A DNA stretch of 64,000 bases from Lepidodermella squamata. Its lineage: Eukaryota; Animalia; Gastrotricha. How positions within the stretch are numbered: position 1 is the first letter of the stretch; each line of letters opens with the position of its first letter. The notes beneath the pieces are model-generated. The model worked only from the letters and a program-made list of their open reading frames with translations. It did no database searches and had not been told where the DNA came from. Below, piece after piece: positions 1 through 64,000 of the stretch. The stretch covers positions 2,852,001-2,916,000 of the forward strand of contig JBLDXI010000042.1 of assembly GCA_047495785.1 (NCBI GenBank), written 5' to 3'. The translations under genes and the position numbers were made by a program.

Positions 1-944
1 CCAGCCTGACGACACCGAAATTCCAGTCACTCGACATCCCGACCAATTTGGTTAGAAATTAATTTTTATTGAAATTGAAATTTTATTTTTTATTTTTAGA
101 TTTCACAGATAAAAATGTTGCTGTCGTATCGCCACACGGGCCCATCGGCAATATCTTTCATCAGCTGACGCATGGCAAACTGCCAGATTTCGTCAATCAA
201 CGCTTCAACGTTGAGCACAGCGAGGAGGAAATTCACAACGACGACGTTGATTTGTGCCACGCCGATGGTACGAACATCGGCCGACTCGAGGACTTCCAAA
301 ACCTCGACACCATCTACGAGCTTATCAACATGGGCATTGAAAACGCCCAGGCCAAGGTCTGCTTCAAGGTCACGTGCCAACGCATTGAACCAGTCAATCC
401 ACGGGCTGGCATTTGGAAACGCAAATCGGTTACCGCAAGTCGCGTTCTTAACATCGATTTGAGCCAGAACAACGAATTACGACGTGTCCTTGAAGATGTA
501 AAAAAATTCCAAAATTTTCTTAAATTATTTTTCAAAATTTTACAATTTTTTTAGATTCAATCGGCTCCTGGTGAAAGTGTGAGAATGATAATGTCCCACG
601 ATGTTGATTCGTCGCAAAATGTGACAACCCGCGAGAAAAATCTCGACACCCCTACAACGGCCTGGGCCGTGGCTGAAATTCTCGGCAAAACTGTTGACCA
701 ACAGGGCGGAAAGCCGATATCACCGCGGTCTGTAGAAGGCAACCCTATGAAATTCTTGAGCCCGTCGAAATTCGCCGAGGAAGTCTACAACACTGACATA
801 TTAGGACAGAATGGCAAAGAATTAGCCGCTGTTCCGTTTTCGACCCGGCGCGGAGCTTCAGGTGGGCCTTTCAACAACAACCGGCCATGGACAACTCAGC
901 CTCCCCCTGCCTATCGACCAGCTGGAGTGCCAGCGAGAAATTAA
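1..944 (+). CDS. Uncharacterised protein, 5'-partial; exons <1-50, 100-497, 555-944
   Basis: AT-rich GT-AG introns at 51-99 and 498-554 join ORFs 69..554 and 579..944 in frame (..HPDQF|DFTDKN..RRVLED|IQSAPGE..PARN*). No family recognised. Confidence 0.6.
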
Positions 945-1367
945 TTCATCTTCTCCTTTTATATCAAAAATCACAATATTTAATTGCTTAGATTTTTTGG
1001 CGATTATATATAAATTGTCTCCAATTTTTTTTGGCTTTTCTCAAGAGTTTCATCTCTCCTCATAATTCTGAGAGAAATAAGATGCATGATGCTTTGAAAA
1101 TCTCAATTTTTTGTAAAGCTTTAAAATCCAATTTTTCTGAATATTTTTTTTTGCATATTAATTATCATAATTAACCTTTCTCGCTATTCTTTATTGATCC
1201 CAATTTTAGTCCTCAAAATATTATATTATTTGAAGATCTTCTGTATTTATACTTCCGCATAATACTTTGTTTTATTCAAAACTGCGTTGATTTCGCTGCG
1301 AACCGCGACAAGGATAAGAGAGATAAAAATAAAAAGGAGTTGCGTTAATATTTTTTACCAGCTGATT

Positions 1368-4198
1368 TTATGACGATGCGATTGTTGACGGAGTGATAGC
1401 TCTCTCAACGAGATTTCCTGACCCACTTTGATGAACCTGGAAGAGAAACGATTAAGTAAAAATTGAAGCTCAACAAACTGAAATTATACTTGTAATAGCT
1501 GTAAGGTGAGATTGATTAGGCTCATGGCGATTACTACACAGCTGATAGCTACGTGAACATTCGCGAAACTCGAATCGAGAGCAAGAGCCAGGACAACTGC
1601 CGCCCCGATAAGTATAAATTGAGCGTAAACGGCTGTCCTCAGCAGAGCAATCTCGGGAAACGAAGTTTTCGTTGCCTATTAAACAAAGAAAAAATAATAG
1701 TTCTAGAATTGCGAAGTTTCTGTGATAAGAACTCACTGATCTCAGAGCTATGGAAAGGAAGATCAGTCTACCTAGAAGTAGGCCAATCCAAGCGATTGAT
1801 GCTCCAAGGAGACCTAGCGAGACTTCGGATGATGGCATGTGACAAGCGAACCAAACTTGGCGAATGTTAGTGCTGACTTCAGTTGGGGACGGAAAAAGGT
1901 CCCCATAAACTCTCTCAACTTTCAAGCCATCAATGGATAGCCAGAGAACAAAGAGGATTACCAGAACCACAACCCATACTAAGCCAGCTGTTGCGTATTT
2001 CGAAAACACCTTGCGGGCGGATTTTATCAGCGAGCTCTGATAGCTTGCATTCCCGGCAACTGCTTGCGCCTGCTTGAATCTACGACCTACCTGAGGACTT
2101 GGATGTGATCGAAATAACGACAGGGGTGAAAATCCTCGAGGTACAGCAAATTTGTTGCCAGCTAAAGCAGCCACTGCAGCTGAAAATGTCTCAAGCTTAA
2201 CCCACACAGAAACGAACACCATCCCGCCACCGCTCAAGATCAACGCATAGATAATGGAGCAATTTACGTGTGCATTTCGCTCTATCCCGTACGGAAGACT
2301 GATGACACTTGAGACGAAAATGCAGTTTCCGATTGCGAATGAAACATCGATTGGCGCGAAGTAAAATCTGCTCTTCTTTTTTTGACAACTCTGAATTATC
2401 ATGCAAGGAATGCTGATCGCCATAATAATAGCGGAAATGACTGCAAAATAACGAAAAATAAGGAGTGATGCAAATTCGAAGAAATTCACCTGTGAGGGAT
2501 ATGTAAACTGAATCGTCGATGGCCGGAACGACGGACAAAACTGTTCGAATCGAGTCTCCCGGGGGTTTATTGTTTAACGTACCCCATTTGATCCCATTAG
2601 GACCCAGAACGAGTGGTTTGGATGTGCTACTAACGTTGAAGTAACCGATTGAGTTACGCAACAAGCTCCCGTTGCTGTTTTTGAGTAATTGGTTGAAGAC
2701 AATTGGGGCGAATCCTTTCGTGTTATCCTCAGTTTCAGCCTCGTATTCGAAATCGCATCGCTGGCCGCTTAAACGGAAGTTATACAGACTTTTCACCATG
2801 GTCTCGAAGAACCATTTTCCGTTGTTTTGAAAGTTAGGGGCGCTAGTTACCCAATTCGACAAAGTATCGTTACCTGTTGGGATTAAATTATTCTCAGAAT
2901 CAAGTTCAATTATCTATGTCTTACGAGTATTTAGGAACGTTTCCGTTGAGTTTAACCAAGCAGCCATTAGCAGTGTCAAATCGTAAAGCATAATTGGCCA
3001 TAAGGGCCATAGTGAATTCGAACTAAGATTATCTGATATTTGCGACTGAATTCCGGTCAGGACTTGATTAGCAGAAAACCCGCTGATGTCGACTGCAGAC
3101 GGTCCTAATACCTCGGCTTTCGTGTTAGGATTACCAAACGTGAAAAACCCATCCATCACGTCTACGAGCATAGCTTCCGTGCACCATTTGTACCTGGTTG
3201 GATCGCTTGGACTGAACACTGTTAAAGACATATAGAAAATCGCAATGCCTTTTCCGTAAAGGTTGTATCTGTGGAGGAAGCATGCTAATCTTGCACCGAA
3301 GTTGCTGTTGATGTAGATTATCCGTGGGTTGTTACTTGCCAGCTCCTCCACAGCCATTCGCATGTCATTTTCATCGGGAGCGCCAAATGCGGGTACCTTA
3401 TGCAATTGCAAAGTCATATTTCGCTTTTCCAGGTCTCTCTGCATGGCGATTTCCATTGCGTTGTAGCTAGGGCCGATGTCTGACAAGACGTGAAGCCTTC
3501 GCCAGCCCATGGCTTGCATGAAGTAAACTAGGGAGAGTTGCACGTTGGTTATCAGAGGTCCACTGACGTAGTATCCAGCAAATTTGCGGCGATCAAGGAT
3601 GATTTCAGGGGTTGAGGATGTTCCGGTCATCGCCACGAAGTTGTAGTGGTGAGTGAAGTGACCTCTGCAGGAAATCAAGGTAAAATAACCATGAAATCAG
3701 AACTACGACTTACGTCCAAGTCTGGGCTCCGCAAAGAGTTGCGATCATCATTGGAACACGATTATATGCAACATCAGCCGAGTTGAATCTTCTGACTGTC
3801 GCAGGGATTGTATCAGCTCGTGCGCACTGCAATCATTTTGAAAGTATAGAACAATAATGAATAAGGTTAACTTTTCTTACAGTGTCGTCAAAAGGTTCTA
3901 CCACTAGATCGTAATCTTGAAGAAGCCCTGGAACGGTTTCGATTCTATCCAGAGCGAGTTGAATAGCTTTCGATGCCATTGCGCGCATAGGAAAAACTGC
4001 GCCGGCGTAATTTATCGACGCAAGGATTGTTATCAACTTTTTTCCTGGTCTAGGAGTACCAGTGAAGTTGAGGCCTCCCAAAGCTGTCGAGGCGATATAT
4101 CTCGGAATCGGGCTGTTCAACGGAATGCTCATCTGCTGCCCAGTTGAACACATAAGACTACCGAGTAAGATGCTGAGAGCAACAATTAACTGGGGCAT
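1368..4198 (-). CDS. Class C (GABA-B-like) GPCR, copy 1: signal peptide, ANF/periplasmic-binding-type ectodomain, 7TM; multi-exon
   Basis: ORFs 3833-4198, 2914-3678, 2197-2862 and 1470-2489 are separated by ~50-bp introns. Motifs AIQLALDRI..LLQDYDL..DD, MGWRR, WGTLNNKPPGD, then hydrophobic helices and LWLSIDGL..FAC. Stop TAA at 1368-1370, homologous to copy 2. Confidence 0.75.
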
Positions 4199-4955
4199 GT
4201 TTTAACTGAATAAAATTTAATACTGAGGTCGAGTTCCTTTTGGTTGAGAATGGCTTTTGAAGCGCATCTAGGCTGGTAGCGTGGTGTTGATTAAGGAAGT
4301 TGCGAACGCGTGGGAAAATCGGGGAAATTCCACAGCACCAGCAGGAGGGCGTCGAAAGAATCGGATGCACTTTGCTTCGTTAATTCCTAATGGTGTTTTC
4401 ACACGTTCTACGCTTGGACACCTGATTCATTTAAAAGGTAAAGGAACCGGAAGCGAATAGGGTTTTTGCAATACGATATTCATTTTTTTGCACCTAAAAC
4501 TAGTAGAAACTTTTAAACGTCTCTACAAACTCGGTGCACTAAGCAGCAATTATCGTAGCAGGGTAACGTACTACGTACTGCCCTGAAATGAAGCATTTTT
4601 TCAAACGCATAGGCAGATATTTATCAGAGGCCCGTTCATTTATTCAATAATCAATCGCAATTCTTTTGAAAATTCGGTTCAGTTTGATAATTTTTCAGAT
4701 GTTAGAGACTGATTGAGAGACATAAGGCACGGAAGCGGTGGCAGATTGTTGATGTTTGTCATAAAACTCAGGTTACGACGATTCAGGTCACGGTAATGTT
4801 GTGTACCCAATTTCGCTAAATGCAGGTGCGATTTCAACCATTTCCAAATTGCGGCATTTCTTCAATTTTAAAAATAAGTTGTTGAAGGTTGGGTGAAGAG
4901 TATTCACAAGCTTGTTAAAAGCACCGTTCCAAGCTTCTGTGTCAGTAGTAGGGGG

Positions 4956-6910
4956 GGGTCATTCCAGGTCAAATCGACCGACGACCCAACCCATGTTCTC
5001 AGATCATCCCCGAACTAATTTTATCGGATAGAGCTCAAAAAATTAGGAAACTTTTACTCTTGTGACTTTTTTCAATGACGCAAGGGCGGGCTTCTAAAAT
5101 TAAAAAACGAAAACCGACTCTAAATCATAGCAACGGTTGCCAGGTTGCTAGATCTCACCAGGTATGAACGCTCAAGGCGAGCTCTTTTTATCAGACCATC
5201 ACGTCGACGTACTCGAGCGATTAGAGCGGCGTCTTGCTTTACCTTGACTTACTGTTTTCCAGCATGGTTAAAAGAACTTAAAAAATTAGCCAAAAATCGC
5301 TATTTTCGAATCAATTTTTCACCCTTTCGAACGCGGTTTTATACCTCAAATTTGATACCATCGGATTCAGCGCAAAAAGTTGTATAACATATGTCAAAAT
5401 CACGAGGGTAATTTTCTTCTATACCGAGAATTAATTTTACGAAGATTGCCAAAAAGCATAGCCAGTAAGCACACCATGTTTACAATTATAATTAGGTTTT
5501 GCAAATGGAATTTTCTGAATGCGTGATTGCTAATGATTTAACAGTCATTATCCATGTAATTTATATTAAACTTGACGGGTAGCAAAGCAAATCTTACAAC
5601 TGGGCTTACGGGAAGCTGGTAGAGGTTTACTGTCACCTGTGTCACTGAAGAACTTATGAACAACGAATGCCTATTTGCCTTATCCGCAGTGGGACAGCAG
5701 TGGAAGCTGGAGGATATTCCATTTAGGTCTAGGAACTTCATCTATATAAGTCTAGGAACTTCATAGGTATATAATTCCTCCGCTGTACTAAATGTCACAT
5801 GTTATAATTTCTTTCAATACTCTTCAAAGCCTCACCTTAGACTTGCCTTACAACCAAAAAATCGAATTTCGGAACAATATGGAGCTGGTAGCTTAAGTTT
5901 AACGTATATACTTATTTACCGAATACAGTCTTATTTAAATATGAATTCGGATTTATTTGGCTTTCAACAATGGCGCAGAGTGGGACTTGCCGCAAGCAAC
6001 CGCAAAAGCCAGTGTGAGGGCGTATAACCGTAGAGAGGCTGTGATGGAAACGGCATGAAAAGGCTAAGCACTAAACTCTATCACTTAATGAATCGAACAA
6101 TGATGACCTGCCATTCGTAGCCTTGGGAAATAACTCAAGTGAACAAGGGATTACAGTACAAGATTTGCTAATTGGTGATCAAATGATATCATCAAGGGCA
6201 TAACTAGCCTTACGTCAATTGTGGGGCTTGGTGTGGCATATCATGAGCTAGTATCCGTTGTATTTTGATGTCGGTCTATTCCATAAGCTTGTATGGATAT
6301 ACGGCATTCGATCACGAGTTCGGGTGAAACAACTATAAAAATGAACAGATCATCCCTCAATCATCCACGTGCTTGAAGAGAGCGCGTGTTCTATCTATAA
6401 TATTATATGCTTTTTGGCAATCTTCGTAAAATTAATTCTCGGTATAGAAGAAAATTACCCTCGTGATTTTGACATATGTTATACAACTTTTTGCGCTGAA
6501 TCCGATGGTATCAAATTTGAGGTATAAAACCGCGTTCGAAAGGGTGAAAAATTTATTCGAAAATAGCGATTTTTGGCTAATTTTTTAAGTTCTTTTAACC
6601 ATGCTGGAAAACAGTAAGTCAAGGTAAAGCAAGACGCCGCTCTAATCGCTCGAGTACGTCGACGTGATGGTCTGATAAAAAGAGCTCGCCTTGAGCGTTC
6701 ATACCTGGTGAGATCTAGCAACCTGGCAACCGTTGCTATGATTTAGAGTCGGTTTTCGTTTTTTAATTTTAGAAGCCCGCCCTTGCGTCATTGAAAAAAG
6801 TCACAAGAGTAAAAGTTTCCTAATTTTTTGAGCTCTATCCGATAAAATTAGTTCGGGGATGATCTGAGAACATGGGTTGGGTCGTCGGTCGATTTGACCT
6901 GGAATGACCC
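4956..6910. mobile_element. Non-autonomous DNA transposon / foldback element with 505-bp TIRs (4956-5460 and 6406-6910) and a ~945-bp core
   Basis: GGGTCATTCCAGGTCAAATCGACCG... at 4956 is the reverse complement of ...CGGTCGATTTGACCTGGAATGACCC ending at 6910. The arms are nearly identical (one mismatch seen near 5312/6554), which explains the identical ORFs 5145-5387(+) and 6479-6721(-). TSD not clear. Confidence 0.9.
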
Positions 6911-6948
6911 GAGGGGAGGAAAAGTTAACGGTTTTTCCGATTTGAATA

Positions 6949-7497
6949 TTTCCCGCGCGACCTTGACCTTGAGCTAACCCTAACCCTAACCCTAACCCTA
7001 ACAGGATTCCTTAACCCTAACCCTAGGCCTAGGGCTTAACCCTAACCCTAACCCTAGGGCTTAACCCTAATCCTTAACCCTAACCCTAATCGATAATCCC
7101 TAGCCGATAACCGATTTCGATCAACCGATATTGATTGATTTTGAATTAATTTCCCGCCAAAATAGGCGTAACCCTAACCCTAATCCTTAACACTATTCTT
7201 AGGGCTTAACCCTAATCCTTAACACTATTCCTAGGGCTTAACCATAATCATTAACACTAACCCTAATCGATAATCCCTAACCCTAGTCGATATCGATTGA
7301 TTTTTCCAACGGAAAAATAATTTGAAATTTTCCCGCCAAAAACTATTTTACCGCCAAATATTCCCGCCAAAACCCTAGTCAAAATTTGAATTTTCCAAAA
7401 TTCCAACGGTCACTCGCTAGTTTTTGAAAAGGAAAATTGAAACTTTCCCGCCAACCATTATTTCAGCGCCAAAATACCAAAATATGACCTTGACTCT
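6949..7497. promoter_or_regulatory. Cluster of E2F-like TTTCCCGCC(AAA) motifs plus TGACCTTGAC nuclear-receptor-like half-site repeats
   Basis: TTTCCCGC(C/G) at 6949, 7150, 7329 and 7444; TTCCCGCCAAAA at 7361; near-matches at 7348 and 7461; GACCTTGACCTT at 6959 and TGACCTTGAC at ~7485. Function is inferred from consensus only. Confidence 0.45.
6974..7286. repeat. Degenerate telomeric-type (CCCTAA)n arrays in two blocks (~6974-7100, ~7169-7286)
   Basis: Runs of ctaaccctaaccctaacc with variants cctagggcttaacc and cctaatccttaac. Confidence 0.9.
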
Positions 7498-7979
7498 TCC
7501 GGCATAAATTCAAACTTCTAAAATGTAATGGGCATGTGACGCAAAAGTAACCAATGCATGAGTCATCTTGCAAGAGTGAAAGTACCCTCTGGAATTGTCA
7601 CGTTTTACGAGACCAAGCCAAGCTTTTATGTCTCGCCAACGGTCAGCTGCGAATATTCTTAAAATGTCAGCTTGACATAACGGCAACTTGCTATGATAAT
7701 AAATGCGGAGTCAACCTTTTCGTCATATGTGTAGATTCCGCTCTGGTAATGAAAGACATTTCAGCATACAAAAGTTAGTAAAACTCGACTGCATTTTTCT
7801 ATTTGTATCCTTGGATTGAGAAAAGCCATGGAGTGCAATCTTTACATTTACTTCGATTAGATTTCGATAGCGATTTCGAAATACAAAGGTTAATATAATG
7901 TTTAATAATATTGTAATAATGTTGATTATTTTTTTTATATACAGGTCACCAGTTGGCATTTTCCTCCTCCACAGGAGGA

Positions 7980-8416
7980 CTAGGGGGGCTGTGGAGGAGG
8001 ATGAGGTACGAGTAATCCGTGAATGTCCCATAATATCTGGATGATAGTGTTGTAGCTGGCTACTGAGTTCTGCAAGTGATCATACATTTGACCTGCCTCG
8101 TCGTAGCTGAAGAAAGAAAAATATAAGGTATGTTGAATTTTTTGACATTAAATACGTACAGGTTTACAAATAGTTGAAAGAAAATTTCAGCTATTTGAGG
8201 ATTAGCCATTTCAGGATAAGTAGATAAGTAAAGTTGCCAAGTAAAATGATGCGTAAGAATATGACAAGGTATTGTACAGTTGATATAAATTTTGTAAGAT
8301 TTCGCCAAAAAATGTTTTTGAAAACTGAGCGTTGCATCTCGGCACCATTTATACAATGTATATGCAGAGAAGTCGTTAACAGGTAGAATGTAATAAAAAG
8401 CAAGTAAATTCGTCAT
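7980..8416 (-). CDS. Small hypothetical protein of the Maverick-like element (2 exons), possibly frameshifted at its 3' end
   Basis: ORF 8060-8416 splices through a GT-AG intron at 8107-8159 to YDEAGQMYDHLQNSVASYNTIIQILWDIHGLLVPHPPPQPP*. Confidence 0.4.
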
Positions 8417-8451
8417 GTTACCTCATTTTCTCATTTTTCTTGGAATATTAA

Positions 8452-9000
8452 ATGCTTGAAATTGATGTTACTGTGCAAAATGTTGTTTCCACACTCTCGC
8501 TGGGGGTACATTTTGATCTGCGGAAAATTATTCACCTCTTCAAAATGGTTGAGCTTAAACAAAAGTTTCCAAATGCTCTCGTCATTAAAGAGCCGCACTT
8601 CAACGCTTTGCTATTTAAAAACGGGAAAGTAGTGCTTTTTACGAAGAATCCTGAACTGGCAAAAATTTATGGGCGAAAACTGGCAAGGAAACTACAGCGA
8701 CAAGACAACACTGCCATAAAGGTATCTAAGATTCGCCTGGTAAACAGTACTCTTGCGGGAAAGATGCCAACTGGAATAAACATAACTGAGGCCTTAATAG
8801 CTCGTGTTGCCAAACTCTGTGCGCGAGCGATATATGATGATACTAGATTTCCGGCACTGCGGTGTAAAAATGTGACCAATGGTTCAACATGCGTGAATGT
8901 ATTTTCGTCGGGGTGGATAATAGTGACTGGCATTAAAGATTTAACTACACCTCTGACGCAGCTTGAAACTATATTATATGCGATACTATATGAGAAATAA
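8452..9000 (+). CDS. Divergent TATA-binding protein (TBP)-like protein, core domain only, intronless
   Basis: Two TBP repeats: VQNVVST..FDLRKI..FP..LLFKNGKVV and IRLVN..YDDTRFPAL..VFSSGWIIVTG; 182 aa. Confidence 0.85.
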   Translation: MLEIDVTVQNVVSTLSLGVHFDLRKIIHLFKMVELKQKFPNALVIKEPHFNALLFKNGKVVLFTKNPELAKIYGRKLARKLQRQDNTAIKVSKIRLVNSTLAGKMPTGINITEALIARVAKLCARAIYDDTRFPALRCKNVTNGSTCVNVFSSGWIIVTGIKDLTTPLTQLETILYAILYEK

Positions 9001-9942
9001 AAATTGGACGCGACACACACTCGACTGAATGTTAATAGCCTACGTCCATGCTACTATGTAGTAGTAGCATGCCATTGAAACTGCGTACATTTATTCTTAA
9101 ATTTAGCGTCTATGATCTTAGGCTGTTCCGATGCTATGGAAAGAAGAACTGCTGTAATAAAAATTAAGATTTCGCAATGAAACTCTGGGGAATCAATTCT
9201 AATCTGGAGCAGTTATCCACAATTCAAGTTCATCGTTGTACTGTTTCGCCAATGCCTTTAATGTTGACGGAATCATCACATTCCGTCGCAGTTTGCTCGA
9301 ACGAAGTTATTCATAGAAATTAGAAATAGACCGTTTTACACACACTGGAAATCGATGGGATCCTCAGGTATGATTTGTCATGACTACATTTAATTCAAAA
9401 TAGCTAAATTTCCATTTCATTCATTCAGATCATATATGGAACAGGATCCGGATAAGTGTAAGTTCTTAAAGACATAAATCAATCAAAATTCATTGTATTT
9501 TTTTTTTCTTAGACGCTGCCCGATGACATGTGTCAATATGGTGCGCCGTTAAGTAATAAAAGTTTTCAAGCAAGCCGATTGTACGCGATTTAATGTGCGG
9601 ATATTGTAATAAAAATTGAGAAACACTTGAAATCGGGTCGCTTTTTATTACAACGCGTGCTGATCAACAATAAAAATTCAGAAACAGTTGCTAAATAAGC
9701 AATAAAAATATGAATTTGGAGACATCATTCGGAAACGAGTAAACCGTTGAAAAGTCATTTAAATAAGCTAACGTTCTCGAGGAATGAAACTTGACAGTTT
9801 TCAAATGAGCATTATATCCCTATGAGTTTTTAGCCGAACCCAATTTATTATCATTATTCGTGAAAATCGGACAACTATTTTCCATCTTCATTAGTGAAAA
9901 ATGGATTTTCACGGGTTTTTCTGCTATTCTCCGCGATTCAAG

Positions 9943-12390
9943 ATGGACGTTGTCAAATATTCCTCGCAAGCGATCGATCCTTCAGATCAGATAGGGTTTG
10001 GATTTGAAGACGACGCCGATGAGGATGATGAAAGCGGCTTGGAAATACTGAAACTTTTATCGAAAATTAATTCGCAATTCGAAGGATTGGTAGAGAAATT
10101 GCGAAACTCTTTCCATCCATGGTAGGAACTCGTTATTTAAGAGTAAAAATGAAACTTTTTAACTGAAAATTAGGGATTACGTTCGGGTTGAACTTTTCCA
10201 CCCCAGCTTGAATTTTCCAGTAAATACGAAATACCTTCAAGTACAGGAATTGACTGGTGCTATGATCATGGACGAGATAAACTCGGTGATGCAGTCTAGA
10301 CTTTCAATAGCCATGAACAACGGTTCGATTTAATATTACTGGAACTTGGAATGATTTTCATTATTAAAATTAGGCTGGAGCTACAACATCTATAGAATTG
10401 CAGTGGGTGAACTGGAAGATGGCGAGCAAGGCTACGGTGGCAAGGGTGGTAAACGACGCCGACTTGAGGAAACAATGGTTGACTTCATAATGGGTCACAA
10501 TGAAGTCCTTCCAGTGGAAAATGATGCTGATAATCACTGTCTCTTCAGGTCAATCGCACATTCTCTGTTATATCGTGATCACAAACAACCCCGGCCGGGC
10601 TGCCAACCTCACGGTGACTATGACAGACTACGGCCAGGATTTTCGAAAGACCGCATGTCAACATCCGAACTAGCGAATCTGGAAAGGGCTGCAATCAAAG
10701 CATATCAGGGCGAACTAGCACTGAAACTCATGAATGCCGCGGGAATCCAACCTAATCAAATGGCATATGGTCTTGACGAATTCAAGCGGGTTATTGATAC
10801 GATTGGCTTACCCTATCGAGGCAATAATTATTTTAAACAAACTAAAATTCGATAAAAACTTTTGGAAATTAACAGGTGTTATTTACAACTTCATGGATAA
10901 GCAAACGATGGCTGTACATCCGGAAGCAGGACTCACAATTGCCGATGAGCGAAAAATTTTGATCGGTTATATCAACAACAGAGCCTTGGCATCACATCGC
11001 GAAAGTGGGCGGTACGATCGAAGCGTGGGACATTATGTTGGATTTACAAGTAGGAGAAATTTATAAAATGCATAATTTGAAATTCATTCCTAAAAAATGA
11101 AACAGGCATTAGCACAATTTCTGGGGAGAAGATGATGTGCCCGCGATGTTTCATGTTGCACAAGAAAAACAACCTGCAGCACACGTGCCGTTTTAAGTGC
11201 AACAGGTGCCAGCGAGCCGGCGCAACATGTCGTGACTCGAACGAACGAACAATGTTATGCGGGAGTTGTGGCTTATTTTTCCACGGGGCCCTGTGTTTCA
11301 TGAATCACCAGACACCTGAAACACCCGGAGCTGCGACCATTTGCCAGTCCTACTTCATGTGCGGCAAGTGCGGTAGGAAAATTGGGATAGCGCAAAAGGG
11401 AAAACATAACTGTGAGTTGATGAAATGTGAAAAAATCCACCTTAATTTTTGCTACAATGTGACTATAGGTCAATCTCGGACGTGTCGAACTTGTAACGGG
11501 CCAATAAGCTCGGAGGAGGGTGACGAGGAACACAGCTGTGTCATTCAACCAGGCAGGCTTCGCAAAGATCCTCTGCGAATTGCCGGAGCTTGGGATACCG
11601 AAACAATTCAGTTGGAAACCGGAGAACTAGTGCCAGTCGTGATAGTGTTGAACATGTTTTGTGACTCGTGTCAACACATGCTTGTCACCGCAACGTGTCC
11701 CAAATCGTGTACTGGTGACGACCCGCGCCAGCAGATCTTCGTTTTAACTGGTGCGGATTCCACCTGTGTAAACCAGTTTATGAAATTTTTGCTGCGAGAA
11801 AAGTATTCTGGAATTTTACTTCTCTCTCATAATGGTTCAAGGTGGGAAAATCGAAGAGTTAGATTTCGAAAATTTAATTTAATCTCGCTATAGATTCGAT
11901 AATTTTATGGTCCTGAAATGGTTACAACAGCACGATTATCAGTTCGATCATATTTACAAAAATAACACAATTATCGAGCTATCTGTTGAGAAAAAAGCAA
12001 TCGTATTTCGAGACTTTTACCTCCTCTCCATGTCATCGTTGGCTTCGCTTTTCCACTGCTTCGGTCTGGATGAGGATGCGAATGCAACTGGAAAGGAATT
12101 TTTTCCCTATAAATTGCTGACATCAGCGAATTTCCTTTCCGATAACGAGCGAGACTTCCCAACCTTGGATGACTATGACACAAACCGGCTTTCGGATTCA
12201 AAACTCGCTGAGTTGCAACAATTCTTAGCTGAAAATCAGCATCAAAAGTTCCACCTTCGTAATCAGCTGATTAATTACTGCCAGTCCGATGTAAATTTGC
12301 TGCATAGAGCTTTAATCAAGTTCCGATCGATGTTGCGAGAATTCACAACCCGAGACGACAAGTGTCCGGAAGGCATCGACGCTATATGGG
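9943..12390 (+). pseudogene. Polinton/Maverick protein-primed DNA polymerase B (N-terminal region, Zn fingers, 3'-5' exonuclease), intron-containing, truncated before the polymerase domain
   Basis: The spliced product has DYVRVELFHPSL..LT..IMDEINSVMQS, NDADNHCLFRSIA, GHY..TS, a Cys-rich region, ExoI WDTET, ExoII HNGSRFD, FRDFY..SL..L, GKEFFPY and ExoIII YCQSDV. Introns at 10122-10173, 10323-10373, 10821-10875 (GC-AG), 11050-11105, 11412-11468 and 11842-11893; a further donor at 12391 has no recognisable continuation. Confidence 0.85.
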
Positions 12391-12727
12391 GTATGATTAT
12401 AAAAGAGTCGCTAATCTACTTTTTACGGTCGATCTTTGGCAAGCCATTTGAACAGCACAGAAACTTTTGAAGACGACTAACCAACCTGAAGAGTAGCCAA
12501 TTTTTTTTCATTGGAGTCACATCTGGCTGGTTCCGGCCTTCTGGGACCGGCTCCAACTGGGAGAAGACTAAACACCTATCCACTGGCGAATTCGATTGAT
12601 AACTTTGATCGAAACCAGAACGAACCCAGATCAAACCAAACAATGAGTTAACAAAGATTGCTCGAAAAATCGCCTGAAATCAGCTAGGCCGATAGGGCGA
12701 TTTCGACCACTTTGACCACTAGGGATT

Positions 12728-15548
12728 CTAGGACGATGCGATTCTTGAGGGGGTGATAACTCTCTGTACGCTATTTCTTGCTAGAGTTTGATAAACCTGA
12801 GAAATACCAAAGTAAATTGAAGTTAAAAGAGTCACAGTTAAAATTACTTGTAACAGCTGAATACTGATATTTATGAGACTCATGGCGATTACTACACAGC
12901 TGATGGCCACGTGCACATTCGTGAAACTGGAATCGAGAGCAAAAGCAAGTACCACCGCCGCCCCGATAAGTATAAATTGAGAGTAAACGGTGGTTCGCAG
13001 CAAAGCAATCTCGGCAAACGAATCTTTCGATGCCTGTAATAGGAGGAAAACTTACTTATCGCGAAATTTCTATGGTAAAATAACTCACTGATTTCAGAGC
13101 GATGGAGAGGAAAGCCAATCTCCCTAAAAGTAGACCAATCCAAGCGATTGATGCTCCAAGGAGACCTAGCGAGACTTCGGATGATGGCGTGTGACAAGCG
13201 AACCAAACTTGGCGAATGTTAGTGCTGACTTCAGTTGGGGACGGAAAAAGGTCCCCGTAAATTCTCTCAACTTTCAAGCCATCGATGGATAGCCAGAGAA
13301 CAAAGAGGATTACCAGAACCACAACCCATGCTAAGCCAGCAGTTGCGTATTTCCAAGACACCTTACGAGCGGTCTTGATTAAGGAGTTCTGATAGCTTGC
13401 ATGAGACTGGTTAGATTTCGGCCCAGGAAGAAGACGGCTGGGATTTGATCGAAATGATGCCAATGGTGATATCCCTTGACGTATAGAGAATTTGTTTTCC
13501 GCCAAAGCCACGACTGCAGCTGAAAATGTTTCGAGTTTTGCCCAGACAGAAGCGAATGCGATCCCACCACCGCTCAAGATAAAAACATACGATAGGGAAC
13601 AATTTACGTGGACATTTGTCTCAATTCCGAATGGCAGAGAAATGACACTCGAGACGAAAATGCAGTTTCCGATTGCGAATGCAACATCGATTGGCGCGAA
13701 GTAAAACTTTCCCTTGTTCTTTTGACAACTCTGAATTATCATGCAAGGAATGCTGATCGCCAAAATTATTGACGAAATGACTGAACAAGATCAAAAAATT
13801 CTAACGATTTTTGCGAATTTAAAACGCTCTCACCTGTGAGGCCTATATACACTGAATCATCAATTGCTGGAACGACGGACAAAACTGTTCGAATCGAGTC
13901 TCCCGGGGGTTTATTGTTTAACGTACCCCATTTGATCCCATTAGGACCCAGAACGAGTGGTTTGGATGTGCTGCTAACGTTGAAGTAACCAATCGAGCTA
14001 CGCGACAAGCTCCCGTTGCCGGCCTTGAGAACTTGAGTGAAGACAATCGGCGCAAAACCTTTCGAGTTATCTTCAGTTTCAGCCTCGTATTCAAAATTGG
14101 CTCGTTGACCGCTTAAACGGAAGTCATACAGACTTTTCACCATGGTATGGAAGAACCATTTTCCGTTGTTTTGAAAGTTAGGGCCGCTAGTTACCCAATT
14201 TAACAAAGTATCGTTACCTGTAGAGATAAAACAATTCTCGGAGTTAAGCTCCATTAACCGACTTACGAGTCTTTAGAAATTTTTCGGTCGAGTTCAACCA
14301 AGCAGCTATTAGCAGTGTCAAATCGTAAAGCATGAATGGCCATAAGGGCCAAAGTGAGTTTGTGCTAAGATTGTCCGAAATTTGCGACTGAATTCCGGTC
14401 ATAACTTGATTAGCAGAAAAGCCGCTGATATCGACCGAAGACGGTCCCAATACCTCGGCTTTCGTATTGGGACTACCAAACGTGAATAGTCCATCCATCA
14501 CATCAACAAGCATAGCTTCCGTGCACCATTTGTACTTGCTTGGGTCGCTTGGACTGAATACGGTTGTAGATATAAAAAATAATGCGAATCCTCTCCCATA
14601 AAGGTTGTATCTGTGGAGGAAGCATGCTACTCTCGCACCGAAGTTACTGTTGATGTAAATTATGCGTGGATTGTTGCTTGCCAAATCTTCCACAGCCATT
14701 CGCATGTCATTTTCATCGGGAGCGCCAAAAGCAGGTATTTTGTGCAACCCTAATGTCATGTTTCGTTTTTCTAGCTCTCTCTGTAGGGCAATTTCCATGA
14801 CGTTGTAGCTTGGGCCGATGTCGGACAGTACATAAAGCCGACGCCAGCCCATGGCTTGCATGAAGTAAACGAGGGAAAGTTGGACATTGGTTATCAGAGG
14901 TCCACTGACGTAATAGCCGGCGTATTTACGGCGATCAAGGATAATGTCGGGCGTTGAAGATGTCCCAGTCATTGCCACGAAGTTGTAGTGGTGAGTGAAG
15001 TGACCTCTGTGAGATAATTAATAAAATAAAATCTGAAAAGAGTCATACAGCTTACGTCCAAGTTTGAGCCCCACAGAGAGTTGCGATCATCATTGGAACA
15101 CGATTACATCCAGCATCAGCCGAGTTCAGTCGTTTGACTGTCGCAGCAATTGTATCAACTCTTCCGCACTGCAATCATTTTGAATATATTTCTGAATTAG
15201 GTAAACCTCTCTTACCGTGTCGTCGAAGGGTTCTACCACTAGATCGTAATCTTGGAGAAGCCCTGGAACGGTTTCGATTCTATCCAGAGCAAGTTGAATA
15301 GCTTTGGATGCCATTGCGCGCATAGGAAAAACTGCGCCGGCGTAATTTATCGACGCAAGAATTGTTAACAGTTTTTTTCCTGGTCTGGATGAACCGCTAA
15401 AGTTTAGTCCTCCTAGGGCGGTCGACGCGATATATCTCGGGATTGGGCTGTTTAGCGGAATGCTCATCTGCTGCCAAGTTGATCGCACTAAACTACCGAG
15501 TAAGACGACGCTAACAGCAACGACGGAAGATCTAATGGATTTGTTCAT
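12728..15548 (-). CDS. Class C (GABA-B-like) GPCR, copy 2; multi-exon paralogue of 1368-4198
   Basis: ORFs 15126-15560, 14244-14978, 13766-14254 and 13056-13763 are nearly collinear with copy 1 and share intron positions. ATG at 15548 (MNKSIRSSVVAVSVVLL), stop at 12728. Confidence 0.75.
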
Positions 15549-16183
15549 CTTTTTATTCAATCGAAATCAAGGTTGAAATAAATGTCCTTGGTTTGACGCT
15601 GACCATATGAGCGCGCTATTTATGCATTTTATGGGCGTGCTGTTGATAAAGGAAGCCACGAGCGCGACAGCGTGGGGAGATTCCTTTGCGCTGTAGGTGG
15701 AGCGCATCGTAGATGACGGATGCACTTTGATGCATTATTTCTGATGTGGCTACTTTTCACTTTCAGTGTCTTTCTAAACTTGGACGTTGGCTTCAGCATG
15801 CAGGTCTGAAATATCGCGAACAAGCCGGAATCGAGTAGTACTTATCGTAATAGGACTCACTTTTGGCTGTCACGACATGTCATGTGAGTTTTCGTATCAA
15901 GAAGCGGACAATCTCCAGTTACACCCCCTAAGGCAGGATCATGGACAATCAATTGCGTACCATTGCAACAGAGAATGGGGCCCTCGATTATGGCCGAAGA
16001 AAATGCTCATTCTCCAAGTCCGGCTGGAAATGCTCGCTGAAATTCACCTTGTATCTCTTCAGAGCCGGACTTCATATAAATGGCGATATCTTTAATAGGT
16101 ACTGTATTTTTATTTATCGGAAAATTTTTTCATCAATAGGTTTGGGGTTTGATATTTGATCTTTCTTATGCGCAAATTGCTCT

Positions 16184-17563
16184 TTAATTATCGTCGCCGT
16201 CTGTGAAGCATGGTGGGACGGGGCTTGAGTTGATAGCCTTGCCTTGAAAGTAAGAGCATAGATACTGACCTCCTTTGACTGGCCAACCCCCTCCGCCATG
16301 TACATTCACGCTGTCAAACAAAATACCAGTTGCTGGATTCGAAACATTTGCAACCATAATGCCCGGCGAAAGAACTCCGTCGTAGATATTCACGCGCTGC
16401 AGCGTGATATTCCTCAGCGAAATGTTCGGGTTAGTTTGGCATTTCGTATTAAAAGCTGGGTACAAAAACGAGCAGCCGGTACCGGTGCCATGGGGCTGGT
16501 GTTGCTGCTGAGTGCCTATAAAAATTGCCCACCAAAGCGGACGGTGAATGTTGATATCACGATAAGCGATGTTAGCAATAAGACCAGTGCCGTGGTCTCC
16601 CGGGTTTGGTTTGATATAAATAGCTTTCAGGGGCGTCGTGAAGTTGACATCAACAACTTCGACACCATCGATGCAGTTCACGTTTGGATTTGGAGGGACT
16701 GAGCCGATACTCATGCCCACGCCTAACACGACGTTAGAATGGGTGATTGTGATGTTTCTAGTGCAATTCGACCCGAATTGACTTCTATCACCCGCATTCA
16801 TCGGCTTGACAGCAACAGCGTCGTCAAAGTTTTCAATCGTCACATTTGTGATGAGTACGTCTTTCCCAGAGACGTCGATGCCATCCGTATTGAGCGGAAA
16901 AGTCGGAATAGTGATTCCTAGATGATTTTCAACAAGCTTCCCAGCGCTCTTCAGGATTTTCTTCTGACCATCGACATCAACATAGATCGTCAAATTCCAG
17001 ATGCGCGCACCAAAAACATCTGTTATGTCTATGTGGTATTGAGGGGCGTTTTCAACTCTGAATCCAGTTAGGGTTACATTAGAGGACGAATCGATTACTA
17101 AAAGGTTAGGCCGATGGTCTTGACCTTTAACTATCACGAAATTCCACCATTCGTAGCCATTTCCCAATATTGAACCGGATCCTTGAATAGCCAGGTTTGT
17201 TGCATTGGTGAAGCGAATCATGTTGTAGACGTTATCAGGGTACCCGGGCCAGTTTTGGGCAAAGTTATCGGTGTATGCAGAAAGGTTGCCATCAAGTTGG
17301 ATTACTAAGTTTGATACTCTATCAATTTTCAGCTCAGCTGGTAGGAAAGCGTAGGTCTTGCCACCAGGAATCAATACTTGGCGATTCATGGGGTCTGAAG
17401 ACGCATTGGCTGCGGCGACTGCGCTGGCAAAGGCAGCCCCGTTGGCAAGAGCTTGGGTTTTGGAAAATACTCCGGCAACGGCTCCGAAACTTTCGATATT
17501 AGTTTGCTGCAGCGAGAATCTGCAGAGGCTGATAACCATCAGAATAGTAGCCGTGAGCTTCAT
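16184..17563 (-). CDS. Secreted glycoside hydrolase family 28 (polygalacturonase-like), intronless
   Basis: Signal peptide; FGAVAG, GNGYEWW, RP, NTDGIDV, NFDDAVAVK, GMSIGS and YIK motifs; beta-helix composition. Confidence 0.9.
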   Translation of the reverse strand: MKLTATILMVISLCRFSLQQTNIESFGAVAGVFSKTQALANGAAFASAVAAANASSDPMNRQVLIPGGKTYAFLPAELKIDRVSNLVIQLDGNLSAYTDNFAQNWPGYPDNVYNMIRFTNATNLAIQGSGSILGNGYEWWNFVIVKGQDHRPNLLVIDSSSNVTLTGFRVENAPQYHIDITDVFGARIWNLTIYVDVDGQKKILKSAGKLVENHLGITIPTFPLNTDGIDVSGKDVLITNVTIENFDDAVAVKPMNAGDRSQFGSNCTRNITITHSNVVLGVGMSIGSVPPNPNVNCIDGVEVVDVNFTTPLKAIYIKPNPGDHGTGLIANIAYRDINIHRPLWWAIFIGTQQQHQPHGTGTGCSFLYPAFNTKCQTNPNISLRNITLQRVNIYDGVLSPGIMVANVSNPATGILFDSVNVHGGGGWPVKGGQYLCSYFQGKAINSSPVPPCFTDGDDN

Positions 17564-18388
17564 TTTGCTGCCTGCTTCAGTTGCAATTTAGTTTGAATGA
17601 CTGACAAAATAATGCCAACCAGACAATCTGAAACTTGCCGGTGGTGAGGCCTATTTTCTAGACCATTTTTTATCTGCATGAGATAAGCAAAACGAATAGC
17701 ATGACCGATGACAAGTAGAATAAGGTTGTGGTGCACTTTATTTATAGCTCAGCAGTTTTACAGCAAAATGAGCTATTTCCAACTTGAATTTACCCTCGAG
17801 CGTGGTGAATTTACCCTCCATAGCTGCAATTTTATTTTATTTAATTCAGATATTTTTATATTTTCAAACTTGAATCCGAGATCCGAAGGCATTTTGTGCG
17901 ATCTGCAATCTTATGCGTTTTTTCCATCAATTCATCACTTCCGGCAGTTCGGACATTTTTGTGCGGTGCAATTTCACACGCGCTAGGTTGATCCGACGTT
18001 TTCTGAAAGCAACTTTGAAGTAATTATCTTAAAAACATGTTTTCAGTTTTCAAAGATGACAAGATTTACGCTTTTAATAATCACTAACAAGATTTGAACT
18101 AGAGGGGTACGAACGAGCAGTGTCATCGTTTTCAGTTCGGTGTACCGCGCATCCAATTTCATAGAAGGAATTATACTTGCCCAGAGTCTATTCGTTAAGG
18201 AATGTCGGGGCAAATCGTCAATCAGCTCGATTGAAGTGACTAAATGTCCAGTAGCACGCGTTTCCAACAAATGCGTAAAACCATTCATAAAAAGATATTT
18301 TTTGCAAACATTTTATGGATCGCACGATCAAGTAGCAAGGCGGAGTCATGGATACGAGCCAACTGACCAATCAGCGTGCGGATTTTTT

Positions 18389-20797
18389 TCAACTTACAAC
18401 CTCAAACACAATGGATGTCAAAGCAGACGAGATCAGCGTAAAGAACGCTATAACGATTTGTTGTTCAGTGACTTGCCCGTTCAATATGACGCATATTAGC
18501 AGAGCTGCGACGATTAACACCAAAGCATTTATCTTGGCAACAGCTGCATATGTGAAGTCCATCCTGCCGAGAGTGAATGCAATCTTCCGTTTCTTGATCA
18601 CGTTTGGATAGTCTCTTTTCAATAGATACCACGTTAGAAGACCAATGACCAGAATAAAGATGTTGAAACAAATAGCTGAAAAAACCCAAGCTGTTTGGTA
18701 ATTTGATGAACATGATCTGACAGAAGTGGTGAGAAATGTATCAATATCATCGTCATAAAATTTCGAAATGACCATCTCACTGCAGGTGACAGGATCAATA
18801 ATAAGCCAAACAATCAAGAACGTAGTTAAGGTGGCTGTAAGGGCACTGCAAATTGAGTTTGAAAGCTTTGCTGCTTTTCGGGCCAACTTTTTCTCCAGGC
18901 TAGAATCATTTAGGCGATCAGGTTTGCGTAACTGCGATGCGTTCGATGCTAGTCTGTCAAAACTAGCCATTTCTTGGCAAGAATCATCCGAGTCACGCTT
19001 GCTTATATTACCGGAGCCGAACGTGTTTAAACCAGATTTTTTCGATGACGCAGCACGTTGCGGCTCAAAGTGATTCGCGGCGACTGGGTCAAGCATGAGA
19101 ACGAAAACAGCCGACAAGGATCGACAGACCAAGAGGTCATGCATACTTGTGATTCCTAATACAAGAAAAACAGTCCTGACGATCGAAATAAGCTCTGAAT
19201 TAGGGCTGGCCGTGAACGCAACAGCTGATGTATTCGCAACTATACAGCTCAGAGTTCCTACAGTAAGAACAAAGGCGGAATTTGTCTTCTTCTTTGAAGT
19301 GCAGAGAATGATGGCTGCCTCGACTGCTTGAATAAAGGATATTAGGGCGCCCAATGCTAACACAGAAATAAAAACGCCATCTGAAACCCGTTCATCGATA
19401 TCAATGTGGAAAGCTCCGTCTCTGGGCGGCTTTTTCCAAGCAAGCCAGTCGAAGTTTTGCCCTGCACTGCTTCGTATTTTGTAGTCCGTGTAATCTGCAC
19501 TAGCAGATGCCCCCTCGTAATTCATTTCGAAGACAGTTTTCAGGCCACCTTGATCTTGCGCGACGCTGATTACTGCAATGTCACCTTCTTGCTGACCGTT
19601 CGCACGACTGAAGCGTACTTTTGACAGTCGAAGACCCACCGCACTGACCGCCATCATCGATCGATTAACGTACTCGCTGATCATTCGTGGTTTATTTTCG
19701 TAATCGGAGAGAGTCAAATTAGCTTGCTGTCTCAGCTGTTTATCCGCGTGATCTAAGACGAGGGCGGCGAACATGGCTGTGTCGTAGTAAAGGTATCGCC
19801 GCTCGTTATCCGGAGGCTTCGAACCATTCAAACGTCGATCGAGTTCTGTATCGTAATCCGCCAAAGTATGACCGATTGATGACGCTTCACTGGCATTTGT
19901 CTTTCGAAAAATTGGTCCAATGAAAAATGTGTACCTTTGCTGCTCGAGGACAATGTCCCTCGTACAATTCGGGTAAGGATTTGGGGGAACTGCTCCTGGT
20001 GGAGTGTAAGCCGAAGTCGTGGTTATGAACACATACCTCTCTCCCGTAATACCAGCTTTGTAGGCTAAGCAGTACAATGGCCATAGATTAGCTGTCAGTG
20101 GAGTGTACAGCACGATTATTCTGACATCTGCAGCTTTGATGGAATCAATGAGCGTTTGATCAACCGTGATAGAGATACTGAATACCGGCACGGTGAGATT
20201 CCTCGACAGAGCTAATTTTTGAATTTCCAGCGAGCCAATGTAGTCATTGAGACTAGCTACAGTGCAAGCTACAGCAAATCGACGCCACTTTCCAATGAAC
20301 TCGATGAACTGAACCAAAGCTTTTATGTAAGGATCATTACTCCATGTTTGAAGAAACAGATTAGGATATCTGACGCGGTTGGTTAGTTGAGTTGCTTGAC
20401 AATTAGTGCTCAGAAGAACTGAGTCGTAGTGATGCAGTAAGGAACCCATCACCTGGCAGCTTGCCGACTGAAATCCTCCAATAGCGAGGGCTGATTTTAC
20501 TGGAGATGTTAATCCATTACCAGACCGGTTGTTGTAATAGTTGGCAATCACAACAGCAGATCGGTCTCCGAGAGTTTCATCGTCAAATATTGGAACGAGT
20601 TCATAATCAGGCAGTATGTCTGAGCGGTTGTTGATAGTTTCGAAAACAATGTTGGCGCTATGAAAGCAAGGTTCACAGAACTTTGCTGGGCGTTTTGCCA
20701 CTGTTATGATATCCAAAACTTGAAGCTTTTTAGGCTTTGCAGCGCTCGAAGACGAAGCCAGAAAGACGATGGTAATAATATAGCAATGTTGAAACAT
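18389..20797 (-). CDS. Class C (GABA-B-like) GPCR with ANF-type ectodomain, single exon
   Basis: Signal peptide MFQHCYIITIVFLASSSSA; INNRSDILPDYEL, LTNRVRYPNLF, KWRR, DVRIIV, YVFI, YDT, KPPRDG, then 7TM with WLIIDP..CSS. Confidence 0.8.
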   Translation of the reverse strand: MFQHCYIITIVFLASSSSAAKPKKLQVLDIITVAKRPAKFCEPCFHSANIVFETINNRSDILPDYELVPIFDDETLGDRSAVVIANYYNNRSGNGLTSPVKSALAIGGFQSASCQVMGSLLHHYDSVLLSTNCQATQLTNRVRYPNLFLQTWSNDPYIKALVQFIEFIGKWRRFAVACTVASLNDYIGSLEIQKLALSRNLTVPVFSISITVDQTLIDSIKAADVRIIVLYTPLTANLWPLYCLAYKAGITGERYVFITTTSAYTPPGAVPPNPYPNCTRDIVLEQQRYTFFIGPIFRKTNASEASSIGHTLADYDTELDRRLNGSKPPDNERRYLYYDTAMFAALVLDHADKQLRQQANLTLSDYENKPRMISEYVNRSMMAVSAVGLRLSKVRFSRANGQQEGDIAVISVAQDQGGLKTVFEMNYEGASASADYTDYKIRSSAGQNFDWLAWKKPPRDGAFHIDIDERVSDGVFISVLALGALISFIQAVEAAIILCTSKKKTNSAFVLTVGTLSCIVANTSAVAFTASPNSELISIVRTVFLVLGITSMHDLLVCRSLSAVFVLMLDPVAANHFEPQRAASSKKSGLNTFGSGNISKRDSDDSCQEMASFDRLASNASQLRKPDRLNDSSLEKKLARKAAKLSNSICSALTATLTTFLIVWLIIDPVTCSEMVISKFYDDDIDTFLTTSVRSCSSNYQTAWVFSAICFNIFILVIGLLTWYLLKRDYPNVIKKRKIAFTLGRMDFTYAAVAKINALVLIVAALLICVILNGQVTEQQIVIAFFTLISSALTSIVFEVVS

Positions 20798-20900
20798 TTG
20801 AATTAATGAAGATGATAAATACTCGAGATTAAAATGATTGGATTTACCTTGAAGCTGATGCTTTCTAATTACCAAGACTTCGCCTCCCCGCGGTCTCTCT

Positions 20901-21403
20901 TCCTCTCCCCATTTACATCGCCCCCGCCGTGGCGAGCGAGCTACGTTTGATCTGAGCTTAGCTCGTTAATTTTGTCACGTTTTCTTTTCGACATGCGCAA
21001 AATAAAAAAATTTCGCTGAGCATTGACTCTTTCTCATACATAGGTAATAAAATAAAAACGAGACATAACTTTAACCTCGTTTCAGCGTCGATTTATAAAA
21101 ACATAAATGTTATTTTTGGGACACAAGAACTTTTGATATTTTTCGACATAAAAAAAGTGGAGTGTATATAGTCTTTTCATGCTAAGAATACGCAGAATAG
21201 CAGTACCTTGTTTTTGAAGGTGTCCGAGGTTGAAGGTATGAATTTACCTTCCGCATTTACCTTCGGCAGAATACTGCCTCATTCGCCGGGAAGGCGCGTT
21301 ATTGCCCCGCGGAAAGAGATATTTCCTCTCCCCATTTACATCGCCCCCGTCGTGGCGAGCGAGTTACGTTTGCTCTGAGCTTACAGCTCGTTAATTTTGT
21401 CAG
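20901..21403. repeat. Pair of ~80-100-bp direct repeats (20901-~20980, 21324-~21403); probable transposon remnant
   Basis: tcctctccccatttacatcgcccccg.cgtggcgagcgag.tacgtttg.tctgagctta..gctcgttaattttgtca occurs twice. Confidence 0.75.
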
Positions 21404-21736
21404 GTTTTCCTTTACACCTGCGACATGCCCCAATTAAAAAAGTGTTCGACCCAATTTTCGTTAACCAACGGCTTTTTCGCATACATAACTCAACCACGCA
21501 ACCAAGCCAAAACAAGGCATTTTTGGGAACCTAGGTCCAACGACTATTCAAAATCGCACTTCCTCTTATATGGAAATGAACTCCAAAAATACGCACAGAG
21601 CTCTCTTATATGAACTCGATGCGCTCAATTACTCCTGCGTATGATAATTGAAACTGAAACTACGAACTTGATTTAACAGAATCACACAGTCGGTTTTTTT
21701 GCAATCTGTCCAGAGTTCAAATTTTAGTAAAATATA

Positions 21737-23373
21737 ATGCTGTCGAAGTTATTTTCAGCAGTTTTTGACGTTCCTGCCCAGTTGGTTATTTTTTGCCTAG
21801 ACGGAAAAAGTGATTCTGCCCGATGTTTCTGCCCGCTGTTTCTGCCCGCTCAAACGATTAGGGTGGATTTTTTATTTTCGAAAATCAATTAATGCTCTCG
21901 AAAATTCGGGAAAACCTCTCACCTGAAATAATGTTGCACAACTTCAATTTCCGTTCCCAGTCCCTTTACTACAACCTTCAGACTCTGACCAAACGAGTGA
22001 ACAAGTGAATAACCTTTATTAGAATGTTTAAACTTTAAAACAAGTGTTTGGGCCGGATTAATTGTTAATAACGACGGAGCAATTCGAGAAATTGAAGATC
22101 GGTGTTTCACTTCCACGGAGCCGTCAGCGAGAGCACCGAGGCCCAGGTCGCCAATATCAAAAGTGATCTCCATTGAAAATTCGACGGAAATTCGCAATAT
22201 TCAATTGATAATAAAACAAGGAAATGAACAACGAACAAAAAAAATTCAAAAAAAAAATTTGCTACAAATTTTAAGCTGGATTTCTTATTTTCGTTATTAA
22301 CAACGGTCATCTTTCATACGCACTATACACCATTCCCCATTTTCACTCGTCCGAGTGTCGGATTAACGAAAATAACCAACTGGGAAGGAACAGGAACTCT
22401 TCCCTTGTGTCTCGGGCAAAACCTCGAATTCAGCCCTTGAAAATACCCTCGGGCTTCGCTCCGCTGCGCTCCGCTACGCCCTCGGGCATTTTCAGCGGGC
22501 AGAATTCTCGGTTCTGCCCTCAACACCGGGAAGAATTCCTTAATTCTTTTGGTTACATCGACTACGCGTAACAATTTTCTTGCTCTCACTCTCGATTTTC
22601 AAACATTTTCAGTTTAGAAGCTCCTGAACGTGACCTTGCGAAACACTTGATAAGCGCGGCGGCTGAGCAAGGAATTATCGGACGACCTGTATCGAATCCG
22701 TAACTCGATCTATTCTCTATAAAACTGTATTGAAGTAACTCTCAGAATTTCGCTCTTAGTGCTGAGGCTGTCAACGTTTCTGTTGAATTGGATTTGAAGA
22801 GAATTATCGGGCTTGATTCGCAAAACTATGTAATGCTTGCGACCACCGTGAGAATGTCATGGAAGGATCCGGTTTTGTCATGGACTCAATCTCGTTACGG
22901 TGGAGTCTACTCGATAGCTCTTCCTGCCGATAAAATCTGGAGGCCCGACATTGTCTTTACCAACGAGTATGAAACTTCGCCATCTATTTCAGCTAAGTAA
23001 ATGCTCTTTTTTACTCAGCAACAATGGCGGAGCTGGAGATCAGAGTTTTAACATGATGGAAACTAATGCTCTTGTTTATTCTAATGGAAAAGTTGATTGG
23101 ATGCCTCGAATGCAGCAAAAGGCAGCTTGCAAGAATATCGATGGAACTTACAAGTGTAAATTGGAAGCCACTTCTTGGCTCCACGATAACGATAAGATTT
23201 ATGTCGAATTCCCTGAAGGAGAATCGGGTGGATTAGATATTTCCAGTTTTGAGGAAACGCCCGGACTGGAACTTGTCAGTACCAAAGCGTCGTTCGAAGA
23301 TAAACAATATCCATGCTGCGAAAACAAGTTCCGTACTTTGAAATTTGAAATCGATATAAAGCGTAAAGATTAA
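21737..23373 (+). pseudogene. Soluble acetylcholine-binding-protein (AChBP)-like gene, copy 1; exon 1 interrupted by a ~770-bp insertion
   Basis: SWKDPVLSW, KIWRPDIV, SWLHD, YPCC and a stop right after the ligand-binding domain. Exon 1 matches copy 2 up to 21773 and resumes at ~22544. Confidence 0.7.
21774..22543. mobile_element. Non-autonomous insertion with a palindromic subterminal motif, ending TTAA
   Basis: Absent from paralogous copy 2. The 3' end has ccctcgggcttcgctccgctgcgctccgctacgccctcggg...ccttaa, reminiscent of Crypton-type non-autonomous ends; family uncertain. Confidence 0.65.
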
Positions 23374-24266
23374 AGTAACTCAGTTACTACTATGAACCTT
23401 GCTATTATTCCTAATTCCTAATATCATTCAAAATTAACTTCGAGGCTCCCATAAGACTGATGCCCTTATACTCTTCCGAAATTCAATAAAATTTCTCCTC
23501 TGATCAGATTGTTGTTGCCACAAATGGGGAAGGAATAAAAGGATCCGGGCCCCCTAAGTCATCCTGTAGTACGCCTCAAGCTCAAATCTTTTACCACATA
23601 CTTCGGTATGAGTCATCAAGACGATGAATCAGCATAGAACGTGGCTATGAGTCATCGTTAAATATCAATCGTGCTGAGATGAAAGGACTATTCTCAAATT
23701 ATTGGCTTATGCTACGAGTATAAGTAAGCTGATTCAGCTGACGCTTTCGGCGGCTGGTTTCGACCTGCTGCTCGCTCAAAAATAAAATATATCCAAAATA
23801 CAATCCATCATAGAGCTATCAGCCGCACTTCATTTCATTCTGGCCATCAGGAATAATGGCAAAAATGCTGCGCCTTTGACGTTTTCCGTGATTTTCAAGA
23901 CAGCGTTTTTGCTCGAGGGGTGACTTGCCGGCCATGAAGCAGCATACATATGTCGTGTAATTAATTAATTGCGGCTCATCGCCAATTGCCCGAAAAACTA
24001 CCGCAGGAATAAGCAAGAAGCAATAAGCAAGTTATTTCCAGTTCTGAATCTCTGCTCGCAGAATTGGGACTGTTATTAAATGCTTAGTACATCACGTACC
24101 GTCATTTGGGGCTATTTGGTATGCGTCAACAAATGACCCCTGGGTTTTTCGCTTTTTTACACGTTTCCAAGGGTCCTGATTCGAATGGCACCCGTATTCC
24201 GAATAGCCCCACGGATGAACTATTATTGACACATATATAGACATCTTATTATTAGAAAATAAGCAA

Positions 24267-24345
24267 GGACGTGTGGCCGAGTGGTTTTTTTCATAGTTGT
24301 CTATGGCGAGATCATTAAAAGGTCAGCGGTTCGATTCCACAAAGG
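24267..24345 (+). other. tRNA-derived (SINE-like or pseudo-tRNA) sequence
   Basis: Pol III A box TGGCCGAGTGG (24274) and B box GGTTCGATTCC (24328); no intact cloverleaf. Confidence 0.5.
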
Positions 24346-24752
24346 TTCATTTTTTAGTTTTTTCGCCTAAATTATTTTTTCTACAGCAAAATAACAGCCG
24401 TTTTTATGGAAACAAACTTATGCCATGCAAATAGTTGGCTTTTAATTAGATAGTTTTTCCTTAATTCGCAGTAAATCAATTAATTTTTAATATTCATTGC
24501 AATCGGGAGCAACTGAGGGACATGTCTTTTCAAGAGAATTAACTAAAAACGCGTTTGAACCTATCCAAATTCCTACCAAAAATCCCGCTTCATAATATTA
24601 TGGAAATCAACTCCAAAAATACACACAGAGCTCTCTGATATGAACTCGATGCCCTCAATTACTCCCGCGTATGATAATTGACACTGAAACTAGGAATTTT
24701 TTATTATTTGACGGGGAATTAAACAGTCGGTCTCAAATTTTAGTGAAATAAA

Positions 24753-25615
24753 ATGTTATCGAGGTTGTTTTCAGCTGTTTTTGATGTTCTTTTGGTTACA
24801 TCGACTACGCGTAACAATTTTGTTGCTCTCACTCTGGATTTTCACAACTTTTTCTGTTAAGAAGCTCCTGAACGTGACCTTGCGAAACACTTGACAAGCG
24901 CGGCGGCTGAGCAAGGAATTATCGGACGACCTGTCTCGAATCCGTAACTTGATCTATTCTCTTCGAAACTATATCGAAGTTACTCTCAGACTTTCCCTCT
25001 TAGAGCTGATCCTGTCAAAGTCTATGTTGGGTTGGATCTGAAGAAAATTATCGGACTTGATTCGCATAACTATGCGACGCTTGCGACGAACGTGAGGATG
25101 TCATGGAAAGATCCAGTTCTGTCATGGACTCCATCTCGCTACGGTGGAGTCGACTCGATAGCCCTTCCTGCCGATAAAATCTGGAGGCCCGACATTGTTT
25201 TTTCCAACGAGTATGAATTCGTAATCTATATCAGCTAAGTATGAGTTCTTAATTACTCAGCTACAATGGCGGAGCTGGAGACCAGAATTTCAACATGATG
25301 GGAACTAATGTTGTTGTGAATTCTGATGGAACAGTTCTTTGGATTCCTCGCATGCAGCAGAAGGCAGCTTGCAAGTATGACGATGGAGCTTACAAGTGTA
25401 AATTGGAGGCCAATTCATGGCATCACGACAACAATAAGATTTACGTCGAACTCCCTGAAGGATCGGGCGGCGGATTAGGTGTTGCCAGTTTTGAGGAAAC
25501 GCCCGGACACGAACTTGTCAGCACCAAGGCGTCGTTCGAAGATGAGGAATATCCATGCTGCCTCGAAAAGTACCGCACTTTGAAATTCGAAATCGTTATA
25601 AAGCGTAAAGATTGA
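24753..25615 (+). CDS. Soluble AChBP-like protein (Cys-loop receptor ligand-binding domain only), copy 2, 4 exons
   Basis: Signal-like MLSRLFSAVFDVLLVTSTT, then ERDLAKHL..RPVSN, SWKDPVLSW, WRPDIV, DGTVLWIP, SWHHD, YPCCLEKY and KRKD*; no transmembrane segments. Confidence 0.85.
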
Positions 25616-26574
25616 AGTAACTCACTTGCTACTATGAAGCCTGCTATTCCTAATTCCTGATATAATCCTAATTTAACTTCGAGGCACCCTTAAAACTGAT
25701 GCCCTTACACTCTTCGGAAATTCAATGAACTTTCTCATCGCATCAGATCGTTATTGCCACAAATGGGGAAGGAATAAAAGCACTTAACCTATGGTTTTTA
25801 TTGAGATCAATTATTAGTATCGTTAAGAAAAAATTCAGGAAACAGCTAGCTCATCCAGCTCCACAGATTTCACAAGAGAACCTTGAGCCGCTATGCGATT
25901 AACTAGATTCCATTCCAGCTGATAAGGTGAAAATTGGCACTGAGCTTTTAGCGTTTTCCGCGATTTTCAAGGATTTTTGCATGAGAGCGGTGACTTGCCG
26001 GCCAGAATTGGGACTGTTATAATAACTATTTAAGCGGACTAATGTAATGCGGTGATATCGTGTGTTCGAGAAATATATATCAGCAATTGAGATTTGCTCT
26101 AAATATTTAGCTTTTGTTTGCATGTACTTTCCGCAATATCCCTTGCATTTTCAAACATCGAATTTGCGATATTATGGCCCGCGTAATGAGCATCGGCATC
26201 TGGCTAACGAACATTTAAAGTTTCAATTACACAAGCTGATCACCAACGTTAATCTCAGTGAATAACACACCCATAGTATTAAAATTCGGTGTAATTTGGC
26301 GAAAGAGTGAACCCCTGCGAAAGAGTGAATGTGCATATTTATCACAATATAGCTAGTAGTACACTGTACCTAGCCCACAAAAAATGATGCTCAAAACAAC
26401 TATATTCACCGGCATGCTATGTGTAAATACTAGCATAGATAAGCTATAGTATATAGCTCGCGTGTGCAAGTCCGACTTTCTGAGGCACTAGAACCATTTC
26501 TTTACTACAACACTAACGTAACAAAATAACATTTCGGTTTTACTACATAGGATACAACATTTTTACAAGCAAAA

Positions 26575-29500
26575 ATGGCAAGTTGTTGCGGCGGAAAAAG
26601 CAAAGAACCAGTCAGGTAAATTACCCGATCATTTTAAAATTAAATAATCAAGTTTTGCGTGAATAGATTCGTCATCACATGCCCTCAATTCTATGGAAGC
26701 CATCAAGCTTACAGCTTCCACATCAATTTGCTTGAGAGTGGACGAATCGGTCTACCAGCAAAATTCACAGCTACCTTGGCATGGCGAGATAAGGACTGGA
26801 AGGAATGCAAAATCAGTCAAGATTTCATTCAAAGATCATGTAAGGAAATCATTTGTAACCGCTCATAATTGAAGGCGTCTTTAAATATTTTACAGTTGGC
26901 ATTCAGAAGCATGTGTTTGAGGTAATGATATTACGTGTAGCTTTTAGATGACAATCTATATTTCCTATGATTTTTATAATTAGAAAATGGATACGTCTTT
27001 GAATTTCCATTCGAACCCCCAGCTATCAGTCAAGTTCAGTCGATTCTGCGGTAGTAGAATACTGAATTTCCACGATCTTCAGTTCTTGAATAATGAATAT
27101 CTCTTCATCCAAACCGACAAAGCAATGTACAAACCTGGCCAAACCGTCCACTTCCGGGTGTTGGCCATTGATCGCCAACTGAATGCTTTGCAGAAGAAGA
27201 TCACCGTGACAATTCGCGACGCAGAAGGCAGCGAAGTTGAAAGATGGTCTAATCAAGATTTGTCGCGAGGAATTTTCGGGAAATCGATCGAATTAACCGA
27301 ATTATCAGCTATTGGCCACTGGACGATCAACGCACTGGTCGATGTTGAAAATGATGAAGAACAGACTCGTAGAAAGACTGAGGCCTCGAAATCTTTCGTT
27401 GTCGAGCAGTACGTTCTACCTAAATATGAAGTGAAAGTAGACTTCCCAAATCGTCCTTACTTGGTTTTCACCGAAAATGAGGAAGAATATCAAGCGTTTG
27501 TTCGAGCCAAATATACGTTCGGGAGAACTGTTCGCGGGAAAGCAACAGTTGCCATTAACCGCGATGGTATGAATGCATTCTTGACAAGAACAGTTCAACT
27601 CAAGGGCGACGGGTCAGAGGATGACGGGAAATTCGACTTGATTGGTTTGAAGAAATTCATGTTTGCTAATAGCATGGAGACGGGAATGATATGGCGACAT
27701 GCGACCCATAAAATCGGTTTCTTGATCACGGTTACAGATGAATTAACTGGGGAAATTCTGACCAACTCATCGGAACAATTTATCCGGCTCTACGCTGTAC
27801 CTTACTCTATCAAGGTCCACGAATCAGTCCGCGGAAAGTCCCTTCAACCCGGCGAGACTTTTCGACTATTATTCCATGTTACCCTTCCTGATGGAAGAAA
27901 TCTGGAGCCTGGGAAGCATTTGGACGTGTCGATTTCATATCACAGCGACAGCCAAGCTTCAAAGCAGATTGTGGCAAGGACTGATGACCTTGGCATGGTT
28001 TCTGTTGGCATCGATATTCCATCGTCTGAGGATATCAACCAATTATATACCGAAGCTTCGCTTTGTGATTACCCGGATATATCCGTCAGTGAATATTTTT
28101 CCAAGCCCAACACTGTTAGTTTTGAGTCAATAGCAATTGTCCTTGATCGACTGAAGCCGGGGATCCCAAAAGTTGGCGACGATATTCAAGTCTCCATCAA
28201 GACTTCGTTTGATACCGGATTCATTTTCTTCCTGGTAAGATTGTTGCTTTCCAGCTTATATTCAGCTGATTTTGCGGTATTATTTAGATGGCTAAAAATG
28301 GCGAGGCTTTTGATTATCATAAACTGGATCATCCGAATGGTAAAGGCCAGGAATTTTCGCTGACTATCAAACTGCCACATGACGCCGTCCCGCGTTGTTC
28401 GATTGTCGTTTGGACCGTACAACCTGAGGCTAACGAAGTTTTAGCATCAGCTGTCGACTTCAAAGTTGATGGATTATCTCGACAGGCAGTTAAGGCGGGA
28501 TTTACGCCAGCCCTGGTTAGACCTGGTGGGATGACTGATGTCACTGTTGAAGCTAGCGAGTCTAATGCGGTCGTAGCTATGTTTGCAGTAGACAAAAGCG
28601 TCAAACTTTTACGATCTGGAAACGACATCACCTTGGATGATGTTGTAAACAATGTCTCGCAGAAACCAGACAGCTATCATCCGGCTGCTCCCCGCCTTTG
28701 GATATGTCCGTTGCCCGGCGGAGAAGATTTTGTCGATAAAGACGTTTGGCAGCCTGTTTACACAAATTCAGCGAGTGCCGAGACAGCATTTGCGGTAAGC
28801 CGGGTCGCCAATATTTTTCTGTGATTATTTAATCTAATTTCTCATACAGAGTGCAGGAATCTCGATGAAGTCGAATGCTATTCCAAAAGCTCAACCTCTA
28901 CCATCTTCCCAGGGAAGGAAGATGTTCAAAAAGAGCCTTGCATTTGGAGGTGCTGCTGCGCAAATGGAATGTGCTCCGATGGCGCGATACGCTGCGGCTC
29001 CTATGCAAATGAGCTATGCTTTGCGAGACGGCGGGCTTCCAGGCGATGACGAGAACGAAGCGGGACGTGGGGGCATGCTGATGAAGTCTGCCGTGGAAGA
29101 AGAACCTTCAGTTCGCTTAATTTTCCCGGAGACATGGTTCTGGCAGACCGAGTCAGTCAATCCAAAGGACAACAAGTTGCTTCGAACTTTCAAAGCGCCT
29201 GATACCATCACCAACTGGCTCTTGAGTGCATTCGTTGTTGGCGACAGTTTAGGTTTCGGCGCCTTATCCGAGCCTGCAGAGTTGACAGTTTTCCAACCTT
29301 TCTTCGTCAGTCTCGATGTGCCATATGCCACGGTTATCCGAGGAGAAGAAATTGCGTGCAAGGTCGTTGTTTTCAACTACCAAAAGACTACTCTTGCTGT
29401 CGAGGTTACCTTAAAACAAGCACCTGACTACGAGCTTGACACCTACAGCGCGAATTTATCCATCGATTCAAATTCTAGCAAAGCTTTCTCAGTCTGGCTG

Positions 29501-31303
29501 AAACCTAAACGAATTGGCGAGATCGCAGTTGAAGTTAAGGGCGTTTCAGATGCTGGATTCTCTGACGCTATGCAAAAAACCGTGAAAGTTGAGGCTGAAG
29601 GCGAGCGACGCTTCCGTAGCTCCTTGATTTTCCTGCGCTGCGAGGATGCTACGAAGTTGGACTCGGCATTACATTTCCAGGCTCTTGAGGATCTCCCCGT
29701 TTGCGTTGAAGGTTCAGAGCTGAGCCAGATTCAGGTATTCGGAGACCTTCTCGGCCCAACTTTGCAAGATGTCGAGTCAGGTGAATTATATTTACCTGAT
29801 GAAAACGTTGAGGATCTACTTTCAATCATCATCTCGAAAGTTTACACTCTCAAGTACCTTGCCCTTGTCGATCAGCTGAATCCAAAGTTGAAAACAAAGC
29901 TTACCACGGCAATTTACAGAGCTTATCAGCGAGTTTTGAAGCTCCGAGAGCCAGATTGTGGTTTCAAGCCTTACGGACCGAGTCAAGAGAAGGCAAAAGC
30001 TAGTACTTTCTTGGCGGCTCTTGCTGTTCGGGCATTGAACGCTGCCTTGAAAAACTGTGGGCCTGCAAAGATTGCGCAGCATGAAATTTCCCGCATTTGG
30101 GGCTTTGTCGCTCAAAATGATAACAGAGATGGGACGTTTGCCGAACACAGCAACAGCCAAGGCTATGAGAAGAAGTTTGAATTATTTCTCCCGGCCTATA
30201 TTTACATCACCCACGCCGAGGCTGAGCGGCAGGATGATTTCGAGCTGTCCTCATTCGTCGAGACGCGTAAATACCTCACGAATCGTGTTGCCGAAAAAAC
30301 AGCGCAGTTCAATTTCTACGAGATGGCCGTAGTCGCCTACGCGTTCTCGATCAAGACGGAAGATCGAAACACTAATTTGTCGGATGGTTTGGTATCCAAG
30401 CTGTTAGCTGCGAATAAACCAAGCTCGAAAACCACTTATTGGGAAGATCCTGCAGCCGCGAATGCAGTAGAAACGGCTTCTTACATCTTGCTTACTCTTT
30501 GCAACCTGAAACGATATGACGAAGCCGCCGGCGTTGCGCGATTCCTCTTGAGCCACCAGAACGTGAATGGAACTTTCGTCAATGCTCAGATTACGTCGCT
30601 CGCGCTTCAAGCATTGTCGGAATTCGCCGCAACTATTCCGATTCGAACAACTGAATTGAAGGCTACAGCTAGTGTCCATTTTGATGACGATGCGGAACCG
30701 CCAAGCGTGGCCAAGCAATTCAGCATTGATAAAGAAAGTGTAAAAACGATGCAAATCTTGGATTTACCGGCAAAGAGGCAAAAATTCAAGTCTGTCTCTG
30801 TTAAAGCTGACGAAGGTTCTGGTGTCGCCCTCTTCAAACTCCTGCAACGCTACAATGTTGTCTCGGACGCAGCCTTGACAGATTCTGGAGATTTCGATCT
30901 CAACATCGGGGAACACGAACTGTCAACAAAGGATGCTGTTCTTCTGAAAATTGCCGTGCGCATTAAAACGGAGCGAGCACGGACTTGTGGGGTGATTGTA
31001 GCTGAATTTAATTCCCCAACTGGCTGGGAAATAGTAGCAAACGATACCGAAAGTAGAAGCCGTTTAGTTGCGGCTGGAGCCTTGAAGCTCGTTGAAGCTA
31101 GCCAGCGTAAAATTTCGCTCTTTATTCAACGAGACGCCGAGGAGTTTGCCGAAAAAGGCGATGAGATTCATTTGGTACTCAAGCTTGGCCGTTTGCCTGA
31201 CCCTGTTCGCAACGTTCAGAAGGCAGTCGCGCGAGTTTTCAGTTACAGGGAGCAAACGATCGCTACAAAATCTGTGCTTTACGGCTTTGATCAAATGTCA
31301 TAA
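26575..31303 (+). CDS. TEP/CD109-like alpha-2-macroglobulin-family protein lacking the thioester; multi-exon
   Basis: FIQTDKAMYKPGQTV, FVVEQYVLPKYEV, AKYTFG, AVDKSV, FPETWFW, PDTITNW, FQPFFV, RGE, VETASY and ALQAL. The GCGEQ site reads ENVED (29801-29815). The first exon reads MASCCGGKSKEPV. Confidence 0.85.
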
Positions 31304-31676
31304 GTCTCTAGACAAACGCTATTTCTAAAGTCGCATTGCCCTAGTGCTTTTCTTTGCCAGCTTTTTCGCTTTTTGTTTTCGATATATACAATAAAATCTA
31401 CCATGAAAACAAGTGCACAGGTAAATTTGTTGTGATCCCTGCGGACATGTATGTGGGCCGACTTGATGTTGCTCTCAGGATTTGCCCTTGATTATATACA
31501 ACTGCGGTGATAACAATATCGCAAAAATGACCCCACCATTTCCTGCGCGATAAAACACTAGCACAACAACCAACAAGGCGGGTCAGTTTTGTAAAGCATA
31601 TTTAATAGTAATTCCATAATAGTGGTTTTAGGCCAATTTACCAACAGGAGAAATAGTGCGGTTCTTTTAGAAAATC

Positions 31677-32159
31677 ATGAAGGCCGATTCAAGCGCAGAC
31701 GAATCAGAGGTTTTGAAGAGCAAGGCTGATGACTCACCTCCGGCGACGCCACAGATTACTCCACAGCCTATAGTCTATTACTACGCTACAGGCGAGAATC
31801 CAAGGCAATCAGCTGTATCACCTAGACAGTCGGCAAATCAAGTTTTCTCAAGTCTTTCAGTGCCTGCGAGCACTCGTGGCGAATCAGTGGTTCTGGTTAT
31901 TCAACCAGATAGTGGGCCTTCCGCCGAACAAATGCGACAACGAGCGCTAGCTGTTTCGGTCATCTCACTGTTCATGGGATGCATCTGCATGTCGATACCG
32001 GCGATCGTTCGTGCATGCAACAAAGGTCGATCGCGAAAGTATTATTTGTTCACTTTGCGACTATCGATTGGATCAATCTTCGCCGGATTAGCTGTAACCG
32101 GACTTGCATTTGCGCTCTTCTTCCTTTTTACCGTTCCGTCACCGACGGGTGGATATTGA
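31677..32159 (+). CDS. Small membrane protein, CD225/dispanin-like (two C-terminal hydrophobic segments)
   Basis: Pro/Gln-rich N-terminus, ALAVSVISLFMGCICMSIPAIVRA, then LSIGSIFAGL.. helix. Confidence 0.55.
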   Translation: MKADSSADESEVLKSKADDSPPATPQITPQPIVYYYATGENPRQSAVSPRQSANQVFSSLSVPASTRGESVVLVIQPDSGPSAEQMRQRALAVSVISLFMGCICMSIPAIVRACNKGRSRKYYLFTLRLSIGSIFAGLAVTGLAFALFFLFTVPSPTGGY

Positions 32160-32354
32160 TTACTGTAATGATAATTCGTTTAGTTTATCAAAAAACTTTT
32201 AAATTAACATTCCAATGTCGGAAATAAATTCTACATTTTCCTAATGTTTTACCAAAAAACACAATGCACTCTTGTTTATTTTGAGTAAACATAAATTAAT
32301 CATTATTTGCAGCCGACCATAATTGCCTTTCTGATTATTTTTTAATATGACATA

Positions 32355-35300
32355 ATGAAGCTGATTCATCGAATCTTAATTCTTGGAGCTTTAAGCACTC
32401 TTGTTTGTTGTGAGGATGGGGGCGACGAATCCACTATGTCTTTGACGACGGAACCCACGACGACGCTTGAGACTACGGCGACTACAACCGAGACCTCAAC
32501 AGAGCCAACAACAACACACACACCGTCGACAACGGAAACGTCAACCGAATCTTCAACGGCGTCTTCAACGGCTACCACTGAAGAAACAACCCATTCGCAC
32601 ACCACCGAGACAACGACTGAGTTGACCACGGGGACATCTACTCATGAACTAACTACGACACCTACTGAGTCAACAACTTTGACACATTCAAGCACTGATG
32701 TCAGTACCCATGAGACCACATCGGCGGCTGCGGGAGATCCTTTACAACACTCGTCAACTGCAATGAGTATAGACAGTTCAACGCATGATGCTTTAAGTCC
32801 TATCAGTCCCCATATGACATCGCCTGACCAGCATTCTAGCTCGGAAACCAGTTCGATGCTGTCACCTACAGAAGTTTCGCATTCAAGCTTTTCGACTGAT
32901 AGCTCATCAAGTCATAGCCATTCAGATTTATTGGGCAGCACAACTCTGCCGAGCTCTCATAGTTCGCCCGAATCAACAACGCCGGATCATAAATCCTCAA
33001 TATCGCCAGCATCTGGAGCTCCTGCCTCGCCTTCAACTGATTTTAGCAGTGGAACGCCAAATTTACCAGGATTTTCCTCCATACCATCATCAACTCCTCT
33101 CAGCCCGCCAACCATCGATGCTAGCATCTCCCCGGGAACAACTCTTCATCCTCCTAGCAGCTCGGTCAGCCCCTCAGTTCCGATGGTTTCTAGCTCAGAA
33201 ACTACAATTATTGGGTCACCGCTAACTAGCAGTACGCATTTACTGAGTAGCAGCAGCGGTTCCAGCTTGGAAATGTCCACTTCATCGGTTCATACCATTA
33301 GCACTGTAGGAACGGCTTTTTCTAGCAGTACTGCTAGCAGTTATTATTCGACATCCGCCACGGGAACTCCAACAATACATTCATCTAGTAGCGCGACTTC
33401 CATCTCAACAGCCCCGTCGACGACTAGCCTTACAACCTCGTCAGATCCAAGTAGCAGCTCTACAGCTATTTCAACGTCTACGACTAGTGTGGCAACTTCT
33501 AGTTCAACTTCAACAACACCGAGCACGAGCCTAAGTAGCTCGACAACAGTTTCATCGTCAACATCTAGTGCAACTACGACTACTTCCACGCCCACAACAT
33601 CGACCTCGACCCAGAGTAGCTCTACTACAACTTCAACGACCACGTCCACACCAACAACATCGAGCTCGACTACAACCACGTCCACACCAACAACATCGAC
33701 CTCGACTACAACCACGTCCACACCAACAACATCGAGCTCGACTACGACCACGTCCACACCAACAACATCGAGCTCGACTACAACCACGTCCACACCAACA
33801 ACATCGACCTCGACTACAACCACGTCCACACCAACAACATCGAGCTCGACTACGACCACGTCCACGCCAACAACGTCGACCTCGACTACGACCACGTCCA
33901 CACCAACAACATCGACCTCGACTACGACCACGTCCACACCAACAACATCGACAAATTCGGCTACTTCAAGTTCTTCGACGATGACAAGCACTAGTTCAAC
34001 GAAAACGACGACGAAGACGACAGCGTCAACTTCCGCATCAAGCACATCTAGATCGACAACAACATCATCCCCTACAACTTCGAAAACAACGTCATCACCC
34101 ACTACAACTTCATCGACGGCAACCTCGACAACCTCAACTCCTACCTCCACAACGACGTCAACGAAAACTAGCACATCTCCAACCTCGACCACAACTCGAA
34201 CTTCTTCGACCAGCAAGCCGACAACTACGAAATCTACAACGATAAAAACAACGACAACGAGAACTACAACGGAGCCCACGACAACAACCACCACTACAAC
34301 GACTACCCAGCCTTACTACGGTGGTACGGTCAAGTACCCTTGGATGTACATTCTTGGTGACGATGCTCTAGCGCTTTTCACATCAACTCCAAGGATGACT
34401 ACATTGGATCTTTACGGGGCATGGCTGGCAAATTTCGCAACATCATCGACGAGTACGACAACAACTCCAGCTCCTCCTCCCCCTCCTCCTCCTCCACCCC
34501 CTGCTCAGGTGCAAACCGCTGCTCCAGCACCAAACGAACCGGCAACTTTGGCAGCAACGACTGTGCCGGTTGCTACTACGCCGGTGACACAGACTGTGAA
34601 ATCAACAGCTGTCTCCGCGACTACGACGACAATAAAGGCATCCTCCTTATCCAGTGCTTCGTCCATTTCTCCGTCAACTTCAACGCTATTCACTGGTTCG
34701 ACGCTAAAGCAGGTAACTGGAATTTCATCAGTGTCCGCAAAGATTTTGCCAGACACGTTAAACCCGGCAAATAGTTCAGATATCCCGGTCACCGGATCGA
34801 CCGTAAAGTCAGGAGGTGTGCCTAGAGGACTAGGTGGCTTGTTAGGAGGAGGAGGGTCATCAAAGACAACAGTTAAAGCAGATGATTCCGTTGATCCCAG
34901 TGCGTCAACCCCAAGCAAGACGGCAGTGTCATCAGCCGCTGCGGTCGGTGGGGCGTCTACCCCTTCCAGTTCTGGGGCAAAACCACCAGCGCCACCAGCG
35001 CCACCAGCCCCGCCCGGCTCTGTGACATCGAGTGGTTCAACCGTTAGTGGGGTTACAGTTAAAGGTGGTAGTGCCGTAACGGCTAAAGATGTTAGTGCGC
35101 TAACAGCTAAAGATGGCGTTGCTGTAACAACTAAAGGTGGAAGTGCAGTAGCAGTTACGGGAGGCATTTCTGTCAAATCATTATCAGGCTCCGCTGCTAC
35201 TGTTGTTGCAGGTAGTGGATCTGCGACGACTAAACGCGCCGACGGAGGAGGCGGAGGAGGCCTGCTTTCCGGCCTACTTAAACCACCTAGCGCGCCAGCA

Positions 35301-36227
35301 GCTCCTGCAGGTTCACCTACAACAGGAAGCGATGCTTCAAAACCAGTGGTTCCTAGCCCAGCTGGCGCCTCGAAATCTCCGTTAGCCCCTGGATCGCCTA
35401 CCCAAGCCTCAAGCATTCCAGGAGCTCCTGCAATCCCGGGAGCTCCTGCTGTACCGGGAGCTGCGAAGCCAGGTGGGGGACCAGGAGGCTCTGGGTCGCC
35501 TACCCAGCCAGCAAACGCGGGCATTCCTGGAGCCCCTGCTGCCCCAGGAGCTGCGAAACCTGCTGGAGGGGCGGGAGGTTTGGGGTCGCTTCTGGGAGGT
35601 CTAATTTCCCCTGATGCCTCCGGAGGCGGCGCAGCAGGAGGGGGAAAGCTTCCTCCTAATACCAACTCATCAATGCCAGCTCGACCATTGGTAGGAGTCA
35701 AAACAAGCGGAAATACAACAATCAAAATTCCGTTGGCAATGCCACCCGGAAAGTCAGGCGACCCTCTCCAAAATTTTGGAGCCGCTTTGTTCGGCGGCGG
35801 CGGCAAACCTAGAACAAATGGAACGAAGACTCCCCCGGCTAAGGGAGGCATCGCCGGAGGACCTCTTGCAGATTTGGTCATGGATGCAATATCAGATAGT
35901 GGTGAACTTTTCTTAAGCGATGACACTATGGCTGCCATGATCAATCTTACTGGTAGCGTTGAGAACATGACGGATGCCCTGAACAACATGTTAGCCAATT
36001 CACTTGGCTCTGGCGAGTATAGTATGGCTGATGAGTCTACGGTGAATACGACGAATACAACTACTGTGAGAGTCTCGACGACTGTTAAAATGACAACGAC
36101 GACATATGTTGAGGAAGAAGGTCCGGTCACTCAAACCCGCCGGCCTGCAAGAAATTGCGGCATGTCTTTTGTAAATTCGCTGACAATATTGACCCTTATC
36201 ACTACGACACCGGCTTTACTAGTATGA
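32355..36227 (+). CDS. Mucin-like Ser/Thr/Pro/Gly-rich secreted protein, probably GPI-anchored
   Basis: Signal peptide, long S/T tracts, PG-rich region, C-terminal ARNCG plus hydrophobic tail; 1290-aa single ORF. Confidence 0.85.
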   Translation: MKLIHRILILGALSTLVCCEDGGDESTMSLTTEPTTTLETTATTTETSTEPTTTHTPSTTETSTESSTASSTATTEETTHSHTTETTTELTTGTSTHELTTTPTESTTLTHSSTDVSTHETTSAAAGDPLQHSSTAMSIDSSTHDALSPISPHMTSPDQHSSSETSSMLSPTEVSHSSFSTDSSSSHSHSDLLGSTTLPSSHSSPESTTPDHKSSISPASGAPASPSTDFSSGTPNLPGFSSIPSSTPLSPPTIDASISPGTTLHPPSSSVSPSVPMVSSSETTIIGSPLTSSTHLLSSSSGSSLEMSTSSVHTISTVGTAFSSSTASSYYSTSATGTPTIHSSSSATSISTAPSTTSLTTSSDPSSSSTAISTSTTSVATSSSTSTTPSTSLSSSTTVSSSTSSATTTTSTPTTSTSTQSSSTTTSTTTSTPTTSSSTTTTSTPTTSTSTTTTSTPTTSSSTTTTSTPTTSSSTTTTSTPTTSTSTTTTSTPTTSSSTTTTSTPTTSTSTTTTSTPTTSTSTTTTSTPTTSTNSATSSSSTMTSTSSTKTTTKTTASTSASSTSRSTTTSSPTTSKTTSSPTTTSSTATSTTSTPTSTTTSTKTSTSPTSTTTRTSSTSKPTTTKSTTIKTTTTRTTTEPTTTTTTTTTTQPYYGGTVKYPWMYILGDDALALFTSTPRMTTLDLYGAWLANFATSSTSTTTTPAPPPPPPPPPPAQVQTAAPAPNEPATLAATTVPVATTPVTQTVKSTAVSATTTTIKASSLSSASSISPSTSTLFTGSTLKQVTGISSVSAKILPDTLNPANSSDIPVTGSTVKSGGVPRGLGGLLGGGGSSKTTVKADDSVDPSASTPSKTAVSSAAAVGGASTPSSSGAKPPAPPAPPAPPGSVTSSGSTVSGVTVKGGSAVTAKDVSALTAKDGVAVTTKGGSAVAVTGGISVKSLSGSAATVVAGSGSATTKRADGGGGGGLLSGLLKPPSAPAAPAGSPTTGSDASKPVVPSPAGASKSPLAPGSPTQASSIPGAPAIPGAPAVPGAAKPGGGPGGSGSPTQPANAGIPGAPAAPGAAKPAGGAGGLGSLLGGLISPDASGGGAAGGGKLPPNTNSSMPARPLVGVKTSGNTTIKIPLAMPPGKSGDPLQNFGAALFGGGGKPRTNGTKTPPAKGGIAGGPLADLVMDAISDSGELFLSDDTMAAMINLTGSVENMTDALNNMLANSLGSGEYSMADESTVNTTNTTTVRVSTTVKMTTTTYVEEEGPVTQTRRPARNCGMSFVNSLTILTLITTTPALLV
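33630..33950 (+). repeat. Coding 36-bp tandem repeat (STTTTSTPTTSS/T), about 9 copies
   Basis: tcgactacaaccacgtccacaccaacaacatcga(g/c)c repeated. Confidence 0.9.
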
Positions 36228-36335
36228 ATCTCAATAATAGGCTTACATCACTGATAGCAGCTGGTTTTAAATAAATATATCACAGGTTTCACAATATTAG
36301 ATCACGGGGTATGAGATACCAAGTTCGTAGTAAAC

Positions 36336-39300
36336 TTATTTCGCTTTGATCAACGCAGCTTTACGCAGTCTGCGCTTAGCGAACTCATAATATTTTGGTA
36401 TCGACAGAAAATCCAGCAGAGCCAAGGATCCTAACAGGGATCCAATGAATATTGCTCCGACTGGAATTCCGATGGCGGCTGCGTGTTCGGCCTCAGTGGG
36501 CTGCAGCTGAACCACTTTTACATTTGTGGCGGGCGGCTCGCCAGGCGGAGGCGAGCAAATCGGTTCCGTGCCGGACCAAATACCGTCATCAAGACACGTT
36601 CGATTCAGGGACCCATTTGATAGGACATAACCATTGATGCAAGTGTATGAAACGGTGTCCAGGTAGTTGTATTGAAATAGCGATGGGCTATACGAGGCCA
36701 TTTTTCCACGTGGATAAGGGACTCCGCATGTTTTAGCTATAGGAACAAGAATCACTCTGATGTTGCAAACGGCTGTAACAATATGTCTTACGTTCGCACT
36801 CCAAACTTTGACCAGACCAGGTCGAATCAAGTGAACACGTTCTGGACAGTGACCCGCCGGACCATTTGTATCCCGACACGCAATAGAATGTCAGTACATC
36901 ACCGTAGAGATATTGAGACTTCGCTGTCCCATTTAGAGCAGAACCGTTGTTGGCAACCATAGGTTTGCAAAAGACCCCTACAGAAAAGAAAGGCATTATT
37001 TGATCAAAGTATTGGCAATTTCGCTCAGACTTGTGCAAACAGGAGGCTTTCCCGACCAGGATTTGTTTGCTAAACACTGCCGAATCGAGTCTCCAGACAC
37101 AAAGCTGTACCCTGTTGTGCATGTGTATGACGCCGTATCATTGTAAGTGGTCGTGGAATAGCTGACAACAGCATCAGTGCCGTTTTCAGGTACGCCGCAA
37201 TCCACCTCTGTTGAACGATAAAACGCATAGAATTCCGTGAATGGCAAGTCTAATCTAACTCACTCGAGCACGTGGGTTTTACGCCGTCCCATAATCCACC
37301 CATCTGGCACGTCAGAACAGACTGCCCAGCAGTTCTAGCGAAACCCTCTTGACACGTGTAGACGATAGTGTCATTGATGGTAAAAGTGGTGAACTTCCTT
37401 GTCGCGCCAACAGCCACGCCGGGATCGGGACAAACTCTGACCTGACAGGTCGGGTCAACACCGGACCATTTTTGGGTTGGAAGGCAGCTCCGAGAACTCT
37501 CTCCAACAATCTGATAAGAATCGTTTGCACATGACGCGATAATCACGTCTCCGAGAGTGTATTGGCTTTTCACATTAGAGTAAACCAACGCATCAGAGAT
37601 AGGTGGCGGCTTGCATTTCACAGCTGTTGAAAATTCAATGATACATCTTGGAACATGCTCTTCGATAAACTCACGTTCACAATCGGGTAAAACTTCTGGT
37701 GCCCACATCAGCGAAGTATTGCAGCTCTTGACCAAGCTTATGGCTCCAGTCACCAATTGGTACCCAGAAACACATTGAATAGTTACTCGGTCACCGTAAT
37801 AAAATGAAGTCCCTAGCAGCACGTGCAAATATCCCGTGTCAGGCTCGCCACAATATCCCCCTATTTTTATATGATATAAACGTATTACTTCCTTAAATGT
37901 GAACTTACTTTTGCACGTCAAATCGGGGGTTGACCACTGGCCAGTTGTTTGGCAAGTAATATTCGGGTTGTCAACCGTCTGAGTATTAACAACGTAACCA
38001 GGAAGGCACTTGACGAAGAACGTTGTGTTGTAGTAGGTCGGGGTGAACGTCGTTTTCGTTATTTGCATGTGAGTGGTGTTTCGGAACCACCAGGCCATAT
38101 CAGTGCAGTCAACATATTTGCATTTCGGTACTCCGCTGGAGAGGTTCCACAGGCCATTCGCCTGACATACAGTAGAATCCTGACCGATCAAATACGAGCC
38201 GTTGTTGCAAGAAAACGTCGCCACAGTGCCACCGGTATTTTTCGGGTTCGATAGAGAGATAGATCCATTGACTGGCGGGGACAATGTTGGGCAAATGACG
38301 GTTGAACTATACTCCATAACTAACGAGGCGGATGTAATCGCAGCTGGAAAAAGGATAAAGCTAATTGAATCAATTCAGGGTTCAGGTGTTAATGTTACCG
38401 CCACAGGGCGGGGAGAATAAGGTCCTGTTTGCTTCGCATTCAAACTTTGAACTTGTGATAGACCAAGAACAAGATTCTTGAGGGGTGTAAATCGATCTGT
38501 CAATGACACAGAATGACTGGACAGGAACTGTTGGGCCAGTTGACGTGTTTTTGCAAGTTGAGGTTTGCGTGTCGAGTTGAGTGTCAAACACGGTTGCATT
38601 GGGGAGAGTGTATCCCGAAGCAACCTGCTTCGAATTCGTATCACAGGGAACACCTTAGAAAACATAATTTTAAATTAAATTGATTTTATTAGAAGGTAAT
38701 TACGAAATGTCGGGCAAATGTTTGCGTAGTAGGAGGCGTCTCCTACAGTAAGTATGGCTCGATCCAAATAGCTCATGCAAGCGATAAAAGCATTGTTTGC
38801 CGTAATCGTCGCTTGACCTCCTCGAATGTAAGCCAATTTTTCCAAGATGTTTTGAACAATAATAGCCGGGTACAATCCGTAGCTGGATATTTGATTCCAC
38901 TCAAGATTTAGAGATCCATCAAGAGACAGCAACCTAGCATCATAGTTGAAGGCATCTCTACGTTGCATTGAAAAGGAGAAAAAGTGCCAAGCCGAATAAC
39001 CATGAGGTTTTGGAAAGGTGAAGGTTTTGGTTCCGGCATTGAACTAACATATTTGAAGGGCAATGCGGATAAATAATAAAAAATAATTCATTCAAACCAT
39101 AACTACAGCACTGATCGAGTTGCCTCCGTTGTCAATACTCAGAGAGAATGTATTCTGCGATCCATCGACAGATGCAATGCTCATTATGGTAGTGTCCATC
39201 GTTGGGTAAAGCCAGAAGGAGATCGAGAAGTCATCACTAACGCCATCATCCGGCGATCGAGAATCGCTAATTGTTATCGAAGGATAAGGCGTGACAGCTG

Positions 39301-41723
39301 ACACGTTGATTGCTGAGAAGCTTGGTCGTTGGTTGGGAACGTCAGTGAATACTTGGTAGGTAAAATACCAGGGAATTATTACATCGTTTTGGCCAAACAT
39401 GTCAGTTGTCGAAGAGACAACGTTGAAAGGCCAGGTCGAGAGTAGCTGAGTCGTATCTAAGTTTAAATCAACACATTTAACACTTTATTGTGCAGAAGTG
39501 AAACCTTACAGTATAGCGATAAGTCATTGCAATAAGTGGTTGTTAAGTCATCCAGGTCTGTCTGGCTGGGTCTCAGTAGCATGATCAGGCAGGAAATAGC
39601 GCTGTAGTCCGTTGCGGAACTTTGCAAAGTAGACAACTCGACATCACCGAAGATTCCATATGTCCACTGAAAACCACTGCAGACGACGGAGCCGTTGAGC
39701 GCCACCTCGATTGTTGGAAAAGTCGTCATTTGCCAGGTTATTAGAACCTTCTGGTTTCGGATGTCACTTGGTAATGGACAAGTTAGGTTCCCACCACTAC
39801 CGCTGTAGATCTGAACTGAGCCAACTCCTGATGCCGCATCATATGCAGATATGCGTAATCCAAGGACATAGTTGGGTGCAACGCGGTACGCTATCCTGAA
39901 TACCGAGTTAGTTGTCAAGCTAAAGCTTATCATAAAGCTATCGTAGAAATTCATGCCCAGCGCTTGTTTGATTTGGAAATAACCATCGTATAGCTTAAGT
40001 ACGTTGGATTCGTCGATCGATTTAGTGCTTATGGCCTCTTTGATTTCTCCGACATGACCATAAGATACGTCGCGGTATTGAGTGATGTAGTTGAATGGGA
40101 ACAGGGCCCTAGGATTGCTCTCACCGCCGTAGCATAGGGAATTTTCATCCCATAGCGTGTAGTAACTTTGCTCGGTACAGACGTAGGAGTTGTAGTCGCT
40201 CCAGTAACAGTTCCAAGTCAAAGGAACGGAGGTGCATCGCACTGTTGCTTTCATTCCACTCTCAAGACATGTCATTATCGCCGACTGGCTGTTGAGCAAT
40301 GAGGCATTCGAAAATGTCGCCACGCTAGATGTCAGCTGACAGCCATTTCGATCTAGATGAGAAAAGCAAAAAATTGCGTAGAAATTCCTCTCTCGCACAA
40401 GAGATTCGGCGGCTTACTCAGCTGAGGGCAGACAAGACCTTGGTAGTATGAAGTCGCATTAGGCGCAGGGCCAGAGAGAACCATCAAGCAGTTGGCATTT
40501 GTTCCTTGCTTAATCTGCACGTTAACTTCGGTCAAGCTACCGGACAGTCCACAACCAGTGAAGCAAGTAAAGCCAGTTTGATTGACTAACAAACTATCAT
40601 TGACATAGATGCTTATCGTCTTGTAAATGTTGTTGTAGTCAATCTTTAGAGATGATAGCGTAGTTGTAAAGTCGGCCAATAAGCCGCTGGTTGAAACTAT
40701 TGTGCCTGATGATCCGCATGAGCATTGCATCTCATAACGGTTAACTGCTCCAGGTACTGCCACAAGCGCAGCATACTTCGTAGGACTCGTCGTTGCAGCT
40801 GTTTGAAAATTCAGCACTTCATAGTTCGAAGCAGGAGTTTGCTCCAGTTTCAGATTAACAATCAACGACCAATCGCTGGACAAAAAGTTTGACGCGGATT
40901 GAACGGGTAAGTAGTAATCGGACATGAAAATGTAAGATCCAGCTTGAGTAGCAGTCACACTCGTCGATAGCGTTGGCGGGATACCAATAAATTTACCTGT
41001 TGCGCCCGATAGAATTTCTTTCAAGCCAGTCATCACGTTGAACGGTTGGATAGCTGTGGCTATTTGCCTGATGTCGAAATTGTATCCAATTAGAGGTGCG
41101 TAAATTCCCGTAAAGCCTCCGCAACTGACAGGATACAGCTGATCACTAACGCAGTCGTTCAAACTTTCAGAGAAAACCGTATTCGGAGTTGAACAGGTAT
41201 TGATCACACCATCGTCACTTCCAGCGGTACAGGTCATATAACTCGTGCATGTACCCGGGATTGAGTGGTTTCCTGGGGTTAGATCAATGCAAAAGCCTTG
41301 CTGCATCGGTTGGCAACTCGATGCCTCAGTGGTGCAGAAACTGTCTTTAGGTTCAGCTGCATCGAAAATAAAATAAGCTGGGCAAGTTGTAACTGATTGG
41401 ACGTTGCCTGAGCTACACGTTACGTATTGCTCAGGTGAGCTTGGGTAACAACCGTTCCCGAGGCGGTATTTGCCGTCTTTCAAGTTTTTACAAAAGCAAT
41501 TAGCGGCCTGAACTGTGGTACATTTCTGAAGTGTAGCTGAGTAATGTTGGCCAGCAGGACAAGTCCAGGAAACCCATGACACGCCATTGCATTTGTAGAA
41601 CTCGTAGCAATTCGGCTTCGGGTTATAAATGATGCTATTACCGCACGAACTTGCCGTGGTCAAAGGATACGTCACCTGAAGAAGTAGGACTAGAATAGGA
41701 ATTCTTGTTAGAATTGCAGTCAT
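36336..41723 (-). CDS. Type I membrane protein: chitin-binding type 2 (CBM14)-like repeats, LamG/concanavalin-like domains and ~10 sushi (CCP) domains; multi-exon
   Basis: Signal peptide; C..FYKC..TCPAGQHYS..C repeats; FSISFWLYP and AWHFFSF (LamG-like); many C..P..G..Y.C..GY..G..R.C..W...P.C sushi units; TM IGIPVGAIFIGSLLGSLALL followed by a basic tail. Confidence 0.8.
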
Positions 41724-42440
41724 GGCTCTCGAAAATTACATGCTATGTTTTAAAGAATTGAACACACTTTTGTTTTTTTCAACATTTCATGCATTAAATT
41801 CAGCAGCCTGCTTAAAAATTAATGAAGGCTTAAGTGGCGTGAATTGATTTTTAGCTACGCCATCACTCGTTCGAGTCGTGTATAATAACATAAACATGTC
41901 GATTAGAGTTCGAATTCGCATGGCTGACAATGCCTCGAAACTATTATTTTTCGCCTTCACTTTTTAAGTAGGCAATAAAGCGCCCAAGTCGCATGCCTAC
42001 GCGATCACTGATGAGTTCACGGCAAGGGCATCGTAAACACGCAGAACAAAGAACCGTGTAACTGCGCACACACACCGCATGCGATTCATACATATATGCA
42101 TCATGCTTGCAACACACTCAGAAGTGACAGACCCGGTGAAAAGAGGCAGCCGTAACCTTTATACTGTTGTGGGTAACGAATCGAACAGCAGTGACCATGT
42201 ATACTTAAACGTGAGCAAACGCATCAACATTGTACAAGCTGACGCATAAACAATGCTATAAGGCTAACATGGAGATAAAATGACCGTAACAATTATGTTG
42301 TTTCACTGCTGAGAAAGATAGCCTTTACTCTTCAAATAAAACTGCTTCATCTTCCTGCATTGTTGAAAACTTGATATCAGTCTGAGTTTATATGTAAGCC
42401 TGGGAGTTACTCGCAAAATACCAGAATTAATTACATCCCA

Positions 42441-42960
42441 ATGTGGAAATCAATCACGATTTTAGCGTTAACGCTAACCGTCTCGCATGCTAGCGAAGAG
42501 CTGAAGGTGGACGTTTTGACGCCTCCGCTGAAAGACTGCGAATTAAAGGCTCAAAATGGTGATGTACTCTCGGTCCATTACCTCGGAACGCTCCTCGATG
42601 GAAAAAAGTTCGACGCAAGTTATGATCGCAACGAGCCATATGTTTTCACTCTTGGAGTCGGTCAAGTGATTCAAGGATACGAGCAGGTAATATTCGATAA
42701 TTTTTCATATTAATAGTTTTTTTAAATGATCGATTTATTTAGGGTATTCCTGGGATGTGCGTTGGAGAAAAGCGCAAATTAACAGTTCCTCCTCACATGG
42801 GTATTAAATTTCAGTTTACTTTTGACGTTCTTTCATTCGCATATTTTGAAATTTGTTAGCTTATGGAGACAATGGAATTAAAGACGTTATTCCTCCCAAG
42901 GCGACGTTAATTTTCGAAGTCGAATTGTTGAAAATCGATCGCCCAGCCAAAGAGCTGTGA
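42441..42960 (+). CDS. ER FKBP-type peptidyl-prolyl isomerase (FKBP2/FKBP13-like), copy 1, 3 exons
   Basis: Signal peptide; [53 protein letters not shown]; C-terminal AKEL. Confidence 0.9.
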
Positions 42961-43228
42961 TACCAGTGTATTCAGCGCTGCGTCGGCGAATACTCATCGA
43001 TTCTCGGCGATGCTGTTGACACTGTGATGCTTATGCTTCCCTCTTGTGTCAAAATAAACAGTAGATAGACTTGGATAGTTATGTCTCAAATTACAGCGTG
43101 ATGCTTGAGATTTATAAATATTTGATTACCATTTCAGTCCTTTATTTATGAATAAAGTGGCATGTTTTTAGTGAAAAAAAAATACCTACTTTATTTTCGT
43201 CTTTCAGAGAATCCTGATTTAAACTGAC

Positions 43229-43880
43229 GGGGTCATCCGATAGACCGCAAATTATTATAATATTTTATCAATTTAAATTCTAAGTTTTAAAAAGAGTAGA
43301 TTTGCGCTGTCAATTTTTAAGCAAGTATAGTCGAGTAGTATTCATTTAATTCTGAGTTGAAAATTAATACAAACATCTTTGTTGAAATTTTGCAAAAAAA
43401 AACCAAAAAAATCAGGAAAAAACCATCAGTAAGTTCGCTTCGAGTATTTATAGCGGCTGAACATTCATGAAATAATGTCGATTTCAGCAAATTGGATAGT
43501 GCAAAATGTTATTCAAATTCGAGCTAAATGCTTTTCATTTAACGCCAAATTTAACGCCGAATTTTATTTTACGCCGAAATATTATTTTTCAGATTTTAGC
43601 AACTTGCCTACTTTGATGTGGAAAATATGACAATATAATCAACGTGTTCGTCATAATTTTTCAACTATCTGGAACCATCAACCAGCCTTTCCAAAAAATC
43701 AAAAGGACCTCGAAACCATGCGCAGGGATGAATGGAATATTTGGTTTTGGACATCGCTCCATCCGACCATTATAAATCCAAGTAATTGCTTGAAAATTGA
43801 CAGTGCAAATCTGCTCTTTTTAAAACTTAGAATTTAAATTGATAAATAATATAATAATTTTCGGTCTATCGGATGACCCC
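43229..43880. mobile_element. MITE-like element with ~95-bp TIRs
   Basis: ggggtcatccgatagaccg.aaattattat..gtcaattttt.aagcaa at 43229 is mirrored at ~43786-43880 (ending cggtctatcggatgacccc). Confidence 0.85.
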
Positions 43881-45145
43881 GAGAATATATCGTCAGCTCG
43901 CAGGGTTATTGTGCGACTTTGATTCAAAAAGACCTCTAATTGACGATTTTCGACAAAATGGCCCTTCTTCTGCCGCGGATGGCTTCTTCAGAAATCTCAA
44001 ACAATCAAAGAAAATTAGTTCATATTCGATATGAAATTTTACTGGTAATTATTTTACCCAATTTTCGAAATCAGTTGGAGAGCTCAAAGCCATCATAAGG
44101 TGCTTATAGGCCGAGAGGACCGGGATATCAAATCGCGTTGCTATTGTTTGCTACATAGAACTTTATAACCACCCGATTTCGCGCGCTTTCCATTCAGCAA
44201 ACCAGGTCGTATCGGCGACTAGTACATGCGCGTATTTTGCCGCAATTTATCTGTATCCATCGATATTTCATTTTGGTTGTGATTTTGGCTGTGGTTTTGG
44301 CTGCGATTTCGACGGCATATCGGTCGTGTGTAGGTAATATTCATGCGATGTGGGTCCTACGTCGGAACCGAATTTATCTGTTGTAGAGCCAAATTTCAAA
44401 CGCGGGAGCAGAAACAAATTTTAAATAGCTAATTCGCCCAAAAACGAATTTTCAAAATTTTCGGGAATTTCGTGATTATTTTTTATCGGAAATTCAGAAA
44501 TTCAGAAATTACCACTTAATTCTGCGTGATTTTGTGTACAAGTCCTGTCATCACATTGAGAACACGGCGTAATCGTGATTTAATAGGTATTTAATGGAAT
44601 TTTTCAAAACTAAAAATTGTGAGTAGGATGCGTTTGGTGCCAAGTTTTGCAATTTTTGGTTCCGCTAAAAAATATTCTGATATTCCTCGTGATTTTCACC
44701 CATCATGAATCCCGGATAAATATCTTATTTCAATTGCCATTGGCGAAAGCATTTCGCAAGTTATTCAGGGAGCACTGGTAATTTTTTCTAGGCACTCGGA
44801 AGCGGAGAGACAGCAGTAACTTTCTTGCTGCTGTGAGTTTTGAATCGAACAGTGACCATTTAGCCTTGAACGTAGCCAAGGTCATCGACATGCGAACGCA
44901 TTAGACAACACAAAGGCCAACGTAGATGAAAAGCCGTGACATTTTTGTTGTGGCTTTATTGCAGAGAGAGAGAGAGAGAGATAGAGAAAGCTTTCATTCT
45001 CATACTACACCTGCTTCATCTTTGTATTGCTCAAAATCTACGCTTCCACGTAAGCGCCACGTAATTAAATTTCAGTCAACTTGGCTATATAAGTCGGTCA
45101 AGCAACTACGGAATATTACATACACACTTCATCGTAAAATCGCAA

Positions 45146-45672
45146 ATGTGGAAATCACTCTTGTTTTTAGCGTTTACGCTAGTCGTCTCGTATGCAAGCG
45201 ATGAACTTAAGGTGGAAGTTTTGACTCCTCCGCCGGAAGACTGCGAAGTGAAGGCTCAAAAAGGCGATTCACTAACAGTCCATTATCTTGGAACGCTACT
45301 CGACGGAAAGAAGTTCGACGCAAGCTATGATCGCAACGACCCATTTGTTTTTACCCTTGGAGTCGGGCAAGTCATTCAAGGATACGAGAAGGTATTATCA
45401 CTGATTTTTCCTATTTGAAATTGGTTGAATATGATCGGTTTATCTAGGGCGTTCCAGGAATGTGTGTTGGCGAGAAGCGAAAGCTAACAGTTCCTCCTTA
45501 CCTAGGTATTCAAACTCACTATATTTAAGGCTTACCATCCCTTTGAAATTTGACTCGTGAAATTATTTCAGGTTATGGAGACAGCGGAGTTCCTGGCGTA
45601 ATCCCTCCCAAATCGACATTAATTTTTGAAGTAGAATTGCTGAAAATCAATCGCCCAGCTAAAGAGCTATGA
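45146..45672 (+). CDS. ER FKBP-type PPIase, copy 2, 3 exons
   Basis: Paralogue of 42441-42960 with the same intron positions; ends PAKEL*. Confidence 0.9.
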
Positions 45673-45769
45673 GCTGTGATACTCTTTTTCTCTGCCATGC
45701 TATGCTGGCACTGCGATGCTGATGCTTTCCTTCTACGTCAAAATAAAGAGCGGATTGGAAATTCTATGT

Positions 45770-45816
45770 TTTTTGCGTTTTGCGTTTTGCGTTTTGCGTT
45801 TTGGTGTTTTGCGTTT
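45770..45816. repeat. (TTTTGCG)n minisatellite
   Basis: About 6 copies of ttttgcg / ttttggtg. Confidence 0.8.
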
Positions 45817-47296
45817 CAGAACAAGAATTCGTTTCCCGCCTCTTTTATTTCGAGAATAAGAAAACAATAATCCTGTCAGGTGCGGATTTGAAATAAAAAA
45901 AAATTGTCTAACAAAGAATGAGCCCGTGAGTCCGCAAATATGCTGACACGCACAGGCTCTCATTGCCTATGTGCCACAGAGACTGCTTTAAGTTCTCTTT
46001 TCTTAGAAGGTATGTAATATTATGGAACAAGCTGCCTTTAGACATTGTTAATGGCTCTTTAGCTAATTTTAAATTGTTTGTTGATAATTTGGATAATACG
46101 AAGTTTTTGATATCTACAGTGAGGCGCCTTTGATTGCTAATAATCCTTGAGATTGATTGCAAGCCGGTTTAAAATAAAATAAAATAAAAAATAAAGCCGA
46201 AATTGAATCTGTTGATAAGACGGTAGCCTATCCTCCATCAAAGAAGATGACCAAGTCAAGCCTAAATCAACCGTGGCGATTTCCGCCTAGTTCGTCAAAC
46301 TTCAAGTTCTCGAAAATGTCAGCCTTCGCTTTAGGAATCGTTAAGTCATAAATTCGTCCTGATCCGACGCATAGCTGACCCGCAGAAAATTAAACATTTT
46401 GAATGACGATGCCCGCATTGTGCATTGAATAAGCTTGGAATACGTCGAAGCGAACCCAGATCTATTCATCACGTGATAGTTGATTGTTTAACAACTCGTG
46501 TGACACCAGTTAGCGTATATGCCGTTGCTGAATGCTTACGGTGTAGTTAGAGCGCGTAAAGTTTTGCCTGCTACGTCTCTTTAGATGAGCGTGCCTTTCT
46601 TCGAGTTTCGTCGGTCACATTTGCGGATTGAAACGCATGCAAAATGCGCGACACCGAAGTCGACAGGTTTCAGTTTCAATTGGCCGGCAATCGAGGGGGA
46701 CCAGGCACGAGACGTAGCTATAGCTACGCCTCATGGAACCAAGTTGATCACAACAAAAACCAAACACAAAAAGTTCGGAGAACTCGAAACTTGTGCTGCA
46801 AAATTTTCGCATATTCTAGTGAATAGTTCTGAATTTGAGAGTTTTATTAAACGTTAACAAAAAATATTAAGATTTTTTAATATCACCTTCACGTTGAATG
46901 CGCGGTATTTTTTAGCGTGGTCTTGCCTTTCGAGTTCAAAGTCCAGCTGAACTTTGAGCCCGTCGTTTTTGGCCTTGCTTGTCAGTTCAAAAGGTCTGCC
47001 ACACCGCTGAGATCGTCTCAGTCTTGTTTCTTGTTTTAGCGGTTCGTGTCCTGAGGCAAGAATAGATTTTAGATGTCGGAGTCATCTCGATTCACTTAGA
47101 AGCTGGCATTTCATGTCTTCATTACTTGCCGTGACAAACTTTCCTCAAACCGGGTTTCGCCCTTGAATCACATACGTTTATAAGTGATTTTAATTCATCT
47201 TCATATGTTTTAGTCTTGGTTTTGGGATCAATGCTTAACTAACTAATGCTGTTGTGTCATTTAGAAACATTTTAAAGAACCCTGGCAATCTGGAAA

Positions 47297-49650
47297 ATGC
47301 TTGTCAATAAAATGAGCCAAAAATTGGCCTCTTCCGCGAGACTGGCCGCGAATTCCACTCGGTTGATATTGAAGCTTTTTATCCGTTCAAATTCCGTATA
47401 AGCTATGTTTTCGCAGACTTATCAGCAGCAGTTCTGTGCTGTCCGTAAAAAGTGGCCCAGATCTTTCGAAGAGAGTGAAGGTATGGATTGAGAAGAATTA
47501 TATTGTTGGTTTTCTCAGAATATGGTGATTTTAGGAATCAGAATCGTTTGCTATGACAATGTTTCGCGGGAAATTACGATGCGAAAAGATTTTTCCATAC
47601 CCGAAAGGTAATTAGGATTGAAATGAATTGATTTTACCCACTTTATATTAATCATTTTCAGCTTTGACATCTGAGCAAGAGCAAGATTTGCGTCAATTAG
47701 TCGACCCAGCTTCAAAGTTTTTGCAAGTGAGTGTTTAGCTTGGTAGAATCGTAGATCGTAGAACCAATAAGAATTCAATACTAACTATTGAATACTAATA
47801 AATTGCAGGAAGTCAATAACTCGAAGAAAAACGACGAGCTTGAAGCGATTGAAGAGAACACTATCAAAGGCGCCCGTGAATTAGGATTGTTTGGGCTTCA
47901 AGTGCCAGTAGAACTTGGTAAGCTTGCTTCATTTATTATTGAAAATTCGATTGATTCCACGGCTTGAATAGGTGGCCTCGGACTGAGCAACGTACAATAC
48001 GGCAAGCTTGTCGAAATCGTCGGTGAGCATGATTTGTCCGTGGGTATTGCGCTTGGCGCCCACCAGTCGATCGGTTTCAAAGGCATAACGCTGTATGGAA
48101 CGGATGAGCAAAAGAAGAAGTATTTACCAGCACTGGCTCGTGGAGATCAATGGGCCTGCTATTGTCTCACTGAGCCTACTAGCGGCTCTGATGCTGCTGT
48201 AATATATCTTTTATTCCTTATTTTTCAAATCTGATGTTATTTTCTTTAGTCTATTCGAAGCCGTGCTGAGCTATCGAAGGATGGAAAGCACTACGTGTAA
48301 GTCAACAACGCATAAGGAAACATTTTATATTTTTAAATTGTTGTCTTATAGCCTCAATGGTAGTAAAATTTGGATCAGTAATGGTGGACTAGCTGAGATT
48401 TTCACCGTTTTCGCCCAAACACCTGTAAAAGACGAGAAGACCGGCGAAGTCAAAGACAAGGTCACAGCTTTTATCGTCGAGCGCGCATTTGGTGGTTTGA
48501 CATCGGGCCCTCCGGAGAAAAAGATGGGCATCAAGGCTTCTAATACCGCTGCATTGCACTTTGATAACGTTAAAATCCCAGTTGAAAATGGTAATTACAG
48601 TCTTCTTGTTGTTGAATTTGAAGCTATAGTTGATCTTATGCAGTTCTTGGGGGTGTTGGCAACGGCTTCAAAGTTGCAGTCAATATCTTGAACGCTGGTC
48701 GCTTCGGCATGGCTGCTGCTTTGGGTGGTACCATGAAATATGCAATCAAGAAATCAACCGATTTTGCTCAACAACGCATCCAGTTTGGCAAGAAAATCTG
48801 CGAATACGCCCATGTTCAAGAGCGCTTGGTCGGCATGGCCATCCATCAATACGCGACTGAGGCAGTTGCGTTCCATCTTGCTGGAACGATGGATAATGGC
48901 GGGAAGGAGTTCCAACTTGAAGCAGCTATGAGCAAGATTTTCGGCTCCGAAAGTGCTTGGTTTGTCGTTGATGAAGCCATTCAACTTCACGGTGGAATGG
49001 GCTTCATGAAAGACACTGGTCTTGAAAAGGTTATGCGAGATCTTCGAATTTTCCGTATTTTCGAGGGTGCCAATGATATTTTGCGCCTTTTCGTCGTCCT
49101 TACGGGTTGCCAACACGCTGGCGGATTTTTAAGTGAACTTGGCCGTGCGTTGAAGAATCCGCTGGGTGGTTTCCCGATTTTGGCGAATGAGGGCAAAAAG
49201 CGGGCGAAACGCGTATTCGGCATGTTGCCTGATGATATGGGCGATGCTACTCAACACGTCCCTGCCGAATTGAAGCACTCCGCTAAAATGTTGAACCATG
49301 CTGTCGATCATTTCGGTTTGGCAGTCCAAGCTCTTCTGATGCGACACGGCAAGGGCATCATCGAGCGCCAACTCGAGCTGATCCGACTATCCGATGCTGC
49401 TATTCAAATCTATGCAATGTCATGCGTTTTGAGTCGAGCCTCAATGGCGATTAAAGACAACAGCCCGACTGCTGAAAACGAGCGCCACATGGCTGAGTTG
49501 TTCACAGCACGTGCCATGCGTTCGATCGCGCAGAATTTGCGTTTGGCAACTAGCAAAACTCTGGCAAACGAAGCCAAAGTCATCTCAACCCTCTCGTCCG
49601 CCCTAATTCAAGCCCAGGGTCCGATTCACAGGCACACCCTGGGATTTTAA
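47297..49650 (+). CDS. ACADVL: Very-long-chain acyl-CoA dehydrogenase (ACADVL-like), copy 1, 8 introns
   Basis: [63 protein letters not shown] and [11 protein letters not shown], plus the VLCAD C-terminal extension. Confidence 0.85.
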
Positions 49651-49869
49651 CGTGACGATCAAAAATCTTACGGAACGCAATTTAGCTCTTTAATGACTAG
49701 TTATGTTGTGGCCTTGCGTTGTATCATCTGATCATTCGTCATTGCTCAAGACAGTGGCGAGATTTTATTGTATTTTAGTGTATCAAGAATTGATAATTAC
49801 TTGATCGAAGTTATTACCCGCGGCTAATAAAATCTTTTGTTTAGGTCAATTTTGTATATTATTGTTGAA

Positions 49870-51870
49870 ATGTTATCTAAACTTGCGTTGTCACGCTCGT
49901 TAACCAATTTAGGCCGAGCAAGTTCGGCGAGGTCAGTTTTTCTCCTCAAGGTGGATTTATTCATTTATTTTTCATCCGATTTGCTAGGAGTTTTCATGCA
50001 ACAGCCGTGGTGAGCGTGAAGAGCGGCCCTGATCTAACGAAGAAAGCCAAAGAGTCTGAATCTTTTGGCATGAATATTTTTCGTGGCCGTTTAAAAGCTG
50101 AAAGGCTTTTCCCTTACCCTAAGAGTAATGAATGTTCCGCGTCAGAACATGCTTATTTATTCCCTGGGTTTTCTAGCATTGAGTGCCGAGCAGAATGAAG
50201 AGTTGCGTTTACTCGTTGATGGAACTGCCAAATTTTTCGAGGAAGTTAATAATCCAGCGAAAAACGATCAAATGGAGAATATCGAGGAGAATACTATGAA
50301 GCAGTTGCGAGAATTAGGCGCTTTTGGCCTGCAGGCTCCTGCCGAACACGGCGGGCTTGGTTTGACCGCAGTTCAATACGCCAGACTTGGCGAAATTGTT
50401 GGTGAAAATGATTTGGGAATAGCTGTTACTTTGGGCGCTCACCAATCCATCGGCTACAGGGGCGTCATGTTATTCGGAACCGACGAGCAGAAGAAGAAGT
50501 ATCTCCCATCCCTGGCTAGGGGCGAAAAAATAGCCGCCTATGCTTTAACGGAGCCAAGCAGTGGTTCAGATGCGGATTCAATTCGAAGCCGAGCTGAATT
50601 ATCAAAGGATGGCAAACATTGGATTTTAAACGGCAGCAAAATCTGGATTAGCAACGGCGGTATAGCCGATTTTTTCACTGTTTTCGCGCAAACGCCGGTG
50701 AAAGACGAGAAAACCGGTAAAGGTAAAGACCGCGTGACTGCTTTTATCATCGAACGAGGCTTCGGCGGGGTTTCCAGCGGCCCGCCTGAGAAGAAAATGG
50801 GCATTAAATGCTCAAATACTGCCACTCTTCACTTTGACAACGTGAAAATTCCGGTCGAAAATGTACTCGGGGAAGTAGGAAATGGCTTTAAGGTGGCTGT
50901 TAACATTTTGAACGCCGGCCGATTCGGAATGGCTGCGGGTTTGTGCGGCACTATGAAGCATGCTATAAAACGATCGACCGATTTCGCTAATCAGCGGGTT
51001 CAATTCGGTAAAAAAATTTGCGAATATGCCCACGTCCAGGAGCGATTAGTCCGTATGGCTTATCTGCAATACGCAACTGAGTCAATCGCGTACCATTTAG
51101 CTGGTAGCATGGACCAGGGGGTGAAAGAGTTCCAGATAGAAGCGGCGATGAGTAAGATTTTCAGCTCGGAATCCGCCTGGTTTTGCTTGGATGAGGCCAT
51201 TCAATTGCATGGTGGTATGGGTTTTATGAAAGAAACTGGTCTTGAACGTGTTTTACGCGATATTCGAATTTACCGAATTTTCGAAGGCGCCAACGATATT
51301 TTACGACTTTTCATCGTCCTAACTGGTATGCAACACGCCGGCGCGTTTCTGAGCGAAATAACCCGGGCTCTCAAAAACCCGTTTGCGAACTGGAAGGTTA
51401 TAGCAGGGGAAGGCGGGAAACGGGCGAAGCGCATTGTCGGCATGTTACCCGAGGACATGGGCGATGCGACTAAATACGTCCAGCCCGAATTTCAGCGATC
51501 CGCTAAAATTTTGAACCATGCTGTTGACCAGTTTGGCGCTGCTGTTGAGCAACTTCTAATTCGTCACGGGAAAGGAATCCTCGATCGCCAACTCGAATTA
51601 ATTCGGCTAGCCGATGCTGCGATTCATATTTACGCGATTGCTTGCACGTTATCCAGAGCTTCCAGTGCGATTGCCGAAAACAGCCCAACGGCTGAACGGG
51701 AGAAAATGCTGGCTGAGCTTTTTATCGCTCGTTCGAGTCAGTTGGTTTTTCAGAATTTGAGGATTGCGACTAGTAAGACCCTTGCTAATGAAAGCAAGGT
51801 CATCTCAACTCTGTCTTCGGCTCTCATCAACGCACAAGGCCCTATCCATCGTCACACCCTCGGTTTCTAA
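49870..51870 (+). CDS. ACADVL: ACADVL-like acyl-CoA dehydrogenase, copy 2, only 2 introns
   Basis: Same motifs as copy 1; a mitochondrial-type leader from ATG 49870; long uninterrupted exon ~50178-51870. Confidence 0.85.
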
Positions 51871-52198
51871 TCATCTAATTGAAATTAGAAATTAGCAGAA
51901 TTCCTGTTAATTTGCTATGTTTTTAGGCCAATTATTTCTGTTTCATAAATCTCTTCGATCAAGTATTCATTTCTGGTGTTGTTTAAGTTATATTTTTTGC
52001 AGTGAAATGTAAATACACGCACCAAGTTCAGACATTTGTTCTTACCTACCTATTCTTTCAAAGTACAGAATGTACCTAATTAAAACATGTGTTTCGCATT
52101 TTTTCGCTCTAGGTATTAAAATGAAGATGATAAAACGATGATTAATCAATTTTTTGGAATTCAATTTTAGTGCATAATATTTTATTGGCGGAAATTTT

Positions 52199-55100
52199 AT
52201 GTACTGGAGACGTGCGCTGCAGAGCTTTGCCAGCTCTTTAACAGCTCGATCATGCGGCTGCCAAAACTTCTTAAGGTGGTCCTCAACTTCGAATAGAGGC
52301 CGCCCTCCGATAGGGGTAAATTACTCGGAATTGAACTCAATTAATTAAGGTGGAACTTGATTTATTTTTAGGTGGTTCTGCCGCTTGAGAAAATTCGAAA
52401 TATCGGTATTTCAGCTCATATCGATTCTGGAAAAACTACACTTACGGAGCGAATTTTGTTCTATTGTGGCCGAATTGACGAAATGCATGAGGTGAAGGGT
52501 AAGGACCAGGTCGGTGCGACTATGGATTTCATGGAGCTGGAACGCGAGCGCGGTATTACGATTCAATCAGCCGCGACTTACATCTGGTGGCGAGAACACA
52601 ACATCAATATCATCGACACGCCGGGTCACGTAGATTTTACCATCGAAGTTGAACGTGCCTTGCGAGTACTTGACGGTGCTATTTTGGTACTTTGCGGCGT
52701 TGGCGGTGTTCAGAGTCAAACTTTCACGGTTACGCGTCAAATGAAACGATACAACGTCCCGTCGATCGCTTTTATCAACAAGCTAGACCGGGGTGGCGCT
52801 GATGCTTTCCGCGTTGTCGATCAAATGAGGTGAAAACATTTTTCATTCAATAATTTCGTTTTTTTATTGCCGATTTTCCGAAAAGAGACGTATCAATTTA
52901 TCGATATAACAGAAATATCTTTTATACATTCACACAACATGAAACTCCACCGGCTAGAGAAGGAAAAAATGATATGAAAATATTTGGTTGACCAGTAGCC
53001 TTATATCAGAAAATAGGGCAAAGTTTGTTGAATTTGATGTCTACCACCTTTCAGGTCTTGGTTATCAGAAATCGTAATGATGCTGACAGTGTATGAAAGT
53101 TTTGCTTTGTTTTGATTTTGAGACGCATAGTGAACGTCCATCGACCAGCGACATCCGTTCAAAGCTGGGCAAAAAGAAAAGAAAATCAAATTTAAAATGA
53201 TTTGCTAACAATTTAATAGATACAACTAAAATAACTGTTACAAGGCTCAGTCTGCTCTTAATTTTGAATATCATAACGATTGAAATAAGTTTAAAACCCC
53301 AGATCTATGTTTATATTCCAAAATATGGGAATGAACTGGGTTTTTTCGAAGGATATTTTATATAAAATCATAAATTCCATACCTAGTTGCTGGTTGAGTG
53401 TATGAAAACAGCTTCATCCTCTTCCTCGAAAACGTCGTAAATTCTCTCGCGGGAAGTAGCTCCATTGAGATGCACATTTCTTATTAGCTGGCTATCAGAC
53501 ATGCAACGACCGTTCATAGCCGGCAAGCTACTCGTCGATTGTTTCCGCGGCTTACTTAGCATAGTGGCTGTTGTCGAATCACAAGTCGCTATGCTGCTTC
53601 GACCGGCCAGCGTACGGCCCTGGTCACTGTCATCTGCTATTTCGCTATCAGTATTACCGGCTCGTTGGCTGAAAGATGTTCGCTTAGGATTTGCCCTGTT
53701 AAGGCGGGTTGCAATTATAGGCGGCAGCGGCATGTGTTTCGCGACTAGTTTTCGATACCGCTGGCTCGATGCGCTGTTGATGAAAAAATTCAGCGAGCAA
53801 TTGGCGTGTTCGAGAACGGCGGTCAATAGCCACACAATCGGCGGAACGTGATCGCCGAGTGGGTACAGGCTATTGATTAGGGCCAAGGTGTACCATGGGA
53901 AGCAGGTGAAGATGAAAATTATCAAAAGCAACAGCGTTCGCCTTAGCGATGCTCGAACTTTGATTGCTTGGTAATTTTTAACTGAAACCGTCCTTCCAGC
54001 CACCGAAATGTAAAAACTGCTGCGCTTTTTCACGCCTCGCAATTCCAAGGCCGCGCCTAGAAAATATTAAGGAGGATTTTTTCATAAATTTGCTATTTTT
54101 TTTATCAAATTTATTACTTTCCGCCATTGCGCTAGTTGATGAAGCCTTGCGAATTTGAACACTCGGCCAGCGATAGGTTGCCCTAGTCAGGTACCAATGT
54201 GAGCTGAATATGAGTAGGGTGCATGCGATGAGGACGATGAAATGCGTTGTTGAAACGCGCCAGTCTGTGTGCACGTAGACGCACATGTGAATGTTTGGGT
54301 CCCAAATGTGACCTTCGTTCATCACTTTGTTCAGGAGTATGTCGAAAATCGTAGCGATTATCCAAGGCAGGGCAATATCAAAAGCCATTTTCACTTTTTT
54401 CCTGATAAAAAAATGAAAAAATTTAATTGATAAAACAATTAGCCTTAAAAGTCTTACTTGTTTAAGGCTTTTAGAGTTTCATTTTGACTTGAGGCACAGA
54501 AGCGTTGGAAAGCAATAGTACATAAAATGAGTAGTGACGTAATTGGAGTAATGGACGAAGCGTAGCCGGTGAAATCACACGCGAAAGTACCCAGATCGAG
54601 GTGCGCATTGGTTAAAATGTTGTGTAAAATCAGCGAATTGACGAAAGCTGCCGTAACTAGATCGCTAATGGCTAAATTTATCGACAGGTAATTTGGTAGC
54701 GTTCTCAGCCGTTGAATATAGACTATTGTGATGATTGTAAATAAATTGCCGACTATTCCTGCGATGATGAGAATGACTAAAATTGGGCCGAATATCAGAG
54801 CTTGAGGCGTGAAGGCCACATCGAAGCCATCTTGATTCGTGTAAATAACACTGCAATTATCTCCTAAGCAGCCTTCCATTTTTTACTCGCCACACATTGT
54901 CTGCCAATTTTTTGTAATAACGCTTTATTTTATTTTAAAATCTAAAAATTCATGAATAAATCTATTTTTAGCGCTAGTTCAGCTATTTTAGATTTATTTA
55001 TGCGCCAGCGCTTTCGTGAGAGGGTTCGCTAATCGATTTGGCATTTGACCTCTTCATTGTTCTATCGAGATCGGAAAGGGGTGGGGTTCTAATGTCGTAT

Positions 55101-58100
55101 TTACGCTTCGCGAAAAATTTCGTGTTCAACTATATCGGACGAAAAATTTCTGCCTGAGTACAAGAAGCGAAAAAAATCATCGGCCTATGTTCATAACTGT
55201 TCAGTTTTTTTCGCTGAAATGGCTTTGTTCGCTTTCTCCGGCATTGTCTCTTGAAATAATAGCGGGCGGCTTGTTATACACTTTTTCCTATTTGTAATGA
55301 TATCGTTCTCGATTAAGAGCGGCGCCATCTGAAAAAAAACGGCGCGAATCTTATGAATTAATGCGATTTCGATTCAAGTCGCGACAAAAAATGCTTCGAA
55401 GCAGCAGCAGTATAATTATTGCTTTATCAGCTTTATATAGAGCGACACGCATCGCAGATTCGCTATGATGGCGAAGACGCAGATTTATTGAATTATCCGC
55501 AGGATATTTCTGTCTAAAAAAATGAAAATCGCTGCGCAAAAATCATAAAGGAAGCCCTGGTTATAAGATCAAACGCGTGGGGCAAATCAGTCTTGTGTGA
55601 TTTTGGCAAGATCTTGAAATAAGACAATTATAATAAGATACTGTAAGAAGGAAATTTATATAAAATAATGTGTATTCAGGTGGCTAGACTGGCACATCGC
55701 TGTATAGGCGTATTATTTTTATTGGTATGTTATATAAAAAATCGCGCCTAATTGAGCGTAACGAGTGATGTTTACCAGATTATAAATGTGTTTATATTAC
55801 AGAGTAAACGAGAGTTGGGTTAACTATATTGATGATCGTTGATTATTGTTATTTCTTGCCAGGCAAAAGTTGGCGCTCAACGCTGCGCTTGTGCAGCTGC
55901 CTATCGGTCGTGAGGCGGGCTTCTCGGGGGTTGTCGACCTGATCCACCGCAAAACCTACCGATTTACTGGCAAATGCGGGTGAGTTACGGTGGTGGAACA
56001 AAAAAAACTAAATAATAATATATCCGACGAAAAATTAGGGAGGAGATGTTGGATGAAAGCATTCCGGATGATTTGAAGAAAGCAGTCGAGCAGAAACGCT
56101 CCGAACTTATCGAACATCTGGCGAATGTCGACGAAAAAATTGGCGATGCTTTCATTTCAGGCGCGCCCATCACCGAAGCCGAGCTGACATCGGCCGTGCG
56201 TCGAACTACGATCAAACGCCTATTTGTCCCTGTTTTCTGCGGATCCGCCTTGAAAAACAAGGGTGTCCAACTCGTAATGGACGGTGTTTTGGACTACCTG
56301 CCAAACCCGGCTGAGGTTGACAATTTCGCCCTGGATATGTCAAACGAAACGCCGACTAAGGTTCTCATGGACCCGGCTAGAAATGACAACAAACCGTGCG
56401 TAGCCCTGGCGTTTAAGCTGGAGCAAGCTCGATCTGGGCAACTTGTGTTCCTTCGAATTTACCAGGGCTGTCTGCGCCGCGGTGATTTCCTGTTCAATAC
56501 TCGCAACGAGAAGCGTGTCCGCGTTTCCCGTCTCGTGCGCATGCATGCCGAGAAAACGGAGGATGTCGATGAAGTTTTCGCGGGTGATATCTGCTCAATC
56601 AATGCGACTGATGTATCGACGGGTGATTCGTTTGTCAGCCGAGATTCGCTGCATTTATCCATGGAGTCGATCCACGTGCCCGACCCGGTTATCAGCATGT
56701 CGATCACGCCGCATAACCGCAAAGACACGGACAATTTCGCGAAGGGTATTTCGCGATTTTTGAAGGAAGATCCGACCTTCCATATGCAGTATGACCCTGA
56801 ATCGAAGGAGACCATTGTCTCGGGAATGGGTGAACTCCACCTTGAAATCTACGCGCAACGACTAGCCCGTGAGTACAACGCACCTTGCACGTTAGGCAAG
56901 CCGAAAGTTGCCTTCCGTGAGACGCTGCTACAGCCGTTTGATTTCGACTATTGGCACCGTAAGCAGCACGGAGGTCGCGGCGAGTATGCGCGCGTAATCG
57001 GTAAACTTGAGCCCCTGCCGCCAGAATTGTACTCGAAAACTGAGTTTGTCGACGAAACTGTCGGTACAAATGTTCCGAAATCGTTCATGCCTGCGATCAA
57101 ACGCGGCTTCCAGAACGCATGCGAGGCTGGTGGCCTACTTTGCGGATTCAAATTGGCGGGTATTCGGTTCCGCTTGACCGACGGTATGTTCCCAGAATAG
57201 GTTTCTAAATCACATGCTTTGCCTAGAAGAAGTAGTCCAGTCCTAATTAGGCCATTATATCATTCAGGTTGGCTAATTCCATTAGTTATGATAAAGTAGC
57301 AAACGTCTAATTGATGTCAAATCAACTGCGAAAAAAATTAACTTTCTCTAGTATAGAAGTCTGATTTAATTATAACTTCGACGTGATCTGATAATAGAGA
57401 AGCGTGAAATCATAAATCTCAGCTAAATTTCAACTGCAATTGCTTGTTCGAAATTCTATAAAAAGGCTATGATTGGTAGGTTGGAGCAAAAAGCTTCCTA
57501 TTTTTAACAGAAAAAAACGACGCATTATTTTAGGCTTGGGTGGTTCATTGATGTTATTCGTGTTTATTTTATAGTGAGTATTACGCGTCGTTTCCATCTG
57601 CGAGAAGTGGCATTTAAAATGTGATTACCCGGACATGGAGACGTCTGAGATTGAGAGAAGGGCAATTCTGAAGAAAACCGGCATTATCGCATTTAATGGT
57701 CAAGAAAGCGGATAAACCAGTTTTTGCGACTGGATTAAAATATATGAAATAATTTGTTACATGGATTTTTATCGTTAAGAGACGAATGCGTAGCCTTGCA
57801 AGTCTAGCTGCTGAATTATGTAGCTTAAAATAACAATGAATTTACCGGAGGAAATATTAATGAAATCGTGGGTTAAGATGATTTAGTCCCGTATGCTGCT
57901 TCTACGAAATCATTAATTCATTGAATATCGATTGAATCAATACAAATCACTGCTTGAGATTTTTCATCTCTCAGCCCCTAGATTTATCGACTTCTTATAG
58001 TGTAATTCTTTTCTCCGTTTTTTAAGGTGCTCATCACATTGTCGATTCGTCTGAATTGGCTTTCCAAAGCGCGACCATGTACGCGATGCGCCAGGCCCTC

Positions 58101-58427
58101 GACGAGGGCCAATGGGGCGTTATTGAGCCGGTTATGCGGGTCGAAGTCTCGGCCCCGGCCGAGTACCAGGGCTCAGTAATGGGTGGTTTGTCGAAGCGAT
58201 CGGCTGTCATGTTGAACGTCGACTCGGCCAGCGATTACTTTGTCATGCTGTGTGAGGTCCCACTCAACAACATGTTCGGCTATGCGACGGAGCTGCGTAC
58301 ACTGACGCAGGGCAAGGGCGAGTTCACGATGGAGTTCAACAAGTACTGCGGCGTGCCCCAGGACATCTCGTCGCGCATGATTGCTCAATATAAGAAGGAG
58401 AAGGAGGCGGCGAGCTCAAAGTCGTAA
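52199..58427 (+). CDS. GFM1: Mitochondrial elongation factor G1; multi-exon with a 3-kb intron at 52830-55862
   Basis: [70 protein letters not shown] and [10 protein letters not shown]. Confidence 0.95.
53383..54879 (-). CDS. Rhodopsin-family (class A) orphan GPCR nested antisense in a GFM1 intron, 3 exons
   Basis: GIVGN (TM1), NLAISDL (TM2), C..IAFQRF (DRY variant), PW (TM4), CFPW (TM6), NCSLNFFIN (TM7). Confidence 0.8.
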
Positions 58428-59026
58428 ACCGGTTCTAAAATTTAGCTGCTTTAAAATTGACTATTCAATCTTCTGAAATCTTCCAAATTAGTCTGAAATT
58501 AATTATTGTTGTTGTGACTTTGATTGTGGACCCCGTAGACCGTGCGTGAGACCCTCTAGATTATTTTACCTTGTCGTGCCAGATATGTATTAAAATAAAA
58601 CGAAATTTTGGCCAAATTCGCGCTCCAGTTACTTTTTTCCAGCAACTCGTGCATCTCATTAATAATTAACGCTAACATTTTTGCAACTAACGATTCGGTA
58701 CTTCAAGCATGAGAAACTTCGATTAAAGCACATTTTCATCAAAAATGTCCGTTTTTATCTTAGCAGCTCGGTTAAGCTGGTTATTTCCTGGCGTAGGCGG
58801 CTCTTTGTCTAGCCAATATTTTCCCAGTTCGGTAGCTAGAAATCATGGCAATTCAAGAATAATTTTCTCGCTAGAAAATATAGTTTTATTTCGCTCTAGA
58901 ATGAAAAATCGTTACAAACAGGATTCGCCCGATAATTGCGATGACTATCAGTTTCAGTATTGTTAACAGTATTCAGTAAAGCAGAACCACAAGATCATCG
59001 TCAATCGTCAACAATAACAACATCAA

Positions 59027-60103
59027 TTAAAAACCATCTCCTAGATTCCAGCCGTATGGCGGTGGAGTAGCACGACTACCAGCTCGACCAGCCCAGTGCC
59101 TCCGATTAGGCGTCTGATCAATCGATTCATTCAGAGCCCAGGCCAATTGATCTTCTTCTGACAAACCGGCCGTGTATTGCTCAGCCTGACTGTAATTTGG
59201 GTTATAGGGCGGGTTCGACGGACGGTATCCGGTGCGCTGGCCAGCACCTGAAAAGGGCGAAGACCAGTTGGGCCAGAAGCCACCATTATTATTGTTTTGA
59301 GCTGTGTAGTTTTCACGACGACGACTCTGAGATCCGCCATTCAGACCCAACAAGGGCGCGATAGCACCGTAATACAAGGAATCAATCACGATTTTAAGAG
59401 GTTTGTAAATATACAGCAATCCAACAAGAATTCCCGCCAAATGGCCTAGAATGAAAAAATGATTCAATAATTATTAAAATAATTAAAGCAAATCAAATTT
59501 ACCTGTGAAAGATGCGTTAGGGGTCACAAGTTGAATCGCAACAAGTTCGGCCCAGCAGGCATATCGAGAGTTTACCGGAAACATACCCATTACAAGCATA
59601 GTGTGCGCTTCATCGTAATGACTCGCTAGAACTTTGAGCGCGAAAATGACCGCCGAAAAGCCTGCGGCGCATGTATGCAATCGGCCATAATCATCCAAAA
59701 CGTCAGCTAAAATGTAGTCAAGTACTACAGTACCAACCCCGCACAGAGGAATGAAAGCCAAAATCAAGCAGAAGTAGTAGGCAGATGAAAAGCGCCTTCC
59801 TTCGAGGCGCGTTCCTTTCCAGAGAAGAGAAGCCATATTAAAATATAGATGCCATTCGTCGAGGTGAACAAGCGCGCCAGTAAAGAGGCGCCAAAATTCC
59901 ATACGTTTCCAAATTGTGTCATAGCCGATGCAGACATTTCGGGGCCCGAAATTATGAAAGTCGTCCAGAATGCCGAAGTAAATCAGAAATTGAATGCCAA
60001 TTAAGCTCAAAGTTACTGGTGGAATGTTTTGAAACCCAATATTGGCTATTTCCGACAAAAATAGTATCGTTGGAAGGCCAGGGCGGCGCGAAGGGCCCGG
60101 CAT
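59027..60103 (-). CDS. RHBDD1: Rhomboid-related protein 4 (RHBDD1/RHBDL4), 2 exons
   Basis: IPPVTL, WRL, HLYFNM.SLLWKG, catalytic GFS, SFTGHLAGILVG; UIM-like SEEDQLAWALNES. Confidence 0.9.
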
Positions 60104-60465
60104 TTCTTACTAAACTTAATCAATTATAAAGATTTTCTAAAAAGACAATACGAATAGAACATTATCATTCAATTCATTAAAACAGACGCAATCGTATTAT
60201 TCATATCTTTTTCTTTACACAAGACACCGAGAAAAAGCATACCTCGTAATTCTGAAAGAAACTCGTATTCTAATTCACTTCAACATATAAAACTGGCAAT
60301 GTGGAGGTACGATGACGGAACGAAAACAAAATTATAGAGAGAAACATCTTTTCCTATTAAACAAACGCAAGCTAGATTGAGAAAAACAATTGAGCTTGTT
60401 TTGCTATAATCTTCTAATTCTGACCTTCCAAGTGGGGTCAGTTGAGAGCACTTTCAAGAGGAGAA

Positions 60466-61001
60466 TCATGGCGGAAGTTGAACGTTCCTGAACCGAAGAG
60501 CTTGCTCACGCACGCGACGGTCGTATTCATTACGATTTTGCATGTAGATGGTGTAAGCTTCAGCTTGAGCAGGATCCTTAGGATTAGGAGCATCGAGCAG
60601 GTCCTGAATACCAAGTAGCAACTGCTTGATCGTAATTGAAGGCCTCCAGTCTTTTTCTTCGTCCAAAATCGAGAGACAAACTGTGCCCGATGGATAGATG
60701 TTGGGATGAAAAATTGGCCTAAAGATGATGTTATATAACAGCTGATCAATAAATTGAAAACATACGGTTCGAAACGAGCCTTCGGAGGAGTCGACGGAAA
60801 TTCATCCTTGAAAGCTAAGATTAGCTTAAACTGGCCGCCTTCCCATAGCGTGCCTTTCTTGCCGGGAATAATGCATTCCCAATTGAAAAGATTCATAGTT
60901 CCGTCTGGATTCTTCGATGGGCGAGCAACAAATCCGAACGGATGATCTTGTCGCCAAGCCTTTCGTTCCTCCATTAGACGACCCAAGGCAATACCAGCCA
61001 T
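60466..61001 (-). CDS. UBE2I: SUMO-conjugating enzyme UBC9, 2 exons
   Basis: [74 protein letters not shown]. Confidence 0.95.
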
Positions 61002-61599
61002 TATCAATAAAACAGGAACTCTATCAATTCAAAAAAGGAAATCTGAGTGAAATTCATCGCATCAGAATCGGCATAAGTATGATCGCCCTACAGCAGACCG
61101 GAAAAAATAAACTTTACAAGTCGCAAAATGAAACATGAACATTTCGTGTTCAACCCGATATTTGAGGCGGGACTTCGGGATTGTTCACCGGGGCCAAGGA
61201 CTTGCGGTGAATCAGAATCAGAGATACTCAGAAATCTTTGAAAAAGTTCAGGGACATTAGTTCTCATCGTGCTAAGTGGGATATCCGGTCGAAAAAAAAC
61301 GATCGACACGTCAGCAGTTTTCCAGACCCACTCCACGTGATCTCAGCAGTTTCGCGCCACTTTTTATATGGCTTTGACGCATTTTTTGTTATCTAAATTG
61401 ATAAAAATTGAAAATTTAGAGGTTCTGATTTACACAATATTTAAAATTTAGCGTCGTTAGTTTCATTATGATCGTGCCTCAAGCGACTTCGTGAACAGGT
61501 GGTTTCACTTTTTCGGGTTTTACCACTGAGCCTGTGACCCACCTCTGACTACGGATACTAATTCACGTCACTCGAGTCCCCTGAATTCGCGCTCTTAAC

Positions 61600-64000
61600 A
61601 TGCTGGTCACGCAGAAGGATTCGAATAAAGAAAAGAGTAAATTGATTGAGCGTTATCTGGCTTCCTTTGGACCCATTGAAAAAGCAATGCATCATGCTTT
61701 GAGAGAAATGGACGATAGTGTAAAGTCTGGTCGGCATTATTTTGGGTCTGTATGGCGACTGATTGGGACAAACCTTGAGAAGACTGCAACCTATTGCGAA
61801 ATAAGTACAGAAAATCATATGTCTATATTGCTTGACCAAGTTCCGAATGGAAGAATGAAGCTCAACGGCTTTCTGAAAGGCGATGAGCTTACTGTGAAGT
61901 CTCGGCAGATACCAGATTTCACTCTATATGGGCTCGGTGGACTACTGCGAATCGTTGATCCGCATCGCCTCAAACAAGTATTTAGTCTTTGCCGGAAGTT
62001 GCTGGTAAACTCGGGAAAATTTCCTATGTATGGCGGGCAAGGTAAACGCGCCTACGGCGTTATCAATGTCGTAACAAGCATATTTGGCGATGCTGCTCTT
62101 CATCGAGAAGTTAATCCGCACCCTAGCGCGCTTCATATTTATCGATTGTTCACAGCTAGTGCGACTAATGTTGCTTATTCTTCGGACTCGCGGGCGAGTG
62201 CTCATTTGATCGACGGTTTGGTAAATGCCATTAGCAGGGAAATTTTCAACTTGAAGTGCTCTGGTGATTCCCACGTGTATCAGGATTCCCTATTTGGAGT
62301 TAGTTTGAGCACTCAGATGGCATCATCATTCGACAGCTCAGTTCCTTTTATCTATCTTGATCGATTTTTGTCGCTTGAAAAACTGAAGCAGTTCGTTCAT
62401 CGAGTACTTTTCTCTCACGAGTCTCGAAAATCTGATGAATCTGAACTCGTTCTAAATTGCTATGTAGTCAACGATTTTGAAAATACCGAAAAAGGTATCT
62501 CTGATCTGCCTCATCTCTTCCCTGCCCATATTCACTACAGCTGGTCGCTTGTAAAGCCATCGGGGCCAAATGAAGTACTATCAACTGTATTACACGGCGG
62601 ACAACCTCCATTGGCTTTATTATTCTCATCTGTATTCGATGATCTTTCAGCGTTGCAATCCTATCTCAGATTATTTGATTCTCCACAATCAGTCAATGCT
62701 GTACCTAATGCGAATGATGTATTTTCCCTTCGACAATTTTATCAAGAACGCCTAGCGTTTTTTGCTAAAAATCGTTCATTTGATAACATTTTCGAACTGA
62801 CTCTGTCTATTCTTGCTTTTGGTTGCACTATCGGTCCACCAATATTTGGCCGTGATGTGGACGCGGGTGTTCAAAATCAGTTACTAGAGTCAGCCACCAA
62901 GCTTTTCTCCTCTAATGCGTCGGCTCTGAGAGCTTTGATCAACTATGGTCTCGGGTTAGGAATCTGCGGGTCACGGTTCGTTGGCGCTAACGAAGTTTCT
63001 TCGAAAGGAAATGGAAGGTGGTACAATTTAGTAAGTACGCATAGAAATGTGTTTTGCTCTAGCTACAATTTTGTGTGCACAGGCTTGCCGGAACTTCGCG
63101 GATCGGATAAATGGGTTCTTCGGCGTCGATCCTATACACTATCGAACAGTTCCAACCGCAGACTCATCACCGATCACAAATTTACTGCTAACCACAGCCG
63201 CGGCCCTCCATCAGCCGGATTTGGACGAAGTTCCCATCTGCATGGCTGGCTTGCCCAATATCATAGCTGGCATTGCGATGTACTCTCAAGTCTATTGGCT
63301 GGGCGTAGCATCAGTCGCAACTCTGGCTCATTGCCCTTTCCTGCTGATGACCATAGGCAATTTGAGAAATAATCAACACATAAATGTTGTGCCGGAGCAA
63401 CTTTACGAATCGACAAAACCATTGGAAATTAAAGAGGTCGTTTCCTTGTTTATGAACTATCCTTCTCTTATCAACCCCACATCAATCGGCCATGAAACTT
63501 CCACATCTTATTTACGTGAAATGATGAGGAAGGAATTTCATACTGACTTCAGTCAAATGACTCACGAAATGCTGGTGTCAACGTTGCAAAGCACTCCAAA
63601 AGCTTTAGCAGATCCGCCTGATACTCGCTATCAAGCACCCAACGATTCCTGGCTTTCGATTGGCGGACGACTCGCAAAGTTGGCATCAGTTAGAAACTTT
63701 GCGCAAACGACCGATAGTGGCCGGCGAATTCGGTCCGAAAAACGGCATTCGAATTTGGTTCTGGGAGCACATCCAGCGCTACATCATCATTTGTCACACT
63801 GTAGCAACTGCGATGCGTTTGCTAATCGCGTTTTCGCATTGATGGAATTTGTAAACCCTCGAAGTCACTACCCGGAATGCTTCAGACCAGTTTTAGCGCT
63901 CAGCGGGACATCGGCACTGATGTGCTCTTACACGTCCCCGGACCCGAGAGTTCCCCTGCCGCCAATTGTCATGTCTCAGTTTTGGCTGCCAACTTCAGAA
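61600..64000 (+). CDS. Large uncharacterised, probably helical-repeat protein; multi-exon; start uncertain, 3'-partial
   Basis: 590-codon ORF with Leu/Ser-rich helical composition; coding-like sequence continues to the window end. Family not recognised. Confidence 0.5.

Follow-up and report, generated by a model that had tools for sequence, protein, structure and literature searches.

A Polinton/Maverick left arm with a TBP-like gene inside an intron of a spliced RNA in Lepidodermella squamata

The window, a stretch of 64,000 nucleotides of Lepidodermella squamata DNA, contains within a few kilobases a Polinton-type terminus, a nested element, telomere-like blocks, E2F-type motifs, a TBP-like gene and a pPolB gene, which poses the question of whether these parts form one mobile element and what a transcription factor would do in it. 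An earlier note had read them as the left arm of an element lineage with its own basal transcription factor; the first five and the exonuclease region of pPolB are all found where it placed them, and the insertion joint, the additional copies and the divergent TBP support this reading. Positions 4944-12404 are the left 5.5 kb of a Polinton/Maverick together with a separate nested transposon of 1,955 bp, and the window copy is a left arm severed by a later deletion. The extent given earlier, 4944..12420, holds at its left edge, while the right edge lies at 12404. The element lies between ordinary host genes, at an interstitial position. Its ends are composed as follows:

4944..4955, + strand: Polinton left terminus, an end of (AGT)2 type with a G run behind it (sequence, X1 joint, X3 copy)
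4956..6910, no strand: nested non-autonomous DNA transposon inside the G run of the terminus, with terminal inverted repeats (TIRs) at 4956-5460 and 6406-6910
6911..7417, + strand: inferred remainder of the left TIR, about 520 bp long including the terminus (X1 loose end, depth step)
12403..12404, no strand: deletion breakpoint, with a 2-nt overlap between element and host DNA

The motif AGTAGTAG is present at 4944, an AG/(AGT)2 terminus corresponding to the end motif of Polintons given in the accessible sections of PMC8097293. The edge of the insertion is marked by an allele in the public run X1, in which the cassette is missing and 4944 is joined directly to 12403; all public runs consist of contigs, which carry no information on strand, start or level. 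In run X3, an AGTAG-type end with its G run adjoins 6913 with nothing in between and has a different flank; the nested transposon is absent from this copy. Over the terminus side, the TBP and the pPolB there are X1 contigs of 97-100% identity whose differences from the window copy stand at full depth; X1 and X3 contigs diverge from the window behind 12404, where the copies continue further, and one X1 contig joins 12403 to a stretch of other DNA at least 255 nt long, including a 14-mer absent from the window. Because of the cassette-free allele, the second flank and the continuing copies, the element is regarded as mobile, with more than one insertion site. The cassette is a single insertion with copies elsewhere, and a second transposon jumped into its terminus afterwards. 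The arms of this transposon, 505 bp each, are 100% complementary by inverted-repeat finding and show 1 mismatch by blastn, the 945-bp core is non-coding, with no long ORF in six frames, and three X1 contigs run on beyond its TIR end at 6910, each into a flank other than this one. The right junction and the adjoining host DNA are deleted in the window copy, and the packaging ATPase, the protease and the major and minor capsid genes of a Polinton, which measures 13-25 kb with paired TIRs of 100-1500 bp and a TSD of 5-8 bp, would lie beyond 12404; the deletion therefore places integrase, capsids, right TIR and TSD outside the reach of this copy. A Pfam profile search of the window, which holds the left arm only, gave no integrase match, and no right TIR lies within it.

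The inner part of the arm carries a transcript with a gene in one of its introns:

7795..9632, + strand: spliced, polyadenylated RNA with little coding capacity (X2 joints, poly(A), splice sites)
about 7795-7888, 7945-8127, 9122-9367, 9429-9457 and 9513-9632, + strand: exons of this RNA (X2/X4 joints)
introns of 56, 994, 61 and 55 nt, + strand: introns of this RNA, the 994-nt one at 8128-9121 (splice joints)
8452..9000, + strand: TBP-like gene, intronless, 182 aa (Pfam, PDB sequence matches, model, Foldseek)

Four splice joints are present in run X2, two of which recur in X4; the RNA has a poly(A) loose end at 9632, with AATAAA at 9608, and its 5′ end at about 7795 is that of a contig. No RNA-bearing run is registered as RNA; X2, treated as such solely from its splice joints and poly(A), has zero depth at the intron-C site 9377 and in the host intergenic region 4234-4600. 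After removal of all four introns the longest ATG-started frame is 48 codons, and no Rfam match was obtained for the spliced RNA; thus, the “small spliced ORF” described earlier is spliced, as the X2 joints demonstrate, and is hardly an ORF. An upstream intron that would lengthen the frame is unsupported, because an X2 contig runs unspliced from 7795 on.

The TBP ORF lies entirely within the 994-nt intron, and this one RNA-type run carries the intron both removed and retained: the spliced X2 contig has a depth of 23, the downstream exons of 51, and unspliced contigs at 8156, 8187-8527, 8547-8827 and 8951-9149 (depth 15-27) cover the TBP ORF. The arm RNA accordingly occurs in the contigs in two forms with one poly(A) end, one fully spliced and devoid of any ORF longer than 48 codons, the other keeping the intron and the TBP ORF. 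Since the spliced contig differs from the window by small indels, the existence of two forms may reflect separate genomic copies and not regulation. The retained RNA has 13 ATGs ahead of the TBP start, so that the protein may be poorly translated from it, and an internal promoter is possible.

The protein encoded by this intron matches Pfam PF00352 (E 9.9e-19), and its model (pLDDT 92.2; Foldseek TM up to 0.86) is a complete two-repeat TBP fold in which the four intercalating Phe and two Asn are kept. Identity to solved cellular TBPs is 19-29% in structural alignments, around 25%, and the best sequence matches among 1.84 billion representatives reach 27-38%, values that refute the possibility, raised earlier, of a single-copy host TBP gene; a word-seeded protein search found no TBP relative. 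In yeast numbering, N69, F99, F116, N159, F190, F207 and T215 are kept, whereas the residues at I194, V203 and L205 differ, with Asn in place of L205; it is through these three positions that TATA specificity is changed in TBPm3 (PMC1636458). Moreover, Phe replaces T124, G125 is missing and Thr replaces E188, a position occupied by Glu in 90 of 101 aligned homologues. With this low identity and changes at T124, G125, L205 and E188, the protein is not a canonical cellular TBP; its sequence suggests that it would bind and bend minor-groove DNA with an altered specificity. A single metagenome scan yielded a TBP locus from an archaeon, which is unrelated; other divergent TBPs come from mite, rotifer and centipede.

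Between the terminus and this RNA lie two sets of motifs:

6974..7292, + strand: degenerate (CCCTAA)-type repeats in two blocks, 6974-7089 and 7169-7292 (tandem repeats)
6942..7473: E2F-consensus cluster, with sites on the + strand at 6950, 7151, 7330, 7361 and 7445 and on the - strand at 7466 (pattern and shuffles)

The TIR is probably about 0.5 kb long and includes the E2F sites and the telomere-like repeats: an X1 loose end lies behind 7417, and the summed contig depth, which does not equal copy number, is 509-872 before 7420 vs 256-278 after it. TAACCC occurs 17 times in 6911-7500 against 1.29 in shuffles, none of 500 reaching this count, and the strand read from the element's left end towards its interior is the C-rich one, the orientation of a true chromosome end. 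The longest perfect run is of 4 units (6975-6998), unlike a true telomere or a long interstitial telomeric array; the insertion being interstitial, the repeats do not act as an integration signal here. The E2F consensus TTSSCGC is found at 6 putative sites vs 0.19 expected (0/500 shuffles), an excess due in part to duplication of one unit. Four of them have TTGAA 1-6 nt upstream, a composite expected 0.0 times, reached in 0/500 shuffles and missing from the host part of the window. In the canonical CDE-CHR layout the CHR (TTTGAA) lies downstream of the E2F/CDE site; such a promoter was rejected here, TTGAA being upstream of the TTTCCCGC site in 4/4 composites. CHR alone (count reached in 9/500 shuffles) and the Myb-type AACGG (2/500) are both weak. 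An E2F-pattern scan returned 9 loci, none resembling the element beyond the motif, and single-strand folding of the TIR (z -2.8) was set aside because short palindromic repeats account for it.

The remainder of the arm is occupied by the polymerase gene:

9943..12390, + strand: 5′ part of pPolB with 708 aa, or 722 aa if counted from an ATG at 9901, encoding from N to C an acidic leader, a probable vOTU, a Cys-rich zinc-finger region and the exonuclease (open frames, PF03175)
10122-10173, 10323-10373, 10821-10875 (GC-AG), 11050-11105, 11412-11468 and 11842-11893, + strand: predicted pPolB introns
12391, + strand: predicted seventh pPolB donor

Seven exons, 7/7 stop-free in the carried phase and each downstream one with a single open phase, agree with the intron-rich pPolB proposed earlier, which appears to be split by six host-sized introns of 51-57 nt; two of the six boundaries were set by eye with the frame in mind. 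X2 barely covers pPolB, a low cover to which no weight is given, and none of the splice joints listed falls in it; the earlier claim that the element uses host splicing is borne out for the leader RNA and is a prediction for the polymerase. Introns of the element measure 51-61 nt, those of the host about 49-61 nt. An introner origin was rejected, since no pair among the nine short introns is similar and none exceeds shuffles. The pPolB introns, 323 of 2,448 bases, hold 6 of the 17 differences listed between copies, including the sole indel; the exonic ones, 8 non-synonymous vs 3 synonymous in pPolB and 2 vs 1 in TBP, give no sign of purifying selection.

PF03175 matches the exonuclease region with E 3.6e-13 and, in a separate search, the last exon with E 5.5e-13 over profile positions 20-166 of 468, which identifies a protein-primed family B polymerase; the palm domain was lost through the deletion. 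The Atlas neighbours of pPolB are animal DNA_pol_B_2 clusters. The exonuclease exon gave nothing significant in a PDB sequence search and no relative among longer proteins in a word-seeded search, and viral-contig scans with two pPolB exons found none. The probable vOTU region shows by eye DNHCLF and GHY motifs, candidates for the catalytic Cys and His, with no Pfam match and a pLDDT of 40.6 for its single-exon fold.

The reading that we hold with moderate confidence is that of the left 5.5 kb of a mobile Polinton whose TBP-like gene sits in a spliced or retained intron, so that the splicing machinery of the host probably controls whether a viral transcription factor is made. This factor is predicted to recognise a changed TATA box on late genes; these genes and their promoters are missing from the surviving arm. 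Through its E2F sites the TIR would link the first promoter to S phase, and through its telomere-like repeats the ends of the linear form would attract telomere-binding proteins of the host. For pPolB, no fewer than seven splicing events would be needed, so that replication would be nuclear and depend on the host spliceosome. A host-wired latency switch may be tentatively proposed: the E2F and telomere-protein sites would start a transcript that is by default spliced and non-coding, intron retention would free the altered-specificity TBP for the late genes, and the intron-rich polymerase would act as a second splicing gate.

Alternatively, and rather unlikely in our view, the TBP of the same Polinton is a nested gene expressed independently, from a promoter and with a poly(A) site that both lie in the intron; the spliced non-coding RNA would then be a distinct transcript of leader or latency type, and the unspliced contigs would be pre-mRNA or read-through. 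A TATAAA at 8284, the AATAAA at 8996 that overlaps the TBP stop codon, the upstream ATGs disfavouring translation from the long RNA and the slower removal of long introns all speak for it; however, X2 also covers intron sequence that precedes the TATA-like box (at 8156, 58 nt from a contig end) and reads through 8951-9149, across AATAAA and acceptor, and among the loose ends listed none with poly(A) lies near 9020. It is improbable that the element is decaying and carries the TBP as passive cargo, with two RNA forms caused by copy-specific splice mutations and TIR motifs amplified by slippage and devoid of function. The window copy is indeed truncated, the repeats are degenerate, the E2F sites recur within duplicated units and synonymous changes are not in excess between copies, but the ORF is intact with its four Phe and both Asn despite about 25% identity to any cellular TBP, which requires long selection on the protein, and no stop or frameshift is among the differences listed in any run.

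A chance mosaic of a host TBP paralogue, an interstitial telomere and a pPolB fragment, the outcome that the earlier note had named as its refutation, is highly improbable. No single record among the public-run contigs spans the cassette, or links TBP and pPolB, in another copy; nevertheless, one X1 joint removes the whole cassette, the X3 terminus stands at another flank, TBP and pPolB both occur in X1 copies that differ from the window, and no close TBP homologue was found by word-seeded search or among the 1.84 billion representatives.

Its nearest relatives are animal Polintons/Mavericks (adintoviruses), which, in the accessible sections of PMC8097293, PMC8502044 and bioRxiv 10.1101/2023.08.22.554363, share the (AGT)2-type terminus, the probable TIR of about 0.5 kb, the PF03175 pPolB with a probable vOTU before the exonuclease and the polymorphic insertion. 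These sections describe the core genes of intact vertebrate and nematode Polintons as intronless, unlike the pPolB found here, for which six or more short introns and one further donor are predicted, and contain neither an intron-nested TBP nor telomere-like and E2F repeats in the TIR. Intronless core genes, typical of Polintons/Mavericks and not defining, are lacking here, as the frame opens only across the six short introns. The claim of an undescribed system was too strong: in the Fig. 5 legend of Starrett et al. 2021 a gene is labelled “TBP” on the genome map of MELD viruses, also Polinton-related elements with an adintovirus-like PolB, and spliceosomal introns occur in introner-bearing Maverick-Polinton-like viruses of dinoflagellates (PMC11957031). 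The accessible parts of Starrett et al. offer the label alone, with the element not specified and no residue, promoter or RNA analysis, and their supplement gave no match for TBP; as far as found in these sources, TBP in Polinton-type elements had been in print only as a figure label. The dinoflagellate introns are described in the accessible text of PMC11957031 as repeated and transposon-derived, while the nine here are dissimilar and resemble ordinary host introns. Polinton virions have not been observed so far, according to the same sections of PMC8097293, and how integrated Polintons stay silent or switch to particle production is an open question, for which this arm supplies testable parts: TIR sites of cell-cycle type, a non-coding RNA that is expressed, and a viral TBP gene removed or kept by splicing. 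The intron-rich pPolB contradicts the usual description of intronless core genes; ORF-based screens would miss such lineages, and their TBP cargo may be mistaken for a host paralogue.

Further likenesses are found among other DNA viruses. In adenoviruses, E2 and E1A are controlled by E2F and the polymerase message is spliced; similarly, E2F sites lie here close to the left end and over a unit encoding a protein-primed polymerase. To our knowledge, adenoviruses rely on the TBP of the host, have none of their own and do not integrate. Herpesviruses likewise have telomere-type repeats at an origin or an end of the genome, as the EBV oriP nonamers bound by TRF2 and the terminal repeats of HHV-6 (PMC13223232 and PMC7197865, in their accessible sections). 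Unlike those, the repeats here are degenerate and within a Polinton TIR, in an element located between ordinary host genes and not at a telomere. Herpesvirus TBP-like factors act at late promoters; those of beta/gamma-herpesviruses and of giant viruses (BFVD matches) likewise have a virus-encoded TBP fold whose surface is altered, presumably to serve late genes. The surviving arm shows neither a viral RNA polymerase nor a partner, and the protein described here differs from these viral factors in being a bare core of 182 aa, with a TM of 0.86 to cellular TBP vs at most 0.81 to the viral ones.

The anatomy of the cassette is very probably real, with its parts belonging to one Polinton-type element. 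Copy and RNA evidence came from contigs of four of five public sequencing runs (X1 to X4), from which strand and level are not readable. X1 spans introns as well as intergenic DNA and therefore behaves as DNA; X2 is guessed to be an RNA run, and X2 depth is absent over host intergenic 4234-4600 and at position 9377, which lies within intron three of the spliced RNA, indicating that it is not mainly DNA. The features are the following:

4944-12404: cassette, the left ~5.5 kb of a Polinton/Maverick plus a nested transposon
4956-6910: nested transposon
7795-9632 (+): spliced RNA
8452-9000 (+): TBP-like ORF
9943-12390 (+): 5′ part of pPolB

The terminus proposed at 4944 in the earlier note was borne out by X3, in which an AGTAG-type end and a G run are joined straight to 6913 behind another flank; this join thus confirms the terminus, reveals a second insertion site and identifies 4956-6910 as a later insertion. 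The nested element, also recognized in that note, has GGG termini and near-perfect 505-bp TIRs, is missing from the X3 copy and lies beside other flanks in three X1 contigs; a long ORF was sought in it and none was found, and its long TIRs with GRG ends are reminiscent of Sola2. Summed X1 depth, which does not equal copy number, is 509-872 up to 7420 vs 256-278 just beyond, and this step, together with a loose end at 7417, suggests a left TIR of ~520 bp.

An allele without the entire cassette is present in X1 (joint 4944 to 12403). X1 and X3 contigs on the element depart from the window behind 12404, so that other copies extend further; one X1 contig arrives at 12403 out of other sequence at least 255 nt long, and a 14-mer taken from that sequence has no match in the window. 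The simplest history is an insertion after 4943, followed by a deletion that began inside the seventh pPolB intron and ended in flanking host DNA, the two sides overlapping by 2 nt; it would have taken away the TSD and the right TIR along with the right-hand remainder of the element. At 12659-12713, where numerous loose ends occur in three of the runs and X1 has a joint from 12434 to 12658, a small multi-copy repeat occupies a polymorphic site adjoining the breakpoint. The longest X1-X4 piece on the element among those listed is 1,130 nt, and we infer the TBP-pPolB linkage in other copies from a series of pieces of 97-100% identity, no one record spanning it.

Polintons are described as 13-25 kb long, with TIRs of 100-1500 bp and TSDs of 5-8 bp (bioRxiv 10.1101/2023.08.22.554363), nematode elements have introns in cargo and intronless core genes (bioRxiv 10.1101/2022.07.12.499685), and intact vertebrate Mavericks have (AGT)2 ends, 6-bp TSDs and intronless ORFs (PMC8097293). 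Unlike the latter, the pPolB described here is predicted to contain six introns; with these removed, its seven exons form a stop-free frame of 708 codons from ATG 9943 (722 from the ATG at 9901). The introns (four from a blind scan, two placed by eye) are 51-57 nt long and 68-80% AT, one being GC-AG, and each downstream exon has one open phase only, the same as the phase carried. Splicing is predicted from this open frame, with no pPolB joint among the RNA joints listed. Dinoflagellate elements carry introners (PMC11957031); such an origin was rejected here, since the introns show no likeness to one another. Among the 17 differences listed for the pPolB region, 6 fall in 323 intron bases (the sole indel included) and 11 in 2,125 exon bases; exonic non-synonymous to synonymous counts of 8 to 3 in pPolB and 2 to 1 in TBP do not show selection and are consistent with a dead copy. 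The order acidic leader, probable vOTU (visible as motifs only), zinc fingers and exonuclease matches the TP-vOTU-EXO-PALM plan (bioRxiv 10.1101/2024.03.18.585575).

Of the small spliced ORF claimed previously, the splicing stood, whereas a substantial ORF did not. X2 has joints at four introns (7889-7944, 8128-9121, 9368-9428 and 9458-9512), the last two also found in X4; its poly(A) end, at 9632, follows an AATAAA by 19 nt. With every intron removed the RNA is ~672 nt long; its longest ORF has 48 codons and no match was found in Pfam or Rfam, so that an RNA that is non-coding, or that carries a micro-ORF, is the better reading.

The second intron, 994 nt and thus well over the host norm, encloses the entire TBP ORF. 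In X2 it is spliced out at a contig depth of 23 and retained at 8156, 8187-8527, 8547-8827 and 8951-9149 at depths of 15-27, and the shared exons downstream reach 51. The most likely working reading is that TBP is gated by splicing. Less likely than this, the spliced and retained forms may derive from different copies, as the small indels of the spliced contig could indicate, or TBP may be an independent nested gene. In the retained form 13 ATGs lie ahead of the TBP start, and an AATAAA overlaps the TBP stop codon.

The TBP-like gene was confirmed (Pfam E 9.9e-19); its 182-aa product consists of the core and has no N-terminal extension. A model with pLDDT 92.2, for which 101 of the 150 matches listed, homologues of cellular type, went into a 102-row alignment, reaches TM values up to 0.86 with solved TBPs, at 19-29% identity, and 0.81 or less with viral TBP-like proteins. 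A word-seeded protein search found no relative; among 1.84 billion representatives 318 matched at E 0.001 or better, 3 passing 1e-10, and the Atlas neighbours were giant-virus and archaeal TBP clusters, with a recognition score under threshold. Three named entries among the best ten matches are divergent TBPs, those of a mite, a bdelloid rotifer (on contigs of 13 and 17 kb) and a centipede; these (P0002, P0003 and P0007, of which two lie on short contigs) could be TBPs of Polintons that were wrongly annotated as host genes. Yeast TBP residues N69, F99, F116, N159, F190, F207, T215 and G216 are retained, T124 is replaced by Phe, G125 is missing, and Thr occupies the position of E188, a TFIIB-stirrup residue. 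I194, V203 and L205, whose mutation in TBPm3 changes TATA specificity (PMC1636458), are Arg, Cys and Asn; the conserved residues and these substitutions make it likely that DNA bending is kept and specificity changed. Starrett et al. (PMC8502044 and preprint) use “TBP” as a label in the legend to a figure, and a search of their supplement gave no match. No TBP passage was found in two 2026 preprints, and the literature covered, which included few subscription journals, yielded no paper on the function of a Polinton TBP, on its nesting in an intron, or on E2F sites or telomeric repeats in Polinton TIRs.

The telomeric blocks and E2F-like motifs noted earlier are both enriched in 6911-7500, the former as degenerate repeats with at most four perfect units in a row and the latter as putative sites. 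Against a shuffle mean of 1.29, 17 copies of TAACCC were counted; for the E2F consensus the count is 6 against 0.19, and for a composite of TTGAA and E2F it is 4 against 0.0. Each value was reached in 0 of 500 shuffles; the counts are not independent, because sites recur within duplicated units. The composite was not found in the host part of the window. In a canonical CDE-CHR the CHR lies downstream of the CDE, and this reading was rejected, as TTGAA is on the wrong side. Adenovirus replication genes are under E2F control. Tandem E2F-type sites with TTTGAA also lie at ~1400-1510, just upstream of Rep, in a small Rep-and-capsid, CRESS-like contig (L006), and closely resemble those of the TIR; this likeness suggests that an S-phase promoter design may be common to small DNA viruses. 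ATCGAT palindromes, similar to DRE/BEAF-type motifs, terminate the telomere-like blocks at three sites in 7089-7297. The repeats have the polarity of a left chromosome end; repeats of telomere type are also reported from a viral origin, EBV oriP, and from the genome ends of HHV-6 (PMC13223232, PMC7197865), and a role in the Polinton TIR is putative.

On either side of the cassette is a minus-strand receptor gene (1364-4170 and 12724-15505), the two being tandem paralogues of 83% identity, and the window holds compact animal genes (Pfam: receptors, alpha-2-macroglobulin, Sushi, acyl-CoA dehydrogenases, EF-G) with introns of about 49-61 nt. A single-exon glycoside hydrolase 28 gene amid the animal receptor paralogues (16184-17587, minus strand, Pfam E 7.8e-32) is a candidate for horizontal transfer. 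Imperfect inverted-repeat pairs at 43228-43881 and 21770-22511 resemble old MITEs. Host tandem duplications lie at 48203-51870, 42375-45418 and 22602-25780 (acyl-CoA dehydrogenase, FKBP, ligand-gated channel); the host acyl-CoA dehydrogenase is 54-59% identical to every named animal match, which makes a poorly sampled invertebrate the probable host, and introns differ between its two copies.

What the first reader, a model, noticed from the sequence alone, without database searches (positions are those of the whole stretch)
6974..7286. Telomeric (TTAGGG)-type arrays inside the element's terminal region
Degenerate CCCTAA arrays begin ~75 bp inside the reconstructed terminus (after the nested element is removed), C-strand on top, as at a left chromosome end. 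Known parallel: HHV-6 and Marek's disease virus carry terminal telomeric repeats used for integration. Inference: they may recruit telomere proteins to protect a linear episome, or bias insertion. If they mirror the host telomere, the host uses TTAGGG rather than the arthropod TTAGG or nematode TTAGGC.
Basis: partly seen in the sequence, partly recalled or inferred. Interest (0 to 1): 0.7.

Follow-up and report, generated by a model that had tools for sequence, protein, structure and literature searches.

The report
Telomere repeats inside Maverick virus ends
Short arrays of telomere-type repeats sit 75 bases inside the end of a virus-like jumping element in an unidentified animal, facing the way a real chromosome end would, and they likely act as landing sites for host telomere-binding proteins rather than as a guide into chromosome ends.

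Summary
Observation confirmed. Two degenerate CCCTAA arrays (6974-7089, 7169-7292; 14 TAACCCTAA nonamers, all on +; longest perfect run 4 units) start 75 bp from an (AGT)2 Maverick/Polinton terminus, not counting a nested 1,955-bp foldback element. A contig from another organism lacks that insert and confirms the terminus. The element encodes an intron-split, truncated protein-primed polymerase and a TBP-like gene and is multicopy. Depth over the arrays is 1.95 times the adjacent internal depth, as expected if both terminal inverted repeats carry them (inferred). The arrays alternate with five E2F-like words, arose partly by a 177-bp duplication and decay inward. Telomere targeting is not supported: both insertion sites seen are non-telomeric and the runs are short. 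Best reading (0.45): iterated host telomere-protein sites in the terminal origin/promoter, like the nonamers at EBV oriP, possibly shielding free linear ends. One unrelated pPolB virophage contig (L140) has such arrays at both ends in the same polarity. I found no description in print. The scan noted motif arrays of another kind in a Maverick-like end (e1-9359705), not this. Host telomere motif untested.

The parts
4944..4955 (+). Outermost 12 bp of the Maverick/Polinton left end: (AGT)2-type terminal motif followed by a G-run
   Evidence: Sequence; motif class in PMC8097293; X3 contig shows such an end directly before 6913
4956..6910 (.). Nested non-coding foldback element, arms 4956-5460 and 6406-6910, inserted in the G-run; a separate mobile family; no target-site duplication could be read
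   Evidence: 505 nt, 100% complementary arms; 4 X1 contigs continue beyond 6910/6911 into other flanks; no ORF over 87 aa
6911..7435 (+). Rest of the left terminal region, inferred to be the terminal inverted repeat (about 540 bp with the outer 12 bp; inner edge approximate)
   Evidence: X1 contig depth 500 at 7098-7203 versus 256 at 7406-7955; depth falls near 7435-7446; right end is not in the window
6959..6972 (+). Two CCTTGA hexamers roughly in phase with the array: degenerate telomeric units or nuclear-receptor-like half sites (label recalled)
   Evidence: CCTTGA occurs as a variant unit inside unrelated telomeric arrays
6974..7089 (+). Array 1: 10 TAACCCTAA nonamers, 4 perfect units at the outer edge, CCTAGG palindromic nodes
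7090..7168 (+). Spacer between the arrays with ATCGAT/CCGATA words and an E2F-like TTCCCGC at 7151
   Evidence: present in X1, X2 and X3 contigs
7169..7292 (+). Array 2: more degenerate duplicate of array 1 (4 nonamers, 32-bp higher-order unit)
7319..7473 (+). Cluster of E2F-like words (TTCCCGC at 7330, 7361, 7445; also 6950 and 7151; label recalled), all on +
   Evidence: 5 observed in 6911-7480, shuffle mean 0.12, 0 of 2000 reach it; repeat families D4, D6, D7
7759..9632 (+). Spliced, polyadenylated inward transcript (start unknown); GT-AG introns 7889-7944, 8128-9121, 9368-9428, 9458-9512
   Evidence: Joints and poly(A) in contigs of run X2, two of the joints also in X4; splice dinucleotides and AATAAA at 9608; RNA status of X2 is the tool's guess
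8452..9000 (+). Intronless TBP-like gene, lying inside the 994-nt intron of the transcript above
   Evidence: PF00352 E 9.9e-19; nearest Atlas clusters are viral/archaeal TBP-like, score 0.96
10355..12389 (+). Exon-bearing frames of the N-terminal half of a Polinton-type protein-primed DNA polymerase: protease(vOTU)-like part, zinc-finger part, exonuclease part; polymerase core missing
   Evidence: hhalign to pPolB alignment A2: prob 92.9 and 99.3; PF03175 E 5.5e-13
12400..12410 (.). Approximate break point: this copy is truncated here and lacks integrase, capsid genes and the right end
   Evidence: X1 multicopy contig ends at 12404, junction contig 12375-12687 at depth 39; X3 loose end behind 12404

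Best explanation
The arrays are part of the terminal region of a multicopy Maverick/Polinton element, likely present in both inverted repeats, where they would act as repeated landing sites for the host's double-stranded telomere-repeat-binding protein inside a combined replication-origin and promoter module. Shown: position 75 bp from the (AGT)2 end, telomere polarity, 14 nonamers interleaved with 5 E2F-like words, growth by slippage and a 177-bp duplication, presence in copies from other runs, and a spliced inward transcript just downstream. Inferred: after excision the element is a linear DNA primed by its terminal protein at the outer end; host telobox/TRF-like protein bound 75-370 bp inside would assist origin or promoter activity, as at EBV oriP, and may damp end-joining of the free ends. 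Integration would rely on the element's own integrase at ordinary sites, not on the repeats.
For: Enrichment and one-strand polarity. Terminus confirmed by the insert-free X3 contig. Depth 500 versus 256, ratio 1.95. Only 7% of what was laid from X1 on 6870-7800 runs on into unlike sequence, whereas the true dispersed repeat at 12659-12713 shows dozens of loose ends. pPolB identity. The repeated word equals the reverse complement of the TTAGGGTTA nonamer that recruits TRF1/TRF2 and supports replication at EBV oriP (PMC13223232, passages), so short interrupted runs suffice for binding there. Free adenovirus ends are fused by MRN/NHEJ unless protected (PMC13685816, passages). Independent parallel: L140, a 12,427-bp contig with pPolB, Sputnik-like capsid, and CCCTAA arrays at both ends in telomere polarity, perfect outside and degenerate inside.
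Against: No binding, chromatin or mutational evidence. The host, its telomere motif and its telomere proteins are unidentified. The right end was never seen; depth is not a copy number according to the tool, and extra tandem units or end-only derivatives would also double it. The tool skipped 6958-7096 as repeats, so no listed contig bridges the terminus and array 1 in another copy. Array 2 is decayed (24% perfect), which fits drift. 0 of 41 other pPolB-like viral loci had tandem TTAGGG within 700 bp of the locus ends, though I did not classify these, they matched weakly and many lack true ends. L140 is a single unverified contig of a different lineage. Terminal proteins already cap such ends, so extra shielding may be unnecessary.
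Confidence: 0.45

Rival explanations
1. Neutral minisatellite: a short C-rich word in the terminal repeat expanded by slippage during strand-displacement replication and was spread by homogenisation of the two ends; the likeness to a telomere is incidental.
For: Higher-order units of 19, 25 and 32 bp and a 177-bp duplication; many variant units and palindromic nodes; other words (TTCCCGC, ATCGAT) are repeated in the same way.
Against: The exact TTAGGG hexamer, telomere polarity and perfect-outside/degenerate-inside gradient recur in an unrelated pPolB virus; polarity alone is a 1-in-2 chance.
Confidence: 0.25
2. Telomerase scar: a broken end of an ancestral copy was healed with telomeric repeats, the 75-bp priming end was regained by recombination, and the repeats have been carried along since without function.
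For: Polarity is that of telomerase addition; the best run is outermost and decay increases inward, 52% versus 24% perfect. Telomerase-type insertions at breaks are described (PMC2246262, start of abstract in listing).
Against: Needs two rare events; the arrays are interleaved with and duplicated together with non-telomeric words; they persist in copies from three coded organisms.
Confidence: 0.17
3. Telomere-integration device, as in MDV and HHV-6: the repeats steer copies into host telomeres by homology.
For: Terminal position and polarity resemble herpesvirus telomeric repeats (PMC3058580, PMC7197865, passages); virophages and PLVs were found near telomeres in one protist (10.64898/2026.07.28.741278, passages).
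Against: 2 of 2 insertion flanks seen are non-telomeric; longest perfect run is 4 units against 27-100 in the MDV integration array; the integrase-type (AGT)2 end is intact at the junction.
Confidence: 0.07
4. The arrays belong to a separate repeat family (for example Helitron-like) that inserted into this element's end.
Against: The excess is only about twofold and extends over the non-telomeric spacer and terminal part; low share of unlike run-on; no second copy in the window; 0 of 14 metagenome hits to the flanking motif resembled this region.
Confidence: 0.06

Closest known systems
Maverick/Polinton elements (polintoviruses; adintoviruses of Starrett et al., PMC8502044; vertebrate Mavericks, PMC8097293)
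   Same: (AGT)2 end motif, terminal region of about 540 bp within the reported 46-1,447 bp range, pPolB with vOTU-like and zinc-finger parts, multicopy; TBP-like genes are listed for MELD viruses in PMC8502044 (figure legend passage).
   Different: Telomeric arrays inside the terminal region ('telomer' occurs 0 times in the main texts of PMC8097293, PMC8502044, PMC11071308 and 10.1101/2023.08.22.554363); spliced introns, whereas intact vertebrate Mavericks are intronless; pPolB piece at most 38% identical to any of the 150 best library hits.
EBV oriP dyad-symmetry element with TTAGGGTTA nonamers (PMC13223232)
   Same: Same nonamer word, used as short internal binding sites next to a viral origin rather than as a homology tract.
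   Different: EBV is a circular episome replicated by host ORC/MCM with EBNA1 and has three nonamers; here a linear, protein-primed element with 14 overlapping nonamers and no tested binder.
Terminal telomeric repeats of MDV and HHV-6A/B (PMC3058580, PMC7197865)
   Same: TTAGGG arrays near genome ends, perfect and imperfect parts; TRF2 binds the HHV-6 arrays.
   Different: Herpesvirus arrays are long (27-100 units in MDV), and these viruses integrate into telomeres; here at most 4 perfect units, and the insertions seen are interstitial.
Rumen-type pPolB virophages (PMC4409740) as represented by contig L140
   Same: Linear genome with pPolB; L140 has CCCTAA arrays 32-265 bp from the left end and at the right end, in telomere polarity, decaying inward.
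   Different: Virophage capsid, no integrase among the ORFs listed, intronless, longer perfect run (11 full hexamers in a row); not a close relative (tblastn of window pieces gave no hit at E 0.05); the paper's main text does not mention telomeric repeats.

Membership tests
Maverick/Polinton | [quoted passage not shown] | tested here: met
   PF03175 E 5.5e-13; hhalign prob 92.9 (protease-like part) and 99.3 (zinc-finger/exonuclease part) to 27 pPolB homologues; only the N-terminal half is present
Maverick/Polinton | (AGT)2 or (AG)3 end motif | tested here: met
   4944-4951; similar end with one change in the X3 contig at a different flank
Maverick/Polinton | Terminal inverted repeats at both ends | tested here: inconclusive
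   Right end absent from the window; depth ratio 1.95 fits two ends per element
Maverick/Polinton | 6-bp target-site duplication | not testable with these tools
   Copy truncated near 12404; no whole genome held
Maverick/Polinton | Retroviral-like integrase, packaging ATPase, protease and capsid genes | not testable with these tools
   Not among the window's 33 ORFs scanned; they would lie beyond the break
Herpesvirus-type telomeric integration repeats (MDV, HHV-6) | Long perfect TTAGGG tract near the terminus | tested here: not met
   Longest perfect run 4 units versus 27-100 for MDV mTMR; the short MDV array has 6
Herpesvirus-type telomeric integration repeats (MDV, HHV-6) | Integration into host telomeres | tested here: not met
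   2 of 2 flanks seen are non-telomeric; other copies unmapped
oriP-like telomere-factor sites | TTAGGGTTA nonamers next to a replication origin | tested here: met
   14 nonamers, 77-360 bp from the terminus; that the terminus is the origin follows from protein priming (PMC11071308, passages)
oriP-like telomere-factor sites | Binding by a host TRF-like protein and an effect on replication | not testable with these tools
   No binding data; host unidentified
True telomerase-maintained telomere | Repeats form the physical DNA end | tested here: not met
   75 bp of non-telomeric sequence lie outside the arrays

The most novel reading that the evidence does not exclude
Protein-primed linear DNA viruses of eukaryotes (Polintons and pPolB virophages) have independently built pseudo-telomeres: host-matched telomere repeats placed just inside the terminal-protein-capped ends, which recruit shelterin-like proteins to block end-joining of the free genome and assist replication, a DNA-encoded alternative to adenoviral anti-MRN proteins.
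Probability: 0.25. Interest if true: 0.75.

Novelty: new variant of a known kind. Interest (0 to 1): 0.52.

Why it matters
How Mavericks/Polintons persist as free linear DNA in the nucleus is largely unknown, and their terminal repeats are rarely dissected. If they borrow host telomere proteins through repeats just inside their ends, that gives a testable end-protection and origin mechanism, extends telomere mimicry beyond herpesviruses, and predicts that the repeat motif tracks the host, which could help assign hosts to orphan virophage and Polinton-like contigs. If the arrays are neutral, the finding is a minor feature of one element family.

Tried and rejected
No whole genome was held, so copies could not be mapped and the host telomere motif could not be read. 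No RNA holder was on record in the run search. Run X5 laid nothing on 6870-7800 (no proof of absence). Word-index protein searches for the TBP-like and pPolB pieces found nothing; the full-library search found 320 distant pPolB relatives. Pattern scans of viral contigs for array plus E2F-like word, and for AGT-type end plus array, gave 0 hits; the window's pPolB piece found no locus. The metagenome scan for the CCTTGA doublet plus array gave 14 loci; 0 of 14 had an AGTAGT within 260 bp upstream or a TTTCCCGC word nearby, and they are GC-rich (48-72%) eukaryote-like contigs with intron-like telomeric inserts: rejected as relatives. I took ORFs from 15 of these loci and scanned 27 of the 45 ORFs, from 12 loci; 1 of 12 had pPolB. 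L182, the only relative of L140 found (capsid 49% identical), has no arrays but starts inside pPolB and ends about 100 bp from its last ORF, so it is uninformative. A variant-unit pattern shared by the window and L140 hit only L140 itself. A single-gene tree (36 rows, quick method, 35 chosen from the 120 listed hits; no nematode or tardigrade name was among those listed) left the host on a long branch outside the sampled arthropod, mollusc, deuterostome, cnidarian and rotifer rows: host unplaced. The 530-nt terminal strand folds with z -2.9, mainly local hairpins; one canonical G-quadruplex motif lies on the minus strand; neither was used as evidence. The bacterial promoter scan is not applicable. 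Pfam and PDB searches did not name the protease-like piece; only the profile comparison did. A 7-of-50 comparison was out of register and was redone.

Full report
1. Observation. The arrays are real. TRF reports a period-6 array at 6974-7089 and further units at 7169-7292. 12 of 13 window matches to a double hexamer fall in this region, against 0.09 expected. The region holds 15 CCCTAA on + and 1 on -; the longest perfect run is 4 units. The nonamer TAACCCTAA occurs 14 times, always on +, against a shuffle mean of 0.04 and one occurrence in 56,540 bp of host sequence. Perfect hexamers cover 52% of the outer and 24% of the inner array. The two arrays are related by a duplication: 78% over 136 nt, with a core of 47 of 50 nt at offset 177. 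They alternate with five TTCCCGC words (E2F-like, label recalled; 0 of 2000 shuffles reach five), three ATCGAT words and four CCTAGG palindromes.

2. The element. A foldback element with 505-bp perfect arms occupies 4956-6910. Left of it stands an (AGT)2-type motif at 4944, the commonest end motif of vertebrate Mavericks (PMC8097293, passages). Leaving the insert aside, array 1 starts 75 bp from that end. One contig of run X3 (organism C) has such an end and a G-run directly before 6913, with a different flank, which confirms both the terminus and the nested insertion. Other X1 contigs leave the insert's right end into other flanks, so it is a separate family. Inward lie a TBP-like gene and frames that match, in order, the protease-like, zinc-finger and exonuclease parts of Polinton-type pPolB. 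The N-terminal terminal-protein and vOTU domains of such polymerases are described in PMC11071308 (passages). The copy breaks near 12404; integrase, capsid genes and the right end are absent, so membership rests on the polymerase and the end motif.

3. Other copies. The run search listed 6 runs, 5 of them holding part of 7290-12480. In X1, internal contigs have depths of 100-314 against 39 for the junction contig, so the element is multicopy (depth is only a rough guide). The X1 contig over the spacer and array 2 has depth 500, the next internal contig 256, ratio 1.95, and depth drops near 7435-7446. This fits arrays in both terminal inverted repeats of about 540 bp, but extra tandem units or end-only derivatives would do the same. 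X2 and X3 contigs also cover parts of 7098-7330. Only 7% of the X1 material on 6870-7800 runs on into unlike sequence, unlike the real dispersed repeat at 12659-12713. X2 contigs show GT-AG joints and poly(A) for a + strand transcript from at least 7759 to 9632, which fits an inward promoter in or near the terminal region; contigs cannot show its start.

4. Insertion bias. The window copy lies between two paralogous receptor-like genes in gene-dense DNA, with no doublet of four tested telomere motifs in the flanks. The 30 flank letters shown for the X3 copy are not telomeric. MDV's integration array has 27-100 units and its short array 6 (PMC3058580, passages); here the maximum is 4. Telomere targeting is thus not supported on 2 of 2 sites, a small sample.

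5. A parallel. Among 12 loci whose ORFs I scanned, one (L090, whole contig L140, 12,427 bp) encodes pPolB and a Sputnik-like capsid protein, the gene set of rumen virophages, which are described as linear with terminal inverted repeats and no integrase (PMC4409740, passages; 'telomer' 0 times). L140 has CCCTAA arrays from base 32 to 265 and, in inverted orientation, at its right end. The left array begins with 11 full perfect hexamers in a row and decays inward, as in the window. It is not a close relative of the window element, and it is one unverified contig; its only relative found lacks its ends. 0 of 41 other pPolB-like viral loci showed tandem TTAGGG near their locus ends; I did not classify these loci and many do not reach both contig ends, so this is a weak control, but it shows that the feature is not general among them.

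6. Mechanism. The arrays cannot be a true telomere, because 75 non-telomeric bases lie outside them and the end is expected to be protein-primed. They are too short for herpesvirus-type homologous integration. They do consist of the word that, as three single nonamers, recruits TRF1/TRF2 to EBV oriP and supports its replication (PMC13223232, passages); TRF2 also binds HHV-6 repeats (PMC7197865, passages). Free adenovirus ends are joined into concatemers through MRN unless viral proteins intervene (PMC13685816, passages). I therefore favour iterated binding sites for a host telomere-repeat protein within an origin/promoter module (0.45). Rivals are neutral slippage (0.25), a telomerase scar (0.17), telomere integration (0.07) and a separate repeat (0.06). 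Position, polarity, structure and presence in other copies are shown; presence at both ends is inferred; binding and function are untested.

7. Host motif. The host is an animal without a close named relative: named homologues of a host enzyme are 55-59% identical and spread over many phyla, and a quick single-gene tree leaves it unplaced. TTAGGG is called ancestral and TTAGG arthropod-specific in the abstract starts of PMC6410037 and PMC8977481 (search listing only), so a match would be the default expectation; it was not tested.

8. Novelty. Full-text searches combining Polinton, Maverick, adintovirus or virophage with telomeric terms listed no paper describing telomeric arrays inside such terminal repeats. 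Term look-ups found 'telomer' 0 times in 10.1101/2023.08.22.554363, PMC8097293, PMC11071308, PMC4409740 and PMC8502044, and only unrelated uses in PMC11296320, PMC4992247, PMC6431247 and 10.64898/2026.07.28.741278 (passages). I read passages only, no whole texts or supplements. The original descriptions by Kapitonov and Jurka and by Pritham et al., Repbase entries and supplementary sequence files were not seen and may show such arrays. Earlier scan notes held nothing on this sequence. One unchecked note reports transcription-factor-like arrays inside another Maverick-like end (e1-9359705), which agrees with the motif-module reading but is not independent support.

9. Verdict. A real, well-placed feature of a divergent Maverick/Polinton, a new variant of a known kind. 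Interest 0.52; the pseudo-telomere reading has probability 0.25 and would merit 0.75.

Noticed in passing
L140 (= L090), 32-265 and 12367-12427: 12.4-kb rumen-type virophage contig (pPolB, Sputnik-like capsid, ATPase-like and protease-like ORFs) with CCCTAA arrays at both ends in telomere polarity; 31 non-telomeric bases lie outside the left array. Single contig, ends not checked against reads.
   Followed up: partly
window 7759-9632 and 8452-9000: A spliced, polyadenylated inward transcript (run X2 contigs) has a 994-nt GT-AG intron that contains the whole intronless TBP-like gene on the same strand.
   Followed up: partly
window 9898-12400: The pPolB reading frames are interrupted by short intron-like stretches like the host's; intact vertebrate Mavericks are reported as intronless. 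Splicing of these was not seen in the contigs listed.
   Followed up: no
window 4956-6910: Young foldback element with 505-bp perfect arms and no coding capacity, inserted 12 bp from the Maverick end; superfamily and target-site duplication undetermined.
   Followed up: partly
window 12659-12713: 55-bp hairpin-forming dispersed repeat with dozens of different flanks in X1-X3 contigs, near the element's break point.
   Followed up: no
window 12403-12641: An X1 contig (depth 47) goes back 239 bp with 33 other letters between; unexplained local rearrangement or second allele at the break.
   Followed up: no
window 1364-4386 and 12724-15741: Two paralogous receptor-like genes (about 83% identical over 2.8 kb) flank the element; a third ANF-receptor-domain ORF lies at 18389-20965.
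   Followed up: no
window 16184-17587: Intronless glycosyl hydrolase family 28 gene in an animal genome, a candidate horizontal acquisition.
   Followed up: no
L001-L014: Intron-like inserts made of telomeric repeats, several with duplicated flanking exon sequence, in GC-rich marine eukaryote-like contigs; the scan noted such inserts before (e1-7377132, e1-7377310).
   Followed up: no

What the first reader, a model, noticed from the sequence alone, without database searches (positions are those of the whole stretch)
8452..9000. Mobile-element-borne divergent TBP
An intronless 182-aa core-only TBP fold, far more divergent than host TBP/TRF would be. It still keeps Phe at all four positions equivalent to the DNA-intercalating residues (KFP, LLFKNG, RFPAL, VFSSG). 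TBP homologues are known from large DNA viruses, but I do not know them as standard Maverick cargo. It could redirect host Pol II to element promoters or act as a decoy.
Basis: partly seen in the sequence, partly recalled or inferred. Interest (0 to 1): 0.85.

Follow-up and report, generated by a model that had tools for sequence, protein, structure and literature searches.

The report
Maverick element's own divergent TATA-binding protein
A broken copy of a virus-like Maverick/Polinton transposon in an animal genome holds an intact gene for a heavily altered TATA-binding protein, and related genes sit beside the core genes of other Mavericks, so these elements likely bring their own promoter-reading factor to steer the host's RNA polymerase to their genes.

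Summary
Observation confirmed. 8452-9000 (+) is an intact 182-aa two-repeat TBP core (Pfam E 1e-18; model TM 0.83 to human TBP) with all four intercalating phenylalanines. It lies in a truncated, apparently multi-copy Polinton-like insert (about 4944-12402) upstream of the 5' part of a protein-primed polymerase; integrase and capsid genes are missing here. It is no decaying retrocopy. Its best-placed relatives are divergent TBPs, many from cyst and root-knot nematodes, and the 7 related loci fetched (3 distinct elements) place TBP beside Polinton-type genes. The tree placement is well supported, but AU tests do not reject grouping with host TBP or TRF2. Residues that set TATA specificity and a TFIIB-contact glutamate are changed. 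Two RNA-like runs show spliced transcripts here; one weak joint skips the whole ORF. Likely role: the element's own promoter-recognition factor (about 55%), untested. I found no shared promoter word. In print I found only a figure label 'TBP' in adintovirus-like viruses (Starrett 2021). This scan reported Maverick TBPs in 7 earlier findings on other DNA.

The parts
8452..9000 (+). Intact core-only TBP-like gene, 182 aa
   Evidence: Pfam PF00352 E 9.9e-19; PDB phmmer; model and Foldseek; residue map
4944..4954 (+). Candidate left terminus of the element (AGTAGTAGGGG); AG/AGT-repeat ends of Polintons are recalled, not from a call
   Evidence: Only exact match in the window; a contig of run X1 joins 4944 to 12403, as an empty site would (one contig, shorter side 32 nt); no partner inverted repeat in the window
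4956..6910 (.). Separate non-coding DNA-transposon-like insert with perfect 505-nt terminal inverted repeats, nested 12 nt inside the candidate terminus
   Evidence: Inverted repeat I1, arms 4956-5460 and 6406-6910, 100%; its centre has X1 depth 41.9 against 314 over the TBP ORF
6911..7500 (+). Terminal region: TAACCC-rich repeats and a cluster of E2F-site-like words (label recalled)
   Evidence: Tandem repeats 6974-7292; TTT[CG][CG]CGC at 6949, 7150, 7329, 7444 (+) and 7473 (-), 5 of the 21 matches in the window
7795..8127 (+). Upstream exons of a spliced transcript, intron 7889-7944; no convincing reading frame in this copy
   Evidence: GT..AG joint 7886-7943 in run X2, shorter side 92 nt; frames as they stand
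8128..9121 (+). Apparent alternative 994-nt GT..AG intron that contains the whole TBP ORF
   Evidence: X2 joint 8125-9120, one contig, shorter side 25 nt, 2 extra letters: below the tool's 31-nt bridging rule, so a hint; other X2 contigs cover the stretch unspliced
9122..9632 (+). Downstream exons (introns 9368-9428 and 9458-9512) ending in a poly(A) tail
   Evidence: Both joints in runs X2 and X4 (two studies); poly(A) loose end behind 9632 in X2
9898..12402 (+). 5' part of an intron-split protein-primed B polymerase gene: OTU-like Cys and His motifs, Cys-rich stretch, exonuclease motifs; palm domain missing, gene cut at about 12400
   Evidence: PF03175 positions 20-166 of 468, E 3.6e-13; motifs read (names recalled; the OTU-like piece had no Pfam or PDB hit); TP-vOTU-EXO-PALM order described in PMC11161782
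4780..4943 (-). Left flank: short frame resembling the C-terminal part of a MULE transposase (recalled motif; no Pfam hit)
   Evidence: Frames; Pfam blank
12403..12660 (.). Right flank, repetitive; joined to the left flank in one X1 contig
   Evidence: Joints 4944-12403 and 12641-12403, loose ends at 12659-12713

Best explanation
The ORF is an intact TBP-fold gene carried by a truncated Maverick/Polinton-like element, and its protein likely acts as the element's own promoter-recognition factor, predicted to bend a non-standard A/T box and so would bring host RNA polymerase II to element genes. Shown: intact frame, TBP fold, four phenylalanines, both saddle asparagines and Pro191 kept; position beside a pPolB gene; relatives beside integrase, packaging ATPase and protease genes; spliced RNA across the region. 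Inferred: that the changes at the three positions that re-tune TATA specificity in yeast TBPm3 (I194, V203, L205 are R, C, N here) give it another DNA word; that the remodelled C-terminal stirrup (E186D, E188T, L189R) weakens or re-routes the TFIIB contact; that the targets are late (capsid-block) genes; that alternative splicing rations the protein. This copy itself cannot move or make particles, because it lacks the polymerase palm, integrase and capsid genes.
For: Fold and residues. Selection: 0 of 2000 neutral runs stop-free at 30% identity; identity to the commonest residue at 19 of 39 columns conserved in canonical and archaeal TBP against 32 of 141 others, p 0.002. Family: tree puts it among 16 Polinton-type TBPs at 100/95 support; the C-lobe motif [YF]DxT/SxFP[AG][LI]RxK is in the query, in 4 of the 150 best hits (all four in that clade) and 53 of 92 profile hits; it shares 8 of 24 family-specific columns against 1-5 for 12 other divergent TBPs. 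57 of 94 profile hits are named from Heterodera, Globodera or Meloidogyne, many per species. Context: L001/L002 read protease-like, PAZ, A32 ATPase, NADAR, integrase, then TBP; L003/L004 A32 ATPase, PAZ-like, TBP; L005/L006 integrase then TBP. Copies: one 1130-nt X1 contig over the ORF at depth 314 against 41.9 for a unique stretch. TBPm3 positions: PMC1636458. Precedent for viral TBP mimics that keep the phenylalanines and lose the TFIIB glutamates: PMC12529657, PMC7498053.
Against: No functional data. AU tests do not reject the query joined to canonical TBP (p 0.224) or to TRF2 (p 0.292); its branch is the longest in the tree (2.24), the family was gathered with a profile that contained the query, and profile scores separate poorly (79.9 bits against 61-71; 6-sequence subsamples overlap). 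No shared promoter word was found upstream of 7 genes of L001 (290-300 of 300 shuffles do as well). The one enriched word in the window element (GTAATAAAA, 4 copies) is not significant after correction (19 of 300 shuffles) and one copy sits where a poly(A) signal should. Saddle residues T124, K211 and probably R105 are lost in the query though kept in its relatives, which may mean weaker DNA binding. It has no Pol II-binding extension like herpesvirus ORF24. Copy differences inside the ORF are 1 silent and 2 amino-acid-changing: too few for dN/dS and no support for selection.
Confidence: 0.55

Rival explanations
1. Decoy or dominant negative: the protein occupies host TATA boxes or soaks up host TBP partners without supporting initiation, damping host or defence-gene transcription.
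For: DNA-bending residues kept while E188 and L189 of the TFIIB stirrup are changed; basic helix-2 residues K133, R137, K138, R141, K145 are kept as K/R in the query (their role in partner binding is recalled).
Against: The three specificity positions are all changed, which suits a private DNA word better than competition for host TATA boxes; E188T and I194R are fixed across most of 57 relatives (42 and 56 of 57), so the surface looks re-tuned rather than merely lost.
Confidence: 0.17
2. Architectural DNA-binding role outside transcription initiation: bending the termini for protein-primed replication, integration or packaging.
For: In two of the three related elements the gene directly follows the integrase; here it precedes the polymerase; no promoter word was found.
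Against: Neighbourhood varies (PAZ-like gene in L003/L004); many Polintons work without it (no TBP or TATA term in the main text of PMC10748475, PMC11161782, PMC11131425); the fold's known jobs in viruses are transcriptional.
Confidence: 0.13
3. A fast-evolving host paralogue of TBP or TRF2, picked up recently by this element or lying in it by chance.
For: AU tests do not reject either grouping; TRF2 and archaeal profiles score it nearly as well as the Polinton family.
Against: TRF2 rows lack three of the four phenylalanines that the query keeps; about 30% identity to canonical TBP against about 80% among true TBP cores (PMC3142196); shared family motif; position between an element end and pPolB, at raised depth.
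Confidence: 0.1
4. Decaying retrocopy or pseudogene with no function.
For: The element copy is truncated; one X1 contig shows a deletion derivative broken at 8555; some saddle residues are lost.
Against: Open frame at 30% identity: 0 of 2000 neutral simulations; conservation concentrated on conserved columns; covered by contigs of an RNA-like run.
Confidence: 0.05

Closest known systems
Cellular TBP (PF00352; yeast 1ytb/4v1n, human 1cdw/9k3b, plant 1qn3)
   Same: Two-repeat saddle fold (TM 0.82-0.84); four phenylalanines, N69, N159, T215, L114, P191 equivalents kept.
   Different: 22-30% identity, no N-terminal extension, changes at I194, V203, L205, T124, K211, E188, L189; element-borne and apparently multi-copy.
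TBP-labelled gene in MELD viruses with adintovirus-like PolB (Starrett et al. 2021, PMC8502044, Fig. 5 legend; seen: passages, section 3.4 whole, supplement search blank)
   Same: A TBP-like gene in a Polinton-type element.
   Different: Only a figure label; figures are not held, so I could not see which element carries it; no phylogeny, residue analysis or function is given in the text I read.
Divergent TBPs of Polinton-like elements in tylenchid nematodes (unnamed family; L001-L004, P0138, P0176, P0200 and kin)
   Same: Shared C-lobe motif, D186, T188, R194, I213; tree clade 100/95.
   Different: Only about 27-37% identical; the query keeps F207 and lacks 16 of the 24 family-specific residues; membership is not proven by the AU test.
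Beta/gamma-herpesvirus TBP mimic (KSHV ORF24; PMC7498053 abstract, PMC12529657 passages)
   Same: Viral TBP fold that keeps the four phenylalanines and the proline, has a more polar DNA face and lacks TFIIB-contact glutamates.
   Different: ORF24 has extra domains that bind Pol II and DNA and works with five other viral proteins; this protein is a bare 182-aa core and no partner is known.
TBPs of nucleocytoviruses and mirusviruses
   Same: Viral TBP-fold proteins; Foldseek hits in BFVD at TM up to 0.82; nearest ESM Atlas clusters include Nucleocytoviricota.
   Different: Lower identity (8-17%) than to cellular TBP; those viruses mostly encode their own RNA polymerase (recalled), whereas this element would depend on the host's.
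TRF2/TBPL1
   Same: Divergent metazoan TBP paralogue.
   Different: TRF2 rows lack F99, F116 and F190 equivalents and do not bind TATA (PMC3142196); the query keeps all four phenylalanines.

Membership tests
TBP fold family (PF00352) | Two TBP repeats above the Pfam cut-off | tested here: met
   67.4 bits against 22.9, two stretches
TBP fold family (PF00352) | Saddle fold | tested here: met
   Predicted model pLDDT 82.3; TM 0.83 to human TBP
TBP fold family (PF00352) | Four intercalating phenylalanines | tested here: met
   F39, F55, F133, F151
Canonical eukaryotic TBP orthologue | Core about 80% identical across eukaryotes | tested here: not met
   30% to a plant TBP core; 80% figure from PMC3142196
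Canonical eukaryotic TBP orthologue | Acidic TFIIB stirrup (E186, E188) | tested here: not met
   D and T at these positions, R at L189; E188 role from PMC12529657, E186 recalled
Canonical eukaryotic TBP orthologue | Binds TATA DNA and supports initiation | not testable with these tools
   Needs binding and transcription assays
TRF2/TBPL1 | Loss of three of four phenylalanines | tested here: not met
   All four kept; 6 TRF2 rows differ
Maverick/Polinton (this window's copy) | Protein-primed B polymerase | tested here: met
   5' part only: PF03175 20-166 of 468, E 3.6e-13; palm absent
Maverick/Polinton (this window's copy) | Integrase, packaging ATPase, protease and capsid genes | tested here: not met
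   None among the ORFs scanned in the insert; the copy is a fragment
Maverick/Polinton (this window's copy) | Terminal inverted repeats and target-site duplication | tested here: inconclusive
   One candidate end at 4944, no partner in the window, no duplication seen
Maverick/Polinton (elements carrying the related TBPs) | Integrase and/or A32-type packaging ATPase next to the gene | tested here: met
   rve in L001 and L006, Pox_A32 in L001, L003, L004; L002 and L005 carry the same ORFs by reading; L007 shows only a capsid-like ORF by recall, Pfam blank
Nematode-Polinton TBP clade | One clade in the tree, alternatives rejected | tested here: inconclusive
   100/95 support but AU p 0.224 and 0.292 for the alternatives
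Herpesvirus-type TBP mimic (ORF24) | N-terminal Pol II-binding domain | tested here: not met
   The TBP core spans residues 5-179 of 182; no room for it

The most novel reading that the evidence does not exclude
Invertebrate Mavericks run a private core-promoter code on host RNA polymerase II: a bare, re-tuned TBP, acquired at least twice, reads an element-specific box without the normal TFIIB contact, and in this element its supply is gated by an alternative intron that removes the whole TBP frame from a transcript starting behind E2F-like sites, an early-to-late switch in a transposon.
Probability: 0.2. Interest if true: 0.82.

Novelty: new variant of a known kind. Interest (0 to 1): 0.55.

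Why it matters
How Mavericks/Polintons turn on their capsid genes is unknown, and it bears on whether they are live viruses that move genes between animals. A self-encoded TBP gives a concrete, testable handle: a 182-aa protein whose DNA word and partners can be measured. It would also be a natural experiment on TBP, with the three specificity positions and the TFIIB stirrup changed while the bending residues stay. Practical side effect: dozens of 'TATA-box-binding protein' annotations in cyst and root-knot nematode genomes are probably element genes, not host paralogues.

Tried and rejected
No whole genome is held, so copy number and flanks rest on contigs of public runs. Word-indexed protein search with the ORF: 48 candidates, none at E 0.001; with the polymerase piece against longer proteins: 255 candidates, none at E 1e-5, weak evidence. 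Viral contigs: three scans with profiles A2, A3, A4 gave 16, 32 and 41 pattern matches and no confirmed relative. Look-up of earlier findings by sequence: nothing. Rfam over 4900-12700: 0 matches at E 0.1. PHROGs: only a weak DNA polymerase hit. OTU-like piece: no Pfam, no PDB hit; no Atlas result was obtained for it. Promoter word: none upstream of 7 L001 genes; GTAATAAAA in the window is post hoc and not significant; TATAAA is not enriched. dN/dS: too few differences (window copies 1 silent, 2 changing; L001/L002 0 and 4; L003/L004 2 and 3; L006/L007 11 and 9 codons). Profile-score classification was inconclusive. No run was on record as RNA; X2 and X4 are read as RNA only from their GT..AG joints and poly(A). 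No complex was predicted: no host TFIIB was at hand. Host species was not tested. Literature searches for Polinton/Maverick with TBP terms gave only Starrett et al.; two searches were swamped by unrelated papers; Kapitonov and Jurka 2006 was not held; bioRxiv supplements (Widen 2022, Starrett preprint), figures and Repbase could not be seen and may name the gene.

Full report
1. The observation. The ORF at 8452-9000 (+) runs 182 codons from ATG to TAA without a break; 0 of 300 dinucleotide shuffles of 7300-9900 gave an ORF this long. Pfam finds two TBP repeats, E 9.9e-19. The best solved relatives by sequence are yeast, plant and human TBP, E 1e-9 to 6e-8. An AlphaFold2 model built on an 8-row alignment has mean pLDDT 82.3 and the helix-strand order of a two-lobed saddle; Foldseek matches it to eukaryotic TBPs at TM 0.82-0.84 and 22-29% identity. 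F39, F55, F133 and F151 align with yeast F99, F116, F190 and F207.

2. The surroundings. Between two copies of an ANF-receptor-like gene lies an insert from about 4944 to 12402. One contig of run X1 joins 4944 to 12403, as an empty site would (shorter side 32 nt). The insert begins AGTAGTAGGGG, the only exact match in the window; that Polinton ends look like this is recalled. Twelve bases in, a separate 1955-bp element with perfect 505-nt inverted repeats has landed. Then come TAACCC-rich repeats and E2F-like words, the TBP gene, and from about 9900 the pieces of an intron-split polymerase gene: OTU-like motifs, a Cys-rich stretch and exonuclease motifs (names recalled), with PF03175 positions 20-166 of 468 at E 3.6e-13. 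The order fits the TP-vOTU-EXO-PALM layout described in PMC11161782 (passages). The palm is missing, no right inverted repeat is in the window, and no integrase, ATPase, protease or capsid gene was found in the insert. This copy is a dead fragment with a live-looking TBP gene.

3. Copies and transcripts. No assembly was held. In run X1 a single 1130-nt contig over the ORF has depth 314, against 41.9 for the unique centre of the nested element, which suggests roughly 4 to 8 near-identical copies; the tool warns that depth is no copy number. One X1 contig is a deletion derivative broken at 8555. Runs X2 and X4, from two studies, show GT..AG joints at 9368-9428 and 9458-9512; X2 adds 7889-7944 and a poly(A) end behind 9632. 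They are therefore read as RNA, though neither is on record as such. X2 contigs cover the TBP ORF unspliced, and one further X2 contig jumps 994 nt from a GT donor at 8128 to an AG acceptor at 9121, removing the whole ORF; its shorter side is only 25 nt, so this is a hint. Three base differences fall inside the ORF, one silent and two amino-acid-changing.

4. Relatives. The word-indexed search found nothing. A full HMMER scan gave 318 hits at E 0.001, none close: 24-42% identity over matched stretches among the best 150. A first tree of 115 rows (148 near-full cores, with most rows above 55% identity to canonical TBP thinned out) grouped the query with five divergent proteins, two of them named from Globodera pallida and Heterodera trifolii. 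A profile of that group found 94 proteins; 57 of 94 are named from Heterodera, Globodera or Meloidogyne, many per species, and the other 37 name no organism. A metagenome scan returned 7 loci from 35 pattern matches, which represent three elements. L001/L002 read protease-like gene, minor-capsid-like ORF (recalled, Pfam blank), PAZ, A32 ATPase, NADAR, integrase and then TBP; L003/L004 read A32 ATPase, PAZ-like gene, TBP; L005-L007 read integrase, TBP, capsid-like ORFs. TBP is thus recurrent Polinton cargo. In an IQ-TREE mixture-model tree of 53 hand-picked rows the query nests among 16 Polinton-type TBPs at 100/95, nearest to L001, while the L006 type forms a separate group. Against this: the query's branch is the longest, AU tests reject neither query plus canonical TBP (p 0.224) nor query plus TRF2 (p 0.292), and profile scores separate poorly. 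For it: a C-lobe motif present in the query occurs in 4 of the 150 best hits, all in this clade, and in 53 of 92 profile hits, and the query shares 8 of 24 family-specific columns against 1-5 for other divergent TBPs.

5. Selection. Starting from a host gene, neutral substitution down to 30% identity left 0 of 2000 frames open (mean 6.5 stops). The query matches the commonest residue at 19 of 39 columns conserved in canonical and archaeal TBP and at 32 of 141 others, p 0.002. A decaying retrocopy is excluded in practice. Direct dN/dS was not possible: too few differences.

6. How it most likely works. On yeast numbering the DNA-bending set is kept: four phenylalanines, N69, N159, T215, V71, V122, L114, P191. 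The three positions that change TATA specificity in yeast TBPm3, I194, V203 and L205, which lie near the second base pair (PMC1636458, passages), are R, C and N. R194 is nearly fixed in the family (56 of 57). The TFIIB stirrup reads D186, T188, R189; E188 is named as critical for TFIIB in PMC12529657 (passages; that paper writes E184 and E188, the E186 assignment is recalled). Basic helix-2 residues are kept. T124, K211 and probably R105 are lost in the query only. The inference is a minor-groove-bending factor with its own word and a re-routed link to the initiation machinery, working like the herpesvirus late-gene TBP mimic (PMC7498053 abstract) but without its Pol II-binding domain. I put this at 0.55; decoy 0.17; replication, integration or packaging role 0.13; host paralogue 0.10; pseudogene 0.05. 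The predicted promoter word was looked for and not found: none upstream of 7 L001 genes, and the window's repeated GTAATAAAA is not significant after correction (19 of 300) and looks like a poly(A) signal. The capsid genes that should carry it are absent from this copy, so the test is weak.

7. What is known. Seven literature searches gave one relevant item: the legend of Fig. 5 in Starrett et al. [quoted passage not shown] The terms TBP and TATA do not occur in the main text of the nematode Polinton survey (PMC10748475: term search, first sixth of the text, supplement search blank), the Maverick cargo preprint (10.1101/2022.07.12.499685, term search), PMC11161782 or the coral survey PMC11131425. 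Figures, bioRxiv supplements, subscription papers and Repbase were not seen. This scan has 7 earlier unchecked notes of Maverick TBPs on other DNA; five of them report a shared promoter word, which I could not reproduce on my loci; one gave the lead to the herpesvirus comparison.

8. Verdict. Real, selected, element-borne TBP in a truncated Maverick-like copy; a new variant of a known kind (viral TBP mimics), under-described for Mavericks. What this window adds is a link to a large nematode Polinton TBP family, evidence of transcription, and a hint of an alternative intron that removes the gene. Function is untested. Interest 0.55.

Noticed in passing
window 4956-6910: 1955-bp element with perfect 505-nt terminal inverted repeats and no long ORF, inserted 12 nt inside the candidate Maverick end; target duplication unclear.
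   Followed up: partly
window 6949-7473: Cluster of E2F-site-like words (5 of 21 window matches to TTT[CG][CG]CGC) among TAACCC-rich repeats, upstream of the spliced transcript; could tie expression to S phase, but such words are common in repeats.
   Followed up: partly
window 7962-8001 and 9047-9071: Two strong hairpins, one in the upstream exon (13-bp stem, -25.4 kcal/mol) and one 46 nt behind the TBP stop (11-bp stem, -13.9); role unknown.
   Followed up: partly
window 7795-9632: The spliced, polyadenylated transcript that skips the TBP frame has no convincing reading frame in this copy; copies differ by small indels there.
   Followed up: partly
window 16184-17563 (-): Intronless 459-aa GH28 polygalacturonase-like gene with a signal-peptide-like start in an animal genome (Pfam E 7.8e-32); candidate horizontal acquisition.
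   Followed up: no
window 1364-4386 and 12724-15741: Tandem duplicate of an ANF-receptor-like gene (72-92% alike) on both sides of the insert; a further intronless 802-aa ANF-receptor-like gene at 18389-20797.
   Followed up: no
L001 1833-2165, 3757-4167; L003 869-1480: Related Polintons carry a stand-alone PAZ-domain gene (Pfam E 6.6e-8) and a NADAR gene (E 1.1e-38), possible counter-defence cargo; database gene models also fuse these TBPs to PAZ-like or thymidine kinase neighbours.
   Followed up: no
L005-L007: A second, separate lineage of Polinton TBP (with P0070, P0146; support 100/99) that keeps E186 and E188 but replaces N159, lying between integrase and capsid-like genes.
   Followed up: partly

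Follow-up and report, generated by a model that had tools for sequence, protein, structure and literature searches.

A probable solitary, 3'-truncated Polinton-type polymerase gene fragment with six predicted introns in the gastrotrich Lepidodermella squamata

We describe a locus of Lepidodermella squamata that, on balance, we regard as a solitary, 3'-truncated fragment of a Polinton/Maverick-type protein-primed DNA polymerase (pPolB) gene interrupted by six predicted host-type introns. Six short intron-like segments are unusual in such a gene. The locus lies on the forward strand of the window, i.e., the whole stretch of 64,000 nucleotides that was analysed. Upon removal of six AT-rich segments of 51-57 bp, a single plus-strand frame runs from an ATG at 9943 (an alternative in-frame ATG is present at 9901) to a TGA at 12468-12470, and the joined reading comprises 734 codons with no stop or frameshift over 2205 nt. 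Five of the segments have GT-AG termini and one has GC-AG termini, and their A+T content is 68-80% as against 50-59% in the exons. The features of the locus, with profile positions given as hmm, are as follows:

9943..10121, + strand: exon 1; open frame with an acidic N-terminus and the start of the terminal-protein-like part; weak collinear match, hmm 107-134, E 0.39
10122..10173, + strand: predicted intron 1; 52 bp, GTAGGA...ATTAG, 75% A+T; frame-shifting, holds stops; picked by the frame search
10174..10322, + strand: exon 2; terminal-protein-like (D1); hmm 139-185, E 3.9e-6; tblastn matches from P0113 and P0145
10323..10373, + strand: predicted intron 2; 51 bp, GTTCGA...ATTAG, 76% A+T; in-frame length, two stops
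10374..10820, + strand: exon 3; vOTU-like protease part with the Cys in NHCLF (residue 165 of the joined reading); hmm 200-298, E 2.2e-11
10821..10875, + strand: predicted intron 3; 55 bp, GC donor GAG/GCAATA...TAACAG, 80% A+T; best-scoring GC/GT-AG reading
10876..11049, + strand: exon 4; 174 nt, phase 1-1; vOTU His in GHY, residue 305
11050..11105, + strand: predicted intron 4; 56 bp, GTAGGA...AACAG, 77% A+T; frame-shifting, holds stops
11106..11411, + strand: exon 5; Cys/His-rich zinc-type region; hmm 354-444, E 1.2e-16; Cys/His ligand columns kept
11412..11468, + strand: predicted intron 5; 57 bp, GTGAGT...CTATAG; in frame, stop-free
11469..11841, + strand: exon 6; last zinc-type module, ExoI (D455, E457) and the start of ExoII (SHNGS); hmm 454-580, E 5.2e-19
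11842..11893, + strand: predicted intron 6; 52 bp, GTGGGA...CTATAG; divides HNGSR/FD
11894..12470, + strand: exon 7; rest of the exonuclease, with ExoII D539 and ExoIII Y665/D669; hmm 582-732, E 1.1e-50
12659..12713, no strand assigned: high-copy repeat directly downstream of the truncated 3' end, with many loose contig ends at 12659 and 12713

[quoted passage not shown] The joined reading aligns collinearly with roughly the first 730 positions of the profile of distant pPolBs. Exon 7 matches positions 20-166 of the 468 of Pfam DNA_pol_B_2 with an E-value of 3.6e-13 and 49.7 bits (cut-off 25.8). At 32 of 36 columns that are invariant or nearly so among 40 relatives, the joined reading holds the consensus residue; the conserved columns that are kept include the vOTU Cys and His, 14 zinc-type ligands and ExoI, ExoII and ExoIII. 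The column of Cys165 is Cys in 39 of the 40 relatives and that of His305 is His in 37, while the exonuclease residues D455/E457, H533/D539 and Y665/D669 fall in invariant columns and belong to the ExoI (DxE), ExoII (HNxxxFD) and ExoIII (YxxxD) motifs, respectively. No Pfam OTU or other domain was found in exons 1-6 or in 24 relatives at E-values up to 5; a profile of 40 relatives matches yeast OTU1 (PDB identifier 3by4_A) over 175 residues with an E-value of 0.0042. In the AlphaFold model of the relative P0105, C320 begins a helix and H436 begins a strand, and a Foldseek search with the whole model retrieved exonuclease and polymerase chains only.

In a collection of 1.84 billion cluster representatives, even the closest proteins show just 25-38% identity; among 20 clusters examined, the relatives that have a name come from Heterodera schachtii, H. 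trifolii, Globodera pallida and Aphelenchus avenae, all as predicted proteins. When exon 7 and exons 5-6 were used in a word-based search of longer proteins only, there were no matches, and metagenome and viral contigs searched with exon 7 contained no close relative.

Evidence for the predicted introns

The exons are matched, in their order and across three reading frames, by a profile built from 47 distant pPolB relatives, all of them gene predictions and some possibly mispredicted. In a profile search of all six frames of the window, only four segments were significant, all on the plus strand, in order and within 10163-12467; the next best match had an E-value of 0.3. The joined reading aligns as one domain (hmm 109-729) with 425.1 bits, and the score falls to 390.6 bits upon skipping exon 4 and to 410.6 bits, i.e., by 14.5 bits, upon retaining intron 5. 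Starting from the ATG at 9943, a search that preserves the frame found five frame-restoring segments unaided, that is, all but 11412-11468. Each of the five contains in-frame stops and at least three have a length that is not a multiple of three. Intron 2, inspected by eye, has the sole GT donor ahead of the stop and the sole in-frame acceptor. The sixth segment (57 bp) is in frame, stop-free and not required by the frame, and, being in frame, it could be kept as coding. The first-pass annotation had proposed that six host-sized GT/GC-AG segments restore both the frame and conserved motifs, and this is upheld.

Two junctions had been singled out for the motifs that they rebuild, and the intervals given for both are exact, as is the third one given, 10821-10875. 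Across 11842-11893, profile positions 580 and 582 abut exactly to restore HNGSR/FD, and in P0105 the equivalent residues are contiguous with no interruption. Across 11412-11468 there are 7 residues against 9 profile positions, and HNC/QSRTCRTC takes up the H-x-C-x4-C-x2-C spacing of the relatives. Among the five readable alignments that span intron 5, the relatives are gapped at the intron in three (P0105, P0121 and P0075; ~10-19 residues), while P0012 and P0020 align through the site with little or no gap. The claim that the intron at 10821-10875 needs a GC donor also stands: the GT-AG alternatives are only those of 106 and 112 bp, which lower the profile score by 16.4 and 13.6 bits, respectively, and we rejected them.

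Host introns picked by hand from the window (n=10) measure 49-57 bp with 61-87% A+T, in agreement with the earlier remark that the six segments (51-57 bp) are sized like introns of the host genes. Five of the six donors are unlike the GTAAG/GTGAG donors of the host set, a contrast that is biased, the host introns having been picked for strong donors; GTTCGA of intron 2 and GCAATA of intron 3 are poor donors. Similarity among the six segments, or between them and the rest of the window, is limited to chance matches of 11-19 nt.

As a control for chance, the chaining routine was run on the real strand, where it reached 2081 with 5 introns, on the reverse complement (1277 with 11 introns) and on 40 shuffles (mean 1103, maximum 1280, ~14 introns). 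Chaining is by itself permissive, given that shuffles are also bridged, and it is thus the homology evidence that carries the intron case. The same permissiveness is what could be said for the very improbable alternative that there are no introns here but a decaying pseudogene, its frame breaks bridged by chance GT/GC-AG pairs: such pairs are common, shuffled sequence could be bridged to about 1100 nt with ~14 'introns', and the donors are weak in five of six segments. However, decay yields point stops and shifts of 1-2 nt, whereas the locus has five non-homologous, A+T-rich inserts of 51-56 bp, each ending exactly where homologous residues restart, between exons that are free of stops and shifts throughout, and its chain of 2081 with 5 introns far exceeds the maximum in shuffles. 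The first reading of the fragmentation as something other than random decay is borne out.

We predict that the six segments are host-type spliceosomal introns, which the host spliceosome would remove. As the profile positions abut and no homologous residues are lost, the segments would be insertions into a coding sequence that was uninterrupted before, as opposed to intronised coding sequence. None of the DNA contigs matched to the locus skips any of the six segments, and a DNA contig of run X4 has predicted intron 2 unaltered. No contig of run X5 matches the locus at 80% likeness. None of the sequencing runs that match the locus is catalogued as RNA. Run X2 covers intergenic DNA, has only 'opposite strands' joints and behaves like low-coverage DNA.

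Truncated 3' end and genomic setting

The gene had previously been taken to end at 12390, an end that has to be revised: homology continues to 12446 and is followed 8 codons later by the stop TGA at 12468-12470. An intron beginning at 12391 was considered and rejected, as in-frame homology runs past this position. When six frames of the 64 kb were searched with a profile built from the C-terminal halves in 54 relatives, the palm, fingers and thumb half was not detected (best E-value 0.59). With its polymerase half missing, the gene would be unable to encode a polymerase and, as it stands in the sequence, cannot polymerise DNA. The initial description of the locus as a viral-type pPolB consequently holds for its front part, which matches, and not for the whole, the polymerase half being absent from the window.

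That the truncation is only apparent, the gene being intact and full-length with its remaining exons outside the window or past a long intron, strikes us as scarcely credible. The span examined is 64 kb only and a possible GT is present at 12391, but the in-frame homology beyond that GT leads to the in-frame TGA, an oppositely oriented gene comes next, starting some 260-300 bp further downstream, no frame of the 64 kb contains a match to the polymerase half, and all recognised introns, both those of this gene and the ten hand-picked host introns, are at most 57 bp long. The summed contig depth is 3872 in the bin 12612-12715, which spans the high-copy repeat, versus 100-545 over the bins of the gene. 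One contig of run X1 joins 12434 to 12658; the 3' end is thus structurally polymorphic.

The gene fragment sits alone between ordinary animal genes, with a TBP-like gene on one side and a receptor gene on the other. A protein search with the acyl-CoA dehydrogenase ORF retrieved bacterial-type clusters, which are uninformative as to the host. Pfam scans found no rve integrase in window ORFs of at least 85 aa, nor in ORFs of at least 55 aa within 3700-9950, and the same scans found no capsid, packaging ATPase or adenain-type protease, though divergent capsids may escape Pfam. Terminal inverted repeats were not found within 8900-13100, where the longest inverted pair is 19 nt with 79% complementarity. 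The gene is not set apart by composition, its GC3 (0.48) and codon usage being within the range of host genes.

Relic or domesticated gene

The most likely source of the copy, in our view, is a Polinton lineage that resided in the nucleus and in which the polymerase gene already bore introns; the 3' half and the neighbouring element genes would have been lost afterwards. Long nuclear co-evolution or intron invasion, as put forward in the first-pass annotation, is a conjecture, the searches of the matched sequence runs and of the metagenome and viral contigs having turned up no second copy or orthologue from which the introns could be dated. We see the locus as most likely a young relic and not a working gene, as suggested by a near-neutral ratio of allelic differences, the polymorphic 3' end and the departure of five of six donors from the host form; set against this, all 734 codons are open and every catalytic residue checked is retained.

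The allelic differences come from a DNA run that is ~99% alike. Compared with the exons (10 SNPs and no indel over 2139 bp), its variation reaches a 3.3-fold higher density in the segments (5 SNPs and 1 indel over 323 bp), with P = 0.037 for SNPs alone and 0.013 with the indel included. Run X1 has three variants inside predicted intron 3, and one of its contigs carries a 1-bp insertion at 11445, within predicted intron 5. The exonic differences are 3 synonymous to 7 non-synonymous, where the neutral expectation is 21% synonymous (n=10 only). Over long coding stretches the ~99%-alike run gives a single contig among the 23 of 149 matched pieces that were listed, which suggests that, among those pieces, there is no paralogue at 85% likeness or above.

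The main rival, rather unlikely in our view, is a domesticated host gene, in which a protein made of the terminal-protein-like, vOTU, zinc-type and exonuclease parts was kept after loss of the polymerase half, perhaps to serve as nuclease or deubiquitinase or to inhibit the replication of Polintons, and in which the introns were gained during residence. The frame left intact by predicted splicing and the retained conserved columns, both catalytic centres included, are what such a gene would display, as are the single contig over long coding stretches with no listed paralogue, the position between host genes away from other element genes, the host-like GC3 and codon usage, the great distance from every known relative and the introns being more variable than the exons. 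The 3:7 ratio, however, is near neutral, and at a dN/dS of 0.2 the calculated chance of at least 7 non-synonymous differences in 10 is ~0.08. Moreover, haplotypes differ in the final codons and in the 3' flank, the stop follows the end of homology by 8 codons, as a random break predicts, and no orthologue or transcript was found among the matched sequence runs or the metagenome and viral contigs. A more specific version, which we hold to be distinctly improbable, is a single-copy host gene that gained its six introns after endogenisation and counteracts incoming Polintons; it might compete for protein-primed initiation, for instance, or degrade the ends of Polinton DNA. Counting against the relic that we favour, the lack of a listed paralogue and the 25-38% identity to known proteins accord better with long-term maintenance than with the recent decay of an active family.

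Comparison with known systems

The locus resembles the animal Polinton/Maverick pPolB (the adintovirus 'Alpha' OTU-PolB, PF03175 DNA_pol_B_2) in that exon 7 passes the Pfam cut-off and in its succession from terminal-protein-like part through the vOTU-like Cys/His to exonuclease (PMC11161782; bioRxiv 10.1101/697771); a TP-vOTU-pPolB layout is described for polintons in PMC11161782. It differs from these polymerases in having the front ~55% only, devoid of polymerase motifs, in being split by six short intron-like segments, in an identity of at most 38% to any relative and in having no adjoining integrase or capsid genes or terminal repeats. The first-pass annotation had taken Polinton genes to be typically intronless. 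This is published for vertebrates and nematodes, where the core genes of intact Mavericks are described as intronless, although the statements are limited to those groups (PMC8097293; bioRxiv 10.1101/2022.07.12.499685); the 'intronless' statement of Kapitonov and Jurka 2006 is cited here as relayed by PMC8097293.

The point has practical bearing, as screens for Polinton/Maverick core genes also look for intronless ORFs. PMC8097293 treats short 'introns' reported by spliced-alignment software as damage, and PMC10748475 retains only intact-looking sequences. If short host-type introns in pPolB genes are real, intron-blind screens would score such copies as pseudogenes, and intact or expressed Polinton elements of invertebrates would be under-counted. 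It would also follow that at least some Polinton lineages rely on nuclear splicing by the host. The present locus is a clean case at the level of sequence, with one GC donor, yet it is a truncated, solitary copy whose introns are predicted.

Spliceosomal introns within integrated Polinton-like elements are seen in the introner-colonised maverick-polinton-like proviruses of dinoflagellates (PMC11957031). The introns of those proviruses are copies of repeated introner families, whereas the six segments here are mutually dissimilar, a comparison made within the window, and, at 51-57 bp, are simply of minimal host size. Retention of terminal-protein and vOTU parts with loss of a catalytic module has parallels in the mavirus pPolB and in the pPolB-S1H (Tlr1-like) of polinton-like viruses, but these are described as losing the exonuclease and keeping the palm, while the present locus keeps the exonuclease and has no palm (PMC11161782; PMC5499653). 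Unlike pPolB-S1H, it has no fused helicase. Host splicing is familiar from adenovirus, a nuclear relative of polintons, in which the E2B mRNAs for the polymerase and the pre-terminal protein are spliced by the host. Adenovirus leaders, however, are spliced over long distances, as opposed to the six minimal introns predicted here inside the coding body.

The joined reading frame and its homology

The forward strand from 9898 to 12470 holds a succession of open segments spread across three frames. A frame search started at the ATG at 9943, with GT/GC...AG gaps of 40-120 nt permitted, found five gaps (10122-10173, 10323-10373, 10821-10875, 11050-11105 and 11842-11893) of 51-56 bp, all five with in-frame stops, three with a length that is not a multiple of three, and with 69-80% A+T against 50-59% in the adjoining exons. 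An extension of this search beyond the TGA at 12468-12470 was spurious. A sixth, at 11412-11468, shows better termini than the other five (GTGAGT...CTATAG) and, being in frame and open, is not demanded by the frame alone. Removal of all six leaves 2205 nt of coding sequence (734 codons and the TGA) free of internal stops, in agreement with the first-pass annotation, which had proposed that six segments of 51-57 bp restore the frame. The same chaining routine scored 2081 with 5 gaps on the real strand, 1277 with 11 gaps on the reverse complement, and a mean of 1103 (maximum 1280, n=40, about 14 gaps) on shuffled versions of this region. Chaining of open frames is by itself weak evidence and the case for introns therefore rests on homology.

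Exon 7 is the sole exon with a Pfam match (DNA_pol_B_2, model positions 20-166 of 468, E 3.6e-13), and word-based protein searches with exon 7 and with exons 5-6, restricted to longer proteins, gave no match. Using HMMER, exon 7 retrieved 322 proteins at E<=0.001, six of them at E<=1e-10, from 1.84 billion cluster representatives, with identities of 25-38% and a top score of 71.9 bits. Those naming an organism, among the 20 clusters examined, are from the tylenchid nematodes Heterodera schachtii, H. trifolii, Globodera pallida and Aphelenchus avenae. When 150 listed relatives were compared with the window by tblastn, all 160 matches started within 10166-12500 on the + strand. The individual exons were also compared with a profile built on the N-terminal parts of 47 pPolB relatives.

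Predicted exons of the pPolB front half and their matches to the 47-relative profile
9943-10121, +, exon 1: profile 107-134, E 0.39, collinear, not significant
10174-10322, +, exon 2: profile 139-185, E 3.9e-6
10374-10820, +, exon 3: profile 200-298, E 2.2e-11
10876-11049, +, exon 4: no profile match alone
11106-11411, +, exon 5: profile 354-444, E 1.2e-16
11469-11841, +, exon 6: profile 454-580, E 5.2e-19
11894-12470, +, exon 7: profile 582-732, E 1.1e-50

The joined reading matches this profile as one domain over positions 109-729 with 425.1 bits; without exon 4 the score is 390.6 bits and the match splits into two domains. A blind six-frame profile search of the whole window recovered the gene's segments only, the next match having an E-value of 0.3.

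Predicted junctions and the GC donor

At junction 6, HNGSR ends exon 6 and FDN begins exon 7, while AHNGSRFDN is contiguous in the relative P0105 and the profile positions abut exactly, so that the rebuilding of HNGSR|FD across 11842-11893 claimed earlier is borne out. The companion claim, that HNC|QSRTCRTC is rebuilt across 11412-11468, is likewise upheld: the spliced H-N-C-QSRT-C-RT-C has the H-x-C-x4-C-x2-C spacing of P0012, P0020, P0075 and P0105, and retention of intron 5 lowers the score to 410.6 bits. Junction 5 has 7 residues against 9 profile positions, and a gap of roughly 10-19 residues occurs here in three of the five printed spanning alignments (P0105, P0121 and P0075), whereas P0012 and P0020 align across it with little or no gap. 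As the profile positions abut, we infer that the segments were inserted relative to uninterrupted relatives, rather than being coding sequence turned intronic.

For the exon 3-exon 4 linkage, 221 open-frame alternatives were scored against the pPolB profile, and 10821-10875 (GAG|GCAATA...TAACAG) is the top GT/GC-AG linkage, at the full 425.1 bits. Six GT-AG readings of intron 3 exist, of which the best two (112 and 106 bp) reach 411.5 and 408.7 bits; the earlier assertion that this intron needs a GC donor therefore holds. The donor C is not among the variable sites listed for X1, a DNA run about 99% alike to the window.

Ten host-ORF junctions in the window, hand-picked for clear donors and hence biased on donors, are 49-57 bp long with 61-87% A+T and have GTAAG, GTGAG, GTATG or GTAAA donors. 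The six segments agree with them in composition and also in size, as had been noted from the sequence; their donors (GTAGGA twice, GTTCGA, GCAATA, GTGGGA and GTGAGT) are weaker than those of this selected set. They have no likeness to one another or to any other part of the window and so, on the evidence of these 64 kb, would not be copies of an introner family.

No sequencing run recorded as RNA was found to contain the locus; the contigs placed on it behave as DNA, with no skip at any of the six junctions, and splicing is a prediction from sequence. Up to 12404, X1 differs from the window by 5 SNPs and a 1-bp insertion (at 11445, in intron 5) in 323 bp of predicted intron, and by 10 SNPs and no indels in 2139 bp of exon, an intronic excess with P = 0.037 for SNPs and 0.013 with the indel included. 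The termini, size and composition of the segments, their effect on the frame, their exact junctions in the homology and their raised variability point the same way, and it is very probable that the six segments are real introns.

Extent, setting and variation of the locus

Homology ends at 12446 (...RSIFGKP), followed by seven codons and the TGA. A polymerase-half profile (54 relatives) found no match in the whole window (best E 0.59), Pfam scans of the window's 125 ORFs of at least 85 aa found no integrase, capsid, packaging ATPase or protease families, and 8900-13100 has no inverted repeats >19 nt. The locus is a solitary pPolB front half, neither an element nor a polymerase; the earlier designation as a viral-type pPolB stands for the front half with its exonuclease homology and fails for the polymerase half. 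In six relatives of 887-1006 aa (P0105, P0111, P0078, P0009, P0015 and P0030) the DNA_pol_B_2 match is likewise confined to the exonuclease part, reaching about model position 200 of 468, and the protein stops 18-133 residues beyond it; these relatives may be cut gene predictions or a wider front-half-only class. Some pPolB relatives have an insert like Vsr-type mismatch endonucleases at alignment profile 745-827 (PDB 1odg, 1vsr and 1cw0; E ~6e-4), upstream of which the window's gene ends, and some have weak RAP-domain matches.

The window comes from the nuclear genome of an animal-type eukaryote and has long exons and very short introns.

Pfam-identified neighbours of the pPolB fragment
8452-9000, +: TBP-like ORF, just upstream
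13056-15017 and 18389-20965, -: ANF-receptor-type genes, downstream
16184-17587, -: glycosyl hydrolase 28 ORF
47968-49650 and 50095-51870, +: two tandem acyl-CoA dehydrogenase genes
Also downstream: genes of alpha-2-macroglobulin type, EF-G and others

The tail of the adjoining minus-strand gene (12724-12799) is 78% identical to 1364-1439, so that two paralogous receptor genes flank the pPolB fragment together with the TBP-like ORF. These receptor-type genes (1364-3696 and 12724-15017, both on the - strand) also have an intron in common in position and sequence (2874-2924 and 14218-14266). The TBP-like ORF is intronless, encodes 182 aa with both TATA-binding-protein fold repeats (Pfam TBP, E 9.9e-19) and correlates poorly in codon usage with other host genes (r = 0.09); it may be a TBP-like factor of the host or have come in with the element. 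One acyl-CoA dehydrogenase gene is a single 591-aa ORF whose closest Atlas clusters are bacterial, and horizontal acquisition of these and the glycosyl hydrolase 28 genes is possible. A 1293-aa open frame at 32346-36227 (+), in a G+C-rich, strongly C-skewed portion, is mucin-like (45% Thr+Ser, Pro runs, a signal-like start) and without a Pfam family.

Of the sampled words, 85% occur in X1, whose listed contigs depart from the window at roughly 0.5% of exon sites. Long coding stretches have the depth of one listed contig, which suggests that no paralogue at least 85% alike is present among the 23 of 149 X1 contigs listed. The ten exonic differences comprise 3 synonymous and 7 non-synonymous changes (neutral expectation 21% synonymous) and show no constraint, ten being too few to exclude moderate constraint. 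The haplotypes part ways past 12434: in one X1 contig, 12434 is linked directly to 12658, omitting 223 nt, and another has six differing sites in 12437-12454. A 55-nt high-copy repeat follows at 12659-12713 (bin summed depth ~3872 in X1 versus 100-545 over gene bins), with numerous loose ends to either side. The gene's 3' break shows structural polymorphism. In X2, another run, nine 'opposite strands' joints about 90-125 nt apart in low-depth contigs over 9700-12800 look like an assembly or library artefact, not biology.

We favour reading this truncated, isolated pPolB front half as a relic of a Polinton lineage that bore introns and resided in the nucleus: its amino-acid variation is close to neutral, its 3' break looks random, its tail is polymorphic and its donors are weak. 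Domestication as a host gene is a serious, if less probable, rival, given the unbroken frame, the retention of every catalytic residue, the apparent single copy and the great distance to all known relatives.

Comparison with known Polinton polymerases

Published statements behind the premise that Polinton genes are typically intronless cover vertebrates and nematodes. ORFs of intact vertebrate Mavericks are described as intronless, 'in agreement with Kapitonov and Jurka (2006)' (PMC8097293), and nematode core genes likewise, with introns confined to cargo genes (bioRxiv 10.1101/2022.07.12.499685). Dinoflagellate maverick-polinton-like proviruses are reported to carry introners (PMC11957031). 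In a nematode Polinton survey, broken ORFs are ascribed to nonsense mutations and frame-shifting indels (PMC10748475). No description of spliceosomal introns in an animal Polinton pPolB was found in the full-text literature searched, with most subscription journals outside its coverage.

In an alignment of 40 relatives, the joined reading agrees with the consensus at 32 of the 36 columns that are invariant or nearly so, the remainder being A to S, G to N, W to F and one gap. It retains a Cys in exon 3 (NHCLF, residue 165), a His in exon 4 (GHY, residue 305), 14 Cys/His positions in exons 5-6 and the exonuclease residues D455/E457, H533/D539 and Y665/D669. Our structural evidence for the OTU assignment is weak. 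In the AlphaFold model of P0105 (mean pLDDT 73.4), the conserved Cys lies at a helix start and the conserved His at a strand start. A profile of the 40 relatives weakly matches yeast OTU1 (3by4_A; 175 residues, E 0.0042), and Foldseek with the whole P0105 model found phi29-type polymerase and exonuclease chains only. The polinton pPolB layout, as outlined in PMC11161782, consists of an N-terminal terminal-protein (D1) domain, a vOTU-like cysteine protease, an exonuclease and a palm; the gene's layout agrees with it, and the gene fits the 'Alpha' OTU-pfam03175 PolB class of adintoviruses as characterized in bioRxiv 10.1101/697771.
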